From NCBI GenBank assembly GCA_947574215.1, contig CANPIX010000001.1:15201-79200 (forward strand): DNA of 64,000 bases, written 5' to 3'. The notes below the pieces were generated by a model, which did not search any database, was not told the DNA's origin, and saw only the letters and a program-made list of their open reading frames with translations. This document shows positions 1 to 64,000 of the stretch, one piece after another. Both the position numbers and the translations under genes were made by a program. Source of the stretch: an uncultured Mycoplasmatota bacterium. GTDB lineage: Bacteria; Bacillota_I; Bacilli_A; RF39; UBA660. Position 1 is the stretch's first letter, and the number at the start of each line of letters is the position of its first letter.

Positions 1-1436
1 TTGAAAATGTGAATCCAAAAATGATTTTCACTTTGGATATTTTAGAAGATAAAATTCATGAAATAGTAAACAATGAAAAATTTTCAAACGCTTTTAAAGT
101 ATCAATGCCTTTTACCTACTCGACCTCTATTTTTAATCCTGAAAGATTTATTTTAAGTCTCAAAACATTAAAAGATTTTTTATCAGGAAAAAGAATTTAT
201 AATTCTGTTTCCTTAAATGAATTCCTAAATTTAGGAGTAAATATTAAAAAGGAAAATATTAAAGAAGTGTATTTTCCTGGAATGCCTTGTAATATTTCTT
301 TTACTAGTGGAACTACAGGAATAAACAAAGCTGTTGTTTTGAGTCATGATGCCAATAACGCTCTTCCTTTCCAACAAAAAATCGGAAAATTTGGTTATGA
401 GAAAGGAACAACAAATTTAGCTTTAGTTTTTCCATTTTTGGCTTTTTGGGATGCAGATATTGTCCATGCAGTTTTATGTCAAGAAGGCGAAAATATTATT
501 GAAACTTCACTGGATTTTAAAAAAATTCCTGAGTATTTCAAAAAATACCAACCCAATATGGGAATTTGGAGTCAATATTTATGGAGTTCTTTATTAACCC
601 TACCTGATGAGGAACTAAGAAAAGCGACAAAAAATTTAAAACACGCGATCATCGGAGGAGCAAGATGTGAAGTTAATGCTGCAAAATTATTTTATGAAAA
701 AACTGGTGTTATTCAAACTTGTGGTTTTGGTGCAACAGAAGTAAATACAGCTTTTAGTGTTCCACATCCAGACTGTGTAAAATTAGGGTCAGCTGGTATT
801 CCCCAACCTTTTAATAATGTTAAAATTGTGGATGATTCTTTTAACGACGTTACTTATAATATTCCAGGTAAATTATTTATTACAGGACCTGCATTAATGA
901 ATGGATATTACAAAAGAGATGATTTGACCAAAAAAGTACTTTATACTGATGAAAAAGGAATCACGTGGTATAACACTGGAGATTATGCCATTCTTGACGA
1001 AGATGGATGTTTAACGGTTTTGGATAGATATATGGATTCTATTGAAATACATTATAAAAATAAAACAAAAAAAGTAAATCCACTTGACATTGCTGAAATT
1101 ATTCGAAAAGACCCTAATACAAAAGATATTAAAATCACCTGCCACGATAACAATCAAAAATTAGTTTTGCACATTTCTTTCGACACTTCCATTACTAATT
1201 GTTCCAACGAAGAAGCTTTAGAAAGTGTTTTGAATACAATAAAATCCAATTTACCTGAAGAAGAATGGCCAACTATTATCAGCGTATATGAAGAATTTCC
1301 TAAAACTCCAGTTGGAAAATCAAACTATCCTTTATTACAAATTTTTGGAGAAGAATTAAGTAGTCAAACGAGTAAAGAAGAAAAACTAATCGTTATAAAT
1401 CCAGAAAGTATAACTTTAAAAAAGAAAATGAAATAA
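1..1436 (+). CDS. AMP-dependent synthetase/ligase family protein (adenylate-forming), 5'-partial
   Basis: AMP-binding motif I (FTSGTTGINKAVVLS) and TGDYA motif. The reading frame is open to the window edge, so the N-terminus is probably truncated. Confidence 0.6.
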   Translation, partial: ENVNPKMIFTLDILEDKIHEIVNNEKFSNAFKVSMPFTYSTSIFNPERFILSLKTLKDFLSGKRIYNSVSLNEFLNLGVNIKKENIKEVYFPGMPCNISFTSGTTGINKAVVLSHDANNALPFQQKIGKFGYEKGTTNLALVFPFLAFWDADIVHAVLCQEGENIIETSLDFKKIPEYFKKYQPNMGIWSQYLWSSLLTLPDEELRKATKNLKHAIIGGARCEVNAAKLFYEKTGVIQTCGFGATEVNTAFSVPHPDCVKLGSAGIPQPFNNVKIVDDSFNDVTYNIPGKLFITGPALMNGYYKRDDLTKKVLYTDEKGITWYNTGDYAILDEDGCLTVLDRYMDSIEIHYKNKTKKVNPLDIAEIIRKDPNTKDIKITCHDNNQKLVLHISFDTSITNCSNEEALESVLNTIKSNLPEEEWPTIISVYEEFPKTPVGKSNYPLLQIFGEELSSQTSKEEKLIVINPESITLKKKMK

Positions 1437-1478
1437 TATCTATTTTCTTTTTTCTATGTTATAATTTTATTAAGATAG

Positions 1479-3320
1479 GTGGTTAAAATGGAAAATGGAA
1501 TTTTTTTCTCAGTTATAAGTTTTGTCTATTGTATATTTGCAATGGTTTTGTTCTTTTCAAAAGATAAAATAAAATCGAAAGAAAATAAAATATATAGTAT
1601 TCTTCTTATAACCAATTTAATTGGTTTGTTTATTGAAGTAATCCCAATTACTCTAGGAATTCGAAATTTAATTTCTATGAGCAATACAACTTTGATTTTT
1701 TTATTAAAATTACTTCTTATATATTTCATAACATGGACTTTACTTTTTACCGATTATGTATTAATTGTTTCAAAAATGAAAGAAAAAACTATAAGTTTTT
1801 TTAAAACAATCGGTGTTATTTTAGAAATCATAAGTTCTATTGTTGTATTATTTCTCCCACTAGATTATTATATAAACAATGGGGCTGCGTATAGTTATGG
1901 TACTTCAGTAAATTATTGTTATTTATTAGCTGGGGTATTAATAAGTCTTTGCATTATTTTTTTACTTTTAAATATTAAAAAAATACCTTTAAAAAAATAT
2001 TACCCTCTACTTGTTTTTCTTCTATTAGGTACTATTATTATGATGATTCAATCTAAATTCCCAGAATTAACTTTAATGTCTTCTCTTCATACCTTTGTAA
2101 TTTTAGTCATGTTTCATTCTATAGAAAATCCAGATTTAAATTTAATTAATGAATTGGAAATCGCAAAAGAACAAGCAGATAAAGCCAATCAAGCAAAAAC
2201 GGAATTTTTATCCAGTATGTCTCACGAAATAAGAACGCCACTAAACGCTATTGTAGGTTTTAGTGAATGTATGTTGCCTTCTACCGATTTAAATGAGATA
2301 AAAGGTTTTGCAAAAGATATTGTAGATGCTTCTCACAACTTACTAGAAATTGTAAATGGTATTTTAGATATTTCAAAAATTGAAGCCAATAAAATGGAGA
2401 TTGTTCGCAAAGAGTACAATCCTAGAGAAGTTTTTAATTCTTTATGTAAATTGGTACGTCCAAGAATTGGAAATAAACCCATTGTATTTAAAGAAAATAT
2501 TTCTCCAGATCTGCCAGGTATTTTAAAAGGAGATATGGGAAAAGTTAAACAAATAATTTTAAATCTCCTTACTAACGCTGCAAAATACACAGATGAAGGT
2601 GAAATAGAATTTAATGTAACTTGTGTCAATCGGACAGATACAAAAAAATGTCTTCTTTATATTGCTGTTAAAGATACTGGACGTGGCATAAAACAAGAAG
2701 ATGTAAGTAAGTTATTTAATAAATTTGAAAGAATTGATGAAGATCGAAATACTACTATTGAGGGTACTGGACTTGGTCTTGCCATTACCAAAAGCTTAGC
2801 CGAAATGATGGGTGGTAAAATTACAGTTGACACAAAATTTGAAGAAGGATCTGTTTTTCGTGTTTATTTAGAACAAGAAATTATAAGTATGGAAATTCCA
2901 GAAAGTCAGTCTGAAGAAATAGAAATCGATTATAGTGCAAATCCTGGTAAGCGAATTTTAATTGTAGACGATTCAAAAATCAATTTAAAAGTAGCTAATC
3001 AAATATTAAAACCTTATAATTTTAATGTCACAATGGTGGAAAATGGTTTTGAGTGCTTAGAATTAATGGAAAGTAGTACTTATGATTTAATCTTAATGGA
3101 TATTATGATGCCAAAAATGAATGGTATAGAAACATTAAGAAGATTAAAGACAATAGAAGGTTTTGATATTCCAGTCATCGCTTTGACCGCTGATGCCATT
3201 GAAGGAACCGATGAAAAATACTTAAACGCTGGCTTTGATGCTTATCTTTCAAAACCAATTGATCGATACGATTTGGATCGAATGTTAAATAAATATTTAG
3301 GAGGAAAAAATGATGAATAA
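1479..3320 (+). CDS. hybrid sensor histidine kinase (multi-TM sensor, HisKA, HATPase_c, C-terminal receiver)
   Basis: N-terminal hydrophobic helices. H-box [17 protein letters not shown]-boxes GTGLGLAI. C-terminal REC domain ([11 protein letters not shown]...[13 protein letters not shown]). Confidence 0.85.
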
Positions 3321-4071
3321 TATTGATTTGTTAAAAGCATACAATGTAGATATTAACGCTGCATTAGAATTATGGGGAGACATGGAGTCTTATAACGAAA
3401 GTTTAAAAGAATTCAAAGATTCTTTGAATTCCAAACTTGCAAGTTTGGAAAACTTTAAAAATACAAATGACCTACAGAATTATGCTATTCTTGCTCATAG
3501 TATGAAAAGTGAATCCAAATACTTAGGTTTTATGAATGAAGCTGAAATATTTTTAGCCCATGAATTAAATGGAAAAGAAGGAAATAAAGAATTTATAGAT
3601 AATAACTTTAATACCATCAAAGAGACTGTTCGTAAAATGGTTACTCTGTTAAATTCCTATTTTAATAATGAAGAGAATGGACACAAAAAAAAGATTTTAA
3701 TTGCTGATGATTCAAATATTATTTTAAATTATTTAGAAAAAAATATAACTGAAGAATATAAAGTTTTAAAGGCGTTTGATGGTAGCGAAGCTATTGAATT
3801 ACTGAAAAACAATAGTATTTATGCTATTTTACTAGATTTAAATATGCCAGGATTAGATGGATTTGAAGTTTTAAAATATTTAAAAGAAAGCAATTTAATG
3901 GATAAAATTCCAGTGGTTATTATTACTGGCGATGATACAGAAGAAACTATAAAAAAGGCGTTTTCTTACCCTATTTTAGATGTTTTAAATAAACCATTTA
4001 ATGATAAAAGTGTTGATAAAATATTTATTTCTATTAAAAGTTTTTATGAAAATAAAAAAATTAGTGTATAA
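3310..4071 (+). CDS. Hpt domain + receiver domain protein (phosphorelay component)
   Basis: N-terminal Hpt-like [12 protein letters not shown] motif. C-terminal REC domain ([11 protein letters not shown]...[11 protein letters not shown]). Overlaps the hybrid HK by 11 nt and has a GGAGG Shine-Dalgarno. Confidence 0.75.
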
Positions 4072-4135
4072 AAAAATCTAAAAAGAATATACTATTACTA
4101 GAAACAATGAATTATTTGTTGTTTCTATATAAAGA

Positions 4136-4174
4136 AATCACTTACTTCAAAATTGAAGTAAGTGATTTTTTTTA
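4136..4174. terminator. bidirectional rho-independent terminator between convergent genes
   Basis: Perfect 15-bp stem aatcacttacttcaa / ttgaagtaagtgatt with an AA loop, followed by a T7 run. A matching A-run lies on the other side for the opposite strand. Confidence 0.7.
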
Positions 4175-4941
4175 AATTGCTTTTCAATTAAATGATAAGG
4201 ATAGCCTCTTTTGTCTATAGCATTTAAATTTAAATTTAAATTTTTTATAACTTTTATAAGGTCATCGTATTCTTTTTTTATTTCTTTGGTATACTTTTTA
4301 ATTTCAATTTCAATAAAATAACCTAAATTCTTTACATAATCTAAAGCTACTTCGTATTTATTTAAATAAAAATACGTAATCCTAGTCTTATTTACTGTAA
4401 TTAATTTTTCAATTTCTAACGCTTTAAAAATTTTTTTTAATGATTCTGTATCATCTATTTCTACTTCATATTCATCGCAATGCACGTCATACCATTTTTT
4501 ATAATTTAAAATCGATTTATTTCCCCTTTCTCCAATTCGTAGCCATTCACTTATTTTCTGTTTAGTCTCTATTTTTTCTTTATTGACAAAATTACGATTA
4601 CTTGGTTGATAATAGGTATCCAGTTGTCTTGATTCTTCTTTAAAAATTGCATTTTCTTTCATAAATTTTTCTAAATCTGTATATTCTTCTTCGGTTATTT
4701 TAATTTTTATTTCAGTTTCAATATTATTTTTTTCTACACCAATATATAGCAAATCACTTATTCGACAAGACAATATTTCACTTAATTTTACAATCAACTC
4801 CAAACTAGGTTCTGTGCGATTTTGTTCCCAACTAGAAACGGTTTTATCACTTACAAATAATTTTTCAGCAAGTTCTTGCTGGGTTAACTGTTTTCTTTTT
4901 CTAAAACATGCTATTTGATTACCAATATTCAAATTTATCAC
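4147..4941 (-). CDS. HTH XRE-family transcriptional regulator fused to a CYTH-like domain
   Basis: N-terminal XRE HTH (QQELAEKLFVSDKTVSSWEQNRTEPSLELIVKLSEIL). The C-terminal half carries CYTH-like signatures: EIKIKI near its start, QLDTYYQ, and a terminal FIEIEIK. Confidence 0.6.
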   Translation of the reverse strand: MINLNIGNQIACFRKRKQLTQQELAEKLFVSDKTVSSWEQNRTEPSLELIVKLSEILSCRISDLLYIGVEKNNIETEIKIKITEEEYTDLEKFMKENAIFKEESRQLDTYYQPSNRNFVNKEKIETKQKISEWLRIGERGNKSILNYKKWYDVHCDEYEVEIDDTESLKKIFKALEIEKLITVNKTRITYFYLNKYEVALDYVKNLGYFIEIEIKKYTKEIKKEYDDLIKVIKNLNLNLNAIDKRGYPYHLIEKQFKKNHLLQF

Positions 4942-5022
4942 CTATTTCATTGTAACATAAGAATTAAAAATGTTTTCTCTATAATTTGTAGAAATTTAAA
5001 ACATAAAAAAAAGTAGATTTTT

Positions 5023-5478
5023 CTACTTTTCACAAGTAATTCCCATTTGTTTATACAAAGCTTCAATAGTTTCTAATTTTACTTTACCATCTTTAATTAA
5101 TTGGCTATTTGCTGAATCTACTTCAATCATTTTAGCGGTATTAATTTTATTGTAATCAATGTTTGTAGTACTTGTTAAAACATTTCCATCAATACTTACG
5201 CTATAATTATAATGTTCAATGTCTTTATAAGGTTTGTATTGTTCTTCCACAGTTTCTTTGTATGTTTCTAGTAATTCTTTATTTTCACTTGTAATTTTTT
5301 CTGTAGATTTTACGATATCCACATTTTCTCCAGTATAAAGTACTTCATATTGTAAATCCAATGAGGCATCATTTTGATTCATTGTTCTTGAACATTTCAT
5401 AGTTTTTTGTTCAGCACCACAACCTACACTTAGTAAAACCGTAAAGCAAGCTACTAATGCTACTATTATTTTTTTCAT
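5023..5478 (-). CDS. lipoprotein (DUF1307/YehR-like), lipobox LSVGC
   Basis: Signal peptide with lipobox MKKIIVALVACFTVLLSVGCG. Confidence 0.6.
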   Translation of the reverse strand: MKKIIVALVACFTVLLSVGCGAEQKTMKCSRTMNQNDASLDLQYEVLYTGENVDIVKSTEKITSENKELLETYKETVEEQYKPYKDIEHYNYSVSIDGNVLTSTTNIDYNKINTAKMIEVDSANSQLIKDGKVKLETIEALYKQMGITCEK

Positions 5479-5544
5479 ATTCTCACACTCCTTATAATTA
5501 CTATACCAAAATGTATGTCAAAAGAAAAGAAAAAACACTTTTTT

Positions 5545-7341
5545 TCATTCATTTTGTACTAATAATTCATATTCATCCAATAATTTTTCTAAATAAAGAA
5601 ATGCATTTTCGTAAATTTCTTTATTTGCTAAATCAATACCTCCTATAGCTAAAGTTTCTAATGTTGGTTTTGCACCTCCAATAGTTAAAAATTTTAAATA
5701 ATTTTCTATATTTCCTTTCTTTATATTTTTATTAATTACTAAAGCTACAATTTTTCCAATAGCGTATTGAAAATTATAATAACGGTGGACATCATAAAAG
5801 AAATGAATTCTTGTTTGCCATAAATATTTTATTTCTTGATCTGGCGTTAAATTACTATAGTATTCTTTAAATAATGTTAAAAATGTTTCATTTAAGGTAT
5901 CTTCATTTACATACCCTTCTTGTTCTATTTTTGTTAACATTCTTTTTTGGAATTCAAAAAACATTGTTTGAAAAAATATACTGGCGACTGTCTTATCTAT
6001 AATTTGTTCCAAATGAATGATTTTATTTTCTTTTGTAGTAACATTATACATATACTCTTCCACTAAATCTTCATTAACTGTAGATGCAATTTCGGAGAGA
6101 AAAATTGAAAAATGAAAATTTTGAAACTCTTGATTCTCTTTAATCATTAATCCATTTACTGCATGACCGATCTCATGCCCTATCGTTGCAACTTCACGAA
6201 AATTTTCTTTGTAATTCATTAAAATCATTGGTTTTGTATAATTACGCCAGTGATATCCACCTGAAAATTTATGCTTTTTAGGATAAGGATCTATTATGCC
6301 ACCATTAATTACTTTATCTAAATAGATTTCATACTCTTTTCCTAAATCCTTTAACGCTTCTTTTACAATAAATAATCCTTCTTCAAAAGAATATTTTGGA
6401 TTGTACTCACTATTAATATTCATATCATAAAAATGAAGTTCTTCTATACCTAGTTTTTGTTTTTTTAAATCAATATATCGATTTAATAGAAAAATATTTT
6501 CATGAACAGAACATAGTAGATTTTCATATATTTTTGTATCCAAATCCTCTTTGATTATCACTTCTTCTAAAATACTTTTGTAACCATTTTCTTTAGCAAT
6601 ATCAAAGCACATTTTGTATCTCATATTAAAAAGATTACAAATACTTTTATTCACATTTTTTAAACTTCCCATATACGTTTTAAAAATTTTTTCACGTATT
6701 TCTCTATTTTGACTTGTTATGTATCGATTGTAAATGCTTCCATTTACTTTTAGCTTTTCCTGATTTATCTCTATTTCTTCTAAAGGCATCTCCACTTGCA
6801 TAATAGTATTATAAAGACTATTAACCTGACTAATTAAAACATTTTCGTTAGAAATTACATTACTATTTATTGTATGTTCTTTTAATCGTAAAACTTCATA
6901 AAAATGCATTCGATAAGACTTTACTTCTGGATGTTTCTTTAAATAAGTATCCAATGGTTCTTCTATTTTTAAAATTTCTTCATTTATTCTATTTTTTATA
7001 GATTCCAATTTACTTTTCTCAAAATAAACCTTATTTTTGTACTCCAAAAAATTGGCATTTGAAATGTCTAAATCTGAGTTTAATTCTGCATACGATAACA
7101 GTTTTTCAGCCATTAAGCTAAGTTCATAATATTTCTTTAATTGTTTTTCCAATGAATAATTTTTCCTATTATTTTCAAAAGTAAATATTTCTTCTTGAAA
7201 AAGTTTTACTGTCGATAAAAATTCTTCTAAAGAAGAAAAAAAGTCACTAAAATCCCATTTTATTTTTTTCAAAGGAATACCTTCTTTCTTTTTGCTACAT
7301 TTTGAGTTGGCTACCCTGTTTGTAAACCATATTCTGAACAC
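5545..7341 (-). CDS. pepF: oligoendopeptidase F (M3B family)
   Basis: HEIGHAVN zinc motif. Length of about 600 aa and overall M3B-like sequence. Confidence 0.85.
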   Translation of the reverse strand: MFRIWFTNRVANSKCSKKKEGIPLKKIKWDFSDFFSSLEEFLSTVKLFQEEIFTFENNRKNYSLEKQLKKYYELSLMAEKLLSYAELNSDLDISNANFLEYKNKVYFEKSKLESIKNRINEEILKIEEPLDTYLKKHPEVKSYRMHFYEVLRLKEHTINSNVISNENVLISQVNSLYNTIMQVEMPLEEIEINQEKLKVNGSIYNRYITSQNREIREKIFKTYMGSLKNVNKSICNLFNMRYKMCFDIAKENGYKSILEEVIIKEDLDTKIYENLLCSVHENIFLLNRYIDLKKQKLGIEELHFYDMNINSEYNPKYSFEEGLFIVKEALKDLGKEYEIYLDKVINGGIIDPYPKKHKFSGGYHWRNYTKPMILMNYKENFREVATIGHEIGHAVNGLMIKENQEFQNFHFSIFLSEIASTVNEDLVEEYMYNVTTKENKIIHLEQIIDKTVASIFFQTMFFEFQKRMLTKIEQEGYVNEDTLNETFLTLFKEYYSNLTPDQEIKYLWQTRIHFFYDVHRYYNFQYAIGKIVALVINKNIKKGNIENYLKFLTIGGAKPTLETLAIGGIDLANKEIYENAFLYLEKLLDEYELLVQNE

Positions 7342-8594
7342 ATTTCTATATATTCTTTCATTGAAACTTTATTTATAAACTCTCCATTTTTATAACAATA
7401 TTTATAATAATTTATATTAAGACTTTTATTAGCATTTGTACCAAATTGCTCTTTGTTATTAGAGACATACCACAGCTTTGACATATATTATTTTCTATTT
7501 TTTTTACTCAAATCATTTCTAATATTATTATTTGTTTACTAGAGACATTATAACATTTTTCTACAAGCAAAAAAAGATAAAAAACTAGATATAATTTAGT
7601 AAATTTTCTAAAATGGGAACATTGGGATTGTTATTTACAACTTTTTATTTATTAACGGACAAAAATTGAATAAGGAGAAACTAATTCGGCAATCATTACT
7701 ATTTTTAATTTTTGCTCTTTATTTGATTTTTTAGATGTTTTAATGGCGCAAGCCTTATCTACTCTGCCTTTTAAATAATCCCCTAAACTTTTTCCTTATG
7801 AATTACCAATTGCAATTTCATAATCATTAAGATTTATTTGTAACTATAGCATATTTTGAACTTAACACATTAATAAATTAATATTACTTCATGCTTTTTT
7901 ATCAATAGAATAGTAACTAGAACACTTAGGAATATTATTTAATTCTGATATAGTTGAGGTCAATAAAAGATACACTTTTTCTTTATTTTTACAAAATGGC
8001 TGTACCTGATTTAATGGATGAATATAATGTTCCAGCATATCCCAAACAAAAATAACCGACATTTGCTTCTTCTTGTTTCTCATTATTCTAAACCTATTCT
8101 CGAAATATAGGTGAATTTATAAATATTGCATGTTCGCTTGTTTAATTATTTATAATATGCTACTATTTTCTAGGAATATTTGGTTAGTTTGGGTACTATT
8201 CTCCTTTACTTTTAAAAGTGGAAGGAGTCGAAATTATGAGAAAATCAGAGAAATAATCTTTGTACTATCATAATACTCCTTATTATTGTGATTATAATCA
8301 TATTAATAAAAATAGTACCAACTTTATAAGTCGGTACTAAATCAAAAACATTTTGGAATAGTACCTAACTCTTCAAAACTAGGTATTCCTTTTTTATTTT
8401 ATGCAAGTTTCCTTGACATATTCATAATAACATAAAAAAAGACTTTTGACAAGTCTCTTATCTAAAGTTCGAATAGTTCGAACAGATTGTCCAATGGTAC
8501 GGACAAATAGTATATCCGAAACCTTAGAAATAGTTGATAAACAACTAATCACTAAAATTATAATAACATAATTTTTAATAAATTAAAATATTTT

Positions 8595-9188
8595 TTATTT
8601 AATTTGTTCACATCTATTCTTTAATACTCTAATTAGTTTTTTATGCAATTGTTGTTCTAATGTTTCATCATTATCCTTTGTTAACGTACCGTTAAAACAT
8701 AATTCTTGGAATCTATCGTTATATAATCCTGAAACTACTTCTGTTAATTCCCAACCATATTTATTAATAATTGGTTTAAACATTTCTAATTTATAATCAG
8801 CTAATGTTATAAGTGGTTTGGTAGCACCTAACCATCTCATTGATTCTTCAACAATTGCTTTACTTATCCCTAAACCTCTACATTTATCAGAAACATATAA
8901 TGTACATATTTTTTGTTCTTCCTCGTCTCTTTTTAAACAAGCCATGGAAATTATTTCATTATTATTTTCAGGATTTCTAACAAATAATATATTTCGTTCA
9001 TCACCATTTATAGTTGCTGGTAATTGTTTAGTAAAATACCATTCTTTATGTTTTGGGTAATCATCACAAATAAAATCTGTTATCATATAAATTTTTGTGG
9101 CAAGTTCCATAAATTCTTCTTTCGGAATAATCCCTACATATTTTTTTAAACTCTCAATATTTATCATATTAGCTTTTCCCCCTCTCAA
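8595..9188 (-). CDS. GNAT family N-acetyltransferase
   Basis: GNAT motif A, RGLGISKAIVEE. Confidence 0.6.
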   Translation of the reverse strand: MRGGKANMINIESLKKYVGIIPKEEFMELATKIYMITDFICDDYPKHKEWYFTKQLPATINGDERNILFVRNPENNNEIISMACLKRDEEEQKICTLYVSDKCRGLGISKAIVEESMRWLGATKPLITLADYKLEMFKPIINKYGWELTEVVSGLYNDRFQELCFNGTLTKDNDETLEQQLHKKLIRVLKNRCEQIK

Positions 9189-9213
9189 AATTTGTTGTTT
9201 ATAATACCACTTT

Positions 9214-9242
9214 TTGCCATATTTGTCAATTTATGATATAAT
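9214..9242 (+). promoter_or_regulatory. sigmaA-type promoter (-35 TTGCCA, 17-nt spacer, -10 TATAAT)
   Basis: TTGCCA at 9214-9219 and TATAAT at 9237-9242. AGGAGG Shine-Dalgarno at 9251 and ATG at 9264. Confidence 0.45.
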
Positions 9243-9263
9243 ACTTACGCAGGAGGGGATTAA

Positions 9264-9803
9264 ATGGATAAAAATCGTAGAAATAGAATTGCTATTATTT
9301 CAATAATGACATATTATGCTAGACAAATATTCGATGAAACTAAACTTTATAAATTTAGAAAATCGCCATTGAGAGATGAATTACTTAACAAAAAAATTTA
9401 CGTATATTCTGCCAAAGAAGATAAAGCAATTATTGGATATTTTAAAGTAAGCGATATTTTAAATGGTAACACAGATGAGATTTTACGTGCTACAGGATAT
9501 GATAAGAGACAAGATGGTCATGAAATAGTTGAATATTATGGGAAAAATAATCCGAATTGTTACGCTTTACATTTGTATGATGTTACTGAATTTGAAGAAT
9601 ATTTATCATTAAGAGATATGAGAAGTATTTCAAAAAATGCTGATATGCCACAATACATTAAATTTATTTATGATAACGATCCATTATATGAGGTTATTAG
9701 AGAATGGGATGAAGCATTTAGTTTAGATGGAAACTTATGTGACAATCCTAGCAAAACAAAACAAATAATATTGCAAAAAGCTAGAATGAAAGGAAGCAAA
9801 TAA
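9264..9803 (+). CDS. hypothetical protein (possibly PUA/ASCH-like)
   Basis: ORF with a strong Shine-Dalgarno. No confident motif. Confidence 0.4.
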   Translation: MDKNRRNRIAIISIMTYYARQIFDETKLYKFRKSPLRDELLNKKIYVYSAKEDKAIIGYFKVSDILNGNTDEILRATGYDKRQDGHEIVEYYGKNNPNCYALHLYDVTEFEEYLSLRDMRSISKNADMPQYIKFIYDNDPLYEVIREWDEAFSLDGNLCDNPSKTKQIILQKARMKGSK

Positions 9804-9804
9804 T

Positions 9805-10146
9805 ATGGAACACGAAATGAAATTACAACCTGAGTATTATAATTTTATACTTAATGGTACTAAAAGAATTGAAATAAGACTTTTTGATGAAAAAAGACAA
9901 CAAATTAAGATTGGAGATACAATTAAATTTTTAAAAGAACCTGAATTGAATGAGTCATTTAACGCTAATGTTGTTGGATTATTAAGATACAACACTTTTG
10001 AAGAAATGTTTAGAGATTTTGATATTTCTGTTTTATCTGATAAATCTATGACTAAAGAAGAATTAATTGGCGTTCTTGAGCAATTCTATACTAAAGAAAA
10101 ACAAGAACAATATGGTGTTTTAGGAATTAGAATTGAATTAATATAA
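9805..10146 (+). CDS. ASCH domain protein (YqfB-like)
   Basis: MKLQPEYYNFILNGTKRIEIRLFDEKR matches the ASCH N-terminal signature. 113 aa. Confidence 0.65.
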   Translation: MEHEMKLQPEYYNFILNGTKRIEIRLFDEKRQQIKIGDTIKFLKEPELNESFNANVVGLLRYNTFEEMFRDFDISVLSDKSMTKEELIGVLEQFYTKEKQEQYGVLGIRIELI

Positions 10147-10166
10147 AAGATGGCAATGAGAATTTA

Positions 10167-10547
10167 TCATCTCTCAAAGTCATCTTTTTCTTTGCTTAAA
10201 TCTAATTCTTCAACGTCATCATCATCTAAAACCTTATCATCATACATATCATTAACAACATCAATATATTTATCATCTTTATCATACCAACTATGAAGTT
10301 TATCGTATAAAAAAGATATTAGTTTTTCAAATTTATCTTTCCAATAATCTAGTGTATTTTTTAAATCTTGCATTTTAGATTTTAAAAATGATATTTCATT
10401 ATCTTTTTCTTTAATTGTATCATTTAAAGTTTTAACTCTTAAATTGAGTGCCTCATTATTTTCAGTAAGAGTTTTAATCTTATTATTTTTATCTTTTAAT
10501 TGTTCGTTAGCATTAACTAGTGTATTAGATAAAGTTTGTACCTCCAT
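10167..10547 (-). CDS. hypothetical coiled-coil protein with acidic C-terminus
   Basis: Heptad-like repeats and a DDDDVEELD tail. Confidence 0.4.
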   Translation of the reverse strand: MEVQTLSNTLVNANEQLKDKNNKIKTLTENNEALNLRVKTLNDTIKEKDNEISFLKSKMQDLKNTLDYWKDKFEKLISFLYDKLHSWYDKDDKYIDVVNDMYDDKVLDDDDVEELDLSKEKDDFER

Positions 10548-10632
10548 TTCTAGAGAATACCTCTTTCATTGGTTTTATATAATATCATTTTTTAAAGATT
10601 TGTCAATTCCCTGATTAGAGAATACATAGTAC

Positions 10633-10905
10633 TTAAATAGTTTTTATATAATCTTCAAATTCAGATAATTTAATCTTATTAGATAAATTTTCAATAAAGA
10701 CTTCATTAGAATAATTGAATATTAAGAAAGTTTTATCTTTTATGATAATTCTATTAGGTTCAATATAAGTTAAATTAGTTCTATCAATTTTTCTTATATT
10801 ACCATTTATGATTTTAGGTGTTGTTTTAGCAAACTCACATATAAGCTCTAACTTCTTTCTTAACGATTCTTCAATAGGTAATTCTTCTTTAATAATATTT
10901 ACCAT
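10633..10905 (-). CDS. hypothetical protein
   Basis: ORF only. Confidence 0.3.
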   Translation of the reverse strand: MVNIIKEELPIEESLRKKLELICEFAKTTPKIINGNIRKIDRTNLTYIEPNRIIIKDKTFLIFNYSNEVFIENLSNKIKLSEFEDYIKTI

Positions 10906-11013
10906 AATACCATCCTTTCTTTTAGGATAGTTTTTAACAACAAAAAAACTAATCCATTTCTGAATTAGTTATTTATCAAACTCAAACTATAAAAGTTCGA
11001 GCAGAATTCCTTT

Positions 11014-11090
11014 TGGTAGCGCCGGGGAGATTCGAACTCTCGACCTACCGGGTATGAACCGGTTGCTCTAGCCAACTGAGCTACAGCGCC
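11014..11090 (-). tRNA. tRNA-Met (elongator, anticodon CAU)
   Basis: The reverse complement folds as a 77-nt cloverleaf ending in CCA. Anticodon loop TTCATAC in stem ACCGG/CCGGT. There is no initiator C1-A72 mismatch and no GGG/CCC anticodon stem. The G1-U72 and U6-G67 wobbles match the Bacillus elongator Met tRNA. Confidence 0.8.
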
Positions 11091-11147
11091 ATAAAGAACA
11101 ATATAATAATAACATATTTGTTTAATGCATGCAATACCAAACTCCTA

Positions 11148-11693
11148 TTATTTTTTTATAATTAATTCTCTTTTTTGAATAAGTTCTTCTTCCATTTTTA
11201 CTTCTTCCGTGGGCAAAACAATTGTTTCGCTCATAGTTTTTTCAATTTCTTCTTGCAGCGTATTCATTTTTTTTATAACTTCTAAATTTTCTTCATGTAT
11301 TGCTTTTGTTGAATTTTCCAAATCTGTCCATTTTTTAAACAATTCTTTCTTTTCCTCTTCTAAAAGTTTTATTTCTTGCTTTGCTTTTTTTATCTCATTT
11401 GTACTATTTGTAACAGAATAAGTTGGAAAGCCAAAAACAAATAAAATTCCACTCATGCGATTTAAAAAATGATGTTTCTTTTTAAAAATAATGTTTTTTT
11501 CGTGTTTTTCTATACTTTGTGTAAACTCATTAATTTTATCTTGTTTTTCTGAGATTAATTGCAAAATTTTATCACTTTTTTCTCTAGTTTCAGATAATTG
11601 GTTCAAAAGCAACTCTTCTTTTTTTCTTGCAATTTCTAATTCCTCTTTCAAAACGGCAATACGTTCTAAATTTCTTTTTTCTTTTTCTATCAT
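11148..11693 (-). CDS. hypothetical coiled-coil protein with a central hydrophobic segment
   Basis: ORF. Lys/Glu-rich heptads with a putative TM helix (GILFVFGFPTY). Confidence 0.35.
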   Translation of the reverse strand: MIEKEKRNLERIAVLKEELEIARKKEELLLNQLSETREKSDKILQLISEKQDKINEFTQSIEKHEKNIIFKKKHHFLNRMSGILFVFGFPTYSVTNSTNEIKKAKQEIKLLEEEKKELFKKWTDLENSTKAIHEENLEVIKKMNTLQEEIEKTMSETIVLPTEEVKMEEELIQKRELIIKK

Positions 11694-11743
11694 ATAATTA
11701 TCCCCTTTAGTAGTATAACAAGAAAAAAGAGTTTTTTAAACTC

Positions 11744-12127
11744 TTAAATCCATCTAGCAATATAAATACTTCTAGTTGTATCTTCTTCATAATGGTTAAA
11801 AATAGCAATAATGTTTTCAACAACTATTCGTAATTTATTTTTATATGTTTTTGTTACTTTTACATTAAAAATTTCTTTTTGCATTTTTCTTCTAAATAAA
11901 TTATCATCAATGTATTTTCCCAAAACATAATCAATTTTTTTTACCATTTGCATCTCTTCTTCTTTTTTTATATCAGCTTTAAATATAAAATCCTCATATA
12001 TTTTTATTAACTTTTCACTTACCATATCTTCTTCAAAATATTCAAAGTTAATAATACGATAGAAATTAGGACAAATTTCTAGCACGGCTTTATTTTTGTT
12101 CATCCTATAATACCCTCCCACTATCAT
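11744..12127 (-). CDS. hypothetical protein
   Basis: ORF only. Confidence 0.3.
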   Translation of the reverse strand: MIVGGYYRMNKNKAVLEICPNFYRIINFEYFEEDMVSEKLIKIYEDFIFKADIKKEEEMQMVKKIDYVLGKYIDDNLFRRKMQKEIFNVKVTKTYKNKLRIVVENIIAIFNHYEEDTTRSIYIARWI

Positions 12128-12211
12128 ATAATCATGATACTACAACTTAAATTTTTTGTAAATAGTTTCTAAGTATGTTATAATGAAGCCATAATAGAAA
12201 GAAGGCTTTCC

Positions 12212-13174
12212 ATGGGAAAATTAAAGTTAAAAAAAGATATTGCAGTAAAAGGAATTATTGTATTTATAATTTTGGTTGTTGGAATTATTTTAGGTCTTAA
12301 TTTTTATAATGATTACAAATACAAACAAACCTTTGAATACAAATTAATTGAGCATGGATATACATTAGAGGAAGCTAAAAATTTGGTTAACTTTTATAAA
12401 AAAGATGAAATTTTAAATGCTCTACTTATAAGAGAAAAAAATTCATATATTTTAGAACTTATAAAAGAAAAGTATTATATACACAATAATTTGGATCGAT
12501 ATATTACTTATCATGAAAAAAAGCCAGAGTTCTCTAATACAGATGTTATAGCGATTGTAAACGTTTATGCCGATTATAAACATTATGAACACGATATTGA
12601 AACCGATATTGAAAAAGGAATTTTATTAAATGTTAATAAATATTATACTTTACCAGAAGATTTTACACCTATAGATATTTCTGATATTAGTCTTCGCTAT
12701 TCCTACTCGGGTAATAAAATTACTAAAGAAGCCAACGATGCTTATGTTTCTATGTGGAACGCTGCAAATCGTGCTGGTTTTACCTTAATTGTAAATTCTA
12801 GCTTTAGAGATTTTGCATCACAAGATAGAGTTTATAATAATATTAAAGCAAGTAGCGGTATGAAAGAAGCCGATAAAGTTGCCGCAAGACCTGGACACTC
12901 AGAGCACCAAACAGGACTTGCCATTGACGTATTTGAAGTAGGAAATCAATCTACAGAGACTTTTAAAGATTCTCCCGCTTATACTTGGCTAAAAGAAAAT
13001 GCTCATCTCTATGGATTTATCGAGCGATATCCAGAGAATAAAGAGTATTTAACTGGATACAGTTTTGAAGCTTGGCACTGGAGATATGTTGGAGAAGATG
13101 TTGCTAAAATAATCCATGATGAAAACATAACTTACGACGAATACTACGCTTATTACATAGAAAACCAATCTTAA
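12212..13174 (+). CDS. D-alanyl-D-alanine carboxypeptidase, peptidase M15B (VanY-like), membrane-anchored
   Basis: SEHQTGLAIDV zinc-ligand motif and an N-terminal TM helix. Confidence 0.75.
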   Translation: MGKLKLKKDIAVKGIIVFIILVVGIILGLNFYNDYKYKQTFEYKLIEHGYTLEEAKNLVNFYKKDEILNALLIREKNSYILELIKEKYYIHNNLDRYITYHEKKPEFSNTDVIAIVNVYADYKHYEHDIETDIEKGILLNVNKYYTLPEDFTPIDISDISLRYSYSGNKITKEANDAYVSMWNAANRAGFTLIVNSSFRDFASQDRVYNNIKASSGMKEADKVAARPGHSEHQTGLAIDVFEVGNQSTETFKDSPAYTWLKENAHLYGFIERYPENKEYLTGYSFEAWHWRYVGEDVAKIIHDENITYDEYYAYYIENQS

Positions 13175-13284
13175 TGATAAAAATCTCGTTTTTTGAAAAA
13201 AGAAACGATGTTTTTATTATGAAGAGAAAATAAGAATATTTGTACTTCGCTATTTAAATAAAAGATAGTAAAAATAGAATTTAA

Positions 13285-13312
13285 AAAATATCCTTTTTTG
13301 GATATTTTATTT
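13285..13312. terminator. bidirectional rho-independent terminator
   Basis: aatatcc-tttttt-ggatatt hairpin flanked by A-run and T-run, between convergent VanY-like and rplT genes. Confidence 0.55.
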
Positions 13313-13867
13313 TAAATTATTAATTAATTCTTCTTTTTTCATTGTAGAATAACCTTTAACACCTTGATCTTTTGCTATTGCTTTTAATTCTGTTAAAGTC
13401 ATTTTACTATAATCTTTTATTTCCTCTTTAGATGACACTTTTACTTCCTCTTTTGCTGGACTTAATTTTTGCTCTTCTTTAACTATTGCTTTTTCCACTT
13501 GTTTTTTACCGTTTTTTAATGCATCTTTTGCAACATTTACTAAATTAGCAAATCCTACTGCATCATCAATAGCTAATTCTGATAACATTTTTCTATTCAC
13601 TTCAATTCCTGCAATATTAAGTCCATTAATAAATTTAGAATAACTGATATCATTTTCACGACATCCTGCGTTTATTCTTGTTATCCATAATTTACGGAAA
13701 TTTCTTTTATTTGCTCTTCTATCACGATAAGCGTACTCTCCGCTATGAAATACTTGTTCTTGTGCTGTTTTATATAATCTATGTTTGCTTCCAAAATACC
13801 CTTTGGCTTGTTTTAATACTTTTCTTCTTCTGTTTTTAGAAACAGTTCCACCTTTAACTCTTGTCAT
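13307..13867 (-). CDS. rplT: 50S ribosomal protein L20 with ~65-aa C-terminal Rho_N/SAP-like extension
   Basis: The first ~120 aa match L20 ([29 protein letters not shown]...WITRINAG...IEVNRKML). The extra tail ends in [27 protein letters not shown], a Rho_N-type motif. Confidence 0.85.
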
Positions 13868-13882
13868 TTATAACCTTCCTTA

Positions 13883-14080
13883 CTAGATTACTGACTTGAT
13901 TCTGTCAGTATCTCCTTTACTTAGTGTTCCTTGTTTTCTTCTGTGTCTAATTTGTTTTGCACTATCTTTATTGGTTTTATGATTTCCACCTGATTTTTTA
14001 TAAGATAATGTTCCATTCGCACGTTTTTTAAACACTTTACTACTTGCTTTGTGTGTTTTTTGTTTTGGTCCTTTTGCCAT
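13883..14080 (-). CDS. rpmI: 50S ribosomal protein L35
   Basis: MAKGPKQKTHKASSKVFKKR...LSKGD. 65 aa, basic. Confidence 0.8.
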   Translation of the reverse strand: MAKGPKQKTHKASSKVFKKRANGTLSYKKSGGNHKTNKDSAKQIRHRRKQGTLSKGDTDRIKSVI

Positions 14081-14095
14081 TGTAATCCTTCTTTC

Positions 14096-14626
14096 TTATT
14101 TTTCTTTTTTTGGTGCTAAAATGATATACATACTTCTACCTTCCATTTTTGGTTCAGTTTCTGTAATTGCAAACTCACTTAAGCTATCGGCAAATTTTAA
14201 TAAGACATCACGCCCTAATTCTGTATGAGCCATTTGTCTTCCTTTAAAACGAACTATGCCTTTAATTTTATGTCCTTTTTCTAAATATTCTTTTGCGTTT
14301 CTAGAACGAGTATCGAAATCATGCACATCAATTGTTACAGACAAACGATATTCTTTGACTTCTTTATTTGTCTCACGTTGCTTTTTTTGAGCTTCTTTTA
14401 ATTTTTTTTGTTTCTCGTATTTATATTTATTGTAATCCATTACTTTAGCAACTGCAGGTGTTGCCCCAGCGTTCATTAAAACCAAATCAAGTCCTGCGTA
14501 ATTAGCAAGTGTTAAAGCATCTTCTAGTTTTTTTAAGCCCATTTGTTCTCCATTTGGTCCTATAACCATCAACTCTGCAACTCTAATTTGTTCATTAATT
14601 GGCAAGTCGTTTTTATTATTTGCTAT
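14096..14626 (-). CDS. infC: translation initiation factor IF-3, non-AUG start (ATA/ATT upstream of the TTG shown in the track)
   Basis: IF-3 N- and C-domains (LDLVLMN, ATPAVAKVMDYNKYKYE, RLSVTIDVHDFDTRSRNA). The tracked start is TTG at 14605. GGAGG lies at 14640-14636, with in-frame ATT (14632) and ATA (14626) 3 to 9 nt after it. Confidence 0.85.
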   Translation of the reverse strand: MANNKNDLPINEQIRVAELMVIGPNGEQMGLKKLEDALTLANYAGLDLVLMNAGATPAVAKVMDYNKYKYEKQKKLKEAQKKQRETNKEVKEYRLSVTIDVHDFDTRSRNAKEYLEKGHKIKGIVRFKGRQMAHTELGRDVLLKFADSLSEFAITETEPKMEGRSMYIILAPKKEK

Positions 14627-14639
14627 ATAAATGCACCTC

Positions 14640-14770
14640 CATACATTTTAAAAGGTAGATACACTTGTATCCACCTAAAAAAGCAAAAATCACACTATTT
14701 TTTGGCTTTCAACCTATTTGCTTTTGCAAATCAGGTGGACTGGATATAAGTCTCTTTCCTTTTTGTAACA
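14640..14770 (-). promoter_or_regulatory. putative infC leader (L20-responsive, autoregulatory region)
   Basis: ~130-nt untranslated leader between the predicted TSS and infC, with an AAAAGCAAA...TTTGCTTTT hairpin. Position is analogous to the Firmicute infC-rpmI-rplT L20 leader. Confidence 0.35.
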
Positions 14771-14775
14771 ACTAG

Positions 14776-14805
14776 ATTATATAGTATATTTTATGTGATT
14801 GTCAA
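14776..14805 (-). promoter_or_regulatory. sigmaA-type promoter for infC-rpmI-rplT (-35 TTGACA, 18-nt spacer, -10 TATAAT)
   Basis: On the minus strand, TTGACA at 14805-14800 and TATAAT at 14781-14776. Confidence 0.55.
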
Positions 14806-14897
14806 GAAGAATTTGCATAAAAATAGATAAAATCTATAACTTTTTTTAATTTGTTTTGTAAAATTCATTAAATAGTTTTTCATATAAAAAAGGAGTA

Positions 14898-15326
14898 TTA
14901 TTTACTCTCGTAATCCTTCAATATTTTTTTAATTCCAATGTATGGCAATAATGCACATTTTTTTCTATTTCCTTGTTTGTAGATTTCGTTGTATACAATG
15001 CCTTCATTTAACACTTCTTCTTTGTATTCTTGTTCATTTACCATTGCATCAAAATTAGCAATATATTCTTTGGCTTCTTCTATTGTTTTCCCAAGTAAAT
15101 TTGTAATCATAATGGATGTAGAAGAAGTAGAAATCGCACAAGCCTCTCCTTGAAATTTAATATCATTAATAATTCCGTTTTCAATTAAAACATATATATC
15201 CAAATTATCAATACAAGATTCATTATTAGAATTCACTTTAATATACCTTTCATCTTCTACGTTTTCTTTATTTTTAGGATTTTGGTAATGATCAAGTAGG
15301 ATTTCCCTTCTTACATTTTCATCCAT
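14898..15326 (-). CDS. sufU: SUF Fe-S cluster scaffold SufU (IscU/NifU-like)
   Basis: GEACAISTSSTSIM. Follows the cysteine desulfurase gene with a 1-nt overlap. Confidence 0.8.
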   Translation of the reverse strand: MDENVRREILLDHYQNPKNKENVEDERYIKVNSNNESCIDNLDIYVLIENGIINDIKFQGEACAISTSSTSIMITNLLGKTIEEAKEYIANFDAMVNEQEYKEEVLNEGIVYNEIYKQGNRKKCALLPYIGIKKILKDYESK

Positions 15327-16522
15327 TATAACATCTCCTTCAAGATTTTATCTTTATCCATTAGTAATTCCACTAACATATCTACTTCTTCTATTGTATT
15401 ATAAAAATACAAACTCACTCGAATTGTATTGTTTACTCCTACTTCTTTTTTTAAAATTTTTGCGCAATGATTTCCAGCACGAACACAAATTCCGTATTTA
15501 TTTAAATAATAAGCAATGTCTTGACTAAAAATGTTTTCTATATTAAAAGACACAATTCCACTATCGCTCTCTAAATTAATTAAATCAATATGTGGTATAG
15601 TAATCAATCTATCTACTAAATACTTTCTTAATTTCTTTTCATATGTGGCAATAGTTTCTAAGCCAATGGTTTCTAAATATTTTATTGCTTCTCCAAAAGC
15701 AATAACTCCTGCAATATTTGGCGTTCCCGCTTCTAAGCGCGTTGGCAATTCTTTATAATACATCTCATGCTCATTATCGAAAGATTCGTTCATACCACCA
15801 CCTAAAAGCATAGGCTCTACATTTTCTAAAAGTTCTTTTTTTCCATATAAAACTCCTACTCCAGTTGGTCCACACATTTTGTGAGCAGAAAATGTTAAAA
15901 AATCAATATCTAAATCTTGTACATCGGTTTTAATATGCCCGATACTTTGTGCAGCATCTACTACAACAAAAATATTGTTCTGATGAGCAAACTCTACAAT
16001 CTCTTTAATCGGTCGAATATCTCCAATTACATTTGTAATATAAGCAAGACTAATTACTTTTGTATTTGGCGTAACCATTTTTTTCACATTGTCTAAAGTC
16101 ACATAATGGTTGTCATCTAAGGGAATATAACTGATTTTGATTCCATTTGTATTTGCTAGAGCAAACCAAGGCAAAACGTTTGAAGCGTGTTCTGATTTCG
16201 TAAGTAGAACTTCATCTCCTGGTTCTAATAAATTCTTAAAAAAGCCACTTGTTACTAAATTCAAACTCTCAGTAGAACCTGCTGTAAAAATAATTTCTTC
16301 TAAGTGTTTTGCATTAATAAATTTTCGAACCAAATCTCTAGTATTTTCATATTCCTGATCTACTCTGTATGCAATGTCGTAATCTCCTCTATGACTACTT
16401 GCTCCATACTTGCTATAATATTCAACCGTTTTATCAATGACACATTTTGGTTTTAAAGTAGTAGCTCCATTGTCAAAATAAACTATGTCTTGTTCTAACA
16501 TGGGAAAATCTTCTCTATTCAT
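15326..16522 (-). CDS. sufS: cysteine desulfurase SufS (class V aminotransferase)
   Basis: PLP-lysine motif SAHKMCGPTGVGVLYG. Catalytic Cys in HCAKIL. Confidence 0.85.
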   Translation of the reverse strand: MNREDFPMLEQDIVYFDNGATTLKPKCVIDKTVEYYSKYGASSHRGDYDIAYRVDQEYENTRDLVRKFINAKHLEEIIFTAGSTESLNLVTSGFFKNLLEPGDEVLLTKSEHASNVLPWFALANTNGIKISYIPLDDNHYVTLDNVKKMVTPNTKVISLAYITNVIGDIRPIKEIVEFAHQNNIFVVVDAAQSIGHIKTDVQDLDIDFLTFSAHKMCGPTGVGVLYGKKELLENVEPMLLGGGMNESFDNEHEMYYKELPTRLEAGTPNIAGVIAFGEAIKYLETIGLETIATYEKKLRKYLVDRLITIPHIDLINLESDSGIVSFNIENIFSQDIAYYLNKYGICVRAGNHCAKILKKEVGVNNTIRVSLYFYNTIEEVDMLVELLMDKDKILKEML

Positions 16523-16534
16523 TCATTTCACCTC

Positions 16535-17191
16535 CTAGTTCTTTAAATTTTCTTTTTCTATAATGCCTTTTAAAAAGCCTTCCTTGATTAAAGACTCGGC
16601 TTTTTCTTTTGTTAAACCTTTACTTTCTAAATAAAAAAGTTCGCTTTTCTCAACAGGGGCAATTGTTGCATTATGAGTTGCATGAATGGAATCGCTTTTC
16701 ACAACTAAATCTGGCTTTATTTTAATACGATTGTTCTCATTAGTAATTGCTTTTATGTCTTCTAAATAGACATTATTCTTAGTTTCTTCTTCAATTTGAC
16801 CCAATGCTTGTACAATTAAAGTCCCACCATTTTCAACAGCTCGAACAAAAATTTGATTGTTATTGTTGGACGTATTAAGAGTATTATATATATCAAGAAT
16901 ATTTTCACCCTTGTAAGAACAAGCGTAATGCAAATCAATTCCTGAATCTTCTTCATTCTGAATCGTAATTTTATTTTGGCTATTTTCCACTTGAATCAAA
17001 AATTCCAATGTTAAGTGACTTTCCTTTTCTAAATGAATATTTAATTCTTTATTGGTAAAGGTTTTAATTCCACAATATACATTTCCTTTTACAGATAAAT
17101 TTAAACAATCGGGAAATATATCAATAATTACTTCTTCTTCCTGTAATTGTAATTCTTCTTGTTCTACTATTATTTTATTCACCTTTATCAC
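16535..17191 (-). CDS. sufD: short SufB/SufD-family protein (mini-SufD)
   Basis: C-terminal SufBD signature DSIHATHNATIAPVEKSELFYLESKGL. Only 218 aa. Overlaps sufC. Confidence 0.6.
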   Translation of the reverse strand: MIKVNKIIVEQEELQLQEEEVIIDIFPDCLNLSVKGNVYCGIKTFTNKELNIHLEKESHLTLEFLIQVENSQNKITIQNEEDSGIDLHYACSYKGENILDIYNTLNTSNNNNQIFVRAVENGGTLIVQALGQIEEETKNNVYLEDIKAITNENNRIKIKPDLVVKSDSIHATHNATIAPVEKSELFYLESKGLTKEKAESLIKEGFLKGIIEKENLKN

Positions 17192-17957
17192 TCTTATCTA
17201 TAATGCTTGCCCCAGAAAATCCTTCTTTAAATATTTTTTCTGCTAAATTTATATCTCCTGTTACTTCAATTTTCTTTTGATTTAGGATATGAACATAATT
17301 TGGCTTCAAAATATCTACTAACGCTTTTTGGTGTGTAATTATTAAAATACTTGGTTTATAAAGTTCATAGTATTCTTTTAACGAATTTGCTACCAACTTT
17401 AAAGAATCCACATCAAGTCCTGAATCAATTTCATCTAAAATAATAAATTTTGGCTCTAACATCCATAGATGAAGAAGTTCCATTTTCTTTTTTTCTCCAC
17501 CACTCATATTGTAGTTGATATCACGATGGATAAAATCTTTAGGTATTCCTAATTTTTCACAATAACTTATCATTTTACGATTAAATTCTAAAATATTTAA
17601 TTCGTTTTTTCCCTGATCGATTAAGGAAGTTCTTAACATTTCTGCATTCGTAACTCCTTTTATTTCTACTGGGTTTTGACTTATTAAAAAAACACCACAT
17701 CTTGCTACGTCGGTCGTATTCATTTGTAACAAATCTTTGTCATCCAAAATAAGTTTTCCTTTACTAACTTCATAATTTGTATCTCGTAAAAGAACTTTGG
17801 TAATGGTTGATTTTCCTGCACCATTTTGTCCCATCAAAGCGTGTATTTCACCAGAGTGAATTTCTAAATTAAAATTTTCTAAAATCGTTTTTTCTAAAAC
17901 TTTTACTACTAAATTTTCTATTTTTAACATACGTAACACCCATAAGTATTGTACCAA
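17175..17957 (-). CDS. sufC: Fe-S cluster assembly ATPase SufC
   Basis: Walker A GQNGAGKST. ABC signature MSGGEKKKMELL. ~260 aa. Confidence 0.8.
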   Translation of the reverse strand: MVQYLWVLRMLKIENLVVKVLEKTILENFNLEIHSGEIHALMGQNGAGKSTITKVLLRDTNYEVSKGKLILDDKDLLQMNTTDVARCGVFLISQNPVEIKGVTNAEMLRTSLIDQGKNELNILEFNRKMISYCEKLGIPKDFIHRDINYNMSGGEKKKMELLHLWMLEPKFIILDEIDSGLDVDSLKLVANSLKEYYELYKPSILIITHQKALVDILKPNYVHILNQKKIEVTGDINLAEKIFKEGFSGASIIDKSDKGE

Positions 17958-18093
17958 ATTCTATATAGTAAGTCTAGAAAAGGAAAATCATCTTCCTTTT
18001 AATTATTGGTAATTTTATTTTAGAATACACAATAATAATTACTAAATAAATAAAAAGGCTCCCCCTACAAGTTTTAAAAAAATGGAAAGAAAG

Positions 18094-18118
18094 CAAAAAA
18101 GCCTCTAAAATAGAGACT
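18094..18118 (-). terminator. rho-independent terminator downstream of ABC-2 permease gene
   Basis: gtctcta-ttt-tagaggc hairpin followed by T6 on the minus strand. Confidence 0.45.
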
Positions 18119-18123
18119 TCTTT

Positions 18124-19443
18124 TTATTTTTCTTTTACCGATTTAAAAATCTTTTTCCATAAATCTTGACTAGAATAATTTAATATTCCTACTTTGTAAA
18201 TACGAAGTCCAAAATAGAATAATAAATACGTAACCCCACCACAAATAATAGTGGAAATTACAAGTTCTAATAAGCTAATTTGCCCTAATAGATATATGAC
18301 TGGAGCAATTAAGAAAGAAAGCATTGGTATATATGCAACTATTTTCACGAACAACGCTCCTTCAAAAGCGGAGGCCATAATCGCAATATAATAGCCAACA
18401 AGCAAAATAATCATAAGAGGGGTTTGAAGCTGTTGATAGTCTTCAATATTAGTTGTCATAGATGCAAGAACTCCTGCAACAATGGCGTAAGCTAAGAAAC
18501 TAAAAATAAACAATAAAAGGATAAATGGTGCACCTTTTAATAATAAATCAAGAACTCCTGTATTTTTAACCATATTTAGAGTATCACTTACATAGCCACT
18601 TACTTCTTCTGGTACGGTTCCTACAAAAGATGAGGTTAGAAGTTTTCTTATTAATAAAGCAATCAAAGCATAGCCAATTAAAATAAGAGCCTGCAAGACA
18701 ACAAAGAGAGTGGAAGAAATTATTTTGGAAGCAAAATGAATTTTTGGTGAAACATTAGAAATAATAATTTCCATACTTCTTGTTGATTTTTCATCGTTGA
18801 TTTCTGCACCAATCATTTGCGTTAACATCGTAATTAATAAAAAGAATGGTACAATCAAAACAATTATTAATCCACTAGAAACAATATTGTGACCTTCCGC
18901 ATTTTCTTCTAATTCTGGGTTGGTAACTTCCTTACTTATACTAACATTGCTTGTAAGGGCTGCTATCTCATTTTCTGAAATCCCACTATTTTGTAATACA
19001 TAGGCTGATTTTATGCCATTTAGACTCGTTTGTAGCAATTGTTCTGTAATAGTTCCTAATGGATCAAAACTTATAACATTTGCTTTAATGTATTCCTCAT
19101 TTGATAAGGAAATATTTAAAATCACACTATCTTTTTCTTTAATTTCTTCTTTTAATTCATCTATAGATTTTGTTGTATTTTCAAGTTCATAATTTCCTAA
19201 ATCTTCTAAAGATTGGGCCAACGTTTTAAAATTCTTTTCAAAAAGTGTGTATGCATTGGCTTCATCCACTACATAAATTTTTGTACTATTTTCAAAATCA
19301 CCACCAAAAAAGCTAATAACACGATCAATATTTACTACCCCAATTAATAATATCAATATTAAAATATTGGCAACTTTAAACCATTTTGTTTTGATTTTCT
19401 TTTTTAAACTTTGTTTAATTAAAAATTTCAATTTAGTTTTCAT
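18124..19443 (-). CDS. ABC-2 family transporter permease
   Basis: Multi-TM protein translationally coupled to the upstream ATPase. Confidence 0.65.
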   Translation of the reverse strand: MKTKLKFLIKQSLKKKIKTKWFKVANILILILLIGVVNIDRVISFFGGDFENSTKIYVVDEANAYTLFEKNFKTLAQSLEDLGNYELENTTKSIDELKEEIKEKDSVILNISLSNEEYIKANVISFDPLGTITEQLLQTSLNGIKSAYVLQNSGISENEIAALTSNVSISKEVTNPELEENAEGHNIVSSGLIIVLIVPFFLLITMLTQMIGAEINDEKSTRSMEIIISNVSPKIHFASKIISSTLFVVLQALILIGYALIALLIRKLLTSSFVGTVPEEVSGYVSDTLNMVKNTGVLDLLLKGAPFILLLFIFSFLAYAIVAGVLASMTTNIEDYQQLQTPLMIILLVGYYIAIMASAFEGALFVKIVAYIPMLSFLIAPVIYLLGQISLLELVISTIICGGVTYLLFYFGLRIYKVGILNYSSQDLWKKIFKSVKEK

Positions 19444-20374
19444 AATTCACTCCCACTTTCTCTAAGAAAATTTCATTTAAAGTGGCATCTTCAACAACAA
19501 ATTTGGTAACATCTTGGCATTTTTTTATAAATTCAAAAACATTTTTAACATTTTCATCGCTTTTGATTTTTACGACCATTTCGGTTTCGTTTACGAGAAC
19601 TTCCAATACGCCTTCTACTTTCTTTAAAGCTTCCACATCTATGTGATTGGCTTCAATATGAATATTTTTTTTACGATACTCTTTTTTTATTTGCTTTAAC
19701 TCTCCCGCTAAAACACTTTTTCCATGTACCAAAACCACTAATTTCTCACAAAACATTTCTACATGTTCCATACGATGAGACGAAAAGATTATGCTAGTTC
19801 CCTTGTTTTTTAATTCACGAATCACATCCATAAATTGTTGAACGTTTATAGGGTCTAATCCTGAAAATGGTTCATCTAGAATTAATAATTTTGGTTCATT
19901 TATGATGGCTGTAATAAATTGAACTTTTTGTTGATTTCCTTTGGATAATTCCTTTATTTTACGATCTTTGTAATCGGTAATATGAAAACGATCCAACCAA
20001 TACTCTAACTTTTCTAAAATCTTTTTTTCTTCCATTCCCTTTAAAATTCCATAATAAATGGCTTGTTCTTTTACCGTTAGTTTTGTAAGCAAACTTCTCT
20101 CTTCGGTCAAAAAACCAATTTTATCGGTTACAGAATAATCAATTGGCAATCCGTCTAGAGTAATACTGCCTTCTGTTTTATCTAAAAGACCATTAATCAT
20201 TCGAAATGTTGTTGTTTTTCCAGCTCCATTAACACCCAAAAGTCCAAAGATTTCACCATCTTTTACTTCAAATGTTAAATGATCAACTGCTAGAAAATTG
20301 CCATAATATTTTGTTACATTTTCTACTTTTAACATATAACTTCCTCCTAAATAAATTATAACACAATCTATCAA
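19433..20374 (-). CDS. ABC transporter ATP-binding protein
   Basis: Walker A GVNGAGKTT, LSKGNQQKV signature, Walker B ILDEP. Confidence 0.8.
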   Translation of the reverse strand: MIDCVIIYLGGSYMLKVENVTKYYGNFLAVDHLTFEVKDGEIFGLLGVNGAGKTTTFRMINGLLDKTEGSITLDGLPIDYSVTDKIGFLTEERSLLTKLTVKEQAIYYGILKGMEEKKILEKLEYWLDRFHITDYKDRKIKELSKGNQQKVQFITAIINEPKLLILDEPFSGLDPINVQQFMDVIRELKNKGTSIIFSSHRMEHVEMFCEKLVVLVHGKSVLAGELKQIKKEYRKKNIHIEANHIDVEALKKVEGVLEVLVNETEMVVKIKSDENVKNVFEFIKKCQDVTKFVVEDATLNEIFLEKVGVNYEN

Positions 20375-20457
20375 GAATTTGCTTTTTTAATTCTTTTAAA
20401 TGTTCCTTTTATACGTTTGTGTATAAATTCCCATTTTCTTTTCCATAAATTTATCAA

Positions 20458-21024
20458 TTAATCTTCAACTTTTTTATCAAAACGCTCTTTTAAAATAGCA
20501 AAAAGTTTTTCATTTTCTTCCGTAATAGGAACATAGTCTCTATCGTTATTTTCTAAAATCGATTGTAAATATTCATAATAAACGTATTTGATATCGGTTA
20601 GTTCTTCTATTTGAAGTTTCGCATGAGTAATGTCCACATTCCAAGGAAGTAAATAAACATCATCAAACACTTTTAAAGTTTGCTCATTATAAAGTTGTTC
20701 TCTTTTGATCGTAAATAAGTATTCTAAATTTTCTGGTTTTATATCTATATTTAATTCTTCTTTTAATTCTCGAATTCCAGATTCCAAACTGGTTTCATTG
20801 GCAAGGACATGTCCCGCTAAAGATAAAGCCCATAAATTTGGAAATGTCTTTTTATCAGGATTTCTTTTCTGCATTAAAAGTTCGTGTTTATCGTTAATAA
20901 TCCATATATGAACCGAACGATACCAGTACCCTTTTTCATAAATTTCTTGTTTTGTAGTGCATTTGCCTGTTTTTGTTCCATCTTCATTTAAAATATCTAT
21001 TTTTTCATCCATTACATCGCTCAT
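20458..21024 (-). CDS. NUDIX hydrolase
   Basis: Nudix box GHVLANETSLESGIRELKEELNI. Confidence 0.75.
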   Translation of the reverse strand: MSDVMDEKIDILNEDGTKTGKCTTKQEIYEKGYWYRSVHIWIINDKHELLMQKRNPDKKTFPNLWALSLAGHVLANETSLESGIRELKEELNIDIKPENLEYLFTIKREQLYNEQTLKVFDDVYLLPWNVDITHAKLQIEELTDIKYVYYEYLQSILENNDRDYVPITEENEKLFAILKERFDKKVED

Positions 21025-21109
21025 TTTTATTCACCAAAAATATAATAGCATAAAGTAAAGATTCTTTTTTGTAAATTTGCAATATATTGACATTTAGTAG
21101 TCAATATAT

Positions 21110-22309
21110 TTAAACGGCTATTTTTCTTTTTAGAAGCATCAAAATCAATAAGCTAAAAAAGAAAATGAAGATTCCTATTTTTATTTTCGTATATTTGTAT
21201 TTTATAGGATGCTCTAAAAATACAGGATAAGAATACAAAAATTGATCGTTCCAAGTTATTTCCACTTCTCCTAATTTATCCTTTTCTTTTACTTTAAAAC
21301 TTAAAAAATCCAACCCATTGAAATGATAATGAATGGTACTTTGATTTGGCAAATAATAATATATATCTTCTTTACTTTTAATATCGTAGTTCTTTTCATA
21401 ACTATCAATTATAGATAAAGTTTTAAGAGTTTTTGTTTTTTCTAAAATAGGTTGATAACTATAATTGTTAAAAAAGTAATTGTAAATTGCCAAACTATCC
21501 ACAATATGATTCGGAAAGCCATTTTCATATTTAGAGCCCGCAGTTATAAGCAAATATTTTACGCCATTAAATTCAGCGATACTGGATAAACAAAGCCCTG
21601 CTTTTTTTGTAAATCCTGATTTGGATCCTTTAATGTACTGAACATTCAAATTGTATTTTGAAGAAGGAAAAACCAAGGTACTTTCCAGTTCTAAATGATT
21701 GGAAGTCTTATAATTTCTTGTTGTGTATATTTCGTAAAATTCTGGATTTTCAAGTGCAAAAAGGAGTAGCTTTCCTAAATCAGAAAGTGTTGAATAATTC
21801 TCTTCTGCATCTTTCCCTACTGGATTTTCATAATGGGTATTTCCCATTTTTAAACTATTAGCTACTTCATTCATTTTCTCAACAAATGAAGAAAAGTCAC
21901 CATACGTTAAAATGGCAAGTGCTTGTGCGGCTTCTGCTCCACTTGGCAAAAGGGTTCCATAAAGTAAATCCTTATAAGTTACTTTATCGCCTTCCTGAAA
22001 TCCTGCTTCTGCATAACCATTAATTTGATAAAAAGCCTCTTTTGGAACTGTAACAACTTCATTTAAATTTTTTAATTTTTCTATCGCAACAAGTGCAGTC
22101 ATGATTTTGGTTAAACTGGCTATAGAAATTTTTTCATCACTGTTTTTTTCATACAAAACTTTATTATCATTTAAATTGTATAATAAAACATTCTTAGCTT
22201 GTATGTTTGGTATCTCAATCGCTTCTTCTAAATAAGAATAATCCGTTTTTGCAAAAGCCGAAGGAATTACGGCAAAAAAAAGGAAAAATACACTTATCCA
22301 ATATTTCAT
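21110..22309 (-). CDS. D-alanyl-D-alanine carboxypeptidase (serine-type, PBP5/DacA-like)
   Basis: Signal peptide. SxxK motif SIASLTK. C-terminal membrane anchor. Confidence 0.7.
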   Translation of the reverse strand: MKYWISVFFLFFAVIPSAFAKTDYSYLEEAIEIPNIQAKNVLLYNLNDNKVLYEKNSDEKISIASLTKIMTALVAIEKLKNLNEVVTVPKEAFYQINGYAEAGFQEGDKVTYKDLLYGTLLPSGAEAAQALAILTYGDFSSFVEKMNEVANSLKMGNTHYENPVGKDAEENYSTLSDLGKLLLFALENPEFYEIYTTRNYKTSNHLELESTLVFPSSKYNLNVQYIKGSKSGFTKKAGLCLSSIAEFNGVKYLLITAGSKYENGFPNHIVDSLAIYNYFFNNYSYQPILEKTKTLKTLSIIDSYEKNYDIKSKEDIYYYLPNQSTIHYHFNGLDFLSFKVKEKDKLGEVEITWNDQFLYSYPVFLEHPIKYKYTKIKIGIFIFFFSLLILMLLKRKIAV

Positions 22310-22503
22310 AAAATCAACCCACTTTATTTAAACAATTGTATCATATTTATCCTTTTTTTATAAAGAAGTATTTATAAAATTAAAAAGGAAATTTGTGATA
22401 ATTTTGAATTTACTAAATTTATTATATTTCAAATGCACTGTTATCTAAAAAAATGCAACTTATTCTACTACTAATTTTATATCATCCCTATATACATCCA
22501 AAT

Positions 22504-23250
22504 TTAATTTCCTTCTAAAAATAAATATTCTTGCATCTTCTCAGAATTTTCTAAAAATAATTTATATGTTTTGTAGATTTCGGTTTCTTTGTATTCCACT
22601 TTTTTAAAACCTTGATTTAAATCTAAAATTTCGCCTTCTCTATAAGAAATTAAAATAGGAGAATGAGTGGCAATTATAAACTGTGAGCCATTTTTGGCTA
22701 ACTCATCAATTAAACAAAGTAAAGCCATTTGCCTATTTGGTGATAGAGCAGATTCTGGCTCATCTAAAATATACAATCCATTTTTGAAAAAACGATTTTT
22801 TATTACTTTTAAGAAAGCCTCTCCATGGCTACATTCATGTAAGAAACCATCATAAACATTTAACAGCTCTGTAAAATGGTCTTCTTTAACTAAACGCTCC
22901 ATTTCAGTAGAAAAATTATAAAAAGATTCTGCTCTTAAAAAATATTTGGTTGTTGGAACACGTCCACTTTTATAAAGTGTTAAATATTTATAGAAAGAAG
23001 AATGGGTGTTTTTTGAGCAATACAAAAAATTTTTCGATCCGCTTTCACTACTTAATCCAAGTAATAGAGCGATTGCTTCTATAAAAGTTGACTTTCCTAC
23101 ACCATTTTCTCCAACAAAAAAGGTTACATTTTTAGATAATTTTAAATTGCTAAAATTTTTTACAAGTGGAATGGAGAAAGGATATTGATCAAAATCAGAA
23201 ACTTTTTCTCTATTAAAAACAATTTCTTTTATAAATAATTCATTTTTCAT
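22504..23250 (-). CDS. AAA/ABC-type ATPase (AAA_21-like, standalone)
   Basis: Walker A GENGVGKST. Walker B and D-loop LYILDEPESALS. H-loop ATHSP. Overlaps the upstream ttcA-like gene by 4 nt. Confidence 0.6.
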   Translation of the reverse strand: MKNELFIKEIVFNREKVSDFDQYPFSIPLVKNFSNLKLSKNVTFFVGENGVGKSTFIEAIALLLGLSSESGSKNFLYCSKNTHSSFYKYLTLYKSGRVPTTKYFLRAESFYNFSTEMERLVKEDHFTELLNVYDGFLHECSHGEAFLKVIKNRFFKNGLYILDEPESALSPNRQMALLCLIDELAKNGSQFIIATHSPILISYREGEILDLNQGFKKVEYKETEIYKTYKLFLENSEKMQEYLFLEGN

Positions 23251-24089
23251 TTTAGTCTACCATAATTATCTAAAAAAGTGTGTTTTTTACCATTTTTAGT
23301 GTAACCTAAAATACAATGCATGTTGATATTTCCAATACTTGTAAAAATATTTTCGTCAATGTCCTTTCCTTCTCTACGAAGTTCCTCAATTAATTTTTTC
23401 ATAGCTAGTCTTTTACTACTTTTTTCAATTTCGTTGGCATTTTTTTCTGTGAAACGGCAAGCACAATTTAAAAATTTTAGATGATTGTATTTTACCCATG
23501 CCATAATACTACTCTCTTTTATTAAATATAAAGGTCTTATTAATTCTAACCCTTCAAAATGATCACTATAAAGCTTTGGCATCATTGTTTTTATTTCTGC
23601 TCCATAAAACATGGATAATAAAGTCGTTTCAATAACATCATCAAAATGATGTCCCAGCGCAATTTTGTTACAGCCTAATTCTTCTGCTTTATTGTATAAG
23701 TGTCCCCTACGCATTCGGGCACATAAGTAGCAAGGATTTCCTGTTTCTATCGTATTCACTATTTCAAAGATATTGGTTTCAAACATTTCAATGGGAATAT
23801 TCAAATCTTTAGCATTTTTTAGAATTTGTTTTTTGTTCTCTTCATTGTAGCCAGGGTTCATAACAACAAATTTCACCTCAAAATGAATACGTCCATGACG
23901 CAAAATTTCTTGCATACATTTCGCAAGTAAAAAAGAATCTTTTCCGCCACTTATACACACCATGATTCTATCGTTTTCTTCAATCAACTGATAATCATTT
24001 ACTGCTTTAATAAACTTTGACCATATTTCTTTGCGATATGTTTTTATAATACTTCTTTCTACTTCTTTATAATGTTCCATTTTATTCAC
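23247..24089 (-). CDS. ttcA: tRNA 2-thiocytidine(32) synthetase TtcA-family PP-loop ATPase
   Basis: PP-loop CISGGKDS. Cys motifs CYLCARMRRG and CACR. Confidence 0.7.
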   Translation of the reverse strand: MNKMEHYKEVERSIIKTYRKEIWSKFIKAVNDYQLIEENDRIMVCISGGKDSFLLAKCMQEILRHGRIHFEVKFVVMNPGYNEENKKQILKNAKDLNIPIEMFETNIFEIVNTIETGNPCYLCARMRRGHLYNKAEELGCNKIALGHHFDDVIETTLLSMFYGAEIKTMMPKLYSDHFEGLELIRPLYLIKESSIMAWVKYNHLKFLNCACRFTEKNANEIEKSSKRLAMKKLIEELRREGKDIDENIFTSIGNINMHCILGYTKNGKKHTFLDNYGRLK

Positions 24090-24241
24090 TCCCCAAATTG
24101 TATTTGCTTGTTTCTTATTATACTTTATTTTATATATTTTTTCTTTATATTTTTATAAAAGAAAAGTTTTGAATACTTAAGCAATTGAAAAATAAGTTCA
24201 GACAATTTCATCTATAGCAAGTACGATTTTAGTTTACCAAA

Positions 24242-24279
24242 ATAAAAAAGAACTTCAAACCATTTGAAGTTCTTTTTCT
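24242..24279. terminator. rho-independent terminator after nrdDG
   Basis: gaacttcaaa-cca-tttgaagttc hairpin flanked by A-run and T-run. Confidence 0.6.
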
Positions 24280-24773
24280 TCTTGTTTCAAAAGAACAACT
24301 TTGTTATCTTTTAATGATTTAGAAACATCGATAACTCTTTGATTTTTAGAACCACAATATTTAAGCGTTGGATCACGGAGTTCCTCTTGATATCTACCGT
24401 CTACCAAAACATCGATATATTTTAAATTTTCTTCCTCATTTAAATCTTTATCAAAAAGATATCCAGACCAAACCCATATAGTTTTGTTTGGAAATTTTTC
24501 TTTAAAAGTTTTCGCAAGATGAAAAGTTCCTTTCCTATTTTTAGGGTGCATAGGTTCTCCTCCAAGTATCGATAAGCCAACAATATAATCTTTGTTTGCT
24601 AATTCTAAAACTTTTTTTATTGTGTTTTCTGTAAATTCTTGCCCACCAGTAAAATCATGAGTTTCAGGATTAAAACAATTTTTACAATTGAATACACAAC
24701 CTTGCATAAATATAGATACTCTTACTCCTGGACCATTCGAAATATCCATTTTCCTTATTTTATTATAATGCAT
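24255..24773 (-). CDS. nrdG: anaerobic ribonucleoside-triphosphate reductase activating protein (radical SAM)
   Basis: GPGVRVSIFMQGCVFNCKNCFNPET. Confidence 0.85.
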   Translation of the reverse strand: MHYNKIRKMDISNGPGVRVSIFMQGCVFNCKNCFNPETHDFTGGQEFTENTIKKVLELANKDYIVGLSILGGEPMHPKNRKGTFHLAKTFKEKFPNKTIWVWSGYLFDKDLNEEENLKYIDVLVDGRYQEELRDPTLKYCGSKNQRVIDVSKSLKDNKVVLLKQEEKELQMV

Positions 24774-24775
24774 TT

Positions 24776-26935
24776 TTATTCCTCAACGTCTTTGTTATCT
24801 ATATGAATGACTCTATCTTTAATTTCTTGTGTTCTTCCTTTGTTCCAAAAATTAGCCCCAATATATCCACAAGTACGTCTTGCAACATTTAGTTTGTTAT
24901 GATCTTTATTCCCACATTCTGGGCAATACCATTCTAAATTTTCATCGATTAAAATTTCTCCTGTATACCCACACTCATGGCAATAATCTGATTTTGTATT
25001 TAATTCCGCATACATAATGTTATCGTAAATAAACTTTATGACTTCCATAACGGCTTCTAAATTGTTGGTTAGATTTGGAGTTTCAATATAAGAAATGGCT
25101 CCCCCTGGACTTAAATTTTGAAATTCGCTTTCTAATTTTAATTTTGTAAAAGCATCAATTTCTTCAAAAACAGGAACATGATAGCTATTCGTAATATAGT
25201 CACGGTCAGTAATTCCTTTAATAACTCCAAAACGTTCTCTTAAAGCTTTGGCAAACTTATAAGTCGTGGATTCTATTGGAGTACCATAAACACTATAATC
25301 AATATCTTCTACTTCTTTCCATTTTTTACAGGCATCGTTTAAGTGTCTCATAACTTCAAGACCAAATTCTTTACCGCTTCCATTATCTGTGTGAGAGTTT
25401 CCTGTCATAAATTTAACGCATTCGTATAAACCTGCATAACCAAGAGAGATTGTAGAATAGCCATGATGTAATAAATCATGAATGGATTCCCCTTTTTGTA
25501 GTCTTGCTAGTGCTCCATGTTGCCATAAAATTGGAGCAACATCACTTGTGGCTTTGGACAATCTCTTGTGACGAATTTGTAAGGCACGATGACAAAGTTC
25601 AAGTCTTTCATCAAAAACTTGCCAAAAAACTTCTTTATCTTTATCACTAGTTAAAGCAATATCCACTAAATTAATGGTAACGACCCCTTGATTAAATCTG
25701 CCATAATATTTTGGTTTTCCTTCTTCATCCACATAAGGAGTTAAAAAACTTCTACAACCCATACATGGATAACAATTGCCATTGCCATTTTTATCAATTT
25801 TTAAATTCTTCATTACTTTTTCAGAAATATAATCAGGTACCATTCTTTTGGCTGTACATTCTGCTGCTAATTTTGTTAAATAGAAATATTTACTATCTTC
25901 ATGAATGTTGTCTTCTTCTAGCACATATAGAAGTTTTGGAAAAGCCGGTGTAACATATACCCCTTTTTCATTTTTCATCCCTTCTGTTCTTTGACGCAAC
26001 ACTTCTTCAATAATCATCGCAAGTTCTTCTTTGTATTCTTCGGTTTCTCCTAAATACATGCAAACACTTAAAAATGGAGCTTGACCATTTGTTGTCGTCA
26101 TTGAATTGATTTGATATTGAAAAGTTTGAACTCCATCTTTTACTTCTCGAATCAAATCCTCTTTTGCGTATTTTTCACATGTAACTTTGTCAAAATTACG
26201 TTTTTTATACTTTTCTAAATATTTTTTATAACTGCTTCTTACAAATGGAGCCAAATGAGTTAAAGTAATTGTACAGCCTCCGTATTGACTTGAATTGACA
26301 GCTGTAATTAATTGTGTAGCAATTGTCATAGCGGTTAGAAAACGATGTGGTTTTTCTATCATAACCCCATTGATATTGGTTCCATTTTGCAACATATCTT
26401 CTAAATTAATTAAATCACAGTTATGCAAAGCGTTTTGAGCAAAATAATCAGCATCATGAAAATGAATAATTCCTTCATCATGGGCACGTACAATATCTTC
26501 AGGAAGTAAAAAACGTCTTGTAATATCCGTACTTGTAATTCCTGCTAAATAGTCTCTTTGGGTCGTAACCACTTTTGCATTTTTATTCGAGTTTTCTGTA
26601 TTCCAATATTCATTTTCCCCATCAATAAGCTCTTTTATAGCTAAATCGGTTGTATTGCTTTTACGAACCAATTCTCTTGTGTAACGATACGTTATATAAC
26701 GTTTAGCTAATTCGTATTTTCCAATACTCATTAATTTTCTTTCAATAATGTCTTGAATGTCTTCAACAAGCATTCTTTTTTTACCAAGTCCTTCAATATA
26801 TTTAATAATATTTTTAATTTGGGTCCCGCTTGCTTGATCATCTTCTTCTACTTCTAAATTCGCTTTCATAATGGCATTTTCAATTTTTTCAGGACTATAT
26901 TCCACCATATGTCCATCTCTTTTTATAATTTTCAT
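24776..26935 (-). CDS. nrdD: anaerobic ribonucleoside-triphosphate reductase
   Basis: Glycyl-radical motif RTCGYIG. C-terminal Zn ribbon CHECG...CPECG. ATP-cone at the N-terminus. Confidence 0.9.
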   Translation of the reverse strand: MKIIKRDGHMVEYSPEKIENAIMKANLEVEEDDQASGTQIKNIIKYIEGLGKKRMLVEDIQDIIERKLMSIGKYELAKRYITYRYTRELVRKSNTTDLAIKELIDGENEYWNTENSNKNAKVVTTQRDYLAGITSTDITRRFLLPEDIVRAHDEGIIHFHDADYFAQNALHNCDLINLEDMLQNGTNINGVMIEKPHRFLTAMTIATQLITAVNSSQYGGCTITLTHLAPFVRSSYKKYLEKYKKRNFDKVTCEKYAKEDLIREVKDGVQTFQYQINSMTTTNGQAPFLSVCMYLGETEEYKEELAMIIEEVLRQRTEGMKNEKGVYVTPAFPKLLYVLEEDNIHEDSKYFYLTKLAAECTAKRMVPDYISEKVMKNLKIDKNGNGNCYPCMGCRSFLTPYVDEEGKPKYYGRFNQGVVTINLVDIALTSDKDKEVFWQVFDERLELCHRALQIRHKRLSKATSDVAPILWQHGALARLQKGESIHDLLHHGYSTISLGYAGLYECVKFMTGNSHTDNGSGKEFGLEVMRHLNDACKKWKEVEDIDYSVYGTPIESTTYKFAKALRERFGVIKGITDRDYITNSYHVPVFEEIDAFTKLKLESEFQNLSPGGAISYIETPNLTNNLEAVMEVIKFIYDNIMYAELNTKSDYCHECGYTGEILIDENLEWYCPECGNKDHNKLNVARRTCGYIGANFWNKGRTQEIKDRVIHIDNKDVEE

Positions 26936-26991
26936 AAACTACTCTACCTTCCTCTACACTGTCTTAAGTATAACATTTAAAAAAGCAAATG

Positions 26992-27011
26992 AATGTTGCA
27001 CTTGCAACATT
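26992..27011. promoter_or_regulatory. perfect 20-bp palindrome AATGTTGCA-CT-TGCAACATT (candidate operator)
   Basis: The reverse-complement symmetry is exact. It overlaps the -35 element of the Crp/Fnr-like gene promoter and lies in the nrdD divergent region. Confidence 0.5.
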
Positions 27012-27030
27012 TTGTACTTTTTACTATAAT
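27002..27030 (+). promoter_or_regulatory. sigmaA-type promoter (-35 TTGCAA, 17-nt spacer, -10 TATAAT)
   Basis: TTGCAA at 27002-27007 and TATAAT at 27025-27030. A downstream AGAGGTGA Shine-Dalgarno precedes a TTG start. Confidence 0.55.
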
Positions 27031-27048
27031 TTTTTTAGAGGTGATATT

Positions 27049-27714
27049 TTGACCCATCTTTTTGATAGCATAAATACTCGTAATCAAGAAAAATTATTAA
27101 AAATGTTAGAGACATACTCTTTACACTTTTCTAAAAATACCTCCATTTTTTCTACTTTTTCAAGTGAAAACGTTATCGGATATATAGCTCATGGATTTTT
27201 ACAAGTTATTAAAATGGATAAAAACGGAACAAAAACAATTATTGAAGAAATATATGAAAATGATATATTAAATACTGTTTTTTTCTCGATCGATAAAAAT
27301 GATTATGATGTTATTGCAAAAGAAGAAACAGAACTTCTTTTCATTGATTATGAAAGTATATTAACTCTTAAAGATACAAACAAAGATTTTTATATACAAT
27401 TTATTAAAAATCTTTTAAAAATAACAAATGAAAAAACAAAAGAAAAAAATGAACGAATTGAAATTTTAACTCAAAAAACCATTCGCAATAGACTTCTTCA
27501 ATATTTTACAATAATGTCAAACAAACATAGTTCTAAATTTATTTATTTACCTTTTAATTTCATTGATTTAGCTGATTATCTAGCGGTTGATCGTTGTGCA
27601 ATGTCAAGAGAACTTAAATATTTAAAAGAAGAAGGATTTATTGAAATTAAAGGGAAACGAATTACTCTTTTGTACGATAAATACAGTTCTTCTGATAAAT
27701 TAATTAATTTATGA
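27049..27714 (+). CDS. Crp/Fnr family transcriptional regulator (TTG start; the ATG at 26989 in the track lies upstream of the promoter)
   Basis: cNMP-binding-like N-domain. C-terminal HTH (DLADYLAVDRCAMSRELKYLKEEGFI). The promoter -10 sits inside the tracked ORF, so the TTG at 27049 with its Shine-Dalgarno is the likelier start. Confidence 0.7.
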   Translation: MTHLFDSINTRNQEKLLKMLETYSLHFSKNTSIFSTFSSENVIGYIAHGFLQVIKMDKNGTKTIIEEIYENDILNTVFFSIDKNDYDVIAKEETELLFIDYESILTLKDTNKDFYIQFIKNLLKITNEKTKEKNERIEILTQKTIRNRLLQYFTIMSNKHSSKFIYLPFNFIDLADYLAVDRCAMSRELKYLKEEGFIEIKGKRITLLYDKYSSSDKLINL

Positions 27715-27732
27715 TTACAGTTTTTTTCCATA

Positions 27733-27757
27733 ATAAAAAGCCTGCATAAGGCTTTAA
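27733..27757 (-). terminator. rho-independent terminator downstream of tRNA-Glu
   Basis: aaagcct-gcata-aggcttt hairpin followed by a T-run on the minus strand. Confidence 0.5.
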
Positions 27758-27767
27758 AATATATAAA

Positions 27768-27844
27768 TGGTAGCCTGTACGGGTTTCGAACCCGTGAATA
27801 CCACCTTGAGAGGGTGGCGTGTTAAGCCCCTTCACCAACAGGCC
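27768..27844 (-). tRNA. tRNA-Glu with anticodon CUC
   Basis: The reverse complement (GGCCTGTTGGTGAAGGGGCTTAACACGCCACCCTCTCAAGGTGGTATTCACGGGTTCGAAACCCGTACAGGCTACCA) closely resembles the Bacillus tRNA-Glu backbone. It has a 5-bp anticodon stem CCACC/GGTGG and loop CTCTCAA, which reads anticodon CTC. Confidence 0.7.
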
Positions 27845-27907
27845 AAATCTGTTATTTTGCAACAACATCTTTAGTCTATCATAAAAAATATGCTTTTACA
27901 ATCCTTT

Positions 27908-29203
27908 CTATTTCACTATAAAAGAACTAACAACGGGTCTTGTCATATGATCTCCGCTTCCATTTACAATATCATTAATGTAACAATATTCTTTTTTGCA
28001 GTGTGATTTCATTTCTTTTTCTGTAATATATTGCTGAGCTTTTTCTTTTGGCAAAACGATAACACTTGATGTACCCCCATCTAAGTTCGCTGCATTCACA
28101 GCACCATAATTGTATAAGATATTCATTAAATCTACTAATGTTGCTCCTGGATATTGGATCGTTCTTCCATCTAAAACTAACATTAAAACAATACCATCTT
28201 TTCTTTGGCCAATTGCTGTTCTAGGTGCGTATCCCCATCCTCCATTTCCACTAGTAATCGATTTTTTACCATTAACAATTAAAAACGGACGAAATGATAC
28301 GGCATCTCTTACTTCTTTTTTTAAAGCTTCTTCAGCATCTACTTTACCTAAAAAAAGTTTATGCTCTTTTGTAAAACCTATAACTCCTCCAAAAGAACCA
28401 TACTGAGCGTCCGATAAAATTTTACTATTTTGAATTAAAACGCCTTCGGGAATTCCACCCGTTCCTTTTTTGTTTTGATCTAAAAATCCTCCTCCATTAA
28501 TAGCAAGAAATGCTTTATTTTCTGATGCCATTTCTGTTACATATTGCCCTACCTCATTTAAATGCTTAGTTGTTGCAACGCTAATTCTAGATGGATCATA
28601 AACTATAGCCAAATACCCCTTATAATTCTTTTCAGAAATTGGAACAATTTTATAAGGATCTTTTAAATTTTCTAACGTAAATATTTCTTTTTCGTATTCA
28701 TTTTCATAAAATTCCTTATTAAAATTTTCACGTAAATGAATTAAATTTAAATCTATATCTTCTAAAAGTTCAATCAATTGATTTTCCTCTAAAACTTTTT
28801 CAATTTCTTCTTCACTATAAAACCATGTTGCTAAATATTTATGATTCATAGTAGCCATAGCAGATGGAACAAGCCAATTTCGAAACCATTTTATTGGACT
28901 ATATAGAAGAAGTAAAAAAGTACTACTTCCAATTATTTCTAAAGAAAGAAACAAAACGAAAAAAATTCTTTTTGATTTTGCTATTTGATTTTCTTTATTA
29001 CTCTTTTTTTTATTAATTGCTATTCCTAAATTTATGAAAAAATATAAAGTAGAAAATAAAAACACAAAACAAAGACTATAATGTATAGGTTTTGTTATAA
29101 GTTCATTACTATGAAAGCCTATCACACAAAACACAATACTTATTGGGAACAAAATACTTGCTATGGCAAAAGCAACTTTGTTTATTTTATTAGAATATTT
29201 CAT
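27908..29203 (-). CDS. membrane-anchored phosphodiester glycosidase family protein (DUF2233-like)
   Basis: N-terminal TM helices. INGGGF and NLDGGTSS motifs. Confidence 0.5.
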   Translation of the reverse strand: MKYSNKINKVAFAIASILFPISIVFCVIGFHSNELITKPIHYSLCFVFLFSTLYFFINLGIAINKKKSNKENQIAKSKRIFFVLFLSLEIIGSSTFLLLLYSPIKWFRNWLVPSAMATMNHKYLATWFYSEEEIEKVLEENQLIELLEDIDLNLIHLRENFNKEFYENEYEKEIFTLENLKDPYKIVPISEKNYKGYLAIVYDPSRISVATTKHLNEVGQYVTEMASENKAFLAINGGGFLDQNKKGTGGIPEGVLIQNSKILSDAQYGSFGGVIGFTKEHKLFLGKVDAEEALKKEVRDAVSFRPFLIVNGKKSITSGNGGWGYAPRTAIGQRKDGIVLMLVLDGRTIQYPGATLVDLMNILYNYGAVNAANLDGGTSSVIVLPKEKAQQYITEKEMKSHCKKEYCYINDIVNGSGDHMTRPVVSSFIVK

Positions 29204-29303
29204 TGGTATTCTCCTTTTTTTCTAAAAAATAAGTTTCTTCCTTTTTATAATAGCATACATTGACTTATTTTCAAATTTTTTAAAAGGCAATGACTACAAA
29301 TAT

Positions 29304-30587
29304 TTATCTAATTTTTCCCAACGAATCTTCCTCAATAGTATTTAAACGTTTTAAATCTTTTTCTGAGATTTGAATAACTTTTCCGCAACATGGATAAAAA
29401 TTTTTATTTCCATACACAATCCATATTATATTTTCATTTTTTAAATCTTCTTTAGGCATATTTCCAGGCCCAGGAATTCCATCCGTAAATACAATTTTAT
29501 TAATTTCTTTTTTCGCAGTAAAAGATCGTACCGCTAAATCCCAATCTTCTGTCCAAGCAAAATGAGAAGAATTTTCAGGAATTTCAAAATTATCAATATC
29601 TTTTGTTGATTTGATTTCTTTCCATCCCCAAAATTTTTCGTTAAAACATCCTACTTTTAATTTTGAATAGGAAAAAATGTTTTTTACGATTCTTAAGAAT
29701 GCTTTTACCAATTCTAAACTAACAGAGCCTGAAATATCAATCTGAACTTCCGTTTCACATTCTTCTTCTAAATCCGTTTCTTCTAAGCGATACGCATAAT
29801 TATTTTCTGCTATGCTTCTTCGTTGGCTCCAAATAATTTCTTCCTTTTCACTTTCTTTACGGAGCAAAAGTTCCCAATTAATTGTTTTTTCGCTTTCACC
29901 AACATTTCCTATTACCATAGAAGAAGACTTTTCTTCTTTCTTTTTTAAAACTCTTTCTTTCATTTGCTTATAATTTTGTTTGGCTTTTTGAAGTCGTTCT
30001 TGTCTATTTTCTGAAAATTCTTGATTTTCTTTTATTTCTTCAAACTCAAAATTATCTTCTAATTGCTCTTTTGCTTTTACAAACGCATCTTCCCATAAAC
30101 TATGATCACTTCCCGAAAACTCTTTTGCATTTGATTGGGTTTTCTTTTCTTTAATTAAAATCTCATAAAGTTCATCTGCTGAATAATTAAGTGCACCTGG
30201 AATATTCACATATCCTTGTTTTATTTTAAATCCATCTCTTTCTAGATTGGCATTAATAATGGCATCGGTTGCTTCGTTCCATACATCCAAATTTCTTTTT
30301 TTCTTATTATATTCTAAACGAAAAGGATGCCAAAACTTATTGTGCATTAACTCATGTGCTATTAAAAACAATCGATCGTTTTCATTCAATGTTTTCAAAT
30401 AATTTGGATCAATATATATTTTTTTACCATCCGTTGCAGCCGTATGATATTTTAAATGTTCATTAAATTCAAAAGAAGTATTTGCAATGTTACTTCCAAA
30501 ATGAGGATATTTTAAAAGTAATAATTGAATTGTCTCTTCTAATAATTTTTGTTCTTCCTTCATAAGTCTCCTAAAAAGCAACAACAC
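29304..30587 (-). CDS. HExxH putative metallopeptidase-like N-domain + VWA-like C-domain protein (DUF2201-type MoxR partner)
   Basis: HELMHNKFWHP...NEATDAIIN at the N-terminus. The C-terminal domain resembles VWA-like partners of MoxR ATPases. Overlaps the upstream ORF by 17 nt. Confidence 0.5.
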   Translation of the reverse strand: MLLLFRRLMKEEQKLLEETIQLLLLKYPHFGSNIANTSFEFNEHLKYHTAATDGKKIYIDPNYLKTLNENDRLFLIAHELMHNKFWHPFRLEYNKKKRNLDVWNEATDAIINANLERDGFKIKQGYVNIPGALNYSADELYEILIKEKKTQSNAKEFSGSDHSLWEDAFVKAKEQLEDNFEFEEIKENQEFSENRQERLQKAKQNYKQMKERVLKKKEEKSSSMVIGNVGESEKTINWELLLRKESEKEEIIWSQRRSIAENNYAYRLEETDLEEECETEVQIDISGSVSLELVKAFLRIVKNIFSYSKLKVGCFNEKFWGWKEIKSTKDIDNFEIPENSSHFAWTEDWDLAVRSFTAKKEINKIVFTDGIPGPGNMPKEDLKNENIIWIVYGNKNFYPCCGKVIQISEKDLKRLNTIEEDSLGKIR

Positions 30588-30960
30588 TAAAATGATACAA
30601 ATCTTCTGAAATATTTTTTATATTTTCTTGACATTGAATAGTAAAGACAACAATTACATTTTCAGGAAGCGTATAGCCATGAAATTCACGATTTTTTATC
30701 AAATTTATAAAACGATTTTGTTCTTCTTTTTTAATTTGATCTATTAAACGAATAACAAAATATGTGATACTCCCATTACTTGAAACTCGATCCAATTGTT
30801 TTTGAAAAAGAGGTTCACCAAAAGGAGTTCCGATCAAATAAGGATCTTTTATTTTGGCATCCATAAACACCGTTTGACCTAAATCCCTATAAAACTCGTC
30901 TAATATAATAACACAAGTACTATTTACTCCCTTTTGTAATTCAATTAATTCTTTATTCAT
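30571..30960 (-). CDS. hypothetical protein, translationally coupled between the AAA ATPase and the VWA-like protein
   Basis: ORF overlapping both neighbours by 4 nt and 17 nt. Confidence 0.4.
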   Translation of the reverse strand: MNKELIELQKGVNSTCVIILDEFYRDLGQTVFMDAKIKDPYLIGTPFGEPLFQKQLDRVSSNGSITYFVIRLIDQIKKEEQNRFINLIKNREFHGYTLPENVIVVFTIQCQENIKNISEDLYHFSVVAF

Positions 30961-33044
30961 CGGCTAACACCTTCTTTTATTTCTAACGATTCCATATTTT
31001 CTCGTTCTTTTAATTCATAAATAAATTCCATTCTCTTTTCGTCTTTTCCAATCCAACACAAATCGTATAAATCTCGATATTCAGGATCACAATATTCTTT
31101 TATAAATTTCCGACATTCCGCCACTTCCAATTCGTTTGCAAATAAAAGTGCAGAAACCAAAGCGTATCTTTCATTACTATCTCTAGGCAAATCAGTTTGA
31201 GTGTAATTTTTATTAACTACATCTTCCACCGAAAGTGTCATTTGATTGTAATAAGAAAAAAATTCTTCTGCCCAATACTCACGAAGCTTAGTGTGTATTG
31301 AAATTTTTAAAATATCTTCTACATCTTTTCCACTATATTTTCCCGCTTTTAAATTTTTTTCAAAAAGATAAAGTGTATTAGAAATGGAAACCCATCCACG
31401 AGGATCATTGGTTCTTCCTTTGCATCCCCATTTATCTAGTTGCTCTTCTCCTACTTCTGGTTCTTCATAAAAGTAGGAAATATCTTCTATTCTTTCACTT
31501 TTTCCAGTGCTTAAATACTTAGACAAAATATAATGGATAACCTGAGGGTGAACTTTGTTTGGTATAGCGAATTCAAAAAGCCATTCTCCCACCTTCGGCT
31601 CCATATCAAAAATGTGATCAAAACGTTTTTCTAATGGTTCGGCAAGATCTTGTGCAATGTTAGAGTATTTTTTTTGATTACCCGTTGCCACAATAACGAC
31701 ATTTTCTGGAAGTTTTAAACCTCCATTCATTTCTATCAAACGATTCAAAACCAAAGTATAAACAAGTCCTTGTACTGTTGGCTTTACATTTAGTAGTTCA
31801 TCCAATAGAAGAACAATCTTTTTTTCATTTTTTTTACTTCTTTCATACAAAGTATCAGCTAAATCATTTAAATTTTGGATATTTTCTTGAATTAATTTTT
31901 TTTCTTCTTCACTTGCACATCTTAACATAGCTTCTTTGTAAAAATCTGGAGGTATGCTTTGACCCGTTTGTAGATTTATAGATCCAACTACTTTTTCTGG
32001 AAACATATTGTTTGTTAATTTCAGATAAATTAAATCAGGATAAAGTGATTTTATTCTTTCTGTCTTTCCAATTCCAGATGGTCCACGCAAAAGTACAGAT
32101 TGTCCTGATTCAATCCAATTGTGTATAAGCTCTGTATCTGTCATTTTAACTCTTTCTTCTGCTTTGGTTTCATCTGGGTTCATTTTTTGTAATCTCGTTT
32201 TTCTTGGTTCTTTACTTGACTCTATTGTTTTTGCTACTTGGAAGTTTTTTGGAACGTTTACTACTTTAGCAAAATATTGATCCAAAAATTTTTTAATATT
32301 GGTATTATTAAAATCTCCTTTGTAATTTCTTTCTTTATTAAATTGAACACCAGAAAACAAAATAATTTTGGCAAGAGCTATATTTTCTTTTTCAGAAATC
32401 AGCCATTTTATCGGTTCTACTTCTATCCAATAAGGTTTTCCCTCTTTTATGGCTTCTCCATTCGATAAAGTTTGTTCTTTTCCATTAGAATCTCCTATAA
32501 ATCGAATGTATTTTTTATCATTATAAAAATACGTATCAAAAGTACGCAACTTAAAATCCGTATCGTATTTGTCATAAGCTATAGAATCAGCAGGATATTT
32601 TACTTCAGTTTTTAGAAGTTTTCCCCTTTTAAAGTTTTTTTCTAATTCTTTTTCTACGGCTTTAGAAACAACTGTTTGTGGCCATTCAAAGCATTCTACT
32701 TCAACAACTCCGTTTGCCCCTCTCACTTCGTTCGAGGAGATGGATTGGATTACTGAGTAAGGTAAAGCTGGACGACACCCAACTTTCCTATAATGAACAT
32801 TATACCAATGACTATCTCCAATCGAGTCAACCGCGCAGGCATCGTTATCTACAGGTGTTTTGCTCCACCACCAGCCAGTTCGATTTTTTAAATGTTCTTC
32901 TTCATTTGTATAAAAAAAATCTGATACTGCTCCTCCTAATAAAATAGAAAAATCAGATATAGCACACTTTGTCCCATATTTTTTTAGCACTTCTAATTGC
33001 TTTTCTCCAAATATTTGTTCTTCTGTTAAAAATGTAAAATCCAT
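30957..33044 (-). CDS. DGR target protein: N-terminal C-type-lectin-like variable domain fused to a MoxR/AAA_5 ATPase
   Basis: AAA_5 motifs: Walker A LLRGPSGIGKTERI, Walker B LLLDELLNV, and sensor VATGNQ. Residues ~75-100 are encoded by the VR. A WWWSKT...VGCRPAL signature resembles DUF1566/FGE-type CLec targets. Confidence 0.75.
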   Translation of the reverse strand: MDFTFLTEEQIFGEKQLEVLKKYGTKCAISDFSILLGGAVSDFFYTNEEEHLKNRTGWWWSKTPVDNDACAVDSIGDSHWYNVHYRKVGCRPALPYSVIQSISSNEVRGANGVVEVECFEWPQTVVSKAVEKELEKNFKRGKLLKTEVKYPADSIAYDKYDTDFKLRTFDTYFYNDKKYIRFIGDSNGKEQTLSNGEAIKEGKPYWIEVEPIKWLISEKENIALAKIILFSGVQFNKERNYKGDFNNTNIKKFLDQYFAKVVNVPKNFQVAKTIESSKEPRKTRLQKMNPDETKAEERVKMTDTELIHNWIESGQSVLLRGPSGIGKTERIKSLYPDLIYLKLTNNMFPEKVVGSINLQTGQSIPPDFYKEAMLRCASEEEKKLIQENIQNLNDLADTLYERSKKNEKKIVLLLDELLNVKPTVQGLVYTLVLNRLIEMNGGLKLPENVVIVATGNQKKYSNIAQDLAEPLEKRFDHIFDMEPKVGEWLFEFAIPNKVHPQVIHYILSKYLSTGKSERIEDISYFYEEPEVGEEQLDKWGCKGRTNDPRGWVSISNTLYLFEKNLKAGKYSGKDVEDILKISIHTKLREYWAEEFFSYYNQMTLSVEDVVNKNYTQTDLPRDSNERYALVSALLFANELEVAECRKFIKEYCDPEYRDLYDLCWIGKDEKRMEFIYELKERENMESLEIKEGVSR
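32765..32838 (-). repeat. DGR variable repeat (VR) inside the target gene
   Basis: A 74-bp match to 34355-34428. 11 of 12 mismatches occur where the TR coding strand has A. Confidence 0.8.
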
Positions 33045-33119
33045 ATGACACTCACCTTTATTTTAATAATAACACAAATTGTAATTTTTTGGTATTTTCT
33101 TAGTACTTTGACATTTTTT

Positions 33120-34142
33120 TTACATTTTGGGATGTACTTTTTCTATAAACTTCTTACTTTCTTGTGTTTTTTTCACATGGTTATAAAAAGCATTTTTTCT
33201 CTCATAAACATATTTTTCATCGACTATTTTTTTCTCATACAACTTATCGATCGTTTTTAGATGTTTTTTCATTCGCTTTTTAGAAGATTGTCTTAATTTA
33301 ACTATAATTTTTCCGTTTTCTTTTACAATATGACGATATCCTAAAAAATCAATACCATTTTGAACGCAACCAATTTGCGTTTTTTCGTTTAAATTTAAAT
33401 CCAAATTTTTTCTACACATCTCTTCTATTTTTGTTTTACAATCTTTTAAAAACGCTTTCTCACAATGGATCAAAATCATATCATCCATATAACGAATATA
33501 ATGTTTCACTTGTAATCTTTCTTTTATCAAACGATCTATACCATTTAAATAAAATAAAGCAAACCATTGACTTGATTGATTTCCTAATGGTAGACCCTTA
33601 TTTACGTTATTGGGCTGTTCTTGGATCAATTTTTGAATCATCCAAATTTCATCCAAAGAAAAATCTAATTTCTCCAAAAGTTTTAATAAAATTGTGTGAT
33701 TTATACTTGGAAAATATTTTTTTATATCACACTTTAAAAAGTAAAACTGGTTACTTCCTTTTTTTCTATATTCTTTTTTTAAAAACAAATGCAAACGTTG
33801 AATCGCAAAATTGATACCTTTTCCTTTCTGACAAGCAACATTATCGTAAATTAATCTCTTTTCTAATTTTGGTTTTAAAGAATAATCACAAAAACAACGC
33901 ACTACCACTCGATCTTTAAAGGGAAGCGCTTCAATTAATCTTTCTTTTGGTTCATAAATTAAAAATTGTTTGTATTTTCCTAACTTGTATTTTCTGGTTG
34001 TAATTTCTTCTATAATTTTATAAATATTCATAGCCAGATTAATTTCAAACCGAATAACTTCTCCTTTATGTTGCTTCCCTTTTCGACAATGTTTATAGGA
34101 AAGATAAATATTTTCAAAAGTAAATATTTCTTCTAACTTCAT
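33120..34142 (-). CDS. DGR-type reverse transcriptase
   Basis: RT motifs including YMDD (YIRYMDDMILIH) and the DGR-characteristic LPLGNQSSQ. 340 aa. TR lies immediately upstream. Confidence 0.85.
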   Translation of the reverse strand: MKLEEIFTFENIYLSYKHCRKGKQHKGEVIRFEINLAMNIYKIIEEITTRKYKLGKYKQFLIYEPKERLIEALPFKDRVVVRCFCDYSLKPKLEKRLIYDNVACQKGKGINFAIQRLHLFLKKEYRKKGSNQFYFLKCDIKKYFPSINHTILLKLLEKLDFSLDEIWMIQKLIQEQPNNVNKGLPLGNQSSQWFALFYLNGIDRLIKERLQVKHYIRYMDDMILIHCEKAFLKDCKTKIEEMCRKNLDLNLNEKTQIGCVQNGIDFLGYRHIVKENGKIIVKLRQSSKKRMKKHLKTIDKLYEKKIVDEKYVYERKNAFYNHVKKTQESKKFIEKVHPKM

Positions 34143-34354
34143 AAATCTCCTTAAAAAAGAAACACTCTTTTCAATGTTCCAAAAAAATATTTCGTTGGTT
34201 CATCTAGAGTGTTTTTTATTCTTCTATTGCTTATTTAAAAAACGTAGCCAATAGAAAAGAAGAAAATTCCTTCACCTTACAATATTGATTTATTTTTCTT
34301 AAAATAAATTTCTCAAATTTGTTTTTTGGATTTTACAAAATCCCTTCAAAAGTG

Positions 34355-34428
34355 AATCTGGACGAGACCCAACTTTCCTATTATTAACATTATTCCAATT
34401 TCTATTTCCATTTTAGTTAACCGCGCAG
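34355..34428 (-). repeat. DGR template repeat (TR), intergenic between avd-like gene and RT
   Basis: Non-coding copy of the VR. In the VR reading frame it is dominated by AAT/AAC codons: aac, aat, aat, aat, aat, aat, aat, aat. Confidence 0.8.
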
Positions 34429-34476
34429 CAAAACGCCTCAAAAAAGAGGGCCTCACAAAATAAATTTTCTTCTTAA

Positions 34477-35070
34477 TTAAAGGCTTTTCAACCTAAAATC
34501 CTTATTTTTAAATCTTTCATCATCACTTTTTTTCCAAGCACCTATTAAATTGATACTCTTAGCAATTTGTTTTGCTATTTGTTTGTATTGCCGTTTTAAA
34601 ATACATCCAGATGATTCTGCTAACATAGAAATATAGCCAAGTAGTTTCAATTTAATAATGGCATCTTTTTGTAAATTCTCTCTTTGGATTTTGTTTTCTT
34701 TTGAATCCATTCGAATAAAGTTTGCTTCTAACAAAAGTTCTAAAGTATCTAAACAATAATTTTGCATGCGGTTTACAAAAACCCCACGAAACTTTTTAGG
34801 AGATTTTTCGGTGACTACCAAAACATACGCGCCTAATTTTTTAATCTGAGTAATCACAATTAAATCGTTGGCATTAAATGGAATTTTTTCTATTTGTTTT
34901 AATTCCTCGTCAGCTAAAATAAATTCTTCTTTTTCTTTATATTTTTCATTATTTGCCTTACATATTTCCTTTTTTACTGCCAATATATCTTCTTTTGTAT
35001 TCAAATTTTCTTCCATATCCAAAACAATTTTAGGAATTTTTAAATTGTTTGCTCTACTAACTTGCAACAC
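34477..35070 (-). CDS. avd: Avd-like accessory variability determinant (four-helix-bundle family), with N-terminal extension or internal start
   Basis: The C-terminal ~130 aa resemble the Avd/four-helix-bundle family: SPKKFRGVFVNRMQNY ~ PKEE+YGLTSQ+RRAA, and LKLLGYIS...QIAKSINLIGAWKKS ~ AKDLGYI...ISKMLNGLIKSL. Basic. Ends 49 nt before TR. Confidence 0.55.
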   Translation of the reverse strand: MLQVSRANNLKIPKIVLDMEENLNTKEDILAVKKEICKANNEKYKEKEEFILADEELKQIEKIPFNANDLIVITQIKKLGAYVLVVTEKSPKKFRGVFVNRMQNYCLDTLELLLEANFIRMDSKENKIQRENLQKDAIIKLKLLGYISMLAESSGCILKRQYKQIAKQIAKSINLIGAWKKSDDERFKNKDFRLKSL

Positions 35071-35093
35071 AATACCACTACCTTATTTTTTTT

Positions 35094-35102
35094 ATTATAG
35101 CA
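35094..35102 (-). promoter_or_regulatory. extended -10 (TGCTATAAT) candidate promoter for the DGR operon
   Basis: Minus-strand TGnTATAAT about 25 nt upstream of the avd ORF. No strong -35 element. Confidence 0.3.
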
Positions 35103-35150
35103 AAAAAAAATAGAAGTTTCATCTACTTTATTAAAAATAAATTTTGTTTT

Positions 35151-35603
35151 TTAATCTTCTATTTGAACATATCTTTTTTCTGGAAGTTCTTTTTCCTTTT
35201 CTTTTTTAGGGATAGTAAGAGTTAAAGTACCATTTTTAAATGAAGCTTTTACTTCTTCTGTTGTAACATTTTTTCCTACATAAAAACTTCTTGAACATTC
35301 TCCAAAATATCTTTCACGTCTTACAAAAAAATCTTTTTCTTCTTTTTGATTTTCTTGATTAATTGACGCTTGAATTGTTAGATACCCTTCTTCCACTTCA
35401 ATTTTAATATTTTCTTTTAGATAGCCAGGTAAATCTACTAGAATGGAATAAAAATTTTCGTTCTCTATAATATCGGTTTTCATTATTTTTGCTTCCGGTT
35501 TGTTTAAAAATGGGTCTTTAAATAAATCATCCCACAAATCAAAATCATTTTTTCTTGGTATCAACATTATACAAAATCCATCCTTTCTAGTACTAGAATA
35601 CAC
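35151..35603 (-). CDS. Hsp20/alpha-crystallin family small heat-shock protein
   Basis: ACD-like core (ILVDLPGY...FFVRRERYFGECSRSF...NGTLTLTIPK). Confidence 0.8.
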   Translation of the reverse strand: MYSSTRKDGFCIMLIPRKNDFDLWDDLFKDPFLNKPEAKIMKTDIIENENFYSILVDLPGYLKENIKIEVEEGYLTIQASINQENQKEEKDFFVRRERYFGECSRSFYVGKNVTTEEVKASFKNGTLTLTIPKKEKEKELPEKRYVQIED

Positions 35604-35661
35604 AATCTCTCAAAAAATTATGCAAAGGCTTTTATAAAAAAAATTACGAAATCTTTCGTAA

Positions 35662-37209
35662 TTATTCTTTTGGCAAAGTTAGTAAATAATAAGTCTCGTA
35701 TTTTTTAGCATTTTTTATTATCAATTTTTCTCCATTGTATGCATACAATTTGTTTTTATATACTTTTAAATGATCAAATTTATAGGCAAGAATGCTTTTA
35801 TGATTTTTGGCATTTCGATCTCTAGTACCATCATAATATACCATATATTTTCCACTACTCAAATATTCTAAATCTGTAATTAAAACATCGCCTTCTTTGG
35901 TAGATGTAACAATTCTTAAAGTATTTGGAATTTTAGCGCTTACATTTTTCATAAAATCGTCGTATGCTTTTTTATTAATTACTTTGTCTTTTTCTATTAC
36001 ATAATTGCCGTCTTTTTTCGCATCTTGAATAGAAAAATCATCTGAAAGCAATTCTAATTTTTTAAATTTTGTATCAATATCACAAGAGTTTCCAATACCG
36101 TATGTTATCGAAATTTGATTTAAAAACAATCCTTTTTTTATGCTATGTTCTGTAATCGTATAATTTTCTTTTGAATTGTAATAATAATTTTTTCCATCAC
36201 AATTTAAAAGTTCATAATGGCTTATTATTTCATCCATTTCTTTTTTTAAAGCTTTTACACTTCTTGGGGTGCTAAATGTTGCATTGTAATTACAGCATTC
36301 TTCTTTTAATTTTACAAATTTAGGTATATCTAAAATTTTGTTAGAAGCTTCGGATTTATAAGTGCTTATCCCATACGGAAGCTTTAATAAAATAGAACTT
36401 ATCAGACAAAAAATTGCAATGAATAAAAGGATTTTTCTTGTTTTTTTGAAATTCTTTTTTTGTTCCGAAAGATTTTCTTGCAATTTTTTTTCTTGTGTTT
36501 TTTCTTTTTTATCAGAAGAAATATTTTTTTTCTCTAACTTTTTAACTGGGTCTTTTTTTATTTTGGATTGTAAAAAATTTTTAAAATGCAATGCATTTGT
36601 TTTTATACTTTTCCCTATAAATTTTGTAATTTGTTTGGTTTGTTTTCCTATATTTTTTTTATATTTTTTGAAATGAATCCCTAATTTTTTAGAACGGATT
36701 TTTATAGTTTTAACAAAATCTTTACTTATTTTTTTTACTTGTTTTTGAAGCGTTGACCAAATTCTTTTCCCAATCTTTTCTTTTGAAATTTTATTAGAAG
36801 AAACTGCTTTTCCTACTTTTTTTTGAGTGGATACAATTTTTTTAATCGGTTTTACTTCTTTTTTTTCCACTTTCTTTTCTTTATTTGGTGTTCCTTTTTT
36901 AGAAGAGAGTTCCTTTTTATTTGTTGATTTTGTAGAGGATTTTTTTTCGCTTAAATTTATTTTGTTTGAAGTTGTTTTTTTGGTTGTTTTAGAAGACGTT
37001 CCTTTTTTTGGAGTAGAAGGTTTTGCCTTTGTAGTAGTACTTTTACCTGTAGAAGGATTTGTCTTTTTTACTGTTGTTGACTTCTTTTTCGGTGCTGAAG
37101 ATGGCTTTGCAGTTGTTATTGAATTTGCTTTTTTAGTGGAACTCGTTGTTGTCTTCTTTACATTTTTAGAAGTGGTTTTTGTTTTGCTTTCCGTTTTCTT
37201 TTCTGCCAT
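35662..37209 (-). CDS. membrane protein with ~260-aa Lys/Ser/Thr-rich basic N-terminal tail, single TM and ~230-aa C-terminal extracytoplasmic domain
   Basis: Extreme K/T/S low-complexity region, then TM helix ILLFIAIFCLISSILL, then a globular C-domain. Confidence 0.5.
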   Translation of the reverse strand: MAEKKTESKTKTTSKNVKKTTTSSTKKANSITTAKPSSAPKKKSTTVKKTNPSTGKSTTTKAKPSTPKKGTSSKTTKKTTSNKINLSEKKSSTKSTNKKELSSKKGTPNKEKKVEKKEVKPIKKIVSTQKKVGKAVSSNKISKEKIGKRIWSTLQKQVKKISKDFVKTIKIRSKKLGIHFKKYKKNIGKQTKQITKFIGKSIKTNALHFKNFLQSKIKKDPVKKLEKKNISSDKKEKTQEKKLQENLSEQKKNFKKTRKILLFIAIFCLISSILLKLPYGISTYKSEASNKILDIPKFVKLKEECCNYNATFSTPRSVKALKKEMDEIISHYELLNCDGKNYYYNSKENYTITEHSIKKGLFLNQISITYGIGNSCDIDTKFKKLELLSDDFSIQDAKKDGNYVIEKDKVINKKAYDDFMKNVSAKIPNTLRIVTSTKEGDVLITDLEYLSSGKYMVYYDGTRDRNAKNHKSILAYKFDHLKVYKNKLYAYNGEKLIIKNAKKYETYYLLTLPKE

Positions 37210-37256
37210 TTGATATCACCGTCATTTCTTTTAAAGGTATTATAAAAAAAAGAAAG

Positions 37257-38918
37257 TTATTTTGCAATAACTTTGTCGAATCTTGCAAAAATTTGTTCTT
37301 TCCCTAAAATCTGCATGATGCTATAAAGATCTGGTGTCGTTGTAAGGGTTGTAAGAGCAATACGTAAAATATTGGTAACATCGACTACACTTCCTTTATA
37401 AAGCGTTGGATTTTCTTTATACGCTTTCCTATCACTTGCGTAATTCAATGCATCACAAAGTTCTTTAATTCGCTGAAACCATTCTTCTTGTGTGTCTTTT
37501 TCATTATAAATATCTTTGTATTTTGTTAAAATTGTTTTTACTTCTTCTATAGCGTACTCTAAAAAATCAGGGGTAGCGCTTATAAAATATTCAGGATACA
37601 TATACCAAGTCTTATCTTTGATTTCGCTATAATAAGTATAATCTTTTCTTGGCTTTTTTTGTTCTCTTTCTATATTATAAATAGCCATAGAATAGTCTTT
37701 GTATTTTTCTAGAATTGTTGCAAATTCACTATCGTATTTTTTAGCCCATTCTGCTGTTTCTAAATAAACTTCTTCTTTGGTTAAACGACTTATATAATTT
37801 TTAGAGATATTGTCTAACTTATCCAAATCAAATAAAGCTCCACTACTACTCATCTTTTTAGGAGAAAATTCAAATTCAGTGAACAAAGCATCAGGATGAT
37901 TTTCTCTCCAAGCTTCGTAATTGGAATTTGCAATAGTCATAATAGCTTCAATTACGGCAAGATACGGATACCCTTTTTCTTCGTAATAACTCATTCTTGC
38001 TTCTGGGTCTAATCTCTTGGAAATCTTTCGTATTGTATCTCCATCTTTTTTTAGTATCAAAGGAATATGAATGTATTTTGGCATTTTAAAACCAAACGTT
38101 TTAAATAATTCATAATGAACAGGAATCGAACTAATCCATTCTTGTCCACGCACCACGTGGGTTGTACGCATTAAATGATCATCCACCAAATGAGCAAAAT
38201 GATACGTGGGAAGTCCATCCTTACTTTTCATAATTGGAATATCTATATCATTTTCTGGTAATTCCATTTCTCCATTGGCAAGATCATTAAATTTAAATTT
38301 ATGAGTAAAATCTCCACTACTTTTTAAACGAATGGTATAAGCCTCTCCCTTTTTTATTTTTTCAATGGCTTCTTTTGTAGGTAAATCACGATACTTAGCG
38401 TATCTTCCATAAATTCCAATTCTTCTTTTGTCTCTTGCTTGCCCTTCTCTTATTACGTCCATTTCTTCTTGTGTTAAAAAACAAGGATAGGCTTTTCCTT
38501 CTAAAATCAAATGTTTAATAAAAGCTTGGTAAATTTCTTTTCGCTCAGACTGAATATAGGGAGCGTAAATTCCTTTTGTCTCATTTGTATCACGATATTC
38601 ATACTCATCTGGATTCATATCGTATTGTTTCAGTACGCTTCGAATGTATTCAACGGCTCCTTTTACTGTACGTGAAGTATCCGTATCTTCATTACGTAAA
38701 TAAAAAACTCCATTGCTTTTTTTAGCTAAAACATAATCAATGACTAAAGTAAGCATATGGCCAATATGCATAAATCCAGTTGGACTCGGAGCAAAACGAG
38801 TAACACGAGCATTTTCTCCTAGATTTCTCTCTGGATACATTTTTTCATACTCTTCTATTGTTTTGGTAACATTAGGAAAAATTAAATTCGCAAGTTCTTG
38901 TTTATCCATTTTATTCAC
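37257..38918 (-). CDS. gltX: glutamate--tRNA ligase (class I, long form)
   Basis: RFAPSPTGFMHIGH (HIGH motif). KISKRL (KMSKS-like motif). Confidence 0.75.
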   Translation of the reverse strand: MNKMDKQELANLIFPNVTKTIEEYEKMYPERNLGENARVTRFAPSPTGFMHIGHMLTLVIDYVLAKKSNGVFYLRNEDTDTSRTVKGAVEYIRSVLKQYDMNPDEYEYRDTNETKGIYAPYIQSERKEIYQAFIKHLILEGKAYPCFLTQEEMDVIREGQARDKRRIGIYGRYAKYRDLPTKEAIEKIKKGEAYTIRLKSSGDFTHKFKFNDLANGEMELPENDIDIPIMKSKDGLPTYHFAHLVDDHLMRTTHVVRGQEWISSIPVHYELFKTFGFKMPKYIHIPLILKKDGDTIRKISKRLDPEARMSYYEEKGYPYLAVIEAIMTIANSNYEAWRENHPDALFTEFEFSPKKMSSSGALFDLDKLDNISKNYISRLTKEEVYLETAEWAKKYDSEFATILEKYKDYSMAIYNIEREQKKPRKDYTYYSEIKDKTWYMYPEYFISATPDFLEYAIEEVKTILTKYKDIYNEKDTQEEWFQRIKELCDALNYASDRKAYKENPTLYKGSVVDVTNILRIALTTLTTTPDLYSIMQILGKEQIFARFDKVIAK

Positions 38919-39513
38919 TCACTTTCACAAATTCAGCTTTTTTTATTTTTATATCTTTAATAGGTTTGTCGTTAGAGTCAACAAGCGCATTTCCGATAGA
39001 ATCGACAACTTCCATGCCTGCTAGTACACGTCCAAAGGCTGCGTATTCTCCATCCAAATTTTTATTGTCTTCTAACATAATAAAGAATTGACTACTTGCA
39101 CTATCTTTCGCATTAGCTCTAGCCATAGATACAACTCCTCGTTCATGACTTAGATTGTTTTCAACACCATTACTTTTAAATTCTCCTTTTATCGTATTGG
39201 CACTTTTTCCTAAACTTGTTCCATCTCCTGCTTGAATAACAAACCCATGAACAACACGGTGGAAAAGAATGTCATTGTAAAAATCATTTTCTACTAATTT
39301 TTGAAAATTTTTTACACTAATGGGAGCTATATCTGGATACAATTCTATTAGTATTTTTCGCTCATCATCTAATTCTAATAAAACCGTATTAGTTTTCTTA
39401 TTGGTTTCTTGGTATTTTCTATTTTCGTATTCTTCTTTTTCTCCTAAAATTTCTTTATTTCCACAACCACTTATACACAACAACAAGCTAAAAAAAACCA
39501 TTATTTTTTTCAT
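38911..39513 (-). CDS. peptidyl-prolyl cis-trans isomerase, cyclophilin-type lipoprotein
   Basis: Lipobox LCISGCG. FHRVVHGFVIQAGD cyclophilin core. Confidence 0.8.
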   Translation of the reverse strand: MKKIMVFFSLLLCISGCGNKEILGEKEEYENRKYQETNKKTNTVLLELDDERKILIELYPDIAPISVKNFQKLVENDFYNDILFHRVVHGFVIQAGDGTSLGKSANTIKGEFKSNGVENNLSHERGVVSMARANAKDSASSQFFIMLEDNKNLDGEYAAFGRVLAGMEVVDSIGNALVDSNDKPIKDIKIKKAEFVKVSE

Positions 39514-40238
39514 TTCAATTGCACCTTTCTTTTTAAAGTATTTAAATACTCTTTATCTTCTTTTGAAACTCGATAACTATCTCTTATTTTACTAATGGTT
39601 TTATTAAAAGTAAATGTATTTATTTTACTTTTTAGTAAATAATTTAATGTTTTTTCTCTATATTTTGTAAAACACTCACACAAAAGCCAAGCAATTCCCA
39701 TATTGACGTAATATTTATCTAGTTTTATTTCATCCACCAAAGAAAAAATTTTTTCTATATAAGTTTCTTTTATATAAAAATTTAAGAAAACGATTAATCC
39801 TACCCTTACTTTGAATTCTTCTTTGCTTTTTAAAAAATTAGAAAAATAGCAAAACCAAAAATATTCATCTTGTTTTACAATTTTTAGACTATTACAAAAT
39901 CCATCTGTAATCGCCCAGTTATCAATTAAAGAAACATAATCTTCTAAGTATTTTAGAAAGAGATCTTTCTTTTTTATATTTGCAATGACAAATCCTTTAA
40001 TCATAACTTCTTCGTAATAAATGTTTTTTGAATTCTCTAAAAAAGATTTTATATCACCTTTAGCTATGTATTTGGCAATTTTTCTTTGTAGGGGCACACG
40101 TATGCCTAAAATCTCATACTGAGTCGTAGTTAGTTTACTATGAAAATTTTTATAGGTTTCTTCCCCTAAACTTTTTAAATATTCTATATAGGTCAAGTAC
40201 TCTTTTTCTGTCCATTTTTCTTTTATTAAATTTTCCAT
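39510..40238 (-). CDS. DNA alkylation repair protein (AlkD/AlkC-like HEAT-repeat glycosylase family)
   Basis: WAITDGFC motif and helical repeat composition. Confidence 0.55.
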   Translation of the reverse strand: MENLIKEKWTEKEYLTYIEYLKSLGEETYKNFHSKLTTTQYEILGIRVPLQRKIAKYIAKGDIKSFLENSKNIYYEEVMIKGFVIANIKKKDLFLKYLEDYVSLIDNWAITDGFCNSLKIVKQDEYFWFCYFSNFLKSKEEFKVRVGLIVFLNFYIKETYIEKIFSLVDEIKLDKYYVNMGIAWLLCECFTKYREKTLNYLLKSKINTFTFNKTISKIRDSYRVSKEDKEYLNTLKRKVQLK

Positions 40239-40303
40239 ATCTCTAGTATAACAAAAAATATTTCAGATGAAAAAAAATTCTGTATTTATAAATACAAAAC
40301 TTT

Positions 40304-41050
40304 TTATTTTGCTAAGAATAATTTTTTATCTTTTTTGATTAATTGATCTAATAATTCATTTATTTCTTCAATCGTAATAAAATTACTATCTTTTTGTTCT
40401 TCCGTTAAATAATCACGTATATTTTCCATTTGAATCTTTTCATTATACAAATCGTTATAGATTGATTGCTCTAAAGAAGTAATCTCTTCTATAATAAAAT
40501 TTTTATCATATCTACTATAATTTGTTCTTTCTTCTTCTACAACACTCATTCCACTACTCATTTTTAGATTCAGTAACTTATTGTTTATGCAAGGTGCATA
40601 ATAGAATTCTTTTAATTTTGTAACATCTTCTTTATTTGTAGTTTCTAAAACATTATCTACAATTTCTTCAAAATCGAAACACATAAATTCGTCATTAACA
40701 TTAATCAAACACAAATTACGAATACGATATTTTTCTTTTTTAATTTCATAATTGGACTCATTCAATTTTTCTTCTAGTATTTTTAAATCATTTTTACTAT
40801 AAAGTTCATCAATAGAATAATTCTCTGGTAAAGTTAAATCAATAGCTTCCATTACATAATAAGGTACTTTGTAATCAAAAATGTATTGTCCATTGTTTTC
40901 AGGAATTTCATTGTATTCAAAATAAGAAGTGGCCTTATATTCTATTTCTGAATAAGAAATTACAAAATTTTCATCACTAATTCCTTTATATTCATAAATT
41001 TTTTCTAAATATTTATCTGTATCTTTACGGGAAATATAATCATAAAACAC
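40304..41050 (-). CDS. hypothetical acidic protein
   Basis: ORF only. Confidence 0.3.
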   Translation of the reverse strand: MFYDYISRKDTDKYLEKIYEYKGISDENFVISYSEIEYKATSYFEYNEIPENNGQYIFDYKVPYYVMEAIDLTLPENYSIDELYSKNDLKILEEKLNESNYEIKKEKYRIRNLCLINVNDEFMCFDFEEIVDNVLETTNKEDVTKLKEFYYAPCINNKLLNLKMSSGMSVVEEERTNYSRYDKNFIIEEITSLEQSIYNDLYNEKIQMENIRDYLTEEQKDSNFITIEEINELLDQLIKKDKKLFLAK

Positions 41051-41100
41051 ATTATCATTTACAAAATGGTGTTTTACACTTCCATCTGGAAAATTTTCTA

Positions 41101-41331
41101 CTAAACATTACAATACAGTAAGCTAATTTCTTTTTTCGAGCGTTCTTCTGCTATTCTTTGTTGTTCTAATCTTTCTTGTTCTTCTTTATAATTTTCACAT
41201 ATCTTATCAATTGATATACTACTTAACGTAAGTATAATTCCTAATTGGAGAGCACAAACACTTGCTATTCTTTTTTTCCATTCTTCTTTAGGAATAAGAC
41301 CTTTTAAATCTTGTATTTTTTTTATAATCAT
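41101..41331 (-). CDS. hypothetical small protein
   Basis: ORF only. Confidence 0.25.
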   Translation of the reverse strand: MIIKKIQDLKGLIPKEEWKKRIASVCALQLGIILTLSSISIDKICENYKEEQERLEQQRIAEERSKKEISLLYCNV

Positions 41332-41468
41332 TTTCTTTCTCCTTTAAAAGTTCCGTATGTAATTTTCAAATTCTTCTCAAATAATATAACCATTTGGCAA
41401 GGAATTTATAAAAAGAATTTCTTGTTGATTTTAATAAAAAACATTTTGATTTTATTCATTTCATTGTC

Positions 41469-42359
41469 TTATTCTACAAATTCTTGTTCATAAATTAAAT
41501 CTATATTGTATTCTTTCTTAACGGCTTCTTTTATTTCTAAAATTAGTTTTTTTACATCTTTACCAGTTGCATTCCCTCTATTAATAATGAAATTGGCATG
41601 TTTTTGGCTTACTTCGGCATTCCCTATTTTTTTTCCTTTAAAACCCAAGGCATCAATAAGTTCCCAAGCGGATTTTTCTTTTGGATTGCGAAAAACACTT
41701 CCTGCTGATGGATATTCAAGAGGTTGTGCTTCCCATCTCTTTTCTCTTCGTTTCTTTATAATTTCTAGTATTTCCTCTTTATTTTTCTTCTCTAATTGAA
41801 ACTCAACTTCCAAACAAATAAAATCACTTTTGTATTGTAAATAAGAACTTCGATAGCAAAATTTCAACTCTTCTTTTGTAAATCTTTTTATTTCATCATC
41901 CTTTGTAAGAACTTTAGCGGCTATTACTACACTCGCCATATCGCTTCCATAGGCTCCTGCGTTATTTATAAGAGATCCACCTACACTTCCTGGTATTCCA
42001 CTTGCAAATTCTAAACCACTAAGTCCTAAATTAGCTGTTTCAAAAGCAAGTTTCATTAAGGAATATCCAGCGCCTACAATTACTTTTTCTTCTTCTATTT
42101 TTAAATTATTAAAAGAATCTAAAGAAATTAAAACGCCATCAAAAGTACTAGAGACAAAAATTAAGTTAGAACCTTTACCAATGACTTTATAACGAATGGA
42201 TTCTGTCTTTAAAATTTTTATGACGTCTCTTAAAGAAGATTCATTTTTGGGTTTTATAAGATATCTTACCTTACAACTAATTTTAAAAGTTGTATACTCT
42301 TTTATATCAACATTTTCAAGTATTTCTATGTCTTGTATTTTTCTTAACTTTTCTTTCAT
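41469..42359 (-). CDS. murB: UDP-N-acetylenolpyruvoylglucosamine reductase
   Basis: FAD-binding GKGSNLIF. GAGYSL. SAGSVFRNP. Confidence 0.85.
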   Translation of the reverse strand: MKEKLRKIQDIEILENVDIKEYTTFKISCKVRYLIKPKNESSLRDVIKILKTESIRYKVIGKGSNLIFVSSTFDGVLISLDSFNNLKIEEEKVIVGAGYSLMKLAFETANLGLSGLEFASGIPGSVGGSLINNAGAYGSDMASVVIAAKVLTKDDEIKRFTKEELKFCYRSSYLQYKSDFICLEVEFQLEKKNKEEILEIIKKRREKRWEAQPLEYPSAGSVFRNPKEKSAWELIDALGFKGKKIGNAEVSQKHANFIINRGNATGKDVKKLILEIKEAVKKEYNIDLIYEQEFVE

Positions 42360-42398
42360 ATTTTTCCTCTTATTTCATTGTATTCCAAATAAATTTAT

Positions 42399-43280
42399 TT
42401 AACTAATTAGAGTCATCCAAACAATACAAACCACTCCAACCAGTAAAGAAATTATCTTTTTCCAATTCATTTTATCCGTTTTGCGAATGACAGAAAAAAG
42501 AACAACAATAAAAAGCTGTAATTTCATAAGTAAAGTAATAATAACAGGTGTTCCATTGGCGTAAGCAATGGCACTTAAAATGGTCGTAAGTGAATAAAGA
42601 AAACCTAGTAGCAAAAGAGTACTCCAAAATGCTTTTTTCTCACTTTTTTCCATTTTTTCTATACTTTTCTTTTTCTTTTCTTTTAAAAATAAGAAATAAT
42701 AAATGGGTATAGCAACGAAATAAAACACAAAATTAATACCATATTCGTTACCACCTTTACTAGTTGCGAGTTTTAAAAAATAAGGTTCTGATGCATAAAA
42801 AATCGTCGAAGTAATTAAAATAAAGATATTTCTTAAATCTATTTTTTTATTTGTAATTTCATTTTTCATTTTATTGGTTTCATAAGAAAAAATATAAATG
42901 GCAATAAAAAAGATAACAAATAGAATTAAAAAAATAAGCTTTGGTTTTATATAGCCTAAAAAAATATCACAAAGTAAAATTAGAAATAAACTACCTGAAT
43001 CTATTAAATTGGCAAGTCCTATTGGTAAAGTTTGAATGGCGATGGCGTAACAAAAATCTCCCCCTACCATAGCAAATGCATAAAGAATCACAACGCCAAA
43101 AGAGATAAGAGACATTTCAATACTATTAAATAAAGAAAAGATACAAACAAATATTCCAATCATAAGATTTACCCAAAACAAATATTCTGCTTCATTATAT
43201 TTAAGAAGTAGTTTTTCTTCTAATGTATCTCCAATAGAATGGATGGTGGTCCACAAAAGGGCCGCTTTTTTCCCGCTCAT
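42399..43280 (-). CDS. polytopic membrane protein (DMT/EamA-like)
   Basis: About 10 hydrophobic helices. Confidence 0.4.
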   Translation of the reverse strand: MSGKKAALLWTTIHSIGDTLEEKLLLKYNEAEYLFWVNLMIGIFVCIFSLFNSIEMSLISFGVVILYAFAMVGGDFCYAIAIQTLPIGLANLIDSGSLFLILLCDIFLGYIKPKLIFLILFVIFFIAIYIFSYETNKMKNEITNKKIDLRNIFILITSTIFYASEPYFLKLATSKGGNEYGINFVFYFVAIPIYYFLFLKEKKKKSIEKMEKSEKKAFWSTLLLLGFLYSLTTILSAIAYANGTPVIITLLMKLQLFIVVLFSVIRKTDKMNWKKIISLLVGVVCIVWMTLIS

Positions 43281-43423
43281 AAAATCACACCTATTCTTAT
43301 TTTTAGTATAGCAAAAAGAAAAAAAGAAGTAAAATTTTGATGTAAAGTATAAGCAAACATTTTACATTTTTACTGCCAAATCTTACCAGTTGTTTTTTAC
43401 TATTCTTTTGTTATAATTTTTAT

Positions 43424-43437
43424 AGAACGTTTGTTCG
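43424..43437 (+). promoter_or_regulatory. LexA/DinR (Cheo) box AGAACGTTTGTTCG
   Basis: Matches the Firmicute SOS-box consensus GAAC-N4-GTTC. Lies just downstream of a TATAAT (43412-43417) and 11 nt before the Y-family polymerase start. Confidence 0.6.
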
Positions 43438-43447
43438 TGGTGATGTT

Positions 43448-44701
43448 ATGAAAAAAGAAAGACATTTTTTGTGTATTGATTTAAAAAGTTTTTTTGCCTC
43501 CGTTGAATGTGTCAATCGTGGATTGAATCCCTTTACCACTCCTTTGGTGGTTGCTAATAAAAAACAAGGAAGTGGAGCTATTACACTTGCTGTTAGCCCT
43601 TACTTAAAAAAGAAAGGGATAAAGGGACGGACAAGACTTTATGAAATCCCTAAAAATATTTCTTATATTGTTGTAAATCCTAGAATGAAACTTTATTTGG
43701 AAAAATCCAAAGAAGTCGTAAGTATTTACTTAGATTATGTAGCCAAAGAAGATTTACATATTTACTCAATTGATGAGTGTTTTTTGGATGTTACGGATTA
43801 TTTACATCTTTATAAAAAAAACGACTATGAATTAGCTCTTGATATTTTAAAAACCATTCAAAGAAAAACAGGACTCACTGCAACTTGTGGAATTGGTCCT
43901 AATATGCTTCTTGCTAAAGTCTCTATGGATATGGATGCTAAGCATAGCCCAAATTGTATTAGCAAATGGACAATGGAAGATATTCAATCAAAATTGTGGC
44001 CTATTACTCCCCTATCCAAAATGTGGGGAATTGGAGAACGTATGGAAATACGTTTGAATGCTTTAGGCATCTTTTCGATACAAGATCTTGCGTTGTATGA
44101 TCAAAACAAATTAAAAGAAAAGTTTGGAGTTATGGGGCTAGAGTTATGGAATCATGCGAATGGAATGGATAGTTCCTGTATAAGAGATTTTGAAAGTAAA
44201 AAACAAGAAAAATCTTTTAGTCATAGTCAAGTTTTATTTAAAGATTATTATTACGAAAATACTAAATTAATTATCGAAGAAATGGTCGAAGTTTTGAGTA
44301 ATAGACTTCGCGAAAATAATTACGAGACGTCTTCTATTGGATTAGGTATTCAATATTCCAAAACAATTGGGGATGGCTTTTATCATCATACCAAATTAGA
44401 AATCGCTACCATGAAGGAACAAATCATTCAAGAGACTTGTTTTTTACTTTTCGATCGTTATTATGAAAATTTACCAGTTCGTAAAGCAAGTATCTCACTT
44501 GGAAATTTGAGTAAGCCTCTTGGAATGCAACTCAATTTATTTGAGAGTTATGAAGAAAGTAAGAGACAACAAAATAGGAATAAAGCTATTGATGAAGTAA
44601 AACTTAAATTTGGAAAAAATAGTCTTTTAAAAGCAGTAAATTTATTAGAAGATTCTACCATTATTGAACGAAATAAAAAAATAGGAGGACATCATGAATA
44701 A
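43448..44701 (+). CDS. Y-family DNA polymerase (DinB/UmuC-like)
   Basis: CIDLKSFFASVECV N-terminal motif. Catalytic SIDECFLDV. Confidence 0.8.
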   Translation: MKKERHFLCIDLKSFFASVECVNRGLNPFTTPLVVANKKQGSGAITLAVSPYLKKKGIKGRTRLYEIPKNISYIVVNPRMKLYLEKSKEVVSIYLDYVAKEDLHIYSIDECFLDVTDYLHLYKKNDYELALDILKTIQRKTGLTATCGIGPNMLLAKVSMDMDAKHSPNCISKWTMEDIQSKLWPITPLSKMWGIGERMEIRLNALGIFSIQDLALYDQNKLKEKFGVMGLELWNHANGMDSSCIRDFESKKQEKSFSHSQVLFKDYYYENTKLIIEEMVEVLSNRLRENNYETSSIGLGIQYSKTIGDGFYHHTKLEIATMKEQIIQETCFLLFDRYYENLPVRKASISLGNLSKPLGMQLNLFESYEESKRQQNRNKAIDEVKLKFGKNSLLKAVNLLEDSTIIERNKKIGGHHE

Positions 44702-45014
44702 AGATCGTGGCATTATAAAATGGATGCCTTTTGAAAGTTTGACGCCAAGTAAAAAAATTATTGATTGTATTTTAAATGAAAAAGAAAAAATAGAAAAGCC
44801 CACGCTTTCTTTAGAGCAACAACAAGAAATTGAAGAAAAATTGATAATTGCTTTTTACGAGCAAGAGAAAATCACTATAAAATTTTATCAAAATGGAACG
44901 ATTAAAAGTGTTATTTCTTTTATTAAATTCCTAGATGCCACTTATAAAAAAATTGTCCTTCAAAATAAAAGAACAATCCTTTTTAGTCAAATTATAGAAA
45001 TTTCTTTTTCTTAA
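44694..45014 (+). CDS. YolD-like protein (UmuD-functional-analogue partner of Y-family polymerase)
   Basis: IKWMPFESL motif. Overlaps the polymerase gene by 8 nt. Confidence 0.65.
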   Translation: MNKDRGIIKWMPFESLTPSKKIIDCILNEKEKIEKPTLSLEQQQEIEEKLIIAFYEQEKITIKFYQNGTIKSVISFIKFLDATYKKIVLQNKRTILFSQIIEISFS

Positions 45015-45026
45015 TTGTATAGTTTT

Positions 45027-46235
45027 TTATTTCATATAGCGAATTTCAAATGTAGTTCCCATTTCTTTTTTAGAATTTACTTTAATTAGACCATTATCTT
45101 TTTCAATTATTTTCTTGGCCAAACTAAGACCTATTCCAATACTATCGTTTTTACTATTTTCTCCTTTGTAAAAACGTTTGAAAATATTTTGTAAATCCTT
45201 TTTACTCATTCCTATTCCATCATCTGTTATACTAATTTTTGTATAAAGTGCATTATCAAAAACATTTATTTGAACATTTCCTTTTTCTTTGGAATGTTCT
45301 ATTGCGTTTTTTAAAATATTTGTAATAGCTTCTAATTCCCAATGATAATCTCCTACAAAAGAAGTTTTTTTATCCCCTTCCAACGTTAAATTTACTTTTT
45401 TTTCTTGATTTAAAATACTAACGTTTTGAAAGGCATGAGTGATTAATTTTTCTATCAAAATTGGTTCTTTTTTAAATTCTACTACATCTGCGTCAAATCT
45501 CGATATTTTTAAAAGAGAGACAATTAAAAAATGAATCGTTTCAACCTGATGTTGAACGTTTTTTATAAACTCTGCTTTGGTAATCTCCTCCATATTCGGA
45601 TTATCAATAATATTATCTAACATGATTAAAATAGAAGTTAACGGTGTTTTTAATTGATGTGAAATATCAGAAATGGAATCTTTCAAGGCAAGCTTTTCTA
45701 GACGAAGATTCTCACTTTCCTCTCGAAGCATTATAGTCATTTTGTAAACTTCATTTTTTAAAATAGATAAAGATCCTTCCCCATTATCGGTAATAGCAAG
45801 AAGATAATTTTTATGATTTATTTCTTTCATATAATGAATAATTTCTTCAATATTATGTTCTTTTTTTCTATAATAAAAATAAAAAAGAGAAAGAAAGACA
45901 ATTAAAACAAGAGCTGTAAAACCAATATTATAAAACAAATGCAATTGATAATTTTTTTCCATGTTGTATAGAATAGAACTTTCTTTTTCAATTCCATATT
46001 TTTGGAACATATCCAAATACTCTATTGTTTCACGGTGATTTACTAATTTTATTAATTCTTCTTCTGGAATGGAAGGATATTTTTCTTTAATTATTGATAG
46101 AATTCCATAAACGTACTCATTTACATTTTTTTTATATTGTTTGTATTGTTTCTGAGTCAAGAAAAAAGAACCTAAACTAAAAAGAAAGCAAAAGGTTAAA
46201 CTAACAAAAAATATTTTTATTCGTTCTTGTTTCAT
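45027..46235 (-). CDS. sensor histidine kinase
   Basis: Two TM helices, H-box ISHQLKTPLTSI, and an ATPase domain. Confidence 0.8.
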   Translation of the reverse strand: MKQERIKIFFVSLTFCFLFSLGSFFLTQKQYKQYKKNVNEYVYGILSIIKEKYPSIPEEELIKLVNHRETIEYLDMFQKYGIEKESSILYNMEKNYQLHLFYNIGFTALVLIVFLSLFYFYYRKKEHNIEEIIHYMKEINHKNYLLAITDNGEGSLSILKNEVYKMTIMLREESENLRLEKLALKDSISDISHQLKTPLTSILIMLDNIIDNPNMEEITKAEFIKNVQHQVETIHFLIVSLLKISRFDADVVEFKKEPILIEKLITHAFQNVSILNQEKKVNLTLEGDKKTSFVGDYHWELEAITNILKNAIEHSKEKGNVQINVFDNALYTKISITDDGIGMSKKDLQNIFKRFYKGENSKNDSIGIGLSLAKKIIEKDNGLIKVNSKKEMGTTFEIRYMK

Positions 46236-46903
46236 TCTCGATCCACTCTATATCCTATTCCTTTTATTGTTTTTATCATACCATCACTCTCTAGTTTTTC
46301 ACGAATTCTTTTAATATAAACAGTGAGCGTATTGTCATTTACATAATTAGAAGATTCATCCCAAATACAATCGAAAATGGCTTCTCTTGTGATCACTCTT
46401 CCTACATTTTCACAAAGCAATAAAAAGATTTTGTATTCTAAAGAGGTTAAAGGAACTTCCTTAGAATTTCGCATTACTCTTCTACTTTCCAAATGAATTT
46501 CTATATCTTGAATACGAATGATTTTTTCTATTTTCTTATGATTTTTTAATGCATTTTGAATTCGTAATAATAATTCACGATTTCGAAAAGGTTTTACAAT
46601 ATAATCCACCGCTCCTAATTCTAAGCCATGTACAATATCATCTTCTAAATCTTTAGCTGTTAAGAAAATAACAGGAACAGAAATTTTTTCTTTCATTTGT
46701 TCATAAAAAGAGAAACCATCTCCATCAGGCAAAGTAACATCTAATAAAATCAAATCAAAATTTTTAGTTAGTATAATGCTCTTGGCTAAAGAAAGATTTT
46801 TAGCATGCAAAAGAAGATATTCATTTTGCATAAATAAATAATCTAAACCTTTTTTTATATCTTCATTGTCTTCAATTAAAAGAATTGTTTTCATAATTTT
46901 CAT
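46232..46903 (-). CDS. OmpR-family response regulator
   Basis: REC domain (LLDVTLPDGDG) and a winged-helix C-domain. Confidence 0.8.
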   Translation of the reverse strand: MKIMKTILLIEDNEDIKKGLDYLFMQNEYLLLHAKNLSLAKSIILTKNFDLILLDVTLPDGDGFSFYEQMKEKISVPVIFLTAKDLEDDIVHGLELGAVDYIVKPFRNRELLLRIQNALKNHKKIEKIIRIQDIEIHLESRRVMRNSKEVPLTSLEYKIFLLLCENVGRVITREAIFDCIWDESSNYVNDNTLTVYIKRIREKLESDGMIKTIKGIGYRVDRE

Positions 46904-46969
46904 CCTTTTTTTCTAAGTTTATTGTATTTGGTATTTTTTGAATTCGCAAGCAATAATCCATTTTCAATT

Positions 46970-48028
46970 TCATTTTAATTTTAATAAATAGCTATTGTTT
47001 ATTAAAAGCGTACTATATAAAAACAAAACGTCTTTATTATTAAAATCCATCTTATGGCTTAGTTTCTCCATAGAAATATATCGTAAGTCAATTAAAGTTA
47101 TTTTTTTATAATAGGGAAGAAGTAAAGGAGCTAAACTACTGCCAAAAGAGTCTCGAAACAAAATCAGTTCCTTATCGCTTGAAGAAATGGTATTTTCTAT
47201 TTCAATAAAACTACTAGGCCCTCTTAAAAAAACGTTGTAGGAATCTATAGAGTTCAATTGTTCTTTAGAATATACTTCATTTTCATCAAATTCTAAATGT
47301 TTAACGATGGCTTTTTTGGTTACTTCATTTTCTAAATAAACTAAATCTTCTTTTTTTGAAAATGGCATTTTGCTAGCGGAAGAACCTAAAAAGTTTTTAA
47401 ATGTATTTTTTTGGTATGTTAATTTCGTTGGAATAAACTGTAGCGTTTTTCCTAAAGAATCTATAATTTTAAAATAGGAAGGTTGTTTTATATGAATGTC
47501 AGTTTTGTAATAGTCCTCAAGTGTAAAAAAAGAAATACTATCTATATAGGTCATATTCAAATTTTCCTTAAGATTTTCAACAAGAGAATTAAAATTTAAT
47601 TTTAACCCTTTTCCTTCTTTCAAAAAATAACTTTTGTCAGGTAAGATAGAATAAAAACAAGGATGGTTTAGAAAATATTTTTCTTGAATTTCTTTTATTC
47701 CTGTGACAAAATGATCTATACTTTTTTGATCCAAAGGATAATTTTGTTCAATGAAATATCCCTTTTGATTGTAAACGTTTTGATAAGTTTTGTTTTGCAA
47801 TAAATAACGATGAGTTATTTGATTTGTGGCTAAAAAGAAATCGTGAAAAGGAAATTGATCACTCCAATACGCCTCTAAATTTTTAGGAAAATCTTCTTTT
47901 ACTTTTTCTTTTGTAGTTAATTTTCTTCGCTCCAAAATAGAAATACTTTTTTCTTTTGAAATCAAACTGAAAAAAGCAAAGCCAAATACAAAAAGCAAAA
48001 AGAAGATTGCAAATACTTTTTCTTTCAT
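46970..48028 (-). CDS. DltD/DHHW-like O-acyltransferase accessory protein (MBOAT partner)
   Basis: Signal anchor. TDIHI motif (DHHW-like) and RDSFGSS. Adjacent to an MBOAT gene. Confidence 0.45.
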   Translation of the reverse strand: MKEKVFAIFFLLFVFGFAFFSLISKEKSISILERRKLTTKEKVKEDFPKNLEAYWSDQFPFHDFFLATNQITHRYLLQNKTYQNVYNQKGYFIEQNYPLDQKSIDHFVTGIKEIQEKYFLNHPCFYSILPDKSYFLKEGKGLKLNFNSLVENLKENLNMTYIDSISFFTLEDYYKTDIHIKQPSYFKIIDSLGKTLQFIPTKLTYQKNTFKNFLGSSASKMPFSKKEDLVYLENEVTKKAIVKHLEFDENEVYSKEQLNSIDSYNVFLRGPSSFIEIENTISSSDKELILFRDSFGSSLAPLLLPYYKKITLIDLRYISMEKLSHKMDFNNKDVLFLYSTLLINNSYLLKLK

Positions 48029-48031
48029 AAA

Positions 48032-49399
48032 TTAAAACCTAAAGTAAATAAAAGGTTGAAAGGAACTAGAAATTATGCTTGCTGTACTTAATAAAAGCAA
48101 AAATAGAAAATAAATAATTTCTCCAACTTCCACTCCTTTTTTTAACTTTCCTTTCCTTAAAATTTCTATTTTCTTTTTTAAAAATGGAGACATTCCTAAA
48201 AAAGACACAAAAAGTAAAACGCTGTTTTGCTTTAAATAATACAGACTCTCTCTATTAATAAACGGTGTGTTTACTCCAAACATTCCTTTCAGGAATAGAA
48301 AAAACTCATTTAAATTCGATGTATTAAACAAAATAAAACCAATCAAAACAATACAAAAAGTAAATATAGAATAAATCTTTTTCTTTTCTCGTTTCCAAAC
48401 GTATTTTTCTAAAAGCAAAAAGGCTAAAAAATAAAGTCCCCATAAAACAAAATTCCAGTTTGCTCCATGCCATAATCCTGTACAAAACCAAACGATCGCT
48501 AAATTACGAATTGTTTTTAAAATACCCTTTTTATTTCCACCTAAGGGAATATAAAGATAATCTCTAAAAAAATGAGATAAAGATATATGCCATCGCCTCC
48601 AAAAATCTGTAATGGAAGAAGCAATAAGAGGATAATCAAAGTTTTCTTTTATAGAAAAGCCAAACATTTTTCCTAAGCCAATCGCCATATCACTGTATCC
48701 TGAAAAATCGTAATAAATTTGAAAAAGAAAACCTAACGCCACCAATACGTAAGATAAAGAAGACATAGAGGAAGATAAAATAGAAGTATACATTTGATAG
48801 ATTGTATTGGCAAGTAAAGTTTTTTTAGCTAGCCCTATTGTAAATCTTTTAGTCCCTTCTCCAAATAAAATAAGATTTTCGTTTCTTTTATCAATTTCCA
48901 ATGCCATATCTTTATATCTTAGAATGGGACCAGCAATTAACTGAGGAAAAAAAGTAATGTACGTTGCGTATTTTAAAAAATTAGTTTGCTCTTTTACTTG
49001 TCCGCGATACACATCTACCAAATAGCTTATATTTTGAAAAGTAAAAAAACTAATTCCCAATGGTAAAACAATAGAAAGCGATTTTATATTTATGGAAAAA
49101 ATTGTTGAAAAAGTATTGAAAAAAAAGTTGCAATATTTATAATAAAATAATAAACCTAAATTGAAACATAGTCCTATAATTAATATTTTCTTTTTCCCTT
49201 TTGGAATCCAAAGACCAAAGAAGTAATTAAAAAAACAAGTAAGCAAAAGCAAATTGACAAATTTCTTTTCTCCCCAAAAGTAGAAAAGAAGACTAAAGAT
49301 CACTAAAATAAAATTGCGATACTTTTTGGAACTTGCGTAATAAAATATAAGTAATAAAGGCAAAAAAAAGAAAAGAAAGCTTACACTTGAAAATACCAT
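48032..49399 (-). CDS. MBOAT family O-acyltransferase (DltB/AlgI-like)
   Basis: WRRWHISLSHFFRDYLYIPLGG MBOAT His motif. Polytopic. Confidence 0.8.
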   Translation of the reverse strand: MVFSSVSFLFFFLPLLLIFYYASSKKYRNFILVIFSLLFYFWGEKKFVNLLLLTCFFNYFFGLWIPKGKKKILIIGLCFNLGLLFYYKYCNFFFNTFSTIFSINIKSLSIVLPLGISFFTFQNISYLVDVYRGQVKEQTNFLKYATYITFFPQLIAGPILRYKDMALEIDKRNENLILFGEGTKRFTIGLAKKTLLANTIYQMYTSILSSSMSSLSYVLVALGFLFQIYYDFSGYSDMAIGLGKMFGFSIKENFDYPLIASSITDFWRRWHISLSHFFRDYLYIPLGGNKKGILKTIRNLAIVWFCTGLWHGANWNFVLWGLYFLAFLLLEKYVWKREKKKIYSIFTFCIVLIGFILFNTSNLNEFFLFLKGMFGVNTPFINRESLYYLKQNSVLLFVSFLGMSPFLKKKIEILRKGKLKKGVEVGEIIYFLFLLLLSTASIISSSFQPFIYFRF

Positions 49400-49409
49400 A
49401 TAGCCTCTT

Positions 49410-49916
49410 TTATTTTAAATTTTCAAAATTGGTTTTTATTTTAGGAGCAAGTTCGTTCGACATGATTAATACTACTAAATCCCCTTTAGATAAAACGTAA
49501 GTATTTTCAGCTTCTACGCAGATCCACTTTCTAGGATTGGCATTCTTTTTTATGTCTTCTACAATTTGATTGGCTTCGTTTTCATTTTCAAGACGAATTA
49601 AAACAACCGAATGAGCCATAGAACTAATTCCTTCACTTGCTATAGCTTCTTTATAATTTGCTTTTGTAAAAGCAAAATACTCAAAATTTTCTTCCGTTAA
49701 AGTAATATTATCAAGCATCATTGGTTTTTCTTCTTCGGAAATTCCCTCATAAAGTTTTTCCATAATTTCAGGTAATGTTCCTTCAATATTTTTTGATTGG
49801 ATTTCTTCTTTTCCACATCCTACTAATAAGAATGCTATTGTAATTATGCTTATTGCATACATTATTTTTTTCATACGTTTTTCCTTTCTTTCACTTTTTA
49901 TTTTTCTCGTTTCCAT
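49410..49916 (-). CDS. lipoprotein (DUF4358-like)
   Basis: Lipobox LLVGCG. Confidence 0.5.
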   Translation of the reverse strand: METRKIKSERKEKRMKKIMYAISIITIAFLLVGCGKEEIQSKNIEGTLPEIMEKLYEGISEEEKPMMLDNITLTEENFEYFAFTKANYKEAIASEGISSMAHSVVLIRLENENEANQIVEDIKKNANPRKWICVEAENTYVLSKGDLVVLIMSNELAPKIKTNFENLK

Positions 49917-50440
49917 TTTTCTAATTTGTATCCTTTTTCTTGCAAATGAGTTCGAAAGTCTTCTGCAAAATCTAAAAACTTTTCTCTTTCTTCCACTTGA
50001 TAAATATTCTTAGGTCCATAAAGAGTTTTACTATCTGTACCACTTATGTTTAATAGTTCCCCATATTCTCGAGAGCCTTTTTCATAAATAAAGCACAATT
50101 GTTGGCATTTAGAATTATAAGAGACATTAACTACTTTACTCATATCTATAGGACAAGCCTCAGAATAATCTCCTAAATTGCTATCCACTTGAATTAATAC
50201 TACATTAAAGTCACTTTTACGATACCCTACAATGTAATAGTAAAATGAAGTTGTGTTGGTATCAAATACAAAACCATGCTCAAATTTAGACGAGGTCATA
50301 TAAGCGTAAAGTATGTCATAAGAATCTCCGTTTTCTACCGTTTTATTAAAGATTTCTCTCATTCTCTTTTTCTTTAATTCACAATCTTCTTTATCATACT
50401 CTGGTAATAGTTCTTTTTTCTTTTTTGAAAACAATCCCAT
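49898..50440 (-). CDS. hypothetical protein (start set at internal ATG 50440 with GGAGAA Shine-Dalgarno; the track extends to 50611)
   Basis: The MGLFSKKKKE start has a good Shine-Dalgarno. The longer ORF would overlap the upstream gene by ~440 nt. Confidence 0.35.
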   Translation of the reverse strand: MGLFSKKKKELLPEYDKEDCELKKKRMREIFNKTVENGDSYDILYAYMTSSKFEHGFVFDTNTTSFYYYIVGYRKSDFNVVLIQVDSNLGDYSEACPIDMSKVVNVSYNSKCQQLCFIYEKGSREYGELLNISGTDSKTLYGPKNIYQVEEREKFLDFAEDFRTHLQEKGYKLEKWKREK

Positions 50441-50607
50441 AATACATTCTCCTTTATTTCTATTAATAGAATAACGCAAAAAATTCTTTTTGACAATTCT
50501 TATTTTAAGTTCTGTGTATTTTATCTTTTTTCTTTTCCTTTTACTACTGCTTTCACTATTGTTATAAAGTATAAAAAAATATCTAATTTTTAGATATTTT
50601 TTAAAAT

Positions 50608-51048
50608 TCATATTTCATTTTCTACTTTTCTTTTTTCTTGAGAAAGTTTTGATGTTTCTATAAGATTTACAAAAAAGAGTATTAAACTTCCTATTAAAAA
50701 AACTGAATAAAGTGTTCCTACTGTAGATCCTGATTTTACCCCTTCTATATTGGCAAACATTTTGCCATTTGAAAAATAAGCTTTCACATTTTTTCCTTTA
50801 GGATAAGCGTACACGCTATGTGCATTCCCTAAATTGTATGTTTTTCCTTCATAATTCACTTTTACTTCATATTGTGTATAGGTAGAACCATTTTTTTTAT
50901 TTTTTATCTTTTTTTCTTCAGCACTTATAACCGTTACGGTTACTTCTTCATATTTAGGATTGCTTTTCTTTACCCCAAACCAAAGCCCAATTGTAACCAC
51001 AAGACAAATGCCGAATAAAATCCACAAAATTTTCACTTTATTTTTCAT
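50608..51048 (-). CDS. small membrane protein (DUF3592-like)
   Basis: N- and C-terminal TM helices flanking a beta-rich segment. Confidence 0.4.
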   Translation of the reverse strand: MKNKVKILWILFGICLVVTIGLWFGVKKSNPKYEEVTVTVISAEEKKIKNKKNGSTYTQYEVKVNYEGKTYNLGNAHSVYAYPKGKNVKAYFSNGKMFANIEGVKSGSTVGTLYSVFLIGSLILFFVNLIETSKLSQEKRKVENEI

Positions 51049-51060
51049 AAGTACCTCTTT

Positions 51061-51609
51061 CTATCTCAATGAAATTATTGTACATTTTCCATGTTTTAAA
51101 GAGAACGTAGCGGAAAAGGTTCTTTCGTTTTTATCTACCCAAATGTATCTATCGCTTGAAGATGTTTTTCCGGCAAGAATACCTTCTATCCCTCCTAATT
51201 TTTCTACCATTTCTTTATAAGTATAAGATTTTCCTTTGTTTAAATCTTCTTTTAAATCGTTATAGATAGAAAAATCTAAATTTTCATTCTTTATAGTTGC
51301 TTTTTCAATGGTTGCTTGAATCATTGGACTTGATGTATTTGTAAGAATAATATAATTTTTGTTATCCAATTTCCAAGTGTATTTATCTTCTTCTCCATTT
51401 TTGCTTTTTTCTGCTTCAAAACCAATAATTTCATTAATTTCTTCTGGTGTATTTTTAATGTTTATCGTTTTCATGCAATCTGTAATTTCGCATTTACTTT
51501 GCACTTTTGGAGTATTGTCTTCTTTCTTTGTTTCTGTAGTGTTGTCAGAACATCCTGTTAAAATTGACAAAGATAAAAATCCAATTAAAACTATTCTTAA
51601 TTTTTTCAT
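51061..51609 (-). CDS. lipoprotein
   Basis: Lipobox ILTGCS. Confidence 0.45.
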   Translation of the reverse strand: MKKLRIVLIGFLSLSILTGCSDNTTETKKEDNTPKVQSKCEITDCMKTINIKNTPEEINEIIGFEAEKSKNGEEDKYTWKLDNKNYIILTNTSSPMIQATIEKATIKNENLDFSIYNDLKEDLNKGKSYTYKEMVEKLGGIEGILAGKTSSSDRYIWVDKNERTFSATFSLKHGKCTIISLR

Positions 51610-51792
51610 TTTTCAAAACTCACTTTCTATTAAAAGTATAGCATATTTTTTTAGTATGTCTATTTTTTTTTGACAAATCTTTTTTATAATTACAAGTTAT
51701 TTTCAGTTATTATTAAGTCGTTTTCCTTTTTATATTTTACAATAATAAATTTTCAAATATTTTTTCTGTACGATTTTTAAGGACAAAGTATA

Positions 51793-52071
51793 TTAACCTT
51801 CTCTACTTCTAAATTTAACTTTCTTTTCATCCATTTTATGTGCTGTAATAATTGTATAACTGTAAATATTAACAGTAATTATTAAATTATCCATTTCACA
51901 ATACCAGTTTTTTCCTTTCTTAGTGATATTGCATTTTTTATTTAAAATTATATTTTTGCAATACTCAACCACATCGTCTCTTTCTAAATTAAGATTTTTC
52001 TTAATTCTTTGTACTCCCATCGGAGTTGTATGTATTTTTTCAATATTTTCTACTAAAATTTCTTGCTTCAT
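51793..52071 (-). CDS. DUF3781-like small protein
   Basis: IHTTPMGVQRIKKNL motif. Confidence 0.4.
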   Translation of the reverse strand: MKQEILVENIEKIHTTPMGVQRIKKNLNLERDDVVEYCKNIILNKKCNITKKGKNWYCEMDNLIITVNIYSYTIITAHKMDEKKVKFRSREG

Positions 52072-52096
52072 TTTTTACCTCTTTTACCAGATTTTT

Positions 52097-53926
52097 TTAA
52101 AACAATTTATCAACCCATTTAATGTATTCGTAAACCAAATTGCTTTTGCGACTATCTACAATGGTTTTTTTGGCAAGTTCTATGTCATCAGTAATTATAT
52201 TATCTACTTTTAATTCAATCATTTTACGCATGACTTCTTCACTATTAATCGTCCAAGCATAAATTTCTTTTTCTTCTTTATGAAGAGAGTTTACTAAAGA
52301 AAAAGTAATATTGGAAGCTTCTAAACTAAAAATATCGGCGCAGGAAAATGCATCTATATTTCCATAAAAAACACTAGCTACATAAATCGTTTTGATCGTG
52401 GAATCTATTTTTTTAGTTTTTTCTAAAACCGAATAGTTCTGTGAAGCAATAAAAGAATTTTCCATATAGCCAATTTCTTCAATGGCATTGATTACAGAAG
52501 ATTCAAAATTTGTTTCTTTCCCAGTGGGTTTTAATTCAATGTTTAGTTTTATGTTGTTTTTTTTAGCCCAAATCAAAACTTCTTTTAAAGTTGGTATTTT
52601 TTCTCCTCGAAAATCTTCTTTAAAATGACTTCCGACTTCTATATTTTGTAATTCTTCTAAAGACAATTCCCAAATGTATTTTTCCACTCCTGCAACTCTT
52701 TTTAAACTTTTATCGTGCATAACTACAATTTCTCCATCTTTGGTTTGTTGTACATCTAGTTCTATATAATCGGCTTCTAAGTTTTTTGCTCCTACGAAAG
52801 CCACCATTGTATTCTCCGGATAATTTGCAGAAGCTCCCCTATGAGCCGTTATATCTATTTTTCTTATGTATTCAATATTTAAATCGTATGTTCCCTTATA
52901 AATTCCATAAGTAAAAACTAACCCCATTCCAAAAGTAATAGTGAAGAGAATGACAAATATTTTTTTTAATATTTTATTGGTATTTTGACTATCTTTTGTA
53001 AAATGAATGGGCAAATGAAAGATTTTCTCTTGTTTTTTTGTTTTGTGTATGTAAAATAAAGAACTAATACATGCATAACTAATTGGAGTGGCAAGAAGCG
53101 TAAAAATTAAAAAAGAAATGGCTATAAATCCAGAAATAATTGTGGTCAAAAAACTTTTTAATAAAATGTTTTCAAACCATTTGGAAAATAAAAATATAAT
53201 TAGTATACCTATTCCTATAAAAAGGACATAAATTAGAAAAAAGAGAAACTGCACAAAAATTAAAGTACACCAATCTTTTAAATGCTTCTTGTAACCAAGA
53301 ATCGAACTTTTTCTTTTTGCTTCTTTAAACGAAACATTCTCTAAAATGTAATAGTGAATTGCATACAACCATTTTAGAATTAAAAATATAAAAAATAAAA
53401 GTATAAAGGTAACAAATAGAAAGAGAAAACCATTTTTTTCAAGGCAATCTTTTATATAATCAGGAATGCGAATCGATGAAATAAAACTTGAACTAATTCC
53501 TACATTTAAAAAAGGAATCAGAAACAAAATTAAAATTGCTAGAGATAGGTTTTTCAAATGAAACATATTTTTACATTTTTTTAAAGATATCCCTATAGCT
53601 TCTATAATTTTAAGTTTTTGCTTTTGCTGAGAGTAATCCAAAATAACAACAATCGTAGTGATATCAAACATGGTATAAACCATCATTAATAACAGAAGAA
53701 ATAGCAACAACAAAAAAGTAATAGGATGAGCAAAAAAAGAATACAAATTTTCAAACGTTAAATAAGAATATCCTCTAAATTTCATAATAAATTCAAATAA
53801 ATGAGCAAAAAAGGGTGTAAAGAAAAAAACAGAAAGTAACTTAAATAGAAATTCAAAACCAATTAATGTTTTTATATTGTATAGTAACATTTTTTTGGTT
53901 TCTTTTATATACTTCATAAAACACAC
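52097..53926 (-). CDS. membrane-anchored glycerophosphodiester phosphodiesterase
   Basis: About 8 TM helices, then GDPD domain (ITAHRGASANYPENTMVAF...ELDVQQTKDGEIVVMHD). Confidence 0.8.
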   Translation of the reverse strand: MCFMKYIKETKKMLLYNIKTLIGFEFLFKLLSVFFFTPFFAHLFEFIMKFRGYSYLTFENLYSFFAHPITFLLLLFLLLLMMVYTMFDITTIVVILDYSQQKQKLKIIEAIGISLKKCKNMFHLKNLSLAILILFLIPFLNVGISSSFISSIRIPDYIKDCLEKNGFLFLFVTFILLFFIFLILKWLYAIHYYILENVSFKEAKRKSSILGYKKHLKDWCTLIFVQFLFFLIYVLFIGIGILIIFLFSKWFENILLKSFLTTIISGFIAISFLIFTLLATPISYACISSLFYIHKTKKQEKIFHLPIHFTKDSQNTNKILKKIFVILFTITFGMGLVFTYGIYKGTYDLNIEYIRKIDITAHRGASANYPENTMVAFVGAKNLEADYIELDVQQTKDGEIVVMHDKSLKRVAGVEKYIWELSLEELQNIEVGSHFKEDFRGEKIPTLKEVLIWAKKNNIKLNIELKPTGKETNFESSVINAIEEIGYMENSFIASQNYSVLEKTKKIDSTIKTIYVASVFYGNIDAFSCADIFSLEASNITFSLVNSLHKEEKEIYAWTINSEEVMRKMIELKVDNIITDDIELAKKTIVDSRKSNLVYEYIKWVDKLF

Positions 53927-54017
53927 TTCTTTCTATTGATTATTATAAAAAAGTGTATCCTTACAAAAATACACTTTTTTAAATTTTTCGTTATTTTTAT
54001 GGACCTTCTTCATTTTT

Positions 54018-54578
54018 TTAAGATTCTTCTGTTAAAAAATAGGATTTTAATTTTTTCAAATTTTCTGTCTCAATAAATACATAGATATTTTTTTCCTTCG
54101 TATAGAAAGTTGTTCCATCGTACTCTACGATTAAATTGTTTTCGCTATCAAAAAATTGCCATATTTTTCCCAAATGATTGTCATTTTTATTTTCTTGCCA
54201 AGTTGCGATTGCAAAAAGATTGACTATCTCTTTTATAGTTTCTTCCTCTTCTACTACTTGATATTCTTTATATTTATGCTGATTATCCAAAGTCTCTAAA
54301 GTACCTAAAGAATCCTCTATTCCAAGAATTATTTTTTTTGTAGTTTGAAGTTTTTCAAAAAGCATTTTTACTTCTTTTTGCCCTGCTTCTTTTTTCTTTT
54401 TTTCCTCTAATTCTTTTTTTTGTTGTTCTTCTTTTTTTTCGTTTTCAATTTGTTCATTTTTGGCTTTATTTTCTAGAATTTTTTCTTCTTCTTTTTTAAA
54501 ATGATTAAAGGTAAAAATTAAAGTAGTACCTAAACCTATTAATATCAAAATTAATAATACTATTTGTTTTATTTTCAT
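54018..54578 (-). CDS. hypothetical membrane-anchored coiled-coil protein
   Basis: N-terminal TM helix and a KE-rich region. Confidence 0.3.
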   Translation of the reverse strand: MKIKQIVLLILILIGLGTTLIFTFNHFKKEEEKILENKAKNEQIENEKKEEQQKKELEEKKKKEAGQKEVKMLFEKLQTTKKIILGIEDSLGTLETLDNQHKYKEYQVVEEEETIKEIVNLFAIATWQENKNDNHLGKIWQFFDSENNLIVEYDGTTFYTKEKNIYVFIETENLKKLKSYFLTEES

Positions 54579-54622
54579 TCGTGTAACACCTTTTCTTCTC
54601 TTCTTTTTCTAAAAACTTTTTT

Positions 54623-54940
54623 TCACATTCCTTGTTTTTTCTTCGCTTTTTTTGGTAAACATTTACATGTTTCTAAAATTATTTCTTTGATAAAATCTTG
54701 ATTTTCCATATCTTCTATAAGATACATAGGTTTCGCACCATCATAAGGTATCTCTTCTTTTAAATTGTATTTTTCATTACTTTCTACTTTTTTAATCAAC
54801 AATCGATTGTTGTAAAGTCCTCCAAATAAAATATCATCGTAATATAGCAAATACTCTCCCATCATTGGTTTAAAAGTTATACTCTCAAGTACATTTAATT
54901 GTTCTAAAACATATTCTTTATAATCATTTGTGGTTCTCAT
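54623..54940 (-). CDS. TfoX N-terminal domain protein
   Basis: MMGEYLLYYDDILFGGLYNNRLLIK pattern. Confidence 0.55.
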   Translation of the reverse strand: MRTTNDYKEYVLEQLNVLESITFKPMMGEYLLYYDDILFGGLYNNRLLIKKVESNEKYNLKEEIPYDGAKPMYLIEDMENQDFIKEIILETCKCLPKKAKKKQGM

Positions 54941-54985
54941 ATTTTTTCCCTTTCTCTTTTTTTATTTTTTCCTTTTTGGTAGGTT

Positions 54986-55402
54986 TTATAATTCAATATC
55001 AACGGATTTAAAATTACTATAATATCTTGCCGATATAGTTGTGAATTTTAAAACACAATAATCGGGATCCGTTTTACCACCTTTGTAATACATTGTATCT
55101 CCAAGTTTCCATAATTTATTTTTTGACTCTTGATCTTCTAATACTTCTATTGTTCCTTTAAGCATTACTCCTCTATAAAATCTTTTGTCACAAAAATACA
55201 AACAAGACTTTCTATTGTTTTTAAAAGATTGTACTTTTAAAGAGGAAGTATTTGTTGATAGATATATTTCTTTTAACCCGTTTCTTATTCTAGGTTTTAA
55301 CATCGCTTTTGTATTTGGAAATCCATCTTTATCAATAGAACTTATATAACAAATACTTTGCTTATCCATTATATTTCCTATAGTTTTCTTGGCATCTTTC
55401 AT
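54986..55402 (-). CDS. pyridoxamine 5'-phosphate oxidase family protein (FMN-binding split barrel)
   Basis: ICYISSIDKDGFPNTKAML...GVMLKGTIEVLED pattern. Confidence 0.55.
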   Translation of the reverse strand: MKDAKKTIGNIMDKQSICYISSIDKDGFPNTKAMLKPRIRNGLKEIYLSTNTSSLKVQSFKNNRKSCLYFCDKRFYRGVMLKGTIEVLEDQESKNKLWKLGDTMYYKGGKTDPDYCVLKFTTISARYYSNFKSVDIEL

Positions 55403-55524
55403 AATTTTAACTCCATTTTTAGTTTGATGAAATTTAATATATATTCCTATTATAACACACCCTAATTTACAAAAATAGAATTTTTTAAATGAATGTAATT
55501 ACTGTTACGTTCATATATTTTTTT

Positions 55525-55998
55525 CTAATTTTTATAATACTCTTCATTATCAATAACACAATATTTTAGAGCTTTGTCTTTATCTTGGACAATAAATATA
55601 TCTTTAATGCCTCCATTGGCTTCTAAACTATTACACCAAGCTAAATAAAACTTTGTTTCAAAAAAATTTTCTTTCGTTTCAAAATATACAGAACCTCCAT
55701 CATTAGAAGCATTGTATACTTCCATATTTTTTATCCAATCTTCCATTGTTGTTTTTTTTGATTTTAATTCGTTTTTTAAATTGTGTTTTTTTCCGTTTTC
55801 ATCTAAGTAAACAATCTTTTTTAAATAAGAATAAATCTTTCTTCCTTCTTCAAGTTCATAATACAAAATCAAATTATCTTCTTTTGTTTTTTGTTCAATC
55901 CAATTTTGACGAATTAAATCTTTCCCTGTTCGTTCTACTTCTTTTTTGCATCCTGTTACAAGAAATAATAGACAACAAATCATTAGAATTTTTTTCAT
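55525..55998 (-). CDS. lipoprotein
   Basis: Lipobox LVTGCK. Confidence 0.45.
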   Translation of the reverse strand: MKKILMICCLLFLVTGCKKEVERTGKDLIRQNWIEQKTKEDNLILYYELEEGRKIYSYLKKIVYLDENGKKHNLKNELKSKKTTMEDWIKNMEVYNASNDGGSVYFETKENFFETKFYLAWCNSLEANGGIKDIFIVQDKDKALKYCVIDNEEYYKN

Positions 55999-56128
55999 TT
56001 TAACCTACTTTCTTATCACGTACAGTATAACAAAAAAAGAACAATACTTAAATACGTTTTGCTCTTTTTCTTTTATTTAATTCTATAGAATCTCTAGTAT
56101 ACTAAACTTAGATTTCTAAAAATATTTT

Positions 56129-56707
56129 CTATTCCTTTTTAGAGGTATACATGATTCCTGAAGATTCTAATTGCAATTGATACCCATACTTAAAAATATA
56201 AATCATACTGAATAGAAATAATATTTGTATTAAATCAAATAGTTCCCAGCCACTTATACTATCTGTATTTAACAATTTTGAAACTATAACTCCACTTATA
56301 TTTGATAGAAGAGTTGCTACAATCATGAAACAAGCTATTTTTCGAATAAAATTAGTATTTTCTAAAGTAAATGGTGTATCTCCTTGATGAATATTAATAA
56401 ACAATTTTTCTAACGTAGAAAATATACGCAGAGTTAAAAATAAAGTAATACACAGTGTTAGAAATCCTATTTCTATATAACCCACAATGAAATATTTAGA
56501 ATTATGGTTTAATGCATCCATCATTTTAGAATTTTTTCCTATTAGAATTACATTTTCGTTGTATTTTAAGGTGAACTTGTCTCTATCATTTATGATCTTT
56601 AATTTGTCATTGTTCCATACAAGTTTATTTTCTTTCACTTCAACATTATGAAAAAAAATGGAGTAACTATCATTATTAAAACTATAAACAATAAGGCTAT
56701 TTTGCAA
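56129..56707 (-). CDS. DUF2975-like membrane protein (start uncertain, possibly the internal MMDALNH)
   Basis: Four TM helices in the C-terminal ~130 aa. The tracked N-terminus overlaps the upstream HTH gene by 73 nt. Confidence 0.4.
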   Translation of the reverse strand: MQNSLIVYSFNNDSYSIFFHNVEVKENKLVWNNDKLKIINDRDKFTLKYNENVILIGKNSKMMDALNHNSKYFIVGYIEIGFLTLCITLFLTLRIFSTLEKLFINIHQGDTPFTLENTNFIRKIACFMIVATLLSNISGVIVSKLLNTDSISGWELFDLIQILFLFSMIYIFKYGYQLQLESSGIMYTSKKE

Positions 56708-57030
56708 AAAATATTTCCGATTTTAGATGCGATTGCAATAGTTTTACTTAATCCTTTTATTTTTTGTTGTTCTTCTTTTTGTAATTTCACAACATTGTTT
56801 TTGGTTTCTTCATCTAATCCTTCTTTATCAATAATTTTGTCATTTACTAAATCGTTAATACAACAATGAAAAATTTTACAAAGTTCTAAAATATTATTCA
56901 TTTCAGGATAAGCTTCCCCTGTTTCCCATTTACTAACTGATTGTCTTGAAACTCGCATTTTTTCAGCCAAATCTTCTTGGGATAGTTTTTTACTTTTTCT
57001 TAATTTTTTTAAATTATCTCCAAATTTCAT
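56635..57030 (-). CDS. HTH XRE-family transcriptional regulator with C-terminal TM anchor
   Basis: LSQEDLAEKMRVSRQSVSKWETGEAYP. C-terminal hydrophobic helix. Confidence 0.65.
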   Translation of the reverse strand: MKFGDNLKKLRKSKKLSQEDLAEKMRVSRQSVSKWETGEAYPEMNNILELCKIFHCCINDLVNDKIIDKEGLDEETKNNVVKLQKEEQQKIKGLSKTIAIASKIGNIFCKIALLFIVLIMIVTPFFFIMLK

Positions 57031-57375
57031 AAATTTCCTCCTTTTTACAATTATAATCTTACAATAAAAACTTTTTTTAAGATACCAACTTTAAGTTGCG
57101 TTTTTTGTAGGAATTCAAAAAAATTTGTTTTATACTTCTTGTTGAATTTAAATTTTAACAAAATGTGTTATCGTTTTATTATTTTCTTTACTTTTTCATT
57201 ATTGTTTTTCTTATAAAAATAAAAAAATTTAAAAGCCGTTTTTTTAAATTTACTTGCTTTTAAATTTAGTGTTTCTAAAAATGTTATTTTTTAATCTTTT
57301 TTTATTAATTTTATAAAAAAATCATAACTTACCAAAAATCCCTTGCCTTACTATTTTTTAAAAGAAACAAAAATA

Positions 57376-58119
57376 CTATTTTCTTTTTTCTAAATAAGAC
57401 ATTGCTTTTTTGGCTTGCTCGTATTCTAGGAAATGGTTAATTTTATACGTTTTGCCGTCTTTTATAAAGTTAGAACCCGTTTGATGAAAATCAAATTTCA
57501 CTTGATATTTTTTACAGGTTCTTTGAATGCTTTCTACCCAGGAAAAATCACAAATGCGTGCGTTTTCATAAGACTCACCACTTACAGAAACTTTCTCAAT
57601 TTTTCCTGTACTTAAATAAGAACTTAGGTCTATATTTTCTAATAAAGGTGAAGCAAAAATAAATCGGTGTTTTATTTTACACTTTAAAAATAAAGGAAGT
57701 CTTTCATGTACTTTTTCTTGATTCTCACAAGTTACGGCGATTATAACATTTTCGTATCCTTCGCCCCAATCTGTTGGAATACATTCGTTAAAACGTTCAA
57801 TACGTTTGGTGGGAATTAAAAAGGTTACATCACTTCGAAGTTTGATAATTTCCCAAGCTTCATTTCGCCATAAATCAGCTTCTTCTAAGAAAAAATCGGA
57901 GGTAAAACAAGTTGCAAGTTCACTTTTAGGTTTAATTTTGTATTCGCCATTTTTATCTTTTTTTAATGGTAAATAAAAATTAGTTTTGGACTTTGTAATC
58001 ACACTTGTATCAATACTTCGTTTGGAATCTAAATAATAAACGTAACAATGAAGGCAACCAGGGCTGCATTTATGACACCCATGCCAAGGATTCCATTGGA
58101 TTTTTTTCATGGCCATCAC
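57376..58119 (-). CDS. phage Gp37/Gp68 family protein (DUF5131)
   Basis: IQWNPWHGCHKCSPGCLHCYV N-terminal signature. Confidence 0.6.
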   Translation of the reverse strand: MMAMKKIQWNPWHGCHKCSPGCLHCYVYYLDSKRSIDTSVITKSKTNFYLPLKKDKNGEYKIKPKSELATCFTSDFFLEEADLWRNEAWEIIKLRSDVTFLIPTKRIERFNECIPTDWGEGYENVIIAVTCENQEKVHERLPLFLKCKIKHRFIFASPLLENIDLSSYLSTGKIEKVSVSGESYENARICDFSWVESIQRTCKKYQVKFDFHQTGSNFIKDGKTYKINHFLEYEQAKKAMSYLEKRK

Positions 58120-58163
58120 CTTATTGTTAGTATATCATATCTTTTTTAGTTGGTTTTAATAAA

Positions 58164-59084
58164 TTATTTTTCTCTTCTAAAGAGGTTCAGAAAAAACTCT
58201 ATGATTTTCATTAAAAAACATGTAGTAGGTACTTTTTCATCGGTTAGGTCTTTTTCTTTGGCGTATCCGTTTTTATCGGTTTTATATGGGGCATTTATTC
58301 CCTTTTGTTGATTGGTATCTTGTATGGTTACTTTTTTATTTTGATACATTTTTTTTATGGTAGTTCCATTTTCATCTTTATATAGTGGTCCATTTAAATA
58401 AGCCGTATCTCCTTTTTTGTATTTTAAGGAAACATTTTCTTTCTCTTCTAAATGATTTAGACCATTTTTACGAATAATTTCTGGATAGTCATAAAACGCT
58501 TTGTCCCCATCCACACGAGATTCAATTCCGGGAATTTTATCATGATCTGTATATTGCCATAATCCACTACTCCCACGATAAGAAAAGTCTTTTCCCCATT
58601 CAGCAACCCATTTGTCGTATTTAGAAAGTTTTTCATCATTTAGTATTCCATTTAAGGTACTCAAGCTTGCGTAAATTCCTACGTAATAACCTGCACTTTC
58701 TATTTTTTCACAATAATGATTAACAATATCAACAAGCTTTTCTTTTGGCAAAGTAAGTTGATCTCTTTCTTCAACATCCAAGAATACAGGATATTCTAAT
58801 TGTTTATCTTTAATTAAACGAAGAGTATGTTCCGCTTCACTTTCTGCCATATTTAAGTTGGTAGCGTAACTAAATAAATACACTCCATAAGGTATAGAAA
58901 GTCTTTCACATTCACTTGCATTTCTTTCAAATTTTACGTCATCTTGACTTTTCGTATTGTTTCCCCAACCACATCGAAGAATAGCAAAATCTATATATTT
59001 TTTTGTTTCTTCCCAATTTATTTCTCCTTGATAACTAGATACATCGATTCCTTTTTTCATTGAATCACCTCCTATACTATACAA
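58164..59084 (-). CDS. GH25 family lysozyme (muramidase) with C-terminal binding domain
   Basis: GIDVSSYQGEINWEETKKYIDFAILRCGWG. DVKFERNASECERLSIPYGVYLFSYA. Confidence 0.8.
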   Translation of the reverse strand: MYSIGGDSMKKGIDVSSYQGEINWEETKKYIDFAILRCGWGNNTKSQDDVKFERNASECERLSIPYGVYLFSYATNLNMAESEAEHTLRLIKDKQLEYPVFLDVEERDQLTLPKEKLVDIVNHYCEKIESAGYYVGIYASLSTLNGILNDEKLSKYDKWVAEWGKDFSYRGSSGLWQYTDHDKIPGIESRVDGDKAFYDYPEIIRKNGLNHLEEKENVSLKYKKGDTAYLNGPLYKDENGTTIKKMYQNKKVTIQDTNQQKGINAPYKTDKNGYAKEKDLTDEKVPTTCFLMKIIEFFLNLFRREK

Positions 59085-59229
59085 TATGAAGAAATTTATT
59101 TTTTGCGTAGTTTAAATGTCACAACTTTTTTTATTTTGCATATATGCTTTTTTATTCATTTTGTTTTTCTTTTTAATAGAATAAAAACAAAAAAACCATT
59201 GAAGTTCATCAATGGCTTTATTGTAATAA

Positions 59230-59814
59230 TTATGCTCCTTGTCTTCCTAGATATTCAATTACTATAGTTAATAAAGGATTTGTAAAATAAGAAGTTGAAC
59301 TAATATTTGGCAAATCAGGGGAATCTAAATAAATATTCTGATCCGTTAAATTTACCAATTCGTACAAATCCGTTGTATTGTTTATTGCGATTATACCTTG
59401 TCCTACCAATTGTATTGGTATCTCTTCTGTTGTAAACTGACTTGTTCCAATATAAATGTTGTCTGTTCCAACTTTTTTAAATCCAAGAGATACAAAATCG
59501 GTTGTTTTATCAAATACATTATTTTTATGTAAAACATAAGCATTTACTGTAAAAGTAATTTTATAATAACCTTCCATATTAAACTTAATCGTTTCATCTG
59601 TAGTATCTAGCGTAATTAAATCACTGATATCTAATTCTTCTCTATCAATAGGAAGTCGATCTTTTGCAGGAACGGCGAGTCCATTACCTAATGTACCATT
59701 ATTGAAAGTGGCAAGATAAGCAGAGCGAGCAATGTTTGTTCCTGCGGGTCCAACTGGTCCTGTTGCACCTTGCGGAATTGTAAAATTTATTTCATAACTT
59801 TCGCCTTGGTTCAT
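59230..59814 (-). CDS. BclA-like short-collagen-triplet protein with C-terminal C1q/TNF-like domain (paralog 1)
   Basis: N-terminal motif YEINFTIPQGATGPVGPAG followed by a beta-rich ~160-aa domain. Confidence 0.5.
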   Translation of the reverse strand: MNQGESYEINFTIPQGATGPVGPAGTNIARSAYLATFNNGTLGNGLAVPAKDRLPIDREELDISDLITLDTTDETIKFNMEGYYKITFTVNAYVLHKNNVFDKTTDFVSLGFKKVGTDNIYIGTSQFTTEEIPIQLVGQGIIAINNTTDLYELVNLTDQNIYLDSPDLPNISSTSYFTNPLLTIVIEYLGRQGA

Positions 59815-59836
59815 CGAAATTTCCTTTCTTAAAATA

Positions 59837-60175
59837 CTAAGGAGTCGTATTGGTTGGTGTTATCGTTACACTTGCTTGACTACCTGCAGCTCCTGTTGTT
59901 ACAGTTCCTATTACTAATCTAGGCGCTGGTCCTGTTGGTCCTTCTGCTCCTTGTACTCCTTGTGGTCCGACTGGTCCTGTCGGTCCTTCTGCTCCTTGTG
60001 GTCCTGCTGGCCCTGCTATTCCTTGGTCTCCTTTTTCTCCTTTATCCCCTTGTGGTCCCATAGCTCCTGGATCCCCTTGGTCTCCTTTTGGTCCTTGAGC
60101 TCCTTGTGGAATTACAAAATCAAGTGTATAACTAGATGCATTATTTGCATCTGCATAAATATCATTAAAATCCAT
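59837..60175 (-). CDS. collagen-like GXY-repeat protein (paralog 2, lacks globular C-domain)
   Basis: [20 protein letters not shown], about 20 GXY triplets, and C-terminal [20 protein letters not shown]. Confidence 0.5.
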
Positions 60176-60195
60176 ATTTTTTTTCCTTTCTTTTT

Positions 60196-60642
60196 TTAAT
60201 TCGATGGTGTAATAGTTACTTTTGCGGGTGTACCTGGTGCTCCCGTTATAACTTTCCCTATCATAAATGTTGGTGCTATACCATCTTCACCAGCGGGTCC
60301 TGTTGGTCCTGGTATCCCTTGAATACCTTGCGGTCCAGTTGGTCCGATAGATCCAGAAGGCCCTTGTAGTCCTTGTGGTCCCATTGGTCCTGTTGCTCCA
60401 TTTGGAATTGTAAATTCTAAAACTGAATTTTCATTAGTTCCTACATTTTTAACAGACGCATCGCTTCCTGGAGCACCTTGTATTGTTCTACCAACCGTTA
60501 CAGTGGCAGGTCCTTGTGGTCCTGTTGGTCCTGTTGGTCCTATGATTCCACGACTTGAACAACAACATCCTTGTACAGAATGATTTCTGTTGTAACTTTC
60601 CACATATTCACACGCTTTTTGGTATTCTCTACTATTGTTCAT
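60196..60642 (-). CDS. collagen-like GXY-repeat protein (paralog 3, internally duplicated motifs)
   Basis: [12 protein letters not shown]. Internal [17 protein letters not shown]-terminal [19 protein letters not shown]. Confidence 0.5.
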
Positions 60643-60765
60643 GTTTCTCTCCTTTCATAAGTAATATATGAAGGGAAATCATTTTTCGTATGTTGATTTG
60701 CCTTATAGAAATTCATTTTCACAAAAAAAGATATATTCTAAAAACTTATATATCCTTATGTTATA

Positions 60766-61251
60766 TTAATCGATTTTCTTTATGACAAGGCTTGCATTTT
60801 CATCGATTGCAACTTCTGTTTCCACATCAGAGGCAATTATAATTCTTATAGTACTATCTTTTTGCAAGTTACAAATTGTATTACCACTAAATACGGTTTT
60901 TTCATTGATAGCTAATGATTTGGTCTTTTCTGTTGCTAAAACTAAATCTCCGTTATCCCAAACTGATAAAGTTATATTGGCCTTTTTTGAAGTGGCAACG
61001 TCTACAACAAAACTTATCTCATAGATACCATTTTGTTCAATTGCAATACTATTTTCTGTAGTATAATTCATATGATTTGCAAGCATTTTATCATTTAAAG
61101 GAAGAATTACAGAGTTATTTATTCCCAAATGCAACACATTTAAACAATTACTATAAATTCCTCCATAAGCATTCAGTCCATTGGATGGTCCAACAGGACC
61201 TGTTGGTCCTTGTGGAATTGTAAAATCCAACACAAAGTTTTTCGGTTTCAT
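60766..61251 (-). CDS. BclA-like protein (paralog 4)
   Basis: [16 protein letters not shown]-motif and a beta-rich C-domain. Confidence 0.5.
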   Translation of the reverse strand: MKPKNFVLDFTIPQGPTGPVGPSNGLNAYGGIYSNCLNVLHLGINNSVILPLNDKMLANHMNYTTENSIAIEQNGIYEISFVVDVATSKKANITLSVWDNGDLVLATEKTKSLAINEKTVFSGNTICNLQKDSTIRIIIASDVETEVAIDENASLVIKKID

Positions 61252-61671
61252 ATTTTTTTCCTTTCTTTCTAATTAAAATTCAATTATTGACTATTACTTT
61301 TTATGATTTTATGTTTAAACATTCGTATTCATTTTTCATAAATAAAATTTATTTTTGAATATTAATATTGATTATTTAAAAAATTCTTAATTTTACATCT
61401 ATTTTTTATAAAGTAAAACAGACTAAACTTTTCTATTTTCTTGTTAAATAAAAATTTAATTAACTTTTTAAGTGTTTGGAGTATTGTTCTATTTTCTTAA
61501 TATTGACTAGAATTTTATTTTTCAAGTAGACCTTATAAAGTTTATATAAAATTTTTCTACTAATTCAAAAGATAATCTTTTCCTTTTCTAATTTTTTTTA
61601 ACAGCAAATTATCTTTACACTATTTTATGAAAAAGAAAAAAAATCGTTCCAAAACAAAAAAAATTTCCTTT

Positions 61672-62148
61672 TTAATAAGGAAACTTTTTGATAATTAAAT
61701 TAGCATTTTCTAAAATTCCGTTGGAAGTGCTACTTTTATTAAATTCTATAACTAATCGAACAGAAGAATTTGCTTTTAAAATTTTTGTTTGTGAAAAATA
61801 AATTTCTTGCGAATTGTCTAATGAAATTGTTATAAAATTTTCTTCTACTCCATTGTCTTCGGTTTTTATAATTACAGAAGAACTTGTAGTGGAACCTGTT
61901 TCTTTTAATCTACCACTAAAAGAGATTTCATAATATCCTATTTCATTTAAAAAAATCGTGTTATTTGTAAATGCAAATATATTAAAATTTTCTGGTACAA
62001 CATTAGTTCTTATTAAAGTTAAATAACTAGCTGATGTAGCGTTTTCAAAATTTGTATAAAAAATCGCTGTAATTCCAATGGGACCTGTGGGTCCTGTTGG
62101 TCCTTCTGGTATGATAAAATCAAGTGTATAGTCTGAATCCAAATCCAT
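61672..62148 (-). CDS. BclA-like protein (paralog 5)
   Basis: [18 protein letters not shown]-motif and a beta-rich C-domain ending LIIKKF. Confidence 0.5.
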   Translation of the reverse strand: MDLDSDYTLDFIIPEGPTGPTGPIGITAIFYTNFENATSASYLTLIRTNVVPENFNIFAFTNNTIFLNEIGYYEISFSGRLKETGSTTSSSVIIKTEDNGVEENFITISLDNSQEIYFSQTKILKANSSVRLVIEFNKSSTSNGILENANLIIKKFPY

Positions 62149-62163
62149 AGTTTCCTCCCATTT

Positions 62164-62652
62164 TTACAATTTTTGAAAAGAAAAACGTTTTATATTTAAA
62201 GAAACATTTTCTAATAAAGCGTCTGAATTTCCATTTTTTTGAAAAATAATAGCTACTTTTTGTAAAGAGCCATATTCTCCCATTTTGATTTGAGAAAAAA
62301 ATATTTCTTTGGTTCCCGTTTGCAATTCTATTGAAATTAAATTATTAGAAAATCCATTAGTATTTTGAGTTTTTAAGATAACATTGGCACCTAAATTCGT
62401 GTTTGTTTCTTTAATCGTTCCTGTTAAAGTATACTGAAAATACCCTGTATCTGTAAAATAGATATATTCATCATCAGACGTAAAAAGAGAAGAATCTGGT
62501 GGAGATTTAAATGTATTTAAAATCATTAAATTGCCATTCGTTGAAGAAGGATTGTACGTAACGTATATGTTTGGCTCATTGGCAATAGGTCCAGTAGGTC
62601 CTGTAATTCCCCTAGGTATCGTAAAATCTATTTTGTATTCTTTTGCATTCAT
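62164..62652 (-). CDS. BclA-like protein (paralog 6)
   Basis: IDFTIPRGITGPTGPIA N-motif and a beta-rich C-domain ending LNIKRF. Confidence 0.5.
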   Translation of the reverse strand: MNAKEYKIDFTIPRGITGPTGPIANEPNIYVTYNPSSTNGNLMILNTFKSPPDSSLFTSDDEYIYFTDTGYFQYTLTGTIKETNTNLGANVILKTQNTNGFSNNLISIELQTGTKEIFFSQIKMGEYGSLQKVAIIFQKNGNSDALLENVSLNIKRFSFQKL

Positions 62653-62744
62653 ATAATCTTCTCTTTTTCTATTTTATAAATTGTATGGTTTTATTCTAAG
62701 AATTATGAATTTTTTGAAAAACAAATAAATAGATTTATTCTTTA

Positions 62745-63893
62745 TTAAGCTAGTTTTTGTTTCTTTTTAGAGAGAATATTTGTCCCTATCACGAATCCTA
62801 AAGCAAATAAAAGTAGTACTCCCATATTTAAGAAGATGGGTTTTAAACTTTCAAAGTCAAAAACTTCCAAAGTCTTCAAAATTTCATTGGTTTTAATAAA
62901 ATAATAGGAAGGCAAAACGTGCGCTATAAAAAGAACGCTATTAGGAAGCCACTCCATCGGTACAAAAGTACCACATAAGAAACTAGAACCAAGGGCAATT
63001 ACATTAATAATTCCGTTCAAAGCATTTTTATTGGTTACTATATTTCCTAATAAAAAGGAAAGTGTAAGAGCACAAAAAGTAAAGACAAAAGAATTTAAAA
63101 TATAAAATAAGCCATGCATTGTAAACATATTTTTTCCTATAAGAACCAAACTTAATAAAATATAAAATAACCAGAATAAAAAGGCAAACAAACTATTGGA
63201 AAAAAGCAAAATTCGATTGTATTTTTTATAAGGAATGCTACTAATAATTGTTCTTTTTTGAATGGACTTATTTTTAAAGCTAGATAGAATTAAACATAGA
63301 ACATAAATCGTTCCTGCTAAAATACAATAATTGGTAAAATTAAAATATAAAGCCATTTTATTTAAAGATTCTGTATCCAATTCCGATTTTATTTCTACTT
63401 TCACTTCAGTAGTTAACGTTTCGTTAATTTTTCCAATTAATTCCTCTTCTGTTAATTCTAAATTCAAATAAGAATTGGCTATATTTAAATATCTTTCTAA
63501 CATTCTATTTACTAAAGAAGAAGCGTAATCGTGTAAGCTTTTAATAGAAATCGTTGGATTCTTTTTGCTCAGTAAGTCTTTGTGGAAATTTTGGGGAATC
63601 TCTACTATAAAATTTACGCTTCTATAAAATAAAGCATCGTTTCGTTTTTCTTCTATATTTTCTATTTCTACAACTTCACAATGTGTAGAAAGGTAAGTAA
63701 TTAAATCTTTGGTTACTCCTACAAATTCATCTTTATTGACAATGATAATTTTCGGTTTACTTGGAGAAAAAGACATTGTATTTTCATTTGTTTTCATATT
63801 AAAGCTTGTAAAGAAAATTAAAATAACTGTGTATAAAAGAATCGGTGCTTTACATTTATTTAATACTTTTAAAAAAGTTTTAAATATGGTCAT
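62745..63893 (-). CDS. ABC-2/YhgE-like transporter permease
   Basis: N-terminal TM helix, ~150-aa extracytoplasmic loop, then 5 TM helices. Confidence 0.5.
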   Translation of the reverse strand: MTIFKTFLKVLNKCKAPILLYTVILIFFTSFNMKTNENTMSFSPSKPKIIIVNKDEFVGVTKDLITYLSTHCEVVEIENIEEKRNDALFYRSVNFIVEIPQNFHKDLLSKKNPTISIKSLHDYASSLVNRMLERYLNIANSYLNLELTEEELIGKINETLTTEVKVEIKSELDTESLNKMALYFNFTNYCILAGTIYVLCLILSSFKNKSIQKRTIISSIPYKKYNRILLFSNSLFAFLFWLFYILLSLVLIGKNMFTMHGLFYILNSFVFTFCALTLSFLLGNIVTNKNALNGIINVIALGSSFLCGTFVPMEWLPNSVLFIAHVLPSYYFIKTNEILKTLEVFDFESLKPIFLNMGVLLLFALGFVIGTNILSKKKQKLA

Positions 63894-64000
63894 ATTTTTG
63901 CCTCCTTAAATAAATTATGGCGATAAATAGTAAAAGTATAGAAAAGACTACTAGACGAATACAGTTATAAAAAAATCTATCATACGTTGTATAGTAATAC

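Follow-up and report, generated by a model that had tools for sequence, protein, structure and literature searches.

Has a domain of the nucleic-acid-binding type become a genuine part of ribosomal protein L20 in a group of uncultured gut bacteria and, if so, what could it do at the surface of the ribosome? The question is raised by rplT, encoded on the minus strand of the 64,000-nucleotide stretch of DNA that was analysed as a whole (the window; G+C = 27.6%, with TGA serving as stop codon), whose product continues well beyond the usual end of the protein. Lineage-specific additions to ribosomal proteins are among the few features by which the ribosomes of bacterial clades differ, and most of them have no known function. 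A sequence-only reading had taken the ORF at 13307-13867 to be L20 with an extension, without assigning a strand; the coordinates turned out to be exact and the gene (13307..13867, minus strand) runs from an ATG start through 186 codons to a TAA stop.

The same reading held that the first ~120 residues are ordinary L20, and this is borne out by several comparisons. Pfam Ribosomal_L20 (PF00453) matches residues 3-109 with E=1.2e-44 and 151 bits against a cut-off of 30.8, TIGR01032 is matched over its entire length (positions 1-114 of 114; 157.9 bits, curated cut-off 65.65), the core is helical in an AlphaFold2 (AF2) model, and the 118-aa bL20 of S. aureus (PDB 4wce_N) can be aligned over its whole length to residues 1-118. 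These residues (13514..13867, minus strand) can be regarded as a complete, ordinary bL20 and, because the S. aureus protein aligns over precisely this segment, the extension begins at the usual end of a Firmicute L20; no solved bL20 in the PDB aligns past about query residue 125.

The genomic surroundings are also those expected of bL20, the gene order on the minus strand being infC-rpmI-rplT in a compact operon of which rplT is the last member. The first gene, infC (IF3; 14096..14605, minus strand), which probably starts at a non-ATG codon, and rpmI (bL35; 13883..14080, minus strand), immediately 5' of rplT, were identified on an identical locus by their Pfam IF3_N plus IF3_C and Ribosomal_L35p domains, respectively. 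Upstream of infC lies a candidate L20 leader of the Firmicute attenuator type (14641..14762, minus strand), for which the Rfam model RF00558 is matched over its full length (1-127), with E=6.5e-4 in a 2.2-kb search and a score of 32.3 bits that stays below the threshold (gathering score 58.7). The candidate leader is located between infC and a sigma-70-type promoter-like site, TTGACA-18-TATAAT (14776..14805, minus strand), which agrees with the consensus at 12/12 positions and was recognised purely as a pattern match. At the other end of the operon, RNA folding predicts an intrinsic-terminator-like hairpin with a 9-bp stem followed by a U-run (13279..13308, minus strand; -8 kcal/mol, z = -2.9), which begins inside the rplT stop codon.

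The extension amounts to 68 residues, close to the ~65 of the sequence-only reading, which had described a KE-rich linker followed by a tail resembling the N-terminal motif of Rho. The linker comprises 32 residues (119-150; 13418..13513, minus strand), 8 of them K and 7 E, and is followed by a 36-residue module (151-186; 13310..13417, minus strand), whose residues 156-186 are the tail that had been likened to Rho. An HMM search of the extension, suggested in that reading, returned a Rho_N (PF07498) match far above chance: residues 154-184 (13316-13408, minus strand) score 40.6 bits (E=2.4e-10) within the whole protein and 42.8 bits as isolated tail, the gathering score being 24.9, over model positions 3-33 of 43 only. 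SAP (PF02037) remains below its gathering score of 23.9 (whole protein, 15.2 bits; tail, 20.7 bits) and belongs, together with SAP_new25 and Ish1, to the weaker, sub-threshold Pfam matches of the module.

In the AF2 model of the rplT product, built on a 31-sequence alignment, residues 121-150 have a pLDDT of 30-44 and lack secondary structure, whereas two helices, 158-168 and 178-185, are predicted in the module with a pLDDT of 74-82; modelled alone, the module reaches a pLDDT of 84, and its range over the models is 74-89. A Foldseek search of the PDB placed the N-terminus of Rho (1a8v; rmsd 0.9 A over 30 columns) first, followed by other Rho structures, by the SAP domains of Tho1 and Hcc-1 and by the SAP subdomain of FAN1, and the C-terminal domain of CDNF, which binds BiP, is also among the matches. 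The best of these have rmsd values of about 0.9-1.1 A and query TM-scores of 0.70-0.78, with E-values >=0.9 that are non-significant for a query of 38 residues. At the sequence level, PDB matches to the module are confined to two Rho proteins and, marginally, a mitochondrial bL28m. Taken together, these predictions support a tail made of a disordered K/E-rich linker and a helix-extension-helix (HeH) domain of the Rho_N/SAP class. An origin of the linker by tandem repetition was dropped, a weak 12-nt periodicity (score 35) being all that the tandem-repeat test detected.

The length and C-terminus of rplT in related genomes, to which the earlier reading had also pointed, display the same architecture. 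Among the best 120 homologues, which are 173-195 aa long and 72-100% identical to the window protein, all 120 contain both PF00453 and PF07498, and their precomputed Pfam annotation already tags the module as Rho_N. Furthermore, a scan with one genome per species yielded 547 related loci, and in 74 of the best 80, from which rplT was extracted, the gene ends in linker plus module. The module consensus in these relatives opens with D-L/Y-S-K-M-T-L/V-A-E-L-K, whereas the linker is variable in sequence and in length (10-51 aa, median 29), K/E/T/V-rich, with 31% K and 21% E. Pairs of sequences are on average 64% identical in the module and 78% in the L20 core, and the pooled dN/dS (Nei-Gojobori, 337 close pairs) is 0.25 for the former and 0.125 for the latter, values from which the module is judged to be under purifying selection. 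A conserved core, an indel-rich linker and a conserved module are what marks a functional domain held on a flexible tether. The related loci come from MAGs of gut origin, filed as “uncultured Bacilli” or as “Tenericutes”, and from Clostridium sp. CAG:609, Mycoplasma sp. CAG:956 and Candidatus Ventrenecus; such CAG genera have been assigned to the order RF39 (PMC8035907). The relatives with the fusion probably belong to this order, and the window itself probably derives from RF39 or from a close relative of it. As far as these comparisons go, the fusion is lineage-wide.

The same data dispose of the most trivial explanation of the extension, namely that an error of sequencing or assembly deleted a true stop near codon 119 and thereby created a read-through. 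The identical 186-aa protein is found on contigs from at least three independent ENA assemblies, all sharing the context infC-rpmI-rplT-VanY; its architecture is kept in every one of the best 120 homologues and in nearly all of the best 80 species loci, the tail is subject to in-frame purifying selection, and the terminator-like hairpin with its U-run lies directly 3' of the stop codon. No point in favour of an artefact was found, and its probability can be considered negligible; independent assemblies, conserved architecture and purifying selection rule it out, and the rplT fusion is a genuine translated gene.

The fusion proves to have been catalogued already. The best NCBIfam match of the window protein is NF011109 (PRK14537), the “50S ribosomal protein L20/unknown domain fusion protein”, whose architecture is the same and whose model leaves the extra domain without name or function; the score, 166.3 bits, is below the curated cut-off of 187. 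All of 27 diverse relatives match this model, one of them with 184.8 bits, and the best with E=6.7e-58, corresponding to an estimated score of about 196 bits, above the cut-off. Judging from these scores, the window protein is a member of the family or falls just below its threshold. Since the isolated tail aligns to C-terminal positions of the model (163-224 of 232, E=2.9e-5), the “unknown domain” corresponds to the linker plus HeH module and can now be given a name, Rho_N/HeH. A full-text search of the literature returned nothing on an L20/Rho_N fusion or on the “sunset domain” mentioned below.

Does the likeness to Rho imply a function in transcription termination? The N-terminal helix bundle of Rho (PDB 1a8v, 8hsj, 7oqh) has the sequence motif and the two-helix fold in common with the module; however, in Rho the domain is N-terminal, whereas in L20 it is C-terminal and is accompanied neither by an OB-fold RNA-binding domain nor by an ATPase. 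With the Rho equivalog models TIGR00767 and NF006886 the protein scores 16.0 bits (cut-off 509) and 16.5 bits (cut-off 315), at model positions 2-38 only, so that a functional link to Rho was discarded, the 31-residue HeH motif being the sole part that matches. On the strength of these profile scores, the L20 fusion is not a termination factor and is unrelated to Rho termination. Rho itself is missing from Mycoplasmatota and from 30% of Bacillota, and in the study of Rho diversification that reported this, PF07498 was used solely to find Rho and the present lineage was outside the coverage (PMC11347177).

A second group of known domains resembling the module is that of SAP/HeH-LEM (PF02037, PF12949), represented by Tho1, Hcc-1, FAN1 and Ku70, which are likewise helix-extension-helix units of ~35 residues and often end a flexible linker, as the module does. 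Three of the related L20 proteins match the Ku70 model. On the other hand, Tho1, Hcc-1, FAN1 and Ku70 are nuclear proteins of eukaryotes and not ribosomal proteins, and the tail of the window protein scores below the SAP gathering threshold.

A close parallel is offered by ribosomal protein uS2. Within the window, a search of all six-frame ORFs of at least 30 aa with the tail profile matched rplT alone, with no second HeH carrier; rpsB lies outside it, and the following observations concern the relatives. In 17 related loci rpsB is located directly downstream of rplT, and every complete rpsB at these loci ends in a K/E-rich linker and an HeH module, i.e., in the same addition at the C-terminus of a ribosomal protein that likewise faces the solvent side but belongs to the small subunit. 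The S2 tail, too, aligns to NF011109 (positions 146-225). Entries combining S2 with Rho_N are common in the protein database, and the module of one of them is of the window protein's own subtype; many of these entries are 130-178 aa long, a range to be read in the light of a homologue search whose candidates seem to be biased towards the length of the query. These entries had suggested a “split rpsB” as a general trait of the lineage, an idea that was dropped, as the breaks in the three contigs inspected proved to be an N-gap, an in-frame TGA and a reproducible -1 frameshift, respectively.

The L20 and S2 modules were also compared with each other within and between genomes. The amino-acid identity between L20 and S2 modules averages 0.71 within genomes and 0.52 between genomes, and where the residues agree, their codons agree as well in 0.74 of the cases within and 0.62 between genomes, this share rising to 0.84-0.93 in three genomes, whose L20 and S2 copies also share rare variants such as a shortened I-[AS]-V-T-G-L-K-K loop; within a single genome the two copies can reach 100% protein identity with 93% same codon choice. 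Because the modules within a genome are more alike than the orthologues of different genomes, gene conversion between the neighbouring rplT and rpsB is indicated, and in several genomes the two modules appear to have been homogenised in this way. From this distribution, the module works independently of the protein that carries it and is interchangeable between L20 and S2.

The NCBIfam “sunset domain” variants NF051450 (L20) and NF051451 (S2) set a precedent for small C-terminal add-ons on exactly these two proteins in some lineages, and suggest that both C-termini are preferred places for such additions. No alignment of the HeH module reaches the final 40 or so positions of either model, the tail alone does not match NF051450, and the scores are far below the cut-offs (142.3 vs 375 bits for NF051450, over positions 1-177 of 219, and 292 vs 710 bits for NF051451).

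More broadly, a search of 1.84 billion representative proteins with the module profile yielded 4038 matches at E<=1e-3; when the 147 top matches were scanned, all were found to contain Pfam Rho_N, 101 also SAP and 36 HeH/LEM. The partner domains of these relatives of the module include HMG boxes, helicases, a GRF zinc finger and FAN1-type SAP, and modules of staphylococcal and streptococcal phages are 57-62% identical. So mobile an element, occurring in phage genes and in many architectures, apparently exchanged between rplT and rpsB by gene conversion and absent from, or replaced in, a few species, might be a functionless passenger, i.e., a promiscuous mini-domain spread by recombination and tolerated at exposed C-termini. 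Nevertheless, we regard this as very improbable, given a dN/dS that betrays constraint, a pairwise identity of 64% compared with 78% in the ribosomal core, and the retention of the module in 74 of 80 species loci across deep branches; moreover, as detailed in what follows, its loss is accompanied by the presence of another tail and not by the absence of any.

Indeed, in the six remaining species among the best 80 loci, linker and HeH are replaced by a K/T/A-rich low-complexity tail of the “AKKTTT” type with a net charge of +8 to +14, so that L20 without HeH still carries another tail and never none. The six species are scattered on the L20 tree, which is a neighbour-joining tree of the 118-residue core only and hence of low resolution. 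Compared with models resembling histone H1, the K/T/A tails gave non-significant matches only (E=0.2-0.4).

What, then, could the module do? HeH, SAP and Rho_N domains are familiar chiefly as binders of DNA or RNA backbones, SAP/HeH domains being known to bind either nucleic acid. On the ribosome, the bL20 C-terminal helix and the uS2 C-terminus lie on solvent faces distant from each other. In the mechanism that we favour, the bL20 core would sit normally in the 50S subunit with its C-terminal helix ending at the solvent surface, and from there the HeH module would swing freely on its disordered tether of roughly 30 residues, with a reach of up to about 100 A. It would bind nucleic acid with low specificity, whether RNA or the AT-rich duplex of nucleoid DNA, and would thereby retain ribosomes, or S2 and L20 in free form (for L20, in the course of assembly), in the neighbourhood of the AT-rich chromosome or of RNA. 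Because both C-termini are solvent-facing and far apart, the L20 and S2 modules would be freely mobile and would not form a joint site.

This flexible, low-specificity nucleic-acid-binding arm, the exposure and activity of which we infer, is preferred because HeH, SAP and Rho_N domains mostly bind DNA or RNA and because the partner domains of the module are mostly DNA-related, and it is supported by the interchangeability of the module between its L20 and uS2 hosts as well as by the strongly basic tails that take its place in six species. A number of observations, however, weigh against it. The module carries little positive charge (in the relatives about +1 net on average, from -2 to +3) and the linker is of mixed charge, the SAP match is sub-threshold and the Foldseek E-values are non-significant, some SAP-like folds bind proteins, as does the C-terminal domain of CDNF with BiP, and there are modules on proteins for which a nucleic-acid partner is less obvious, as their N-termini resemble signal peptides or membrane anchors. 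On balance, the chances that the module is such an arm may be put at about even.

The carriers just mentioned belong to a wider set having the RF39-like sequence type of the module: an Hsp20, with the module at its C-terminus, small proteins with signal-peptide-like or membrane-anchor-like N-termini, and stand-alone proteins of 60-90 aa made of linker and module. The apparent unrelatedness of these proteins, the presence of the module on bL20 and uS2 at mutually distant sites of the 70S ribosome, and the capacity of SAP-like folds to bind proteins, exemplified by CDNF and BiP, would all fit a tag for protein docking, in which the HeH binds a specific partner, or another HeH protein, that is thereby recruited to both subunits, or clusters ribosomes. 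Yet no candidate partner has emerged, a non-specific, basic, low-complexity tail such as that of the six species fits charge-based binding better, and some of the odd carriers may be assembly chimeras; overall, a docking tag seems rather unlikely. If protein binding were nonetheless the function, it would define a new ribosome-associated factor. Linker and module joined to N-terminal fragments of unrelated genes (FtsY, TopA, GpsA, a MurG-like protein) were set aside as possible assembly chimeras; two of the chimera-like fusions have an identical tail.

Yet another function would be tied to the biology of L20 itself, an assembly initiator and autoregulator: the tail could increase the affinity for 23S rRNA in early 50S assembly or assist in recognition of the autoregulatory leader. 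The established roles of the protein and the sub-threshold leader match, extending over the full model between promoter-like site and infC, speak for this possibility, which we nevertheless hold to be distinctly improbable. In fact, the uS2 of relatives has the same module, exchanged between the two genes, and this argues that the module is not tailored to the RNA sites of L20; in addition, a generic basic tail can replace it, and the L20 core is itself fully conserved.

If, as the favoured reading has it, the arm attaches to DNA or RNA, it would matter for where ribosomes lie with respect to the nucleoid in small, AT-rich cells. A more ambitious version can be envisaged, in which the same tethered HeH on both subunits constitutes a dedicated system that physically tethers ribosomes to the AT-rich chromosome, nascent RNA or one another, with gene conversion keeping the copies similar and a histone-like basic tail taking the place of the module on occasion. 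This version is doubtful as a whole; were it true, it would amount to an undescribed spatial organisation of translation in gut Bacilli with reduced genomes, possibly standing in for coupling factors lost in the course of genome reduction.

Whichever function applies, a domain of the nucleic-acid-binding type is carried on a long tether by L20, and in relatives by S2, across abundant uncultured bacteria of the human and animal gut. What is new here, namely the co-occurrence on S2, the signs of gene conversion and the basic tails found in place of the module, is also what is most worth following up. For annotation, a caution follows from the above in that a Rho_N match in these genomes is no evidence for Rho; one of the stand-alone proteins made of linker and module carries the NCBI name “Rho termination factor N-terminal domain-containing protein”.

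In 17 loci related to that of the window, the gene following rplT encodes a second ribosomal protein bearing the same C-terminal appendage. rpsB (e.g., ~6659–7579 in the related locus L036) begins ~50–100 nt past the end of rplT, and in all 17 of these loci, those that show rpsB in full, the gene specifies an S2 protein that terminates, as L20 does, with a K/E-rich linker followed by a Rho_N/HeH (helix-extension-helix) module; the combination of S2 with Rho_N was also found to be common in the protein collection. The last ~34 codons of rplT and rpsB were compared in these same loci (L032, L036, L041, L042, L049, L051, L053, L055, L063, L064, L066, L068, L072, L074, L076, L079 and L080). The amino-acid identity of the modules is 0.71 between L20 and S2 of one genome vs. 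0.52 between orthologues of different genomes; furthermore, same-codon use within the pairs of one genome reaches 0.93 and rare loop variants are common to both modules of a genome. This greater likeness within than between genomes, together with the same-codon use and the common loop variants, suggests that the adjacent rplT and rpsB modules undergo gene conversion with each other.

L20 and S2, the two ribosomal proteins on which the HeH module is found here, are also exactly those covered by the NCBIfam "sunset domain variant" exception models (NF051450 and NF051451). The module did not align with the sunset part of either model, and a literature search yielded no description of the sunset domain.

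The rpsB reading frame is interrupted in some relatives. In L085 (ENA ERZ1314705 NODE_26, 2543–3480) the gene is read as two ORFs that overlap in ATGA at AGAAAATGACT; the same protein is present on 10 contigs from several samples. The break corresponds to a −1 shift on an A-run beside a stop codon and entails no loss of residues. It may be a site of frameshifting, the junction of a split gene whose halves are translationally coupled, or an error common to these contigs. In L087 an in-frame TGA occurs where the relatives have Gly, and the breaks in L088 are N-gaps.

The module is not confined to ribosomal proteins. The same subtype is found at the C-terminus of small proteins having a signal-peptide-like or membrane-anchor-like N-terminus, of an Hsp20 and in stand-alone proteins of 60–90 aa (database proteins P0135, P0139, P0183, P0184, P0217, P0229, P0164, P0221 and P0389). 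Several other carriers, with FtsY, TopA, GpsA or MurG-like N-terminal fragments, look like assembly chimeras; two of these, P0239 and P0248, have identical tails. Phage genes encode modules 57–69% identical to the L20 tail (phage records H1–H18, including Staphylococcus phages 80, 29 and 52A, Streptococcus phage Javan226 and the 4966-bp human faecal "Bacteriophage sp." MT838699.1); some of these genes are labelled "transcriptional terminator", others "Arc-like repressor" or simply hypothetical. The module is therefore mobile between cellular and viral genes.

L20 lacks the HeH module in six species, L067 (Mycoplasma sp. CAG:956), L069, L071, L075, L077 and L078, in which rplT encodes, from residue ~119 to the end, a K/T/A-rich, low-complexity "AKKTTT" tail of 53–72 aa with a net charge of +8 to +14. 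These tails resemble that of histone H1; their matches with H1-like models were not significant. The six species are scattered in the L20 tree. Another basic tail is found in the same genome as the window rplT, in a 515-aa protein (35662–37209, minus strand) whose N-terminal ~270 residues are K/T/S-rich, strongly basic and of low complexity; a single predicted transmembrane helix comes next, and the C-terminal domain is DUF4362-like (a sub-threshold match).

As to infC, the conserved N-terminal residues of IF3 (PINEQIRVAEL...) are encoded 5' of the first ATG (14569–14605, minus strand), so that the gene probably has a non-ATG start codon, TTG at 14605; a non-ATG start is typical for IF3 autoregulation. 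The gene callers chose ATG starts, yielding products of 148 or 157 aa.

Elsewhere in the window, a cassette on the minus strand (30957–35016) resembles a diversity-generating retroelement. It comprises a bAvd-like ORF (34477–35016, a sub-threshold match), a template repeat (~34349–34428), a reverse transcriptase (33120–34142) and a 695-aa target ORF (30957–33044), also endowed with an AAA_5 ATPase domain, in which the variable repeat occupies 32759–32838 (residues 69–96); 12 of the 15 mismatches between the two repeats fall at template adenines. The next ORFs after the target encode a protein of 129 aa and one that is DUF2201_N metallopeptidase-like (29304–30563). Finally, six small ORFs (112–194 aa) with collagen-like G-P-T-G-P repeats are clustered at 59230–62652 (minus strand); they have a "DFTIPQGPTGP" start in common, and Pfam Collagen matches one of them (60196–60642) with 30 bits.

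Follow-up and report, generated by a model that had tools for sequence, protein, structure and literature searches.

Sensors with a DGR-diversified CLec domain have been proposed to work with MoxR and vWA components (PMC7159879; PMC10907252). In the VMAP ternary MoxR-vWA systems (Kaur et al. 2020, PMC7159879; Dore et al. 2024, PMC10907252), described from cyanobacteria and gammaproteobacteria, a DGR diversifies a CLec-fold domain within a cytoplasmic NTPase/vWA gene set that includes a peptidase component, and the set is proposed to act as an invader sensor. A cassette with the same general composition was found in a window of 64,000 nucleotides, the whole stretch of DNA that was analysed, from an uncultured Mycoplasmatota bacterium (GCA_947574215.1 CANPIX010000001.1:15201-79200). 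However, the components are wired differently. The FGE-type CLec domain of the ternary systems is C-terminal on the vWA component and always follows other domains (PMC7159879), the MoxR ATPase is encoded on its own, and the third component is a large VMAP protein. In the window, the N terminus of the ATPase itself carries the diversified head, which is probably of the DUF6273 type, the vWA protein bears a DUF2201_N zincin domain instead of a CLec domain, and the third gene encodes only 129 residues without a family match. The hosts of the ternary systems are multicellular bacteria, whereas those of the present family are gut Bacilli and Clostridia.

Two other groups of DGR targets share parts of this architecture. 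As here, an AAA-type ATPase that carries the DGR variable domain is the proposed signal transducer in the CPR CLec-AAA targets (Paul et al. 2017, as cited in PMC10907252; UVR4 Midasin/AAA, Wu et al. 2018, PMC5758913). The CPR targets are described with a C-terminal VR and with RTs of a separate clade, and no DUF2201 partner is reported for them. Gut-phage DGRs diversify tentaclins and Mtd-like targets (Baykov et al. 2023, PMC10743442; bioRxiv 2024.10.15.618418) that have a CLec head of the DUF6273 type, which is probably also the type of the window head. The VR is on a β-hairpin in both cases, and the DUF6273 heads of tentaclins are also N-terminal (PMC10743442; bioRxiv 2024.10.15.618418). However, tentaclins contain Ig-like domains and are part of the virion or extracellular, whereas the window head is carried by a predicted cytoplasmic ATPase encoded on a bacterial chromosome. 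Compared with Treponema denticola TvpA (PDB 2Y3C) and the C-terminal domain of Legionella Lcl (8Q4E), the window head has no FGE-sulfatase/DUF1566 match and is a minimal lobe in a 262-aa module.

An earlier note on this DNA had stated that the combination looks undescribed. The claim is plausible for the exact combination, but DGR-linked MoxR/vWA systems, CPR CLec-AAA targets and phage tentaclins are close precedents. No description of a DGR with this AAA_5/DUF2201 architecture was found in the literature or in the supplements of Roux et al. 2021. Our preferred reading, to which we give about an even chance, is that the cassette is an anticipatory recognition machine with a diversifiable receptor, composed of a DGR-rewritten head, an ATPase engine and a zincin-VWA partner.

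Organization of the cassette

The cassette lies entirely on the minus strand, as do all the features located below, in the order Avd-like gene, template repeat (TR), DGR reverse transcriptase (RT), 695-aa target, orf129 and 419-aa zincin/VWA protein. The Avd-like accessory gene (34477..35070) encodes 197 residues, of which residues 70-182 are Avd-like and are preceded by an N-terminal extension of ~69 residues. The 74-nt TR (34355..34428) is non-coding and is located between the Avd-like gene and the RT gene (33120..34142, 340 aa). The target gene (30957..33044) encodes a variable head module, an AAA+ ATPase and a helical C-terminal region. Its stop codon overlaps the start codon of orf129 (30571..30960) in the tetranucleotide ATGA, and the partner gene (29304..30563) starts at an RBS-preceded ATG 7 nt beyond the orf129 stop; the 419 residues read from this ATG are those of the database protein P0121. 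The ATPase gene is translationally coupled to orf129 and to the zincin-VWA gene, in agreement with the earlier note.

The cassette is flanked by housekeeping genes in the window, with no defence island. The cassette occupies the same Hsp20...NAGPA position in L052, a relative with no more than 66% identity in the protein, which argues for stable chromosomal inheritance. A PADLOC search of the cassette returned no known defence system, only a partial DolB AAA match and generic RT families, and an NCBIfam scan gave nothing specific.

No 19-residue Kyte-Doolittle window in the cassette proteins is above 1.35, and neither a signal-peptide-like nor a transmembrane stretch was found; by this analysis the three-gene machine is soluble and cytoplasmic. 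It is highly improbable that the target is a surface or secreted adhesin-type protein, or that its VR segment is a separate small gene arising from an assembly error. Most cellular DGR targets are indeed membrane-anchored or secreted (PMC8144416), but such stretches are missing here, and more than 1,000 homolog clusters with the full-length architecture have the head linked covalently to the ATP-dependent domain. These clusters and the continuous ORF of the window also speak against a sequencing frameshift, an alternative raised earlier. The cassette contains an unusual DGR target: cellular DGR targets are mostly deemed surface binders, whereas this one is intracellular and abundant in lineages of gut bacteria, with its head fused to an energy-using engine and a protease-like protein as its partner.

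Retroelement and diversification of the target

The RT matches Pfam RVT_1 (E 1.1e-18) and a PADLOC RT family (E 1e-32). Its motifs are those of a DGR-type RT, with LGNQSSQ at residues 185-192, YMDD at 218 and, at 191, the SQ dipeptide that is a hallmark of DGR RTs (PMC3521204). The Avd-like protein was detected below the cut-offs of both matching models (NCBIfam DivGenRetAVD, E 8.6e-8, 32 bits vs. a cut-off of 80 bits; Pfam bAvd, E 1e-4, 23 bits vs. a gathering threshold of 40). Avd-like homologs are located upstream of the RT in ~24 related loci, and the position upstream of TR and RT is conserved. An RT is nearby in only 24 of the 50 loci with enough upstream sequence.

The variable repeat (VR, 32765..32838) encodes about C70-P95 of the target. 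The earlier note was right in placing it near the N terminus of a protein that is mostly AAA+ ATPase, although its interval (residues ~75-100) was ~5 residues off. Over the first 62 nt, the mutagenic part, all 10 mismatches between TR and VR are at TR adenines; with 25 A in these 62 nt, the chance of such a pattern is ~1e-4. The TR contains eight AAY codons and translates in the VR frame as CAVN*NGNRNWNNVNNRKVGSRPD, the stop codon being an in-frame TAA. Codons with TR adenines correspond to target residues 73-75, 77-79, 81-82 and 84-87. The window copy departs from the TR at 73, 74, 75, 77, 78, 79, 81, 84 and 85 and agrees with it at 82, 86 and 87. The 3' ends of the repeats have non-A differences typical of IMH vs. 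IMH*. This boundary is family-wide (TR ...CCAGATT vs. VR ...CCAGCTT in nearly every locus whose aligned pair reaches it), with the variant CCCGATT/CCCGCTT in L052. A search for a DNA hairpin after the VR showed none beyond chance (z -0.12). The same kind of TR/VR pair is present in 16 related loci, with 0 or 1 mismatch off TR adenines in 15 of them and 2 in the exception, L005. Judged from these repeat patterns and from the natural variants described next, the chromosomal DGR, comprising the Avd-like gene, TR and RT, is real and active.

Diversification is also visible in nature. A second metagenomic copy of the protein, encoded on another contig (P0241), is identical to the window protein at 686 of 695 residues, and the 9 differences (residues 74, 75, 78, 79, 81, 82, 84, 85 and 90) are all in the VR. 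Members of one 90%-identity cluster have three different VR sequences. Comparison of 34 orthologs showed a hypervariable VR block between conserved flanks.

In-frame stop codons

Of 19 TRs, 9 contain an in-frame stop codon (TAA or TGA), which occurs at one of three codon positions. At six of these nine loci, the stop is also found in the VR and splits the target ORF, leaving the first 75-86 codons as an ORF of their own. Such ORFs are what a separate small VR gene would produce, but the splits are explained by stops inherited from the TR rather than by frameshifts. The stops, which were read from MAG consensus sequences and may partly reflect mixed populations, suggest DGR-driven ON/OFF switching of the target. 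A cDNA that kept the TR stop codon as TAA, TAG or TGA would produce a null allele; thus, the retroelement would also switch the sensor OFF and ON. In-frame stops in the TR, of which no description was found in the DGR literature, suggest that DGRs can double as ON/OFF switches. An alternative genetic code behind the TR and VR stops was considered and rejected for the window, in which 8 of 37 long ORFs end in TGA and Trp is encoded by TGG.

The frequency of these stops and the six loci with interrupted targets would also fit a phase-variation switch, in which stop/sense switching of a costly ATPase is the main output and diversification of ligand binding is a by-product. This appears improbable. 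The other ten TRs have no stop codon, and a mere switch would have no use for the eight AAY codons. In addition, the AAY-rich TR and the conserved scaffold (V-xxx-G-x6-V-xx-R) are those of ligand-binding DGR targets.

Structure of the head module

The N-terminal head module (32259..33044, residues 1-262) was predicted as a compact unit (pLDDT 87.8, pTM 0.88), in which a C-type-lectin-like lobe (residues ~1-100) packs against a β-rich lobe. The VR falls on an exposed β-hairpin (E68-72/E78-82) of the C-type-lectin-like lobe in the predicted structure. The "tiny" domain of the earlier note is thus one lobe of a 262-aa module rather than a free-standing domain, although the VR does lie on a C-type-lectin-like lobe.

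DUF6273 has been assigned to the CLec fold, and N-terminal VR heads have been reported (PMC10743442; bioRxiv 2024.10.15.618418). The window protein scores below the threshold of DUF6273 (PF19789; 14.3 bits, E 0.037, threshold 23.5) and matches model positions 109-168 only, whereas its ortholog P0003 scores above it (26.9 bits vs. 23.5). Residues 1-119, 97-303 and 1-277 gave no Pfam match to DUF1566 or FGE-sulfatase, even with E allowed to reach 10. The head is C-type-lectin-like and probably of the DUF6273 type rather than of the DUF1566/FGE kind proposed earlier, of which only the C-type-lectin-like fold is retained, as a prediction. With ~10 randomised positions on a compact head (~100 aa, or 262 aa as a module), the domain is a candidate scaffold for DGR-based binder evolution.

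The head module is itself duplicated in some relatives. A circular permutation of DUF6273, in which residues 196-265 were put before residues 1-100, increased the score of the window protein by 3.5 bits only and that of P0003 by 0, and is unsupported. The tandem-module relatives match DUF6273 model positions 5-170 across the module junction, an observation that touches the permutation idea in that the match covers the whole model.

ATPase, partner protein and orf129

The AAA+ ATPase core (31605..32132, residues ~305-480) matches Pfam AAA_5 (PF07728; residues 317-475, E 6e-6, 26.7 bits vs. a gathering threshold of 22), the type to which midasin belongs, and Pfam AAA (E 4e-5, also above the gathering threshold). 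Most homologs have a precomputed PF07728 assignment. The ATPase is probably active, because Walker A (GPSGIGKT), Walker B (LLLDE), sensor 1 (VATGN) and EKRFD are invariant in 34 orthologs; the motifs quoted in the earlier note are among them. The AlphaFold2 model of the full-length target has an overall pLDDT of 68.8, with poor values in the AAA+ core (33-70). The C-terminal region (30999..31403, residues 548-682) is all-helical with a pLDDT of ~70-86 and has no match in a Pfam scan. Phage ATPase homologs align up to target residue ~645.

Assignment to the MoxR family did not stand beside that to AAA_5. No Pfam match to AAA_3 or CbbQ_C was found in the target. A search of PDB sequences with the full-length target profile found nothing, and a search with the AAA region alone gave weak Cdc48/ClpA matches only, none of them useful. 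Foldseek with the full-length model, of which the AAA+ region is of low confidence, returned generic AAA+ matches with E of at least 3e-3, none significant. Because these searches were uninformative and the core is poorly modelled, membership in the MoxR clade, for which no match to solved MoxR proteins was obtained by sequence or fold, was dropped as unproven.

The partner protein consists of a DUF2201_N zincin-like HExxH domain (Pfam, E 4.6e-20) followed by a VWA-like domain with a MIDAS motif; the earlier note had read the HExxH and VWA-like parts. Its profile matches the minigluzincin MJ1213 (4qhi, E 5e-5), and 19 of 38 partner orthologs have a match to the DUF2201 VWA-like domain PF09967 (best E 1.1e-4). 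Invariant residues are H70, H74 and those of MIDAS, D276xS278GS280..T338..D361, whereas at least 90% of the sequences have the HExxH glutamate E71; on account of this conservation the partner is called probably active. The operon is conserved in the relatives, where 56 of 60 loci have the partner gene. The small conserved protein orf129, with homologs in 59 ORFs of related loci, has no Pfam, NCBIfam or PADLOC match. It locally resembles the Walker B-to-sensor 1 segment of the target (BLASTP E 7e-4; hhalign E 5e-4 over 45 columns) and is possibly a P-loop-less remnant of an AAA core.

An AAA+ ATPase beside a VWA/MIDAS protein is also found in RavA-ViaA, NorQ-NorD and CbbQ-CbbO, and the cassette could by analogy encode a dedicated chaperone or maturation factor, which would remodel or metallate a client while the head only tunes client binding. 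We consider this quite improbable. The pairing of an AAA_5 ATPase with a VWA/MIDAS protein fits, a distant plasmid homolog carries the PGAP label "MoxR family ATPase", and MoxR-VWA pairs are maturation factors according to PMC9976466, PMC13036017 and PMC3893208. However, a fixed client would not require ~10 contact residues to be randomised or the alleles to vary from sample to sample, and no client enzyme gene conserved beside the operon was found in the neighbourhoods of the related loci. The three described pairs show no sequence or fold match to the window, as is the case for solved MoxR proteins in general; the window ATPase bears a hypervariable head, and its partner has a peptidase domain with a conserved motif not known in those chaperone partners.

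Model of intracellular recognition

The RT makes adenine errors as it copies the 74-nt TR, and replacement of the VR by this cDNA rewrites ~10-12 codons of the β-hairpin in the C-type-lectin-like head at the ATPase N terminus. In the preferred reading of the cassette as an anticipatory recognition machine, the ATPase may assemble into a ring that shows several variable heads. The ligand captured by a head would be variable and intracellular, and a protein from a phage or another mobile element is the likeliest candidate. Binding would be coupled, through ATP-driven remodelling and contact with the VWA/MIDAS domain, to the metallopeptidase domain of the partner, which would then cleave the captured ligand or become activated as an effector. 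The cassette may thereby function in defence or surveillance. The PADLOC result, the housekeeping neighbours in the window, the poorly modelled AAA+ core, the RT nearby in only 24 of 50 loci and the head-less pair of phages and plasmids count against the preferred reading.

A more far-reaching version is offered only tentatively. It holds that the cassettes are an abundant cytoplasmic anticipatory immunity of gut Bacilli and Clostridia, in which DGR-written random receptors on an AAA+ ring, with a zincin-VWA partner derived from phages or plasmids, capture invader proteins that are then destroyed or signalled, and in which the TR stop serves as a stochastic ON/OFF switch that limits cost or self-reactivity. 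If the cassette is an invader sensor, a pre-made receptor repertoire would extend from multicellular cyanobacteria and purple sulfur bacteria to gut Firmicutes in a differently wired form.

Relatives in phages and plasmids

The target family was found at 75 gut-MAG loci. The flanks of the cassette in related loci include ToxN-like toxins (3), serine recombinases (7) and integrase-like genes (5), which are contextual hints in favour of the preferred reading.

Homologs of the ATPase without the head are present in 193 phage records and homologs of the partner in 282. Many N4-like, rV5-like and jumbo phages carry the head-less pair, which is also found on mycobacterial and Burkholderia plasmids, in one case beside T4SS genes. 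An rV5-like and an N4-like phage were inspected, and the pair is adjacent in both; the order of ATPase followed by DUF2201 zincin-VWA is the same in these 2 phages and in 2 plasmids inspected. The partner is directly downstream of the ATPase in these pairs. The ATPase core and C-terminal region of the phage and plasmid proteins are homologous to those of the target (22-26% identity, E down to 1e-12), and the zincin-VWA partners are homologous as well. However, the phage and plasmid pairs have no variable head and no DGR and usually lack orf129. The core middle genes of N4-like phages include N4 gp24 and gp25 (vWFA) (PMC4193335), which are probably the pair found in these phages. Since the head-less pair belongs to the core genes of virulent phages and is also found on plasmids, the engine is not intrinsically a host-defence device.

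These relatives are what would be expected of an offensive or mobile-element tool, used for host takeover, counter-defence or establishment after DNA entry, of which the chromosomal copy is a domesticated or resident-element version whose head binds host or competitor proteins rather than those of an invader. The recombinase genes beside the cassette in 12 related loci point in the same direction. We regard this as unlikely. The location of the window cassette between housekeeping genes and its retention at the same position in the L052 relative are against it, and no tblastn match to the head module was found among 50,697 GenBank phage records, in which the phage versions come without a DGR. 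The partner in the phage and plasmid pairs is often annotated as "HNH endonuclease". For the ATPase/vWFA pair that N4-like, rV5-like and jumbo phages conserve, the cassette offers a first clue to function.

Architecture of the cassette and activity of the retroelement

The cassette consists of six co-oriented elements on the (-) strand (29304-35070): an Avd-like gene (34477-35070), the template repeat (TR, a short non-coding repeat, 34355-34428), a reverse transcriptase gene (RT, 33120-34142), the 695-aa target ORF (30957-33044) with the variable repeat inside it (VR, 32765-32838), a 129-aa ORF (orf129, 30571-30960) and the partner, a 427-aa ORF in which an RBS-preceded ATG at 30563 gives a zincin-VWA protein of 419 aa (29304-30563). 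The target stop codon overlaps the orf129 start as ATGA, and the end of orf129 lies 7 nt from the partner ATG, with AGGAG over the orf129 stop codon. The tight coupling of the target to the 129-aa ORF and the HExxH/VWA gene, described in the earlier note, is borne out by the overlap and by the short gap with its RBS. The cassette is flanked by ordinary chromosomal genes. To one side lie those for a PP-loop ATPase, NrdG, NrdD, a Crp-type regulator and a phosphodiester glycosidase; the opposite side has those for Hsp20, GltX, a cyclophilin and a protein of DNA-alkylation repair. The window has a uniform G+C content of ~27-30% and the standard genetic code. A 515-aa ORF (35662-37209, (-)) with a long, Lys/Ser/Thr-rich, low-complexity N-terminal half adjoins the Hsp20 gene and had no Pfam match at E ≤1e-5.

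The retroelement is a real, active DGR. The TR and the VR align without gaps, and within the first 62 nt all ten differences (10/10) fall on TR adenines, of which this stretch contains 25; the chance of mismatches falling on adenines throughout is ~1e-4. Eight AAY codons are present in the TR in the reading frame of the VR. Beyond 62 nt there is a single C-to-G difference and then a boundary at which the TR reads CCAGATT and the VR CCAGCTT, a boundary seen in nearly all related loci whose aligned pair reaches that far. The RT matches RVT_1 (E 1e-18) and carries YMDD and an LGNQSSQ motif, the SQ dipeptide of which is typical of DGR RTs. The Avd-like protein upstream keeps the conserved position, and its matches to the Avd models all lie below the cut-offs.

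The strongest evidence for activity is natural variation. P0241, a near-identical protein encoded on another contig, shares 686 of 695 residues with the window protein, and the nine differences lie at residues 74, 75, 78, 79, 81, 82, 84, 85 and 90, recording diversification in nature. The sole non-adenine TR/VR difference within the transferred region is located in codon 90 (32775-32777), where the VR has TGT and the TR TCT (C to G); residue 90 is Cys in the window and Ser both in P0241 and as encoded by the TR. Either the RT made a rare error off an adenine here, or homing was followed by a point mutation. TR/VR pairs of the same kind were found in 16 related loci, with at most one mismatch off a TR adenine in 15 of them and two in the remaining one (L005); in L004 all mismatches (17/17) are on adenines.

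A CLec-like head carrying the variable repeat

The VR encodes residues C70-P95 of the target. It had been placed at residues ~75-100, and the location near the N terminus stands but the exact span does not. The TR-adenine codons are those of D73, S74, I75, D77, S78, H79, Y81, N82, H84, Y85, R86 and K87, with N82, R86 and K87 unchanged in the window copy. An alignment of 34 homologs (~60% identity) showed that the block V-xxx-G-xxxxxx-V-xx-R-x-G-x-[AC]-RPALP is hypervariable exactly at the TR-adenine positions and that its surroundings are conserved. The model of residues 1-280, built with 24 sequences in the alignment, is one confident unit (pLDDT 87.8, pTM 0.88), in which the VR forms a hairpin (E68-72 and E78-82) followed by E93-95. 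Foldseek with this model returned no match. The FGE-like domains of OvsA and EgtB, as well as intimin and invasin, are named alongside this model.

The window protein has a weak match to Pfam DUF6273 (E 0.037, covering model positions 109-168), and an ortholog with 65% identity scores above the DUF6273 gathering score. Two papers independently assigned to DUF6273 a C-type-lectin fold with the VR on a hairpin. Thus, the target head appears to be CLec-like and of the DUF6273 type, a family that forms the N-terminal head of phage 'tentaclins' (PMC10743442). DUF1566 and FGE-sulfatase were not matched in the Pfam search of the head, and the DUF1566/FGE-like signature ascribed to it gives way to DUF6273. 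The idea of a 'tiny' C-type-lectin-like domain is retained in its CLec-like part, but the domain is not isolated, being one lobe of a 262-aa module. Adenine-directed rewriting falls on a hairpin of the CLec-like head at the N terminus of a probably active AAA+ ATPase.

The 262-aa module behaves as an evolutionary unit. It is tandemly duplicated in the homolog P0002, and its profile matched 2,874 representatives of 50%-identity clusters (986 at E <1e-30), many of them proteins of 260-450 aa. In some head-module proteins (P0264, P0271 and other profile matches), the ATPase is replaced by DUF4116 or ankyrin repeats. In tandem-module proteins, nearly the whole length of the DUF6273 model can be aligned over the module junction (P0264 214-375; P0271 500-626); in proteins with a single module, the alignment is confined to the last third of the model and lies at the extreme N terminus. 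Relative to canonical DUF6273, the module may be circularly permuted (residues 1-100 and ~200-262 of the window protein).

The ATPase, its partner and their location in the cell

Target residues 317-475 score above the gathering scores of AAA_5 (26.7 bits) and AAA, which upholds the proposed AAA_5 identity. GPSGIGKT, LLLDELLNVKP, VATGNQ and PLEKRFDH are invariant in the target alignment, indicating that the ATPase is likely active. AAA_3 and CbbQ_C gave no match in the ATPase, the target family profile matched no PDB sequence, and the AAA region alone showed only weak Cdc48/ClpA-type similarities. Foldseek of the full-length model, which is poor in the ATPase region (pLDDT 33-70), returned generic AAA+ proteins (NSF, PCH-2, p97, RFC, ClpA and dynein, E ≥3e-3). 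With the clade placement having failed, no AAA_3 or CbbQ_C match and only generic AAA+ matches, the MoxR identity is not sustained, and the supported description is 'AAA_5 ATPase with a VWA partner, MoxR-like in organisation'. A MoxR-type maturation chaperone would suit this organisation and has the failed placement against it, and is a very improbable reading.

The partner matches DUF2201_N (E 4.6e-20), and its profile matched the minigluzincin MJ1213. In the HExxH motif (H70-E71-x-x-H74), both histidines are invariant and E71 is present in at least 90% of 38 orthologs. The C-terminal half of the window partner has no Pfam match; the DUF2201 VWA-like domain was matched in 19 of the 38 orthologs, and the MIDAS pattern (D276-x-S278-G-S280...T338...D361) is invariant. 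These features agree with the HExxH N terminus and VWA-like C terminus read from the sequence earlier. The target is tightly coupled genetically to a zincin-VWA protein that is probably active, as judged from its motifs. Orf129 has no family match. It lacks a P-loop, and its local resemblance to the target's own AAA core begins just past Walker B and continues past sensor 1 (E 7e-4 by BLASTP; E 5e-4 across 45 columns in a profile-profile comparison); it may, on this weak resemblance, be a degenerate AAA fragment.

No hydrophobic stretch fit for a signal peptide or membrane span was found in the cassette proteins, so the whole machine is cytoplasmic. A surface adhesin is at odds with this location; that explanation, or an artefact, is hardly credible.

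Proposed mechanism and precedents

In the most likely mechanism, to which we give about an even chance, several heads would be displayed by the ATPase ring, and a fitting head variant would capture a ligand inside the cell, for which a phage protein or one from another invader is the most plausible candidate. Ligand binding would be coupled to ATP-driven remodelling, and the peptidase domain, through a VWA/MIDAS contact, would cleave the ligand or turn effector. The same logic has been proposed for DGR-linked MoxR/vWA systems (PMC7159879, PMC10907252), whereas the wiring differs in the window system.

Every ingredient has a precedent, and close conceptual precedents exist: DGRs with MoxR/vWA (PMC7159879, PMC10907252), CLec-AAA fusions in CPR bacteria (cited in PMC10907252), midasin-type matches of DGR targets (PMC5758913), N-terminal DUF6273 heads (PMC10743442) and N-terminal VRs, which are rare (three DGRs in PMC5758913). 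No example was found in the accessible literature and annotation of a variable head borne by the ATPase itself together with a DUF2201 zincin-VWA partner and a small AAA-like ORF. The defence function put forward in the earlier note is unproven.

Distribution and stop codons in the templates

A word-indexed protein search with the target gave 1,096 clusters at E ≤1e-3, the best 120 of which are all full length, unnamed and, except for the window's own sequence (P0001), 56-65% identical. Scanning one genome from each species gave 75 loci, every one of them in gut or rumen MAGs with Bacilli, 'Tenericutes', Clostridia, Christensenella and similar labels; one, from an 'uncultured Tenericutes bacterium', is 97% identical. 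This abundance in gut Bacilli and Clostridia was not found in the accessible literature and annotation. The zincin-VWA gene is present in 56 of the 60 loci with enough downstream sequence, and an RT homolog is adjacent in 24 of the 50 whose upstream sequence reaches 3 kb or more. In 13 loci there are two or three full-length paralogs of the target (three copies in L023; also L076 10001-15313); where these loci have a TR (L006, L009, L011, L012, with two targets each), both VRs match the single TR and their adenine substitutions differ. Clostridia-type loci contain an extra ~155-aa gene between the target and the orf129 homolog (26 loci, for example L006 4721-5197 and L076 12216-12683), which has no family assignment and is absent from the window. 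ToxN/AbiQ-like toxin genes adjoin the cassette in three loci (L076 17037-17447; L011, L038); seven loci have flanking genes for large serine recombinases, and five have integrase-like ones. None of these neighbours is present in the window.

In the VR frame, the window TR has TAA at the codon corresponding to Ser74 (TCG) in the VR. Of the 19 TRs recovered, nine have an in-frame stop built with adenines, TAA or TGA, and these stops fall at three codon positions: the codon used in the window (TAA, also in L001 and L052), the Trp80 position (TAA in L002, L005 and L018; TGA in L022 and L072) and elsewhere (TAA in L035). The assembled VR still bears a stop (TAA, TAG or TGA) in six of these nine loci, splitting the target into ORFs of ~75-86 aa and ~590 aa; the 'ON' copies are those of the window, L001 and L072 (Ser, Trp and Cys). 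Since a TAA codon can give 16 different TNN codons, three of them stops, retrohoming should regularly produce null alleles and turn them back again. The pattern is suggestive of ON/OFF switching of the target by the DGR, subject to MAG consensus effects and to the genetic codes assumed for the relatives. A phase-variation switch as the main output of the system would draw on these stops and would have to be reconciled with the AAY-rich TR; we consider it improbable. No description of stop-bearing DGR templates was found in the accessible literature.

Head-less copies of the engine in phages and plasmids

The ATPase part of the target (residues ~290-645) has distant homologs in 193 phage records and 26 plasmids, the phages including N4-like Schitoviridae, rV5-like Vequintavirinae, jumbo phages and Thermus phage YS40; partner homologs occur in 282 phage records. 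In both phages inspected, the ATPase gene is directly followed by a DUF2201_N + DUF2201 gene (Cronobacter phage CR9, L078 4803-6356; Erwinia phage phiEaP-8, L079 4505-5638), and in both plasmids inspected it is followed by a gene for a 'VWA-like domain-containing protein'; the mycobacterial plasmid ATPase bears the PGAP name 'MoxR family ATPase'. The head is absent from these copies, and no sequence in the phage collection resembles the head module at the BLAST level. It follows from the head-less copies that the bacterial system is a widespread ATPase/zincin-VWA engine with an added DGR-diversified head.

In the conjugative Burkholderia vietnamiensis plasmid pMSMB608 (L081 3758-7058), the genes for a head-less ATPase, a hypothetical protein of 308 aa and a VWA-like protein are found immediately upstream of T4SS genes (VirB11-like ATPase and TrbC/VirB2), a hint of a possible role for the engine in DNA transfer or establishment. 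A mobile-element-derived system with an offensive or establishment function would be in keeping with this position. However, L052, at 66% protein identity, has the same Hsp20...glycosidase flanks as the window, which speaks for stable chromosomal inheritance in the window lineage; the mobile-element explanation is unlikely, and capture of an intracellular ligand by the diversified heads is preferred.

The 14 core genes shared by N4-like phages include N4 gp24 (no assigned function) and gp25 (vWFA) (PMC4193335), and we infer that they are the ATPase-partner pair; kinship of the bacterial system with a gp24/gp25-like pair was not found in the accessible literature and annotation. The partner genes of CR9 and phiEaP-8 are annotated 'HNH endonuclease', and phage genes so annotated score as DUF2201_N + DUF2201 with E down to 1.7e-46 (also H35, H37 and H41). 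This label is probably an error passed on from one annotation to the next, and the gene pair it touches belongs to the core of N4-like phages.

Follow-up and report, generated by a model that had tools for sequence, protein, structure and literature searches.

To our knowledge, diversity-generating retroelements (DGRs) are the sole prokaryotic system for targeted protein hypermutation. The cellular DGR targets described so far are mostly surface proteins whose variable lectin domain is C-terminal, and the variable repeat (VR) typically, though not obligatorily, encodes the C-terminus of the target. The prototype is the DGR of Bordetella phage BPP-1 (avd-TR-brt, with mtd as the target), in which sequence flows from the template repeat (TR) to the VR in an adenine-specific manner, as it does in the locus analysed here. 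In the gut phages nd4 and nd12, the DGR targets are 'tentaclins', receptor-binding proteins in which a DUF6273 domain is followed by Ig-like domains, and the VR is found near the 5' end of the target gene, within this C-type-lectin-like DUF6273 domain (PMC10743442). Besides, DGR-linked MoxR/vWA 'VMAP ternary' and STAND NTPase systems were reported from cyanobacteria, Thiohalocapsa and other multicellular bacteria and were proposed to be conflict systems (PMC7159879, PMC10907252). A further described system, compared here by its description only, combines a variable domain and an AAA-type ATPase in one polypeptide, as our locus does, while its variable region is C-terminal and its lineage, habitat and RT clade are different.

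The locus is located in a 64,000-nt stretch of DNA from an uncultured Mycoplasmatota bacterium (hereafter the window), and its parts are encoded on the minus strand in the order Avd-like gene, TR, structured spacer, bRT-like reverse transcriptase (RT) and target gene with VR. An earlier note on this DNA had pointed to a 74-bp repeat with 12 mismatches, one copy (32765-32838) inside a 695-aa gene and the other (34355-34428) between genes, and had read the two as VR and TR. Both the repeat and the placement of its copies were reproduced when the two copies, 1590 bp apart, were compared without gaps. When sorted by template base on the minus strand, the mismatches are not spread over the four bases; 11 of the 12 fall at adenines of the TR, where the VR carries G, C or T (VR positions 32767, 32792, 32795, 32804, 32810, 32811, 32816, 32821, 32823, 32824 and 32828), and the sole exception is 32776, with C in the TR and G in the VR. 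The 74-nt TR contains 27 adenines, 16 of which are unchanged in the VR, and the binomial probability that 11 or more of 12 mismatches would fall at A is ~1e-4. A search of the window with a pattern that has N at every TR adenine retrieved these two sites and no others, with 0 matches expected in shuffles. The in-frame reading given for the TR (AAC TAA AAT GGA AAT AGA AAT TGG AAT AAT GTT AAT AAT) and the VR peptide D S I G D S H W Y N V H Y were likewise correct, and in the frame of the VR the TR holds eight AAY codons together with TAA, AGA, AGG and AAA.

Although all 11 adenine positions were recovered, the one at 32767 does not belong to the exchanged sites. Alignment of 22 TR/VR pairs revealed that past CCAG all related TRs continue with ATTCAC and all related VRs with CTTTAC, and since the flanks differ after CCAG in every relative, the apparent A to C change at 32767 is a fixed difference at the homology boundary. 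The true homology is thus 71 nt long, comprising the VR at 32768-32838 (codons 69-93 of the target gene) and the intergenic TR at 34358-34428 (26 A), with 10 of 11 mismatches at TR adenines. The 3' end of the VR is formed by an IMH-like element (32768-32783, minus strand, GTTGGGTGTCGTCCAG), right after which the TR homology stops; in the relatives aligned as these 22 pairs, the element is G+C-rich (GGGGCTCGCCCAG). No hairpin was found 3' of the VR (z -0.12).

The isolate comparison proposed in the earlier note was made with L076, another ENA assembly of the same strain, and the two samples may not be independent. This locus was reached via P0121, a cluster mate of the window protein P0001, as a look-up of P0001 itself returned no recorded gene with an exactly identical product. 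Over 14.1 kb, 15 of the 16 substitutions between the two assemblies are confined to a 49-bp stretch of the VR, and outside the VR only 1 SNP and one 10-bp indel were observed. Fourteen of the 15 VR substitutions are at TR-adenine positions, while the TR is identical in both assemblies, and all 12 mismatches between the VR and TR of L076 are at A. Only the window assembly has G at 32776; L076 has C there, as the TR does, and its TR and VR copies of the IMH-like block are identical. Variation was observed at positions from 32791 to 32828 (aa 73-85). Judged from these two near-identical assemblies, the DGR is evidently one with recent activity.

The avd gene (34477-35070, minus strand) encodes a 197-aa protein; its aa 70-182 form a bAvd-like four-helix-bundle region, preceded by a conserved N-terminal extension of ~70 aa. 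Its matches to Pfam bAvd PF22296 (E 1e-4) and NCBIfam DivGenRetAVD NF033474 (E 8.6e-8, profile positions 1-104 of 104) are both under the curated cut-offs, and no match was obtained against PDB sequences. A homologue of ~200 aa is nevertheless present directly 5' of the TR in ~20 related loci. The RT gene (33120-34142, minus strand) encodes a DGR-type enzyme of 340 aa (Pfam RVT_1, E 1e-18) with the motifs YMDD and LGNQSSQ, the latter aligned to IGSLTSQ of bRT, and with Arg68 aligned to Arg74 of bRT. Its best solved relative is 8ub7_A (328 aa, E 1e-37; next best 3e-13), a chain that we take to be Bordetella bRT. Among phages, the best relatives are the RTs of nd12, VHML, Faecalibacterium phages and Bordetella phages, all of them DGR carriers, and the nearest RT in the phage collection is that of nd12 (39% identity, E 4e-71).

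The spacer between TR and RT gene (34143-34357, minus strand) forms a structured portion of the presumed DGR RNA. In helix H1, which takes in the last TR bases, 34361-34349 are paired with 34278-34269; this helix is followed by four further elements, namely the hairpin H2 (~34343-34328), H3 (34309-34301 with 34296-34288), H4 (34258-34247 with 34230-34220) and H5 (34213-34206 with 34167-34160), and then by a T-run and the ribosome-binding site AAGGAG. RNAalifold on 15 loci predicted 41 pairs, 24 of which are changed on both sides. In the helices 95.9% of the cells are paired, compared with ~50% when the partners are slid, and the observed level of covariation was reached in 0 of 500 shuffles. 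The fold of the single sequence is not significant (z -0.99), scans for promoters and terminators performed no better than on shuffles, and an Rfam scan returned two tRNAs only and no family for the spacer RNA. The compact, conserved TR-spacer RNA with its 71-nt TR may be of use in mechanistic or engineering work.

Taken as a set, avd, TR, spacer, RT and target, together with the sister-assembly comparison, support the DGR reading of the earlier note, and the locus is supported as a genuine DGR with canonical machinery. It shares with BPP-1 an Avd-like gene directly 5' of the TR, a structured spacer RNA between TR and RT gene, an RT with [I/L/V]GxxxSQ and YMDD motifs, a G+C-rich IMH-like block that ends the VR, and a TR dominated by AAY codons. 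In BPP-1, however, the target lies 5' of avd, the VR is C-terminal in a tail-fibre protein and the DGR is phage-borne, whereas here the target lies 3' of the RT, the VR is N-terminal in a predicted intracellular AAA+ ATPase and the element is chromosomal. Further differences from BPP-1 are the short 71-nt TR with an in-frame TAA and the post-VR hairpin, which was not detected in our locus.

The target gene (30957-33044, minus strand) encodes 695 aa, beginning with a DUF6273-like variable domain (aa 1 to ~100), followed by a second well-modelled domain to ~aa 260 and a helical C-terminal region. Its AAA_5 ATPase is recognised by Pfam with 26.7 bits (cut-off 22) and carries the Walker A motif GPSGIGKT and the Walker B motif LLLDE, both motifs being invariant in the family. 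Weak matches to DUF6273 were obtained for 16 and to Fib_succ_major for 11 of 28 family members. The AF2 model of the full target has a pLDDT of ~95 for aa 1-260, and a model of the N-terminal part only has a pLDDT of 38. When the full model was used in fold searches, the matches were AAA+ proteins and one IgA peptidase; the profile of the target family did not match any PDB sequence. Neither a signal peptide nor a membrane segment was found (maximal 19-residue hydropathy 1.25). The variable patch (aa 73-87) is taken to be a surface patch of the N-terminal, putatively C-type-lectin-like DUF6273 domain. Exchange reaches up to 12 codons in this patch, allowing ~5e12 possible peptides, while the scaffold residues Gly76, Val83 and Arg86, whose codons have no A at the changeable positions, stay fixed. 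The VR sits near the N-terminus (aa 73-87 of 695) and not at the C-terminal end usual for DGRs. A variable region at the very start of a predicted cytoplasmic AAA+ ATPase that appears to have no membrane segment is atypical and differs from most described cellular targets; the type of target is rarely described, and the mechanism is well known.

The tentaclin DGR of nd12 is similar in having the gene order small ORF, TR, RT and target as well as a 5'-proximal VR in DUF6273, and its RT is the nearest among phages. Nevertheless, the tentaclins carry Ig-like domains, whereas in our target the ~100-aa domain that starts at residue 1 is followed by an AAA_5 ATPase; neither Ig nor Fn3 domains were found in it by Pfam or in the AF2 model, and it shows no significant sequence similarity to nd12 target1. 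The tentaclins are moreover phage-encoded, while the target family here is cellular.

Two conserved genes follow the target on the minus strand. The start of orf129 (30571-30960, 129 aa) overlaps the stop of the target gene, and this ORF, which in the majority of 75 related gut-MAG loci adjoins the target, matched nothing in Pfam, NCBIfam or PADLOC. The next gene (29304-30587) encodes a zincin-like metallopeptidase with a DUF2201_N domain (Pfam PF13203, E 5e-20) and the motif HELMHxKFxH, whose C-terminal half contains a MIDAS-like DISGS motif and is taken to be VWA-like, although Pfam VWA models did not match the protein. Both motifs are invariant in the relatives (HExxH in 62 of 62 loci, DxSGS in 61 of 61). 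The trio of ATPase, orf129 and DUF2201_N protein is conserved across the related loci; NCBIfam gave nothing specific for it, PADLOC placed it in no known defence system (a weak partial DolB match only), and nothing functional on DUF2201 was found in the literature. Like the VMAP and STAND systems, the locus couples a DGR-diversified lectin-like domain to an NTPase and a vWA-type partner; the domain is predicted to be cytoplasmic and is proposed to be a sensor. In those systems, by contrast, the CLec/FGS domain is C-terminal and usually carried by the vWA protein or the STAND NTPase, while in our locus the ATPase itself carries it at the N-terminus. The partners differ as well, being the zincin and VWA-like DUF2201 protein and the 129-aa protein; no VMAP, TIR, caspase or trypsin domain, nor any other effector family, was found by Pfam in orf129 or the neighbouring genes. 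The locus is thus not a VMAP ternary system, which combines a MoxR-like AAA+ ATPase and a vWA-domain protein with a VMAP protein that has a peptidase, cyclase or adaptor domain. The hosts of the VMAP and STAND systems are multicellular, in contrast to the small-genome gut Bacillota here.

Homologues of the target are common in Bacilli and Clostridia of the mammalian gut, with more than 1000 at ~60% identity. About 20 of the 75 related loci have the same avd-TR-RT-target layout and clean TR/VR pairs that differ at A only, with 9-17 A mismatches and 0-1 non-A mismatches per 60 nt, and their VR invariably begins ~200 nt from the gene start. Along the entire protein of the target family, entropy is highest at ten positions (73, 74, 75, 77, 79, 81, 82, 84, 85 and 87), which are exactly the residues encoded by TR-adenine codons. 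In 48 near-identical protein pairs, 332 differing sites fall within 15 aa, compared with 253 within ~722 aa. Sixteen related loci contain the N-terminal domain with no RT within 6 kb, and in the wider domain family the domain occupies residues 1-120 of proteins of 100-890 aa. The exact pattern with N at every TR adenine had no match in JGI metagenome contigs; the closest relatives of the locus are found in ENA/NCBI rather than in JGI.

We consider it very probable that the locus is a chromosomal DGR (avd, TR, spacer and RT), situated directly 5' of its one target gene in the window, which it diversifies. By analogy with the Bordetella phage paradigm, the TR-spacer RNA would be copied into cDNA by an RT-Avd complex, with random bases inserted opposite template adenines, and the cDNA would then take the place of the VR, bounded 5' by the block CTGCGCGGTT and 3' by the IMH-like block GGGT(C/G)TCGTCCAG. 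The variable domain, fused to an AAA_5 (MoxR/McrB/dynein-class) ATPase that probably carries no export signal and is encoded together with orf129 and the zincin-VWA-like protein, may bind ligands as a sensor, or select substrates, for an ATPase machine inside the cell. Such a sensor would most likely recognise changing foreign molecules, for instance phage or mobile-element proteins, in analogy to what has been proposed for the DGR-diversified MoxR/vWA and STAND systems of multicellular bacteria.

A relic that records past mutagenic homing in a system now dead in this organism would be in line with Avd scores under the curated thresholds and with the non-adenine VR change at 32776, which could be ordinary drift. 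The assemblies, however, differ at 14 TR-adenine positions of the VR against one SNP and one indel elsewhere, no ORF is disrupted, the RT retains YMDD and LGxxxSQ and the TR is the same in both, which makes a dead element very improbable. We regard as less probable still that the DGR belongs to a phage or mobile element and switches the receptor-binding specificity of a virion, as in BPP-1 or the tentaclins. The RT, DUF6273 and gene-order likeness to nd12 would fit such an origin (PMC10743442), yet the target is an AAA+ ATPase that lacks Ig-like or fibre domains, and the flanking genes have housekeeping character, encoding Hsp20, GlnS, NAGPA, a Crp-like regulator and NrdD, the same flanks being kept in L052 and L076. 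The G+C content is unremarkable (0.29 versus 0.276; genome 27.6%), the target family yielded 1 weak match among the 2.9 million contigs of IMG/VR, and searches of cultured phages with the target gave remote AAA+ matches only; a prophage origin was rejected on the grounds of the neighbouring genes, the composition and the IMG/VR scan. As A is the commonest TR base in a genome of such low G+C content, the adenine bias might also be suspected to be a composition artefact in a chance or recombinational duplication. The bias of P ~1e-4 in the window pair alone, the 0 matches expected in shuffles and the recurrence of the pattern in ~20 independent genomes with adjacent RT and Avd speak against this, and the adenine patterns of the sister assembly and the related loci refute it, leaving a negligible probability.

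A weightier question is whether a real DGR here serves an immune-type sensor at all. The ATPase might instead be a MoxR-like chaperone or protease adaptor with a variable tip for changing endogenous or nutritional substrates, or the gene a contingency locus with ON/OFF switching via DGR-made stop codons as its chief output, a reading that we consider possible but rather unlikely. Classically, a MoxR-class ATPase with a VWA partner is a maturation chaperone; the trio does not match known defence systems and many family members have no linked RT. Moreover, nonsense alleles account for six of the 20 VR alleles from relatives, close to the proportion that would arise in the absence of selection, and such stop codons, which in several relatives are DGR-made, are unusual and hard to reconcile with a constantly needed sensor. 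Use of genetic code 4 by these relatives was rejected because the genes with VR stops end in TGA at the expected place. On the other hand, we know of no hypervariation of a lectin-like patch at the scale of ~5e12 variants other than for the recognition of fast-changing ligands, which argues for the sensor, as does the proposal that DGR-linked MoxR/vWA and NTPase systems are conflict systems (PMC7159879, PMC10907252).

Returning to the recognition of foreign molecules by the diversified ATPase, we tentatively suggest, as an idea that may well prove wrong, that the three genes encode a previously undescribed intracellular machine which couples immune-like anticipatory recognition to DGR-driven ON/OFF switching and is widespread in unicellular, small-genome gut Bacillota. 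Switching of the whole machine is conceivable, as the VR is placed early in the gene and stop-prone codons (TAA, AAA, AGA) are present in the TR, and the nonsense alleles of the relatives point in the same direction. If true, the idea of intracellular DGR-diversified 'antigen sensors' would no longer be restricted to multicellular cyanobacteria and purple sulfur bacteria but would also cover ordinary commensals of the gut, and DGR-made stop codons close to the N-terminus would offer a testable tie of hypermutation to phase variation.

The template repeat (TR) and the variable repeat (VR) of the diversity-generating retroelement (DGR) lie on the minus strand at 34428-34355 and 32838-32765, respectively. 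There, the 74-bp repeat pair recognized in the earlier note gives a gapless alignment, offset by 1590 bp, with 12 mismatches. The coordinates listed for the 11 mismatches at which the intergenic copy carries A and the genic copy G, C or T proved exact, as did the sole mismatch off a template A (34366/32776, C versus G), but the "A to C" at 32767 is the boundary of homology and not a product of mutagenesis, since the flank beyond the homology end reads ATTCACTTTTGA in every TR and CTTTACC in every VR. In all pairs, homology begins at a G+C-rich block coding for "ARVV" and its far end is GGGGCTCGCCCAG (GGGTCTCGTCCAG in the AT-rich genome of the window), leaving 71 nt of true TR/VR homology. The reading of the TR in frame (AAC TAA AAT GGA AAT AGA AAT TGG AAT AAT GTT AAT AAT) and the VR translation (D S I G D S H W Y N V H Y) were also reproduced. 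The adenine bias of the mismatches (binomial P ~1e-4) is not an effect of composition, because only 27 of the 74 TR nucleotides are A and 16 of these are kept in the VR. A TR-derived pattern in which every A is replaced by N finds nothing but this pair in the 64-kb window, against an expectation of none in shuffles, and hence the window contains one TR and one VR. A hairpin 3' of the VR was looked for and none was found.

The inspection of a second isolate's VR suggested in the earlier note turned out positive. The 90% cluster of the 695-aa target protein has one further member, P0121 from ENA assembly ERZ14651000, which has 9 residue differences from the window protein, all within aa 74-90. 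In a 14.1-kb DNA-level alignment of the window with this sister contig, one SNP (34882) and one 10-bp intergenic indel (29258-29267, minus strand TAAGTCAATG, between the DUF2201 and NAGPA genes) are the only differences outside the VR, compared with 15 substitutions within it, confined to 32776-32824. Fourteen of these fall on TR-adenine positions, and the 15th is 32776, where the sister carries C, as does the TR. The TR sequence is the same in both assemblies, and all 12 mismatches between the sister VR and the TR are on adenines. These are two VR haplotypes on an otherwise identical background, whether or not both assemblies represent independent samples. The variation is TR-templated, concerns 12 codons and is restricted to adenines, with a theoretical VR repertoire of ~4.6e12 peptides.

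The target has more than 1000 homologues at ~60% identity, mainly from gut metagenomes. When 120 homologues are aligned, entropy over the entire protein is highest in ten columns (73, 74, 75, 77, 79, 81, 82, 84, 85 and 87), which are the codons with A at TR position 1 or 2. G76, V83 and R86, inside the VR, are invariant. Among 48 protein pairs that are less than 1% different elsewhere, 332 differing sites were counted in 15 VR residues versus 253 in the ~722 others. We also identified 75 related loci in species-representative genomes, namely MAGs of uncultured Bacilli, Clostridia and "Tenericutes" from mouse, sheep, goat, rabbit, chicken and human. According to tblastn, nearly all carry the trio of target, 129-aa ORF and DUF2201_N protein, and 24 have Avd and RT directly upstream of it. 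A scan for adenine-biased repeat pairs picked out ~20 loci in which 9-17 A mismatches per 60 nt stand against 0-1 non-A ones; in all of them, the VR is located ~200 nt inside the target gene.

The genes in question are all encoded by the minus strand, in the order Avd-like ORF (197 aa, 34477-35070), TR, a 215-nt spacer, RT (340 aa, 33120-34142) and target (30957-33044). Residues 70-182 of the Avd-like protein match the bAvd and DivGenRetAVD profiles with E-values of 1e-4 and 8.6e-8, both under the curated cut-offs. Usual Avd proteins are only about as long as the 104-107-position profiles; the ~70-aa N-terminal extension seen here is conserved in relatives (~200 aa in total). The best match of the RT among all solved structures is 8ub7_A (328 aa, E 1e-37; second best 3e-13), which we take to be the Bordetella phage bRT. 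LGNQSSQ of the window RT aligns to IGSLTSQ of bRT and R68 to R74, and the RT has YMDD. In 50,697 phage records, the RT is matched best by nd12, VP585, VHML, ANMV-1 and Faecalibacterium phages, and five Bordetella phage records match as well; several of these phages carry DGRs. The DGR machinery is canonical.

The TR-RT spacer (34143-34361, minus strand) is conserved, with a predicted fold of five helices across 15 loci. Of the 41 pairs predicted, 24 have changed on both sides; paired cells make up 95.9%, versus ~50% when the partners are slid, and none of 500 shuffles reached the covariation score. The long-range helix H1 joins the last bases of the TR and the ATTCACTT box to AAGGTGAA, ~85 nt downstream, and covaries (TCAC/GTGA versus TGCC/GGCA); a T-run comes after the terminal stem H5, immediately ahead of the RT ribosome-binding site. 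The spacer is the expected DGR RNA in a lineage-specific form, and no family for it was found in Rfam. By the BPP-1 paradigm, RT and Avd would synthesize cDNA on the TR-spacer RNA, and this cDNA would then home into the VR.

The N-terminal ~100 aa of the target (…RTGWWWSKTP…AVD-x-G…V…R-x-VG-x-RPALP) weakly match the C-terminal part of DUF6273, and Fib_succ_major (E 0.036 in the window protein). Sixteen and 11 of 28 relatives match these two profiles, respectively (best E ~1e-4). A profile of this domain retrieved 1149 50%-identity clusters, nearly always at residues 1-120 of 100-890-aa proteins, and one relative exceeds the DUF6273 cut-off. According to published work, DUF6273 resembles C-type lectins and is a DGR target in gut phages, where the VRs occupy its C-terminal end (PMC10743442, PMC11792537). 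AAA_5 matches residues 317-475 above cut-off with invariant Walker A and B motifs, and annotations describe phage relatives of this ATPase part as related to MoxR, CobS or dynein. In the full-length AF2 model, confidence is high over aa 1-260 (pLDDT ~95) and moderate over the ATPase. The DUF2201_N protein retains HExxHxxxxH in 62/62 loci and a MIDAS-like DxSGS in 61/61, and neither signal peptide nor membrane segment was found in any of the three trio proteins. This architecture, together with published proposals on DGR-linked MoxR/vWA and NTPase systems (PMC7159879, PMC10907252), suggests that the variable domain may serve as the ligand sensor of an intracellular ATPase with a zincin-VWA partner.

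Large surveys report C-terminal VRs as near-universal (bioRxiv 10.1101/2020.04.01.020958) and just a handful of N-terminal cases (PMC5758913). In the published AAA-fused targets of CPR bacteria and MoxR/vWA-linked targets of multicellular bacteria, the lectin domain is C-terminal, whereas the VR is N-terminal here. Phage nd12, the nearest phage relative, likewise has its VR in a 5'-proximal DUF6273 domain and the genes in the same order, but its target is a virion protein. The present element is a DGR of the known kind with an under-described target architecture, and members of its family may already stand in DGR catalogues.

The element is chromosomal. Its neighbours encode Hsp20, GlnS, NAGPA, tRNA-Glu, a Crp-like regulator and NrdD, its composition agrees with the genome, and the target family is nearly absent from IMG/VR. 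tRNA-Glu(CTC) (27768-27844) lies ~1.5 kb downstream of the trio, and the window also holds tRNA-Met(CAT) (11014-11090). No hint of an integration site was seen.

The window TR contains an in-frame TAA at codon 74 (34412-34414, minus strand) besides the stop-prone codons AGA and AAA, and TRs of several relatives contain TAA or TGA. Six of 20 related VR alleles (loci L002, L005, L022, L035, L052 and L053) hold the only in-frame stop of the target gene. Three of these stops differ from the corresponding TR codon and are therefore products of mutagenesis. As the VR is N-terminal (aa 73-87 of ~700), stop alleles should be null; they may reflect tolerated, DGR-driven ON/OFF switching or, alternatively, a consensus or assembly artefact. 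In 16 related loci (L010, L014, L019, L020, L024 and 11 more), the trio with N-terminal domain and ATPase has no RT within 6 kb; possible explanations are diversification in trans, loss of the DGR, or that they were never diversified. Four loci from some Clostridia MAGs (L006, L009, L011 and L012) have a single TR for two paralogous 740-aa targets (e.g., 2911-5133 and 5995-8217 in L009), each with its own diversified N-terminal VR.

Follow-up and report, generated by a model that had tools for sequence, protein, structure and literature searches.

On the minus strand of the window, by which we mean the whole 64,000-nt stretch of DNA that was analysed, lies a DGR cassette whose parts follow one another in the order avd, TR, RT, target gene, orf129 and DUF2201_N gene:

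34477-35070, minus strand: avd, 197 aa, with a GTG start
34349-34428, minus strand: TR, delimited by the repeat pair, base-by-base comparison and a 42-locus profile
33120-34142, minus strand: DGR RT, 340 aa (ORF and motifs, PDB alignment, phrog_1423, Pfam RVT_1)
30957-33044, minus strand: target gene, 695 aa; residues 1-265 form an N-terminal domain carrying VR, residues about 300-480 a MoxR-like AAA+ ATPase (AAA_5/AAA, Pfam), followed by a C-terminal region
30571-30960, minus strand: orf129, 129 aa, overlapping the target stop by 4 nt and the start of the next gene by 17 nt
29304-30587, minus strand: gene for a DUF2201_N protein, putatively metallopeptidase-like, 427 aa (Pfam PF13203, E=4.6e-20; phrog_1314, E=4e-41)

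We read this locus, with a probability of about 0.93, as a chromosomal and currently active DGR with the avd-TR-RT layout, hosted by an uncultured gut bacterium of low GC content (a Bacilli/'Tenericutes'-like MAG lineage). The identity of the parts is established directly. A preliminary description of the locus had called its core canonical, a term that suits the gene order and the mechanism but neither the length of Avd nor the target. The DGR core is ordinary; what is unusual is the conserved extension of Avd and the choice of the N-terminus of an intracellular ATPase, instead of a surface protein, as the target. The features named in that description lie where it had placed them to within 1-2 nt, or within the range of our measurements in the case of the TR-RT distance: given as 213 nt, this is 206 nt from the end of the repeat and 215 nt from the boundary of TR/VR homology at 34358. 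The distance from the end of avd to TR, given as 49 nt, is 48 nt.

Adenine-directed divergence of VR from TR

The counterpart of TR lies inside the target gene, and the pair contains or adjoins the following features:

32759-32838, minus strand: VR, codons about 69-96 of the target gene (CAVDSIGDSHWYNVHYRKVGCRPALPY)
34376-34418, minus strand: variable adenines of TR, as observed
34413-34415, minus strand: in-frame TAA of TR
34358-34372, minus strand: A-free GC-rich segment of TR, IMH*-like
34349-34357, minus strand: TR-specific 3' flank ATTCACTTT, pairing with the spacer
32768-32782, minus strand: GC-rich IMH-like end of VR, followed by the VR-specific CTTTACC
32717-32739, minus strand: hairpin 3' of VR (CTCCTC-loop-GAGGGG), in coding sequence, 28 nt past the end of VR

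A repeat search returned the pair at 80 nt and 83% identity. It is the longest and best-matching two-copy repeat among those listed for the window, collagen-like arrays aside. Mismatches between TR and VR fall at TR adenines, 11 of 14 in the window (binomial p=0.001) and 443 of 518 over 42 related loci (p=7e-106), and this adenine specificity is a direct observation. Across the 42 loci the adenine mismatches are confined to positions -60 to -15 relative to 34358, with none in the GC-rich last 15 nt (-14 to 0), while position +1 is A in TR and C in VR in every one of the 42. Read in the frame of VR, TR is rich in AAY codons. One window mismatch affects a C (34366/32776). Locus L081 agrees with TR at this position, so the difference is private to this assembly.

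The features of an IMH-type 3' boundary are present: a shared GC-rich A-free block, a fixed difference between TR and VR, and a hairpin 3' of VR. The hairpin has 5-6 bp, four of its pairs show compensatory changes that alter amino acids (single-sequence folds and alignment), and 82% of cells are paired against 39-69% when the strands are slid. It may correspond to the hairpin at the target site of the Bordetella phage DGR, with support that is moderate because the helix is short.

The evidence for activity is indirect, a population comparison between assemblies, made across samples by gapped alignment with indels present. A near-identical strain from another sample, diverging by only 0.6% in the flanks, has an identical TR and a VR changed at 10 adenine-templated sites. 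The VR differences between the two strains number 11 in 53 nt, 10 of them at TR adenines, whereas the flanks have 21 over 3541 nt (Fisher p=2e-13). Three other samples share the identical TR, and a third sample has yet another VR start. Recent turnover of VR between strains is thereby observed directly, and since it occurs at adenine sites under an unchanged TR, the element is apparently active.

Could the locus be a relic, with a target that is no longer mutated and TR/VR differences that are old? In favour of this, a premature stop interrupts the RT of L001, the closest relative at species level, whose VR contains a stop as well, and the window VR has one non-adenine difference from TR. Set against this, the RT, Avd and target of the window are intact with their catalytic residues present, and the 10 adenine-site changes in so close a strain, together with the third VR start, speak against old differences. 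We consider a relic very improbable, and an active DGR remains our reading.

Avd and its N-terminal extension

The avd product falls into two parts of opposite charge, and a promoter-like site lies upstream of its gene:

34873-35070, minus strand: Avd residues 1-66, a clade-specific acidic N-terminal extension, pI 5.2
Remainder of avd, minus strand: residues 67-197, the basic Avd core, pI 9.8
35094-35122, minus strand: promoter-like site with -35 ATGAAA (35117-35122), a 17-nt spacer and extended -10 TGCTATAAT (35094-35102)

The C-terminal half of this ORF had been described as resembling Avd. In fact its C-terminal two thirds align end to end with Avd profiles: residues 70-182 cover the full profile of both Pfam bAvd (E=1e-4) and NCBIfam DivGenRetAVD (NF033474, E=8.6e-8), and the PHROG family 'Avd protein of DGR' matches at E=8.7e-17. 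The HMM comparison proposed in the preliminary description thus gives significant homology, though with scores under the curated cut-offs (23.2 bits against a gathering score of 40 in Pfam, 32.4 against 80 in NCBIfam). DivGenRetAVD is matched by 31 of 31 aligned relatives, at best with 9e-14. Judged by these profiles, the 197-aa protein is a divergent relative of Avd and not a curated-threshold member. Avd is a small basic four-helix-bundle protein that assembles into a pentameric barrel, and the same bundle was suggested here; the structure model does not convincingly reproduce the fold. The AF2 model (pLDDT 67) has three long helices and a beta-hairpin rather than four helices, and a Foldseek search of the PDB with it gave no significant match, the best relevant one being 2rld_E of the S23-ribosomal/four-helix family (probability 0.91 but E=0.8). 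Nor did PDB sequences yield a match for Avd, whether searched with the single sequence or with a family profile.

Avd proteins have a mean pI of 9.5 and a typical length of about 125-130 aa (PMC5758913), and outgroup loci carry Avd of that length. The excess here, put earlier at about 60 aa, amounts to some 66 N-terminal residues. Two explanations were offered for it, an N-terminal extension or a true start that is internal. If the start were internal, the first ~66 codons would be an untranslated leader or an annotation artefact, and Avd would have its normal length. Apart from the length of typical Avd proteins, this would agree with the low confidence of the model in this region (pLDDT <50 except for one helix) and with the GTG start codon in the window. 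It is contradicted by the conservation of the segment. In more than 40 loci the reading frame begins at the same MLQVSR and stays open, mostly with ATG at the place of the GTG, and the extension is conserved in ~900 database homologues of 190-197 aa. The N-terminal motif MLQVSRxxNLKIPK is nearly invariant, and dN/dS over the extension is 0.32 (dS >1), hence purifying selection. The sole other ATG within the extension is codon 19, the next being at about codon 102, inside the Avd core; the promoter-like site, too, lies upstream of the GTG. An internal start is therefore scarcely probable: the acidic 66-residue extension is genuine and clade-conserved.

With the extension alone as query, Pfam gave no match, and an exhaustive HMMER search found only 17 representatives, each a short protein (64-176 aa) whose N-terminus matched along the same stretch as Avd does. 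These are probably truncated copies of long Avd; as the extension matches nothing else, it has no other detectable context.

The extended -10 candidate of the preliminary description is where it was reported, on the minus strand, with a -35 hexamer matching at 4 of 6 positions 17 nt upstream. In a consensus scan the site scores 10/12 with the TG extension. Being a consensus match only, it is a putative promoter, which would place the TSS at about 35087.

Target module and genome setting

The N-terminal domain of the target shares the motifs WW..(K/R)(T/S) and RPAL, which flank the variable hairpin, with DUF6273-type domains, while the window protein reaches no Pfam threshold for DUF6273. Neither a signal peptide nor a transmembrane segment is evident by eye, and the ATPase appears to be cytoplasmic. 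The targets of the cellular DGRs of Treponema denticola (TvpA) and Legionella pneumophila (LdtA) are secreted or surface lipoproteins with a C-terminal VR (Wu et al. 2018). Unlike them, the window target has no visible export signal and carries its VR in the N-terminal part.

The overlaps of orf129 with both of its neighbours suggest that it is a translationally coupled member of the operon. By tblastn it is found at the same position in more than 20 loci (34-63% identity), and it has no match in Pfam, NCBIfam, PADLOC or PHROG. The AAA+ target has a conserved partner in the DUF2201_N gene, and most related loci show the same synteny. Its product has no vWA domain at E<=0.01 in Pfam, and in orf129 and its neighbours no VMAP, peptidase, TIR or adaptor domain was detected. 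Of 80 genome loci, roughly 35-40 keep the order avd-TR-RT-target-orf129-DUF2201, and in ~30 the DUF2201 gene falls within range; the remaining loci mostly end at a contig edge or come from other DGR lineages. The cassette is preserved across dozens of gut MAGs. The related hosts appear to be gut MAGs labelled Bacilli/'Tenericutes', and one related genome is a 1.2-Mb circular contig.

One may ask whether this cassette is carried by a phage and serves tropism switching by varying a receptor-binding protein, as the Bordetella phage element does. PHROG relatives exist for the RT, Avd, the ATPase part of the target and the DUF2201_N protein, and DUF6273-type C-lectin domains are known targets of phage DGRs (PMC10743442). 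However, the flanks consist of housekeeping genes (hsp20, a gltX-like tRNA synthetase domain, PPIase) whose synteny is kept in related genomes, and the target is an AAA+ ATPase without features of a virion protein. In 2.9 million viral contigs there is one relative of long Avd, as against 451 RT relatives in genome contigs; the single protein as query found no close long-Avd relative in those viral contigs, the one locus being found with the family profile. A phage-borne cassette is very improbable, and we return to a chromosomal DGR.

Two known groups of DGR targets come close to this one. In gut-phage DGR targets with a DUF6273 C-lectin domain, tentaclins among them (PMC10743442), VR is borne by a C-lectin-like (DUF6273-type) domain placed N-terminally, as it putatively is in the window, with the WW..(K/R)(T/S) and RPAL motifs in common. 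Theirs precedes Ig-like domains and occurs in phage particles; that of the window precedes an AAA+ ATPase encoded in a cellular operon.

The second group consists of the MoxR-vWA (VMAP) ternary conflict systems with DGR in cyanobacteria and Thiohalocapsa (Kaur et al. 2020, PMC7159879; Dore et al. 2024, PMC10907252), in which the variable domain has been proposed to be a sensor. There the DGR varies a C-type-lectin-like domain, as it putatively does here, within a cytoplasmic system centred on a MoxR-like AAA+ ATPase. In those systems the variable domain is C-terminal on the vWA protein or on a target of its own, with the ATPase encoded by another gene; in the window it is fused to the N-terminus of the ATPase, the partner is a DUF2201_N protein, and the hosts appear to be gut MAGs, not multicellular bacteria. 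Of the three components the ATPase was found and the vWA and VMAP proteins were not, so we do not count the locus among these systems. The module may work like a MoxR-partner pair. We found no literature that pairs DGR with DUF2201 or with RF39, and the main text of Roux et al. 2021 does not mention ATPase targets.

Reverse transcriptase, RNA scaffold and possible switching

The 340-aa RT noted earlier on the minus strand is present, with YMDD at residues 218-221, LGNQSSQ at 186-192 (within LPLGNQSSQ) and catalytic D139. The SQ of motif 4 had been taken as typical of DGR RTs and unlike group II and retron enzymes; LGNQSSQ does conform to the published DGR signature [I/V/L]GxxxSQ, other RTs having QGxxxSP (PMC7826257). 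The best PDB match is Bordetella phage bRT (8ub7_A, E=1.1e-37), followed at a distance by an unclassified RNA-directed DNA polymerase (2.8e-13), group II (2e-12) and chains deposited as 'retron-type' (3e-5). In the 8ub7_A alignment the template- and dNTP-contacting residues of bRT (for their roles see PMC7826257; bioRxiv 10.1101/2023.10.23.563531) are conserved, R68 and L186 being the counterparts of bRT R74 and I181. The PHROG family of DGR-type RTs, phrog_1423, matches with 332 bits (E=2e-98). The proposed comparison with DGR, retron, Abi and group II RTs, carried out by profile and PDB scores, supports placing this RT with the DGR enzymes and not with the others. That it belongs to another class (group II intron, retron, Abi or defence-associated DRT) and the repeat is coincidental is barely credible, and this reading was rejected: generic models do match (NCBIfam group II maturase TIGR04416, E=1e-23; Drt3a, 9e-22; retron St85, 1e-13; PADLOC RT_UG17, 4e-29, and Drt3a, 7e-27), but the NCBIfam scores are far under their cut-offs (84 bits vs 300, 78 vs 200 and 51 vs 235, respectively), bRT and the PHROG family score far higher, the motif is LGxxxSQ and not QGxxxSP, Rfam has no match across 32500-35400 at E<=1 and hence no intron or msr/msd-like RNA, and such an enzyme would not account for the adenine-specific TR/VR pattern and the turnover of VR between strains.

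The RNA around TR and the spacer contains the following elements:

34463-34472, minus strand: 5' strand of P0, GAAGAAAATT, directly past the avd stop; pairs with 34259-34268 (AATTTTCTTC) in the spacer
34143-34357, minus strand: structured TR-RT spacer RNA, ~215 nt
34349-34356 (+34360-34361) with 34271-34278 (+34269-34270), minus strand: P1
34338-34343 with 34328-34333, minus strand: P2 hairpin
34301-34309 with 34288-34296, minus strand: P3 hairpin
34247-34258 with 34220-34230, minus strand: P4 hairpin, then an A-rich linker
34206-34213 with 34161-34168, minus strand: P5 with an inner hairpin
34153-34159, minus strand: U-run, then RBS AAGGAG at 34147-34152

Covariation of these helices is observed directly. 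RNAalifold on 21 spacer sequences gives 36 pairs, 22 of them with compensatory changes, and for P1-P4 95% of cells are paired against 42-55% when slid (0 of 500 shuffles); the compensatory changes of P1 represent a single event between two subclades. P0 has 10 bp, 100% paired in 11 sequences, with compensatory changes in four pairs and a covariation score reached by 0 of 500 shuffles. P5 forms in 21 of 21 single-sequence folds and has many compensatory changes. That P5 and the U-run act as a terminator is speculation; a terminator scan, whose loop limit is 8 nt, did not call them. On the spacer strand P1 lies next to P0, and covariation is seen in each of them; the order P1-P0-stem-loop-A-rich linker agrees with the published Bordetella phage RNP. 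By this analogy P0 would correspond to the avd:Sp duplex termed 'cPRT Stop' in the Bordetella phage DGR RNA (bioRxiv 10.1101/2023.10.23.563531).

From the same comparison we infer the priming site and what each helix does. A transcript extending from avd across TR into the ~215-nt spacer would fold into a scaffold, in which the sequence directly past the avd stop pairs with the spacer (P0) and the TR-specific 3' flank pairs with spacer AAGGTGAA (P1), adjoining P0. Avd-bound RT would prime itself from the spacer strand of P1, at a nucleotide predicted within 34269-34271, and copy TR from about 34357 upward, misincorporating at adenines. The cDNA would then replace VR (32768-32838), homing being guided by the A-free GC-rich block common to TR and VR and probably also by the hairpin 28 nt downstream. 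The diversified product would be the C-type-lectin-like N-terminal domain of a cytoplasmic MoxR-like AAA+ ATPase, co-transcribed with the small ORF and the DUF2201_N protein.

How far does the likeness to the Bordetella phage BPP-1 DGR (PDB 8ub7 series) extend? Common to both are the order avd-TR-RT, an RT of ~340 aa with YMDD, [I/V/L]GxxxSQ and the R74/I181 equivalents, a basic Avd core, adenine-specific changes from TR to VR, an A-free GC-rich 3' block of TR and VR, pairing of the TR 3' flank with the spacer next to a duplex of the avd end with the spacer, followed by a stem-loop and adenosines, and a hairpin downstream of VR. The window DGR is chromosomal and BPP-1 is phage-borne; the target lies downstream of RT here and upstream of avd there; and where BPP-1 has its VR at the C-terminus of a tail-fibre protein, that of the window falls close to the N-terminus of an AAA+ ATPase. 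Also peculiar to the window are the 66-aa acidic extension of Avd, the in-frame stop codon of TR, and a longer spacer (~215 nt) with the extra helices P3 and P5.

DGR-templated stop codons occur in the VRs of eight related genomes, about a fifth of all the related ones; the survey left out L012, L023, L029, L042, L044 and L045 as frame artefacts (indels or a different register). Genetic code 4 was considered as a reason for TGA in related VRs and rejected, as TAG and TAA occur there too. The templated stops hint at on/off switching. An in-frame stop or stop-prone codons in TR, combined with a VR at residues about 69-95 of a ~700-aa ATPase, would allow the protein to be switched off and on repeatedly.

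What the Avd extension and the target module do we infer from these observations jointly, in a reading that we ourselves hold to be rather unlikely. Retrohoming would switch the ATPase/DUF2201_N module off, through a nonsense VR, and on again, and would at the same time redraw the specificity of a C-lectin-like sensor. The clade-specific acidic tail of Avd may have been added to the RT-Avd-RNA particle for regulation or docking, and the gut Bacilli/'Tenericutes'-like MAGs, some of them with apparently small genomes, may harbour a distinct DGR lineage in the form of this cassette.

Whatever the module does, the core finding is a well-documented, apparently active DGR with a complete RNA scaffold backed by covariation. 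The avd:spacer and TR:spacer duplexes of the Bordetella phage cryo-EM structure recur in a distant Firmicutes-type lineage, which provides a second natural test system, and the conserved acidic extension offers a handle on Avd regulation or docking. The DGR is aimed at the N-terminus of a cytoplasmic MoxR-like ATPase in a host without a known multicellular habit; with such a target, the reported association of DGRs with NTPase 'conflict systems' reaches beyond multicellular bacteria. The templated stops in VR suggest that hypermutation could double as an on/off switch. If this is true, the locus would encode an intracellular, phase-variable and hypervariable sensor, possibly for anti-phage defence.

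The avd-TR-RT core and its reverse transcriptase

The preliminary description had placed the core of a diversity-generating retroelement (DGR) at 33120-35070; its features are found on the minus strand of 33120-35122. The finding is real and its interpretation as a DGR holds: the reverse transcriptase (RT) with YMDD and LPLGNQSSQ, the Avd-like ORF, the template repeat (TR) and the candidate extended -10 are all present.

33120-34142, minus: RT ORF, 340 aa, YMDD at residues 218-221, KGLPLGNQSSQ
34349-34428, minus: TR, 80-nt repeat between the RT and Avd ORFs
34477-35070, minus: Avd ORF, 197 aa, GTG start
35094-35102, minus: promoter-like site, extended -10 TGCTATAAT, with a 4/6 -35 hexamer 17 nt upstream; consensus match only

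Among DGRs, avd-TR-RT is the most frequent arrangement (Wu et al. 2018). The Avd stop lies 48 nt from the TR (49 nt had been given), within the uncertainty of the repeat ends. The same uncertainty applies to the distance from TR to RT, given as 213 nt: it is 206 nt if counted from where the repeat ends and 215 nt if counted from the conserved homology boundary at 34358. Among the repeats listed by a repeat search, the only partner of the TR in the window is the variable repeat (VR) at 32759-32838 (80 nt, 83% identity). The core is that of a normal, apparently active DGR.

The RT ORF matches Pfam RVT_1. In a PDB search its closest solved structure, by far, is the 328-aa RT of the Bordetella phage BPP-1 DGR (bRT; 8ub7_A, E=1.1e-37), followed by an unclassified RNA-directed DNA polymerase (2.8e-13), a group II maturase (2e-12) and 'retron-type' chains (3e-5). 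Alignment with 8ub7_A shows that the catalytic aspartates are kept, as are K29, F66, R74, I76, I181/G182 and Q187, which in bRT touch the template base and the incoming dNTP (PMC7826257; bioRxiv 10.1101/2023.10.23.563531); in place of I181 the window RT has L, a residue that the DGR signature permits. This signature is [I/V/L]GxxxSQ, as opposed to QGxxxSP in retroviral, non-LTR and group II RTs (PMC7826257), and the LGNQSSQ of the window is of the DGR type, as had been noted for its SQ. The phage RT family phrog_1423 (PHROGs) matches at 332 bits. The group II, Drt3a and retron models of NCBIfam and the DRT models of PADLOC gave generic RT matches far under their cut-offs, and a group II, retron or DRT assignment is rejected. 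Because of the bRT and PHROG matches, the signature and the low scores of the other classes, we place the RT among the DGR enzymes, which are by far its best match in the profile and structure comparisons.

Template repeat, variable repeat and spacer RNA

On the coding strand the TR reads CTGCGCGGTTAACTAAAATGGAAATAGAAATTGGAATAATGTTAATAATAGGAAAGTTGGGTCTCGTCCAGATTCACTTT; in the VR reading frame it is a run of AAY codons. It differs from the VR at 14 positions, 11 of them TR adenines (p=0.001). The repeat pair was found in 42 distinct related loci, numbered from the G of the conserved GATTCAC (position 0, window 34358). Over these loci 443 of 518 mismatches are at adenines. The adenine mismatches occupy -60 to -15, and none falls in the last 15 nt, which are GC-rich and A-free; at +1 the TR has A and the VR has C in all 42 loci. 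This is the DGR pattern with a boundary like that of the IMH, the 3' boundary block of TR and VR.

Near-identical strains are represented by four contigs from assemblies of other sequencing runs, all with a TR identical to that of the window (4/4). In one of them, L081, the VR has 11 differences in 53 nt versus 21 over the remaining 3541 nt (Fisher p=2e-13). All but one of the 11 fall on TR adenines; the exception is the window's only non-adenine mismatch, a position at which L081 has the base of the TR. In a third sample the VR begins with a third variant. These comparisons offer population evidence of recent DGR activity.

The length of the TR-RT spacer is conserved among related loci, at about 200-215 nt, and the spacer matched no Rfam family. 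Four helices were predicted by RNAalifold from 21 sequences. In a MAFFT alignment 95% of their cells are paired, versus 42-55% with the partners slid, and 22 of 36 pairs show compensatory changes; no shuffle reached the observed values. Two predicted helices pair the spacer with sequence outside it or at its edge:

34349-34356 (TTCACTTT, TR-specific 3' flank) with 34271-34278 (AAGGTGAA), minus: P1, from RNAalifold
34463-34472 (10 nt after the avd stop) with 34259-34268, minus: P0, from a longer alignment

A second subclade has TTTGCC with GGCAAA in P1, one compensatory event across three pairs. The spacer strand of P0, a helix with 100% of cells paired and four covarying pairs, is directly 3' of that of P1 and is followed directly by P4 and then an A-rich linker. 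P5 has an inner hairpin within an outer stem and forms in 21/21 independent single-sequence folds through many different base pairs; in the window's clade a U-run and then the RT ribosome-binding site come after it. At window 34153-34213 P5 runs directly into CUUUUUU before that site; the second subclade (L037-type) has a weaker U-run. P5 plus CUUUUUU could be read, speculatively, as an intrinsic terminator or attenuator immediately preceding RT.

Cryo-EM of the Bordetella phage RNP revealed an avd:spacer duplex beside a TR:spacer duplex, then a stem-loop, then adenosines; the TR:Sp duplex places the priming adenosine and the avd:Sp duplex is the 'cPRT Stop' (bioRxiv 10.1101/2023.10.23.563531). 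The order P1-P0-P4-A-rich linker is the same. By analogy, cDNA synthesis would start near 34357, priming from ~34269-34271.

An extended Avd and its genomic setting

Residues 70-182 of the 197-aa protein align with three Avd profiles over their full length (Pfam bAvd, E=1e-4; NCBIfam DivGenRetAVD, E=8.6e-8; PHROG 'Avd protein of DGR', E=8.7e-17), in agreement with the resemblance first noticed in its C-terminal part. Because the Pfam and NCBIfam scores are under the curated cut-offs, we call it, on sequence grounds, a divergent Avd; 31/31 aligned relatives match the NCBIfam model (best 9e-14). With a pI of 9.8 the core is basic, as Avd proteins are expected to be (Wu et al. 2018); the first 66 residues are acidic (pI 5.2).

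Whether the ~60 extra residues are an extension or the true start is internal had been left undecided. The extra residues are a real extension. About 900 database proteins of 190-197 aa align across 95-100% of the window Avd. The frame is open from the same MLQVSR start in >40 genome loci, mostly with ATG in place of the window's GTG, and dN/dS is 0.32 in the extension versus 0.10 in the core (dS >1); an internal start is rejected on these two counts. MLQVSRxxNLKIPK and several later positions are nearly invariant among aligned relatives. The Avd proteins of more distant DGRs in the same scan have 125-132 aa and no extension. The extension matched nothing in Pfam, and an exhaustive search found it nowhere but at the start of short proteins (64-176 aa), which match it over the same residues as Avd does and are probably truncated copies of the long form. 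AlphaFold models it with low confidence except for one helix (residues 26-39); the core model reaches moderate confidence only, and a PDB neighbour search gave nothing significant. In the literature searched, no description of an extended Avd was found. The long Avd is one of the features that set this element apart from a normal DGR.

The whole cassette is present in roughly 35-40 of the 80 loci listed from one-genome-per-species contigs, almost all of them gut MAGs labelled Bacilli, Tenericutes or Clostridia and one a 1.2-Mb circular genome. It is nearly absent from viral contigs, and its flanks are housekeeping genes arranged as they are in related strains. The start of the upstream hsp20 gene (35151-35603; a GTG in the window) is called differently between assemblies (the window, L081 and L084), giving 150 or 138 aa. 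Elsewhere in the window (59230-62652, minus) the large repeat families D1-D4 stem from a cluster of five small paralogues of 148-194 aa, all of which begin with a short collagen-like run of Gly-Pro-Thr/Val triplets (FTIPQGATGPVGP...) ahead of a ~130-aa domain.

A variable ATPase and its stop codons

30957-33044, minus: target gene, 695 aa; the VR codes for residues ~69-96
32717-32739, minus: short hairpin 28 nt past the VR

The hairpin pairs covary at the expense of amino-acid changes, and its position is like that of the hairpin at the target site in the Bordetella element (Wu et al. 2018, legend of Figure 1). A MoxR-like AAA+ ATPase makes up the middle of the target (Pfam AAA_5 and AAA; phrog_1297, E=2.5e-34), and no hydrophobic leader is evident by eye. 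The N-terminal 265 residues are modelled with high confidence (pLDDT 92.7), and Foldseek found nothing for this domain in the PDB. A 65%-identical homologue matches Pfam DUF6273, described as a C-lectin-like DGR target domain (PMC10743442), just below threshold over the WW...RPAL segment; because of this match and that role, the domain is likely a C-lectin.

The target is followed, in conserved order and with overlaps, by a 129-aa ORF (30571-30960), which overlaps both its neighbours, has a Walker-B-like VIILDE and matched no family, and by a DUF2201_N protein (29304-30587; phrog_1314, E=4e-41). The PHROG label of the latter, 'HNH endonuclease', looks like a misnomer. Strong PHROG relatives exist for the ATPase part of the target as well as for the DUF2201_N protein, so this pair circulates in phages too. 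Several loci (L006, L008, L010, L015, L009, L011, L013) carry directly after RT a second, more divergent target paralogue (~42% identity; e.g. L008:9017-12225), and the closer homologue with the matching VR sits 3-4 kb beyond, past the 129-aa ORF; such cassettes may have two targets. In one 962-aa homologue (P0122) the VR-type N-terminal domain is duplicated in tandem, a second WYWTK...RPALPY module (residues ~270-540) preceding the ATPase.

VRs are almost always C-terminal: Wu et al. 2018 count just 3/372 as N-terminal, and in Roux et al. 2021 they are described as systematically C-terminal. In known NTPase-containing DGR targets the NTPase is upstream of the VR. DGRs are also tied to MoxR-vWA 'ternary' systems in cyanobacteria and purple sulfur bacteria (PMC7159879; PMC10907252), in which the vWA protein, or else a separate target, carries the variable domain at its C-terminus; here that domain is fused to the N-terminus of the ATPase. 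Neither a vWA nor a VMAP domain was detected in the window cassette, and no paper linking DGRs with DUF2201 was found in the literature searched. We know of no multicellular habit in the hosts of the cassette. The N-terminal VR on an AAA+ ATPase is another of the features setting the element apart.

A third is the stop-prone TR. It contains an in-frame TAA (34413-34415), and the VR codon facing it (32823-32825) reads TCG (window), TGG (L081) or TAT (L083). In-frame stops, the same or others, occur in the TRs of many relatives. Among ~36 loci with a readable frame, 8 have a stop in the VR, templated by a TR stop or by AAA:

L001:9312; L003:9234; L026:9317 and 9335; also L019, L030, L043, L062, L073

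The copy in L001, which at species level is the nearest relative, is probably decaying: its RT contains a premature TAA (L001:8376) and its VR a TGA.

Seven of the 8 loci keep an intact RT, with no stop in the target other than that in the VR. Since the VR is N-terminal, a stop there removes the whole ATPase. Several explanations can be offered. The stops may come from a MAG consensus drawn from a mixed VR population, or the ATPase module may be dispensable. The DGR could also do more than vary the ATPase: it could double as a reversible on/off switch of it.
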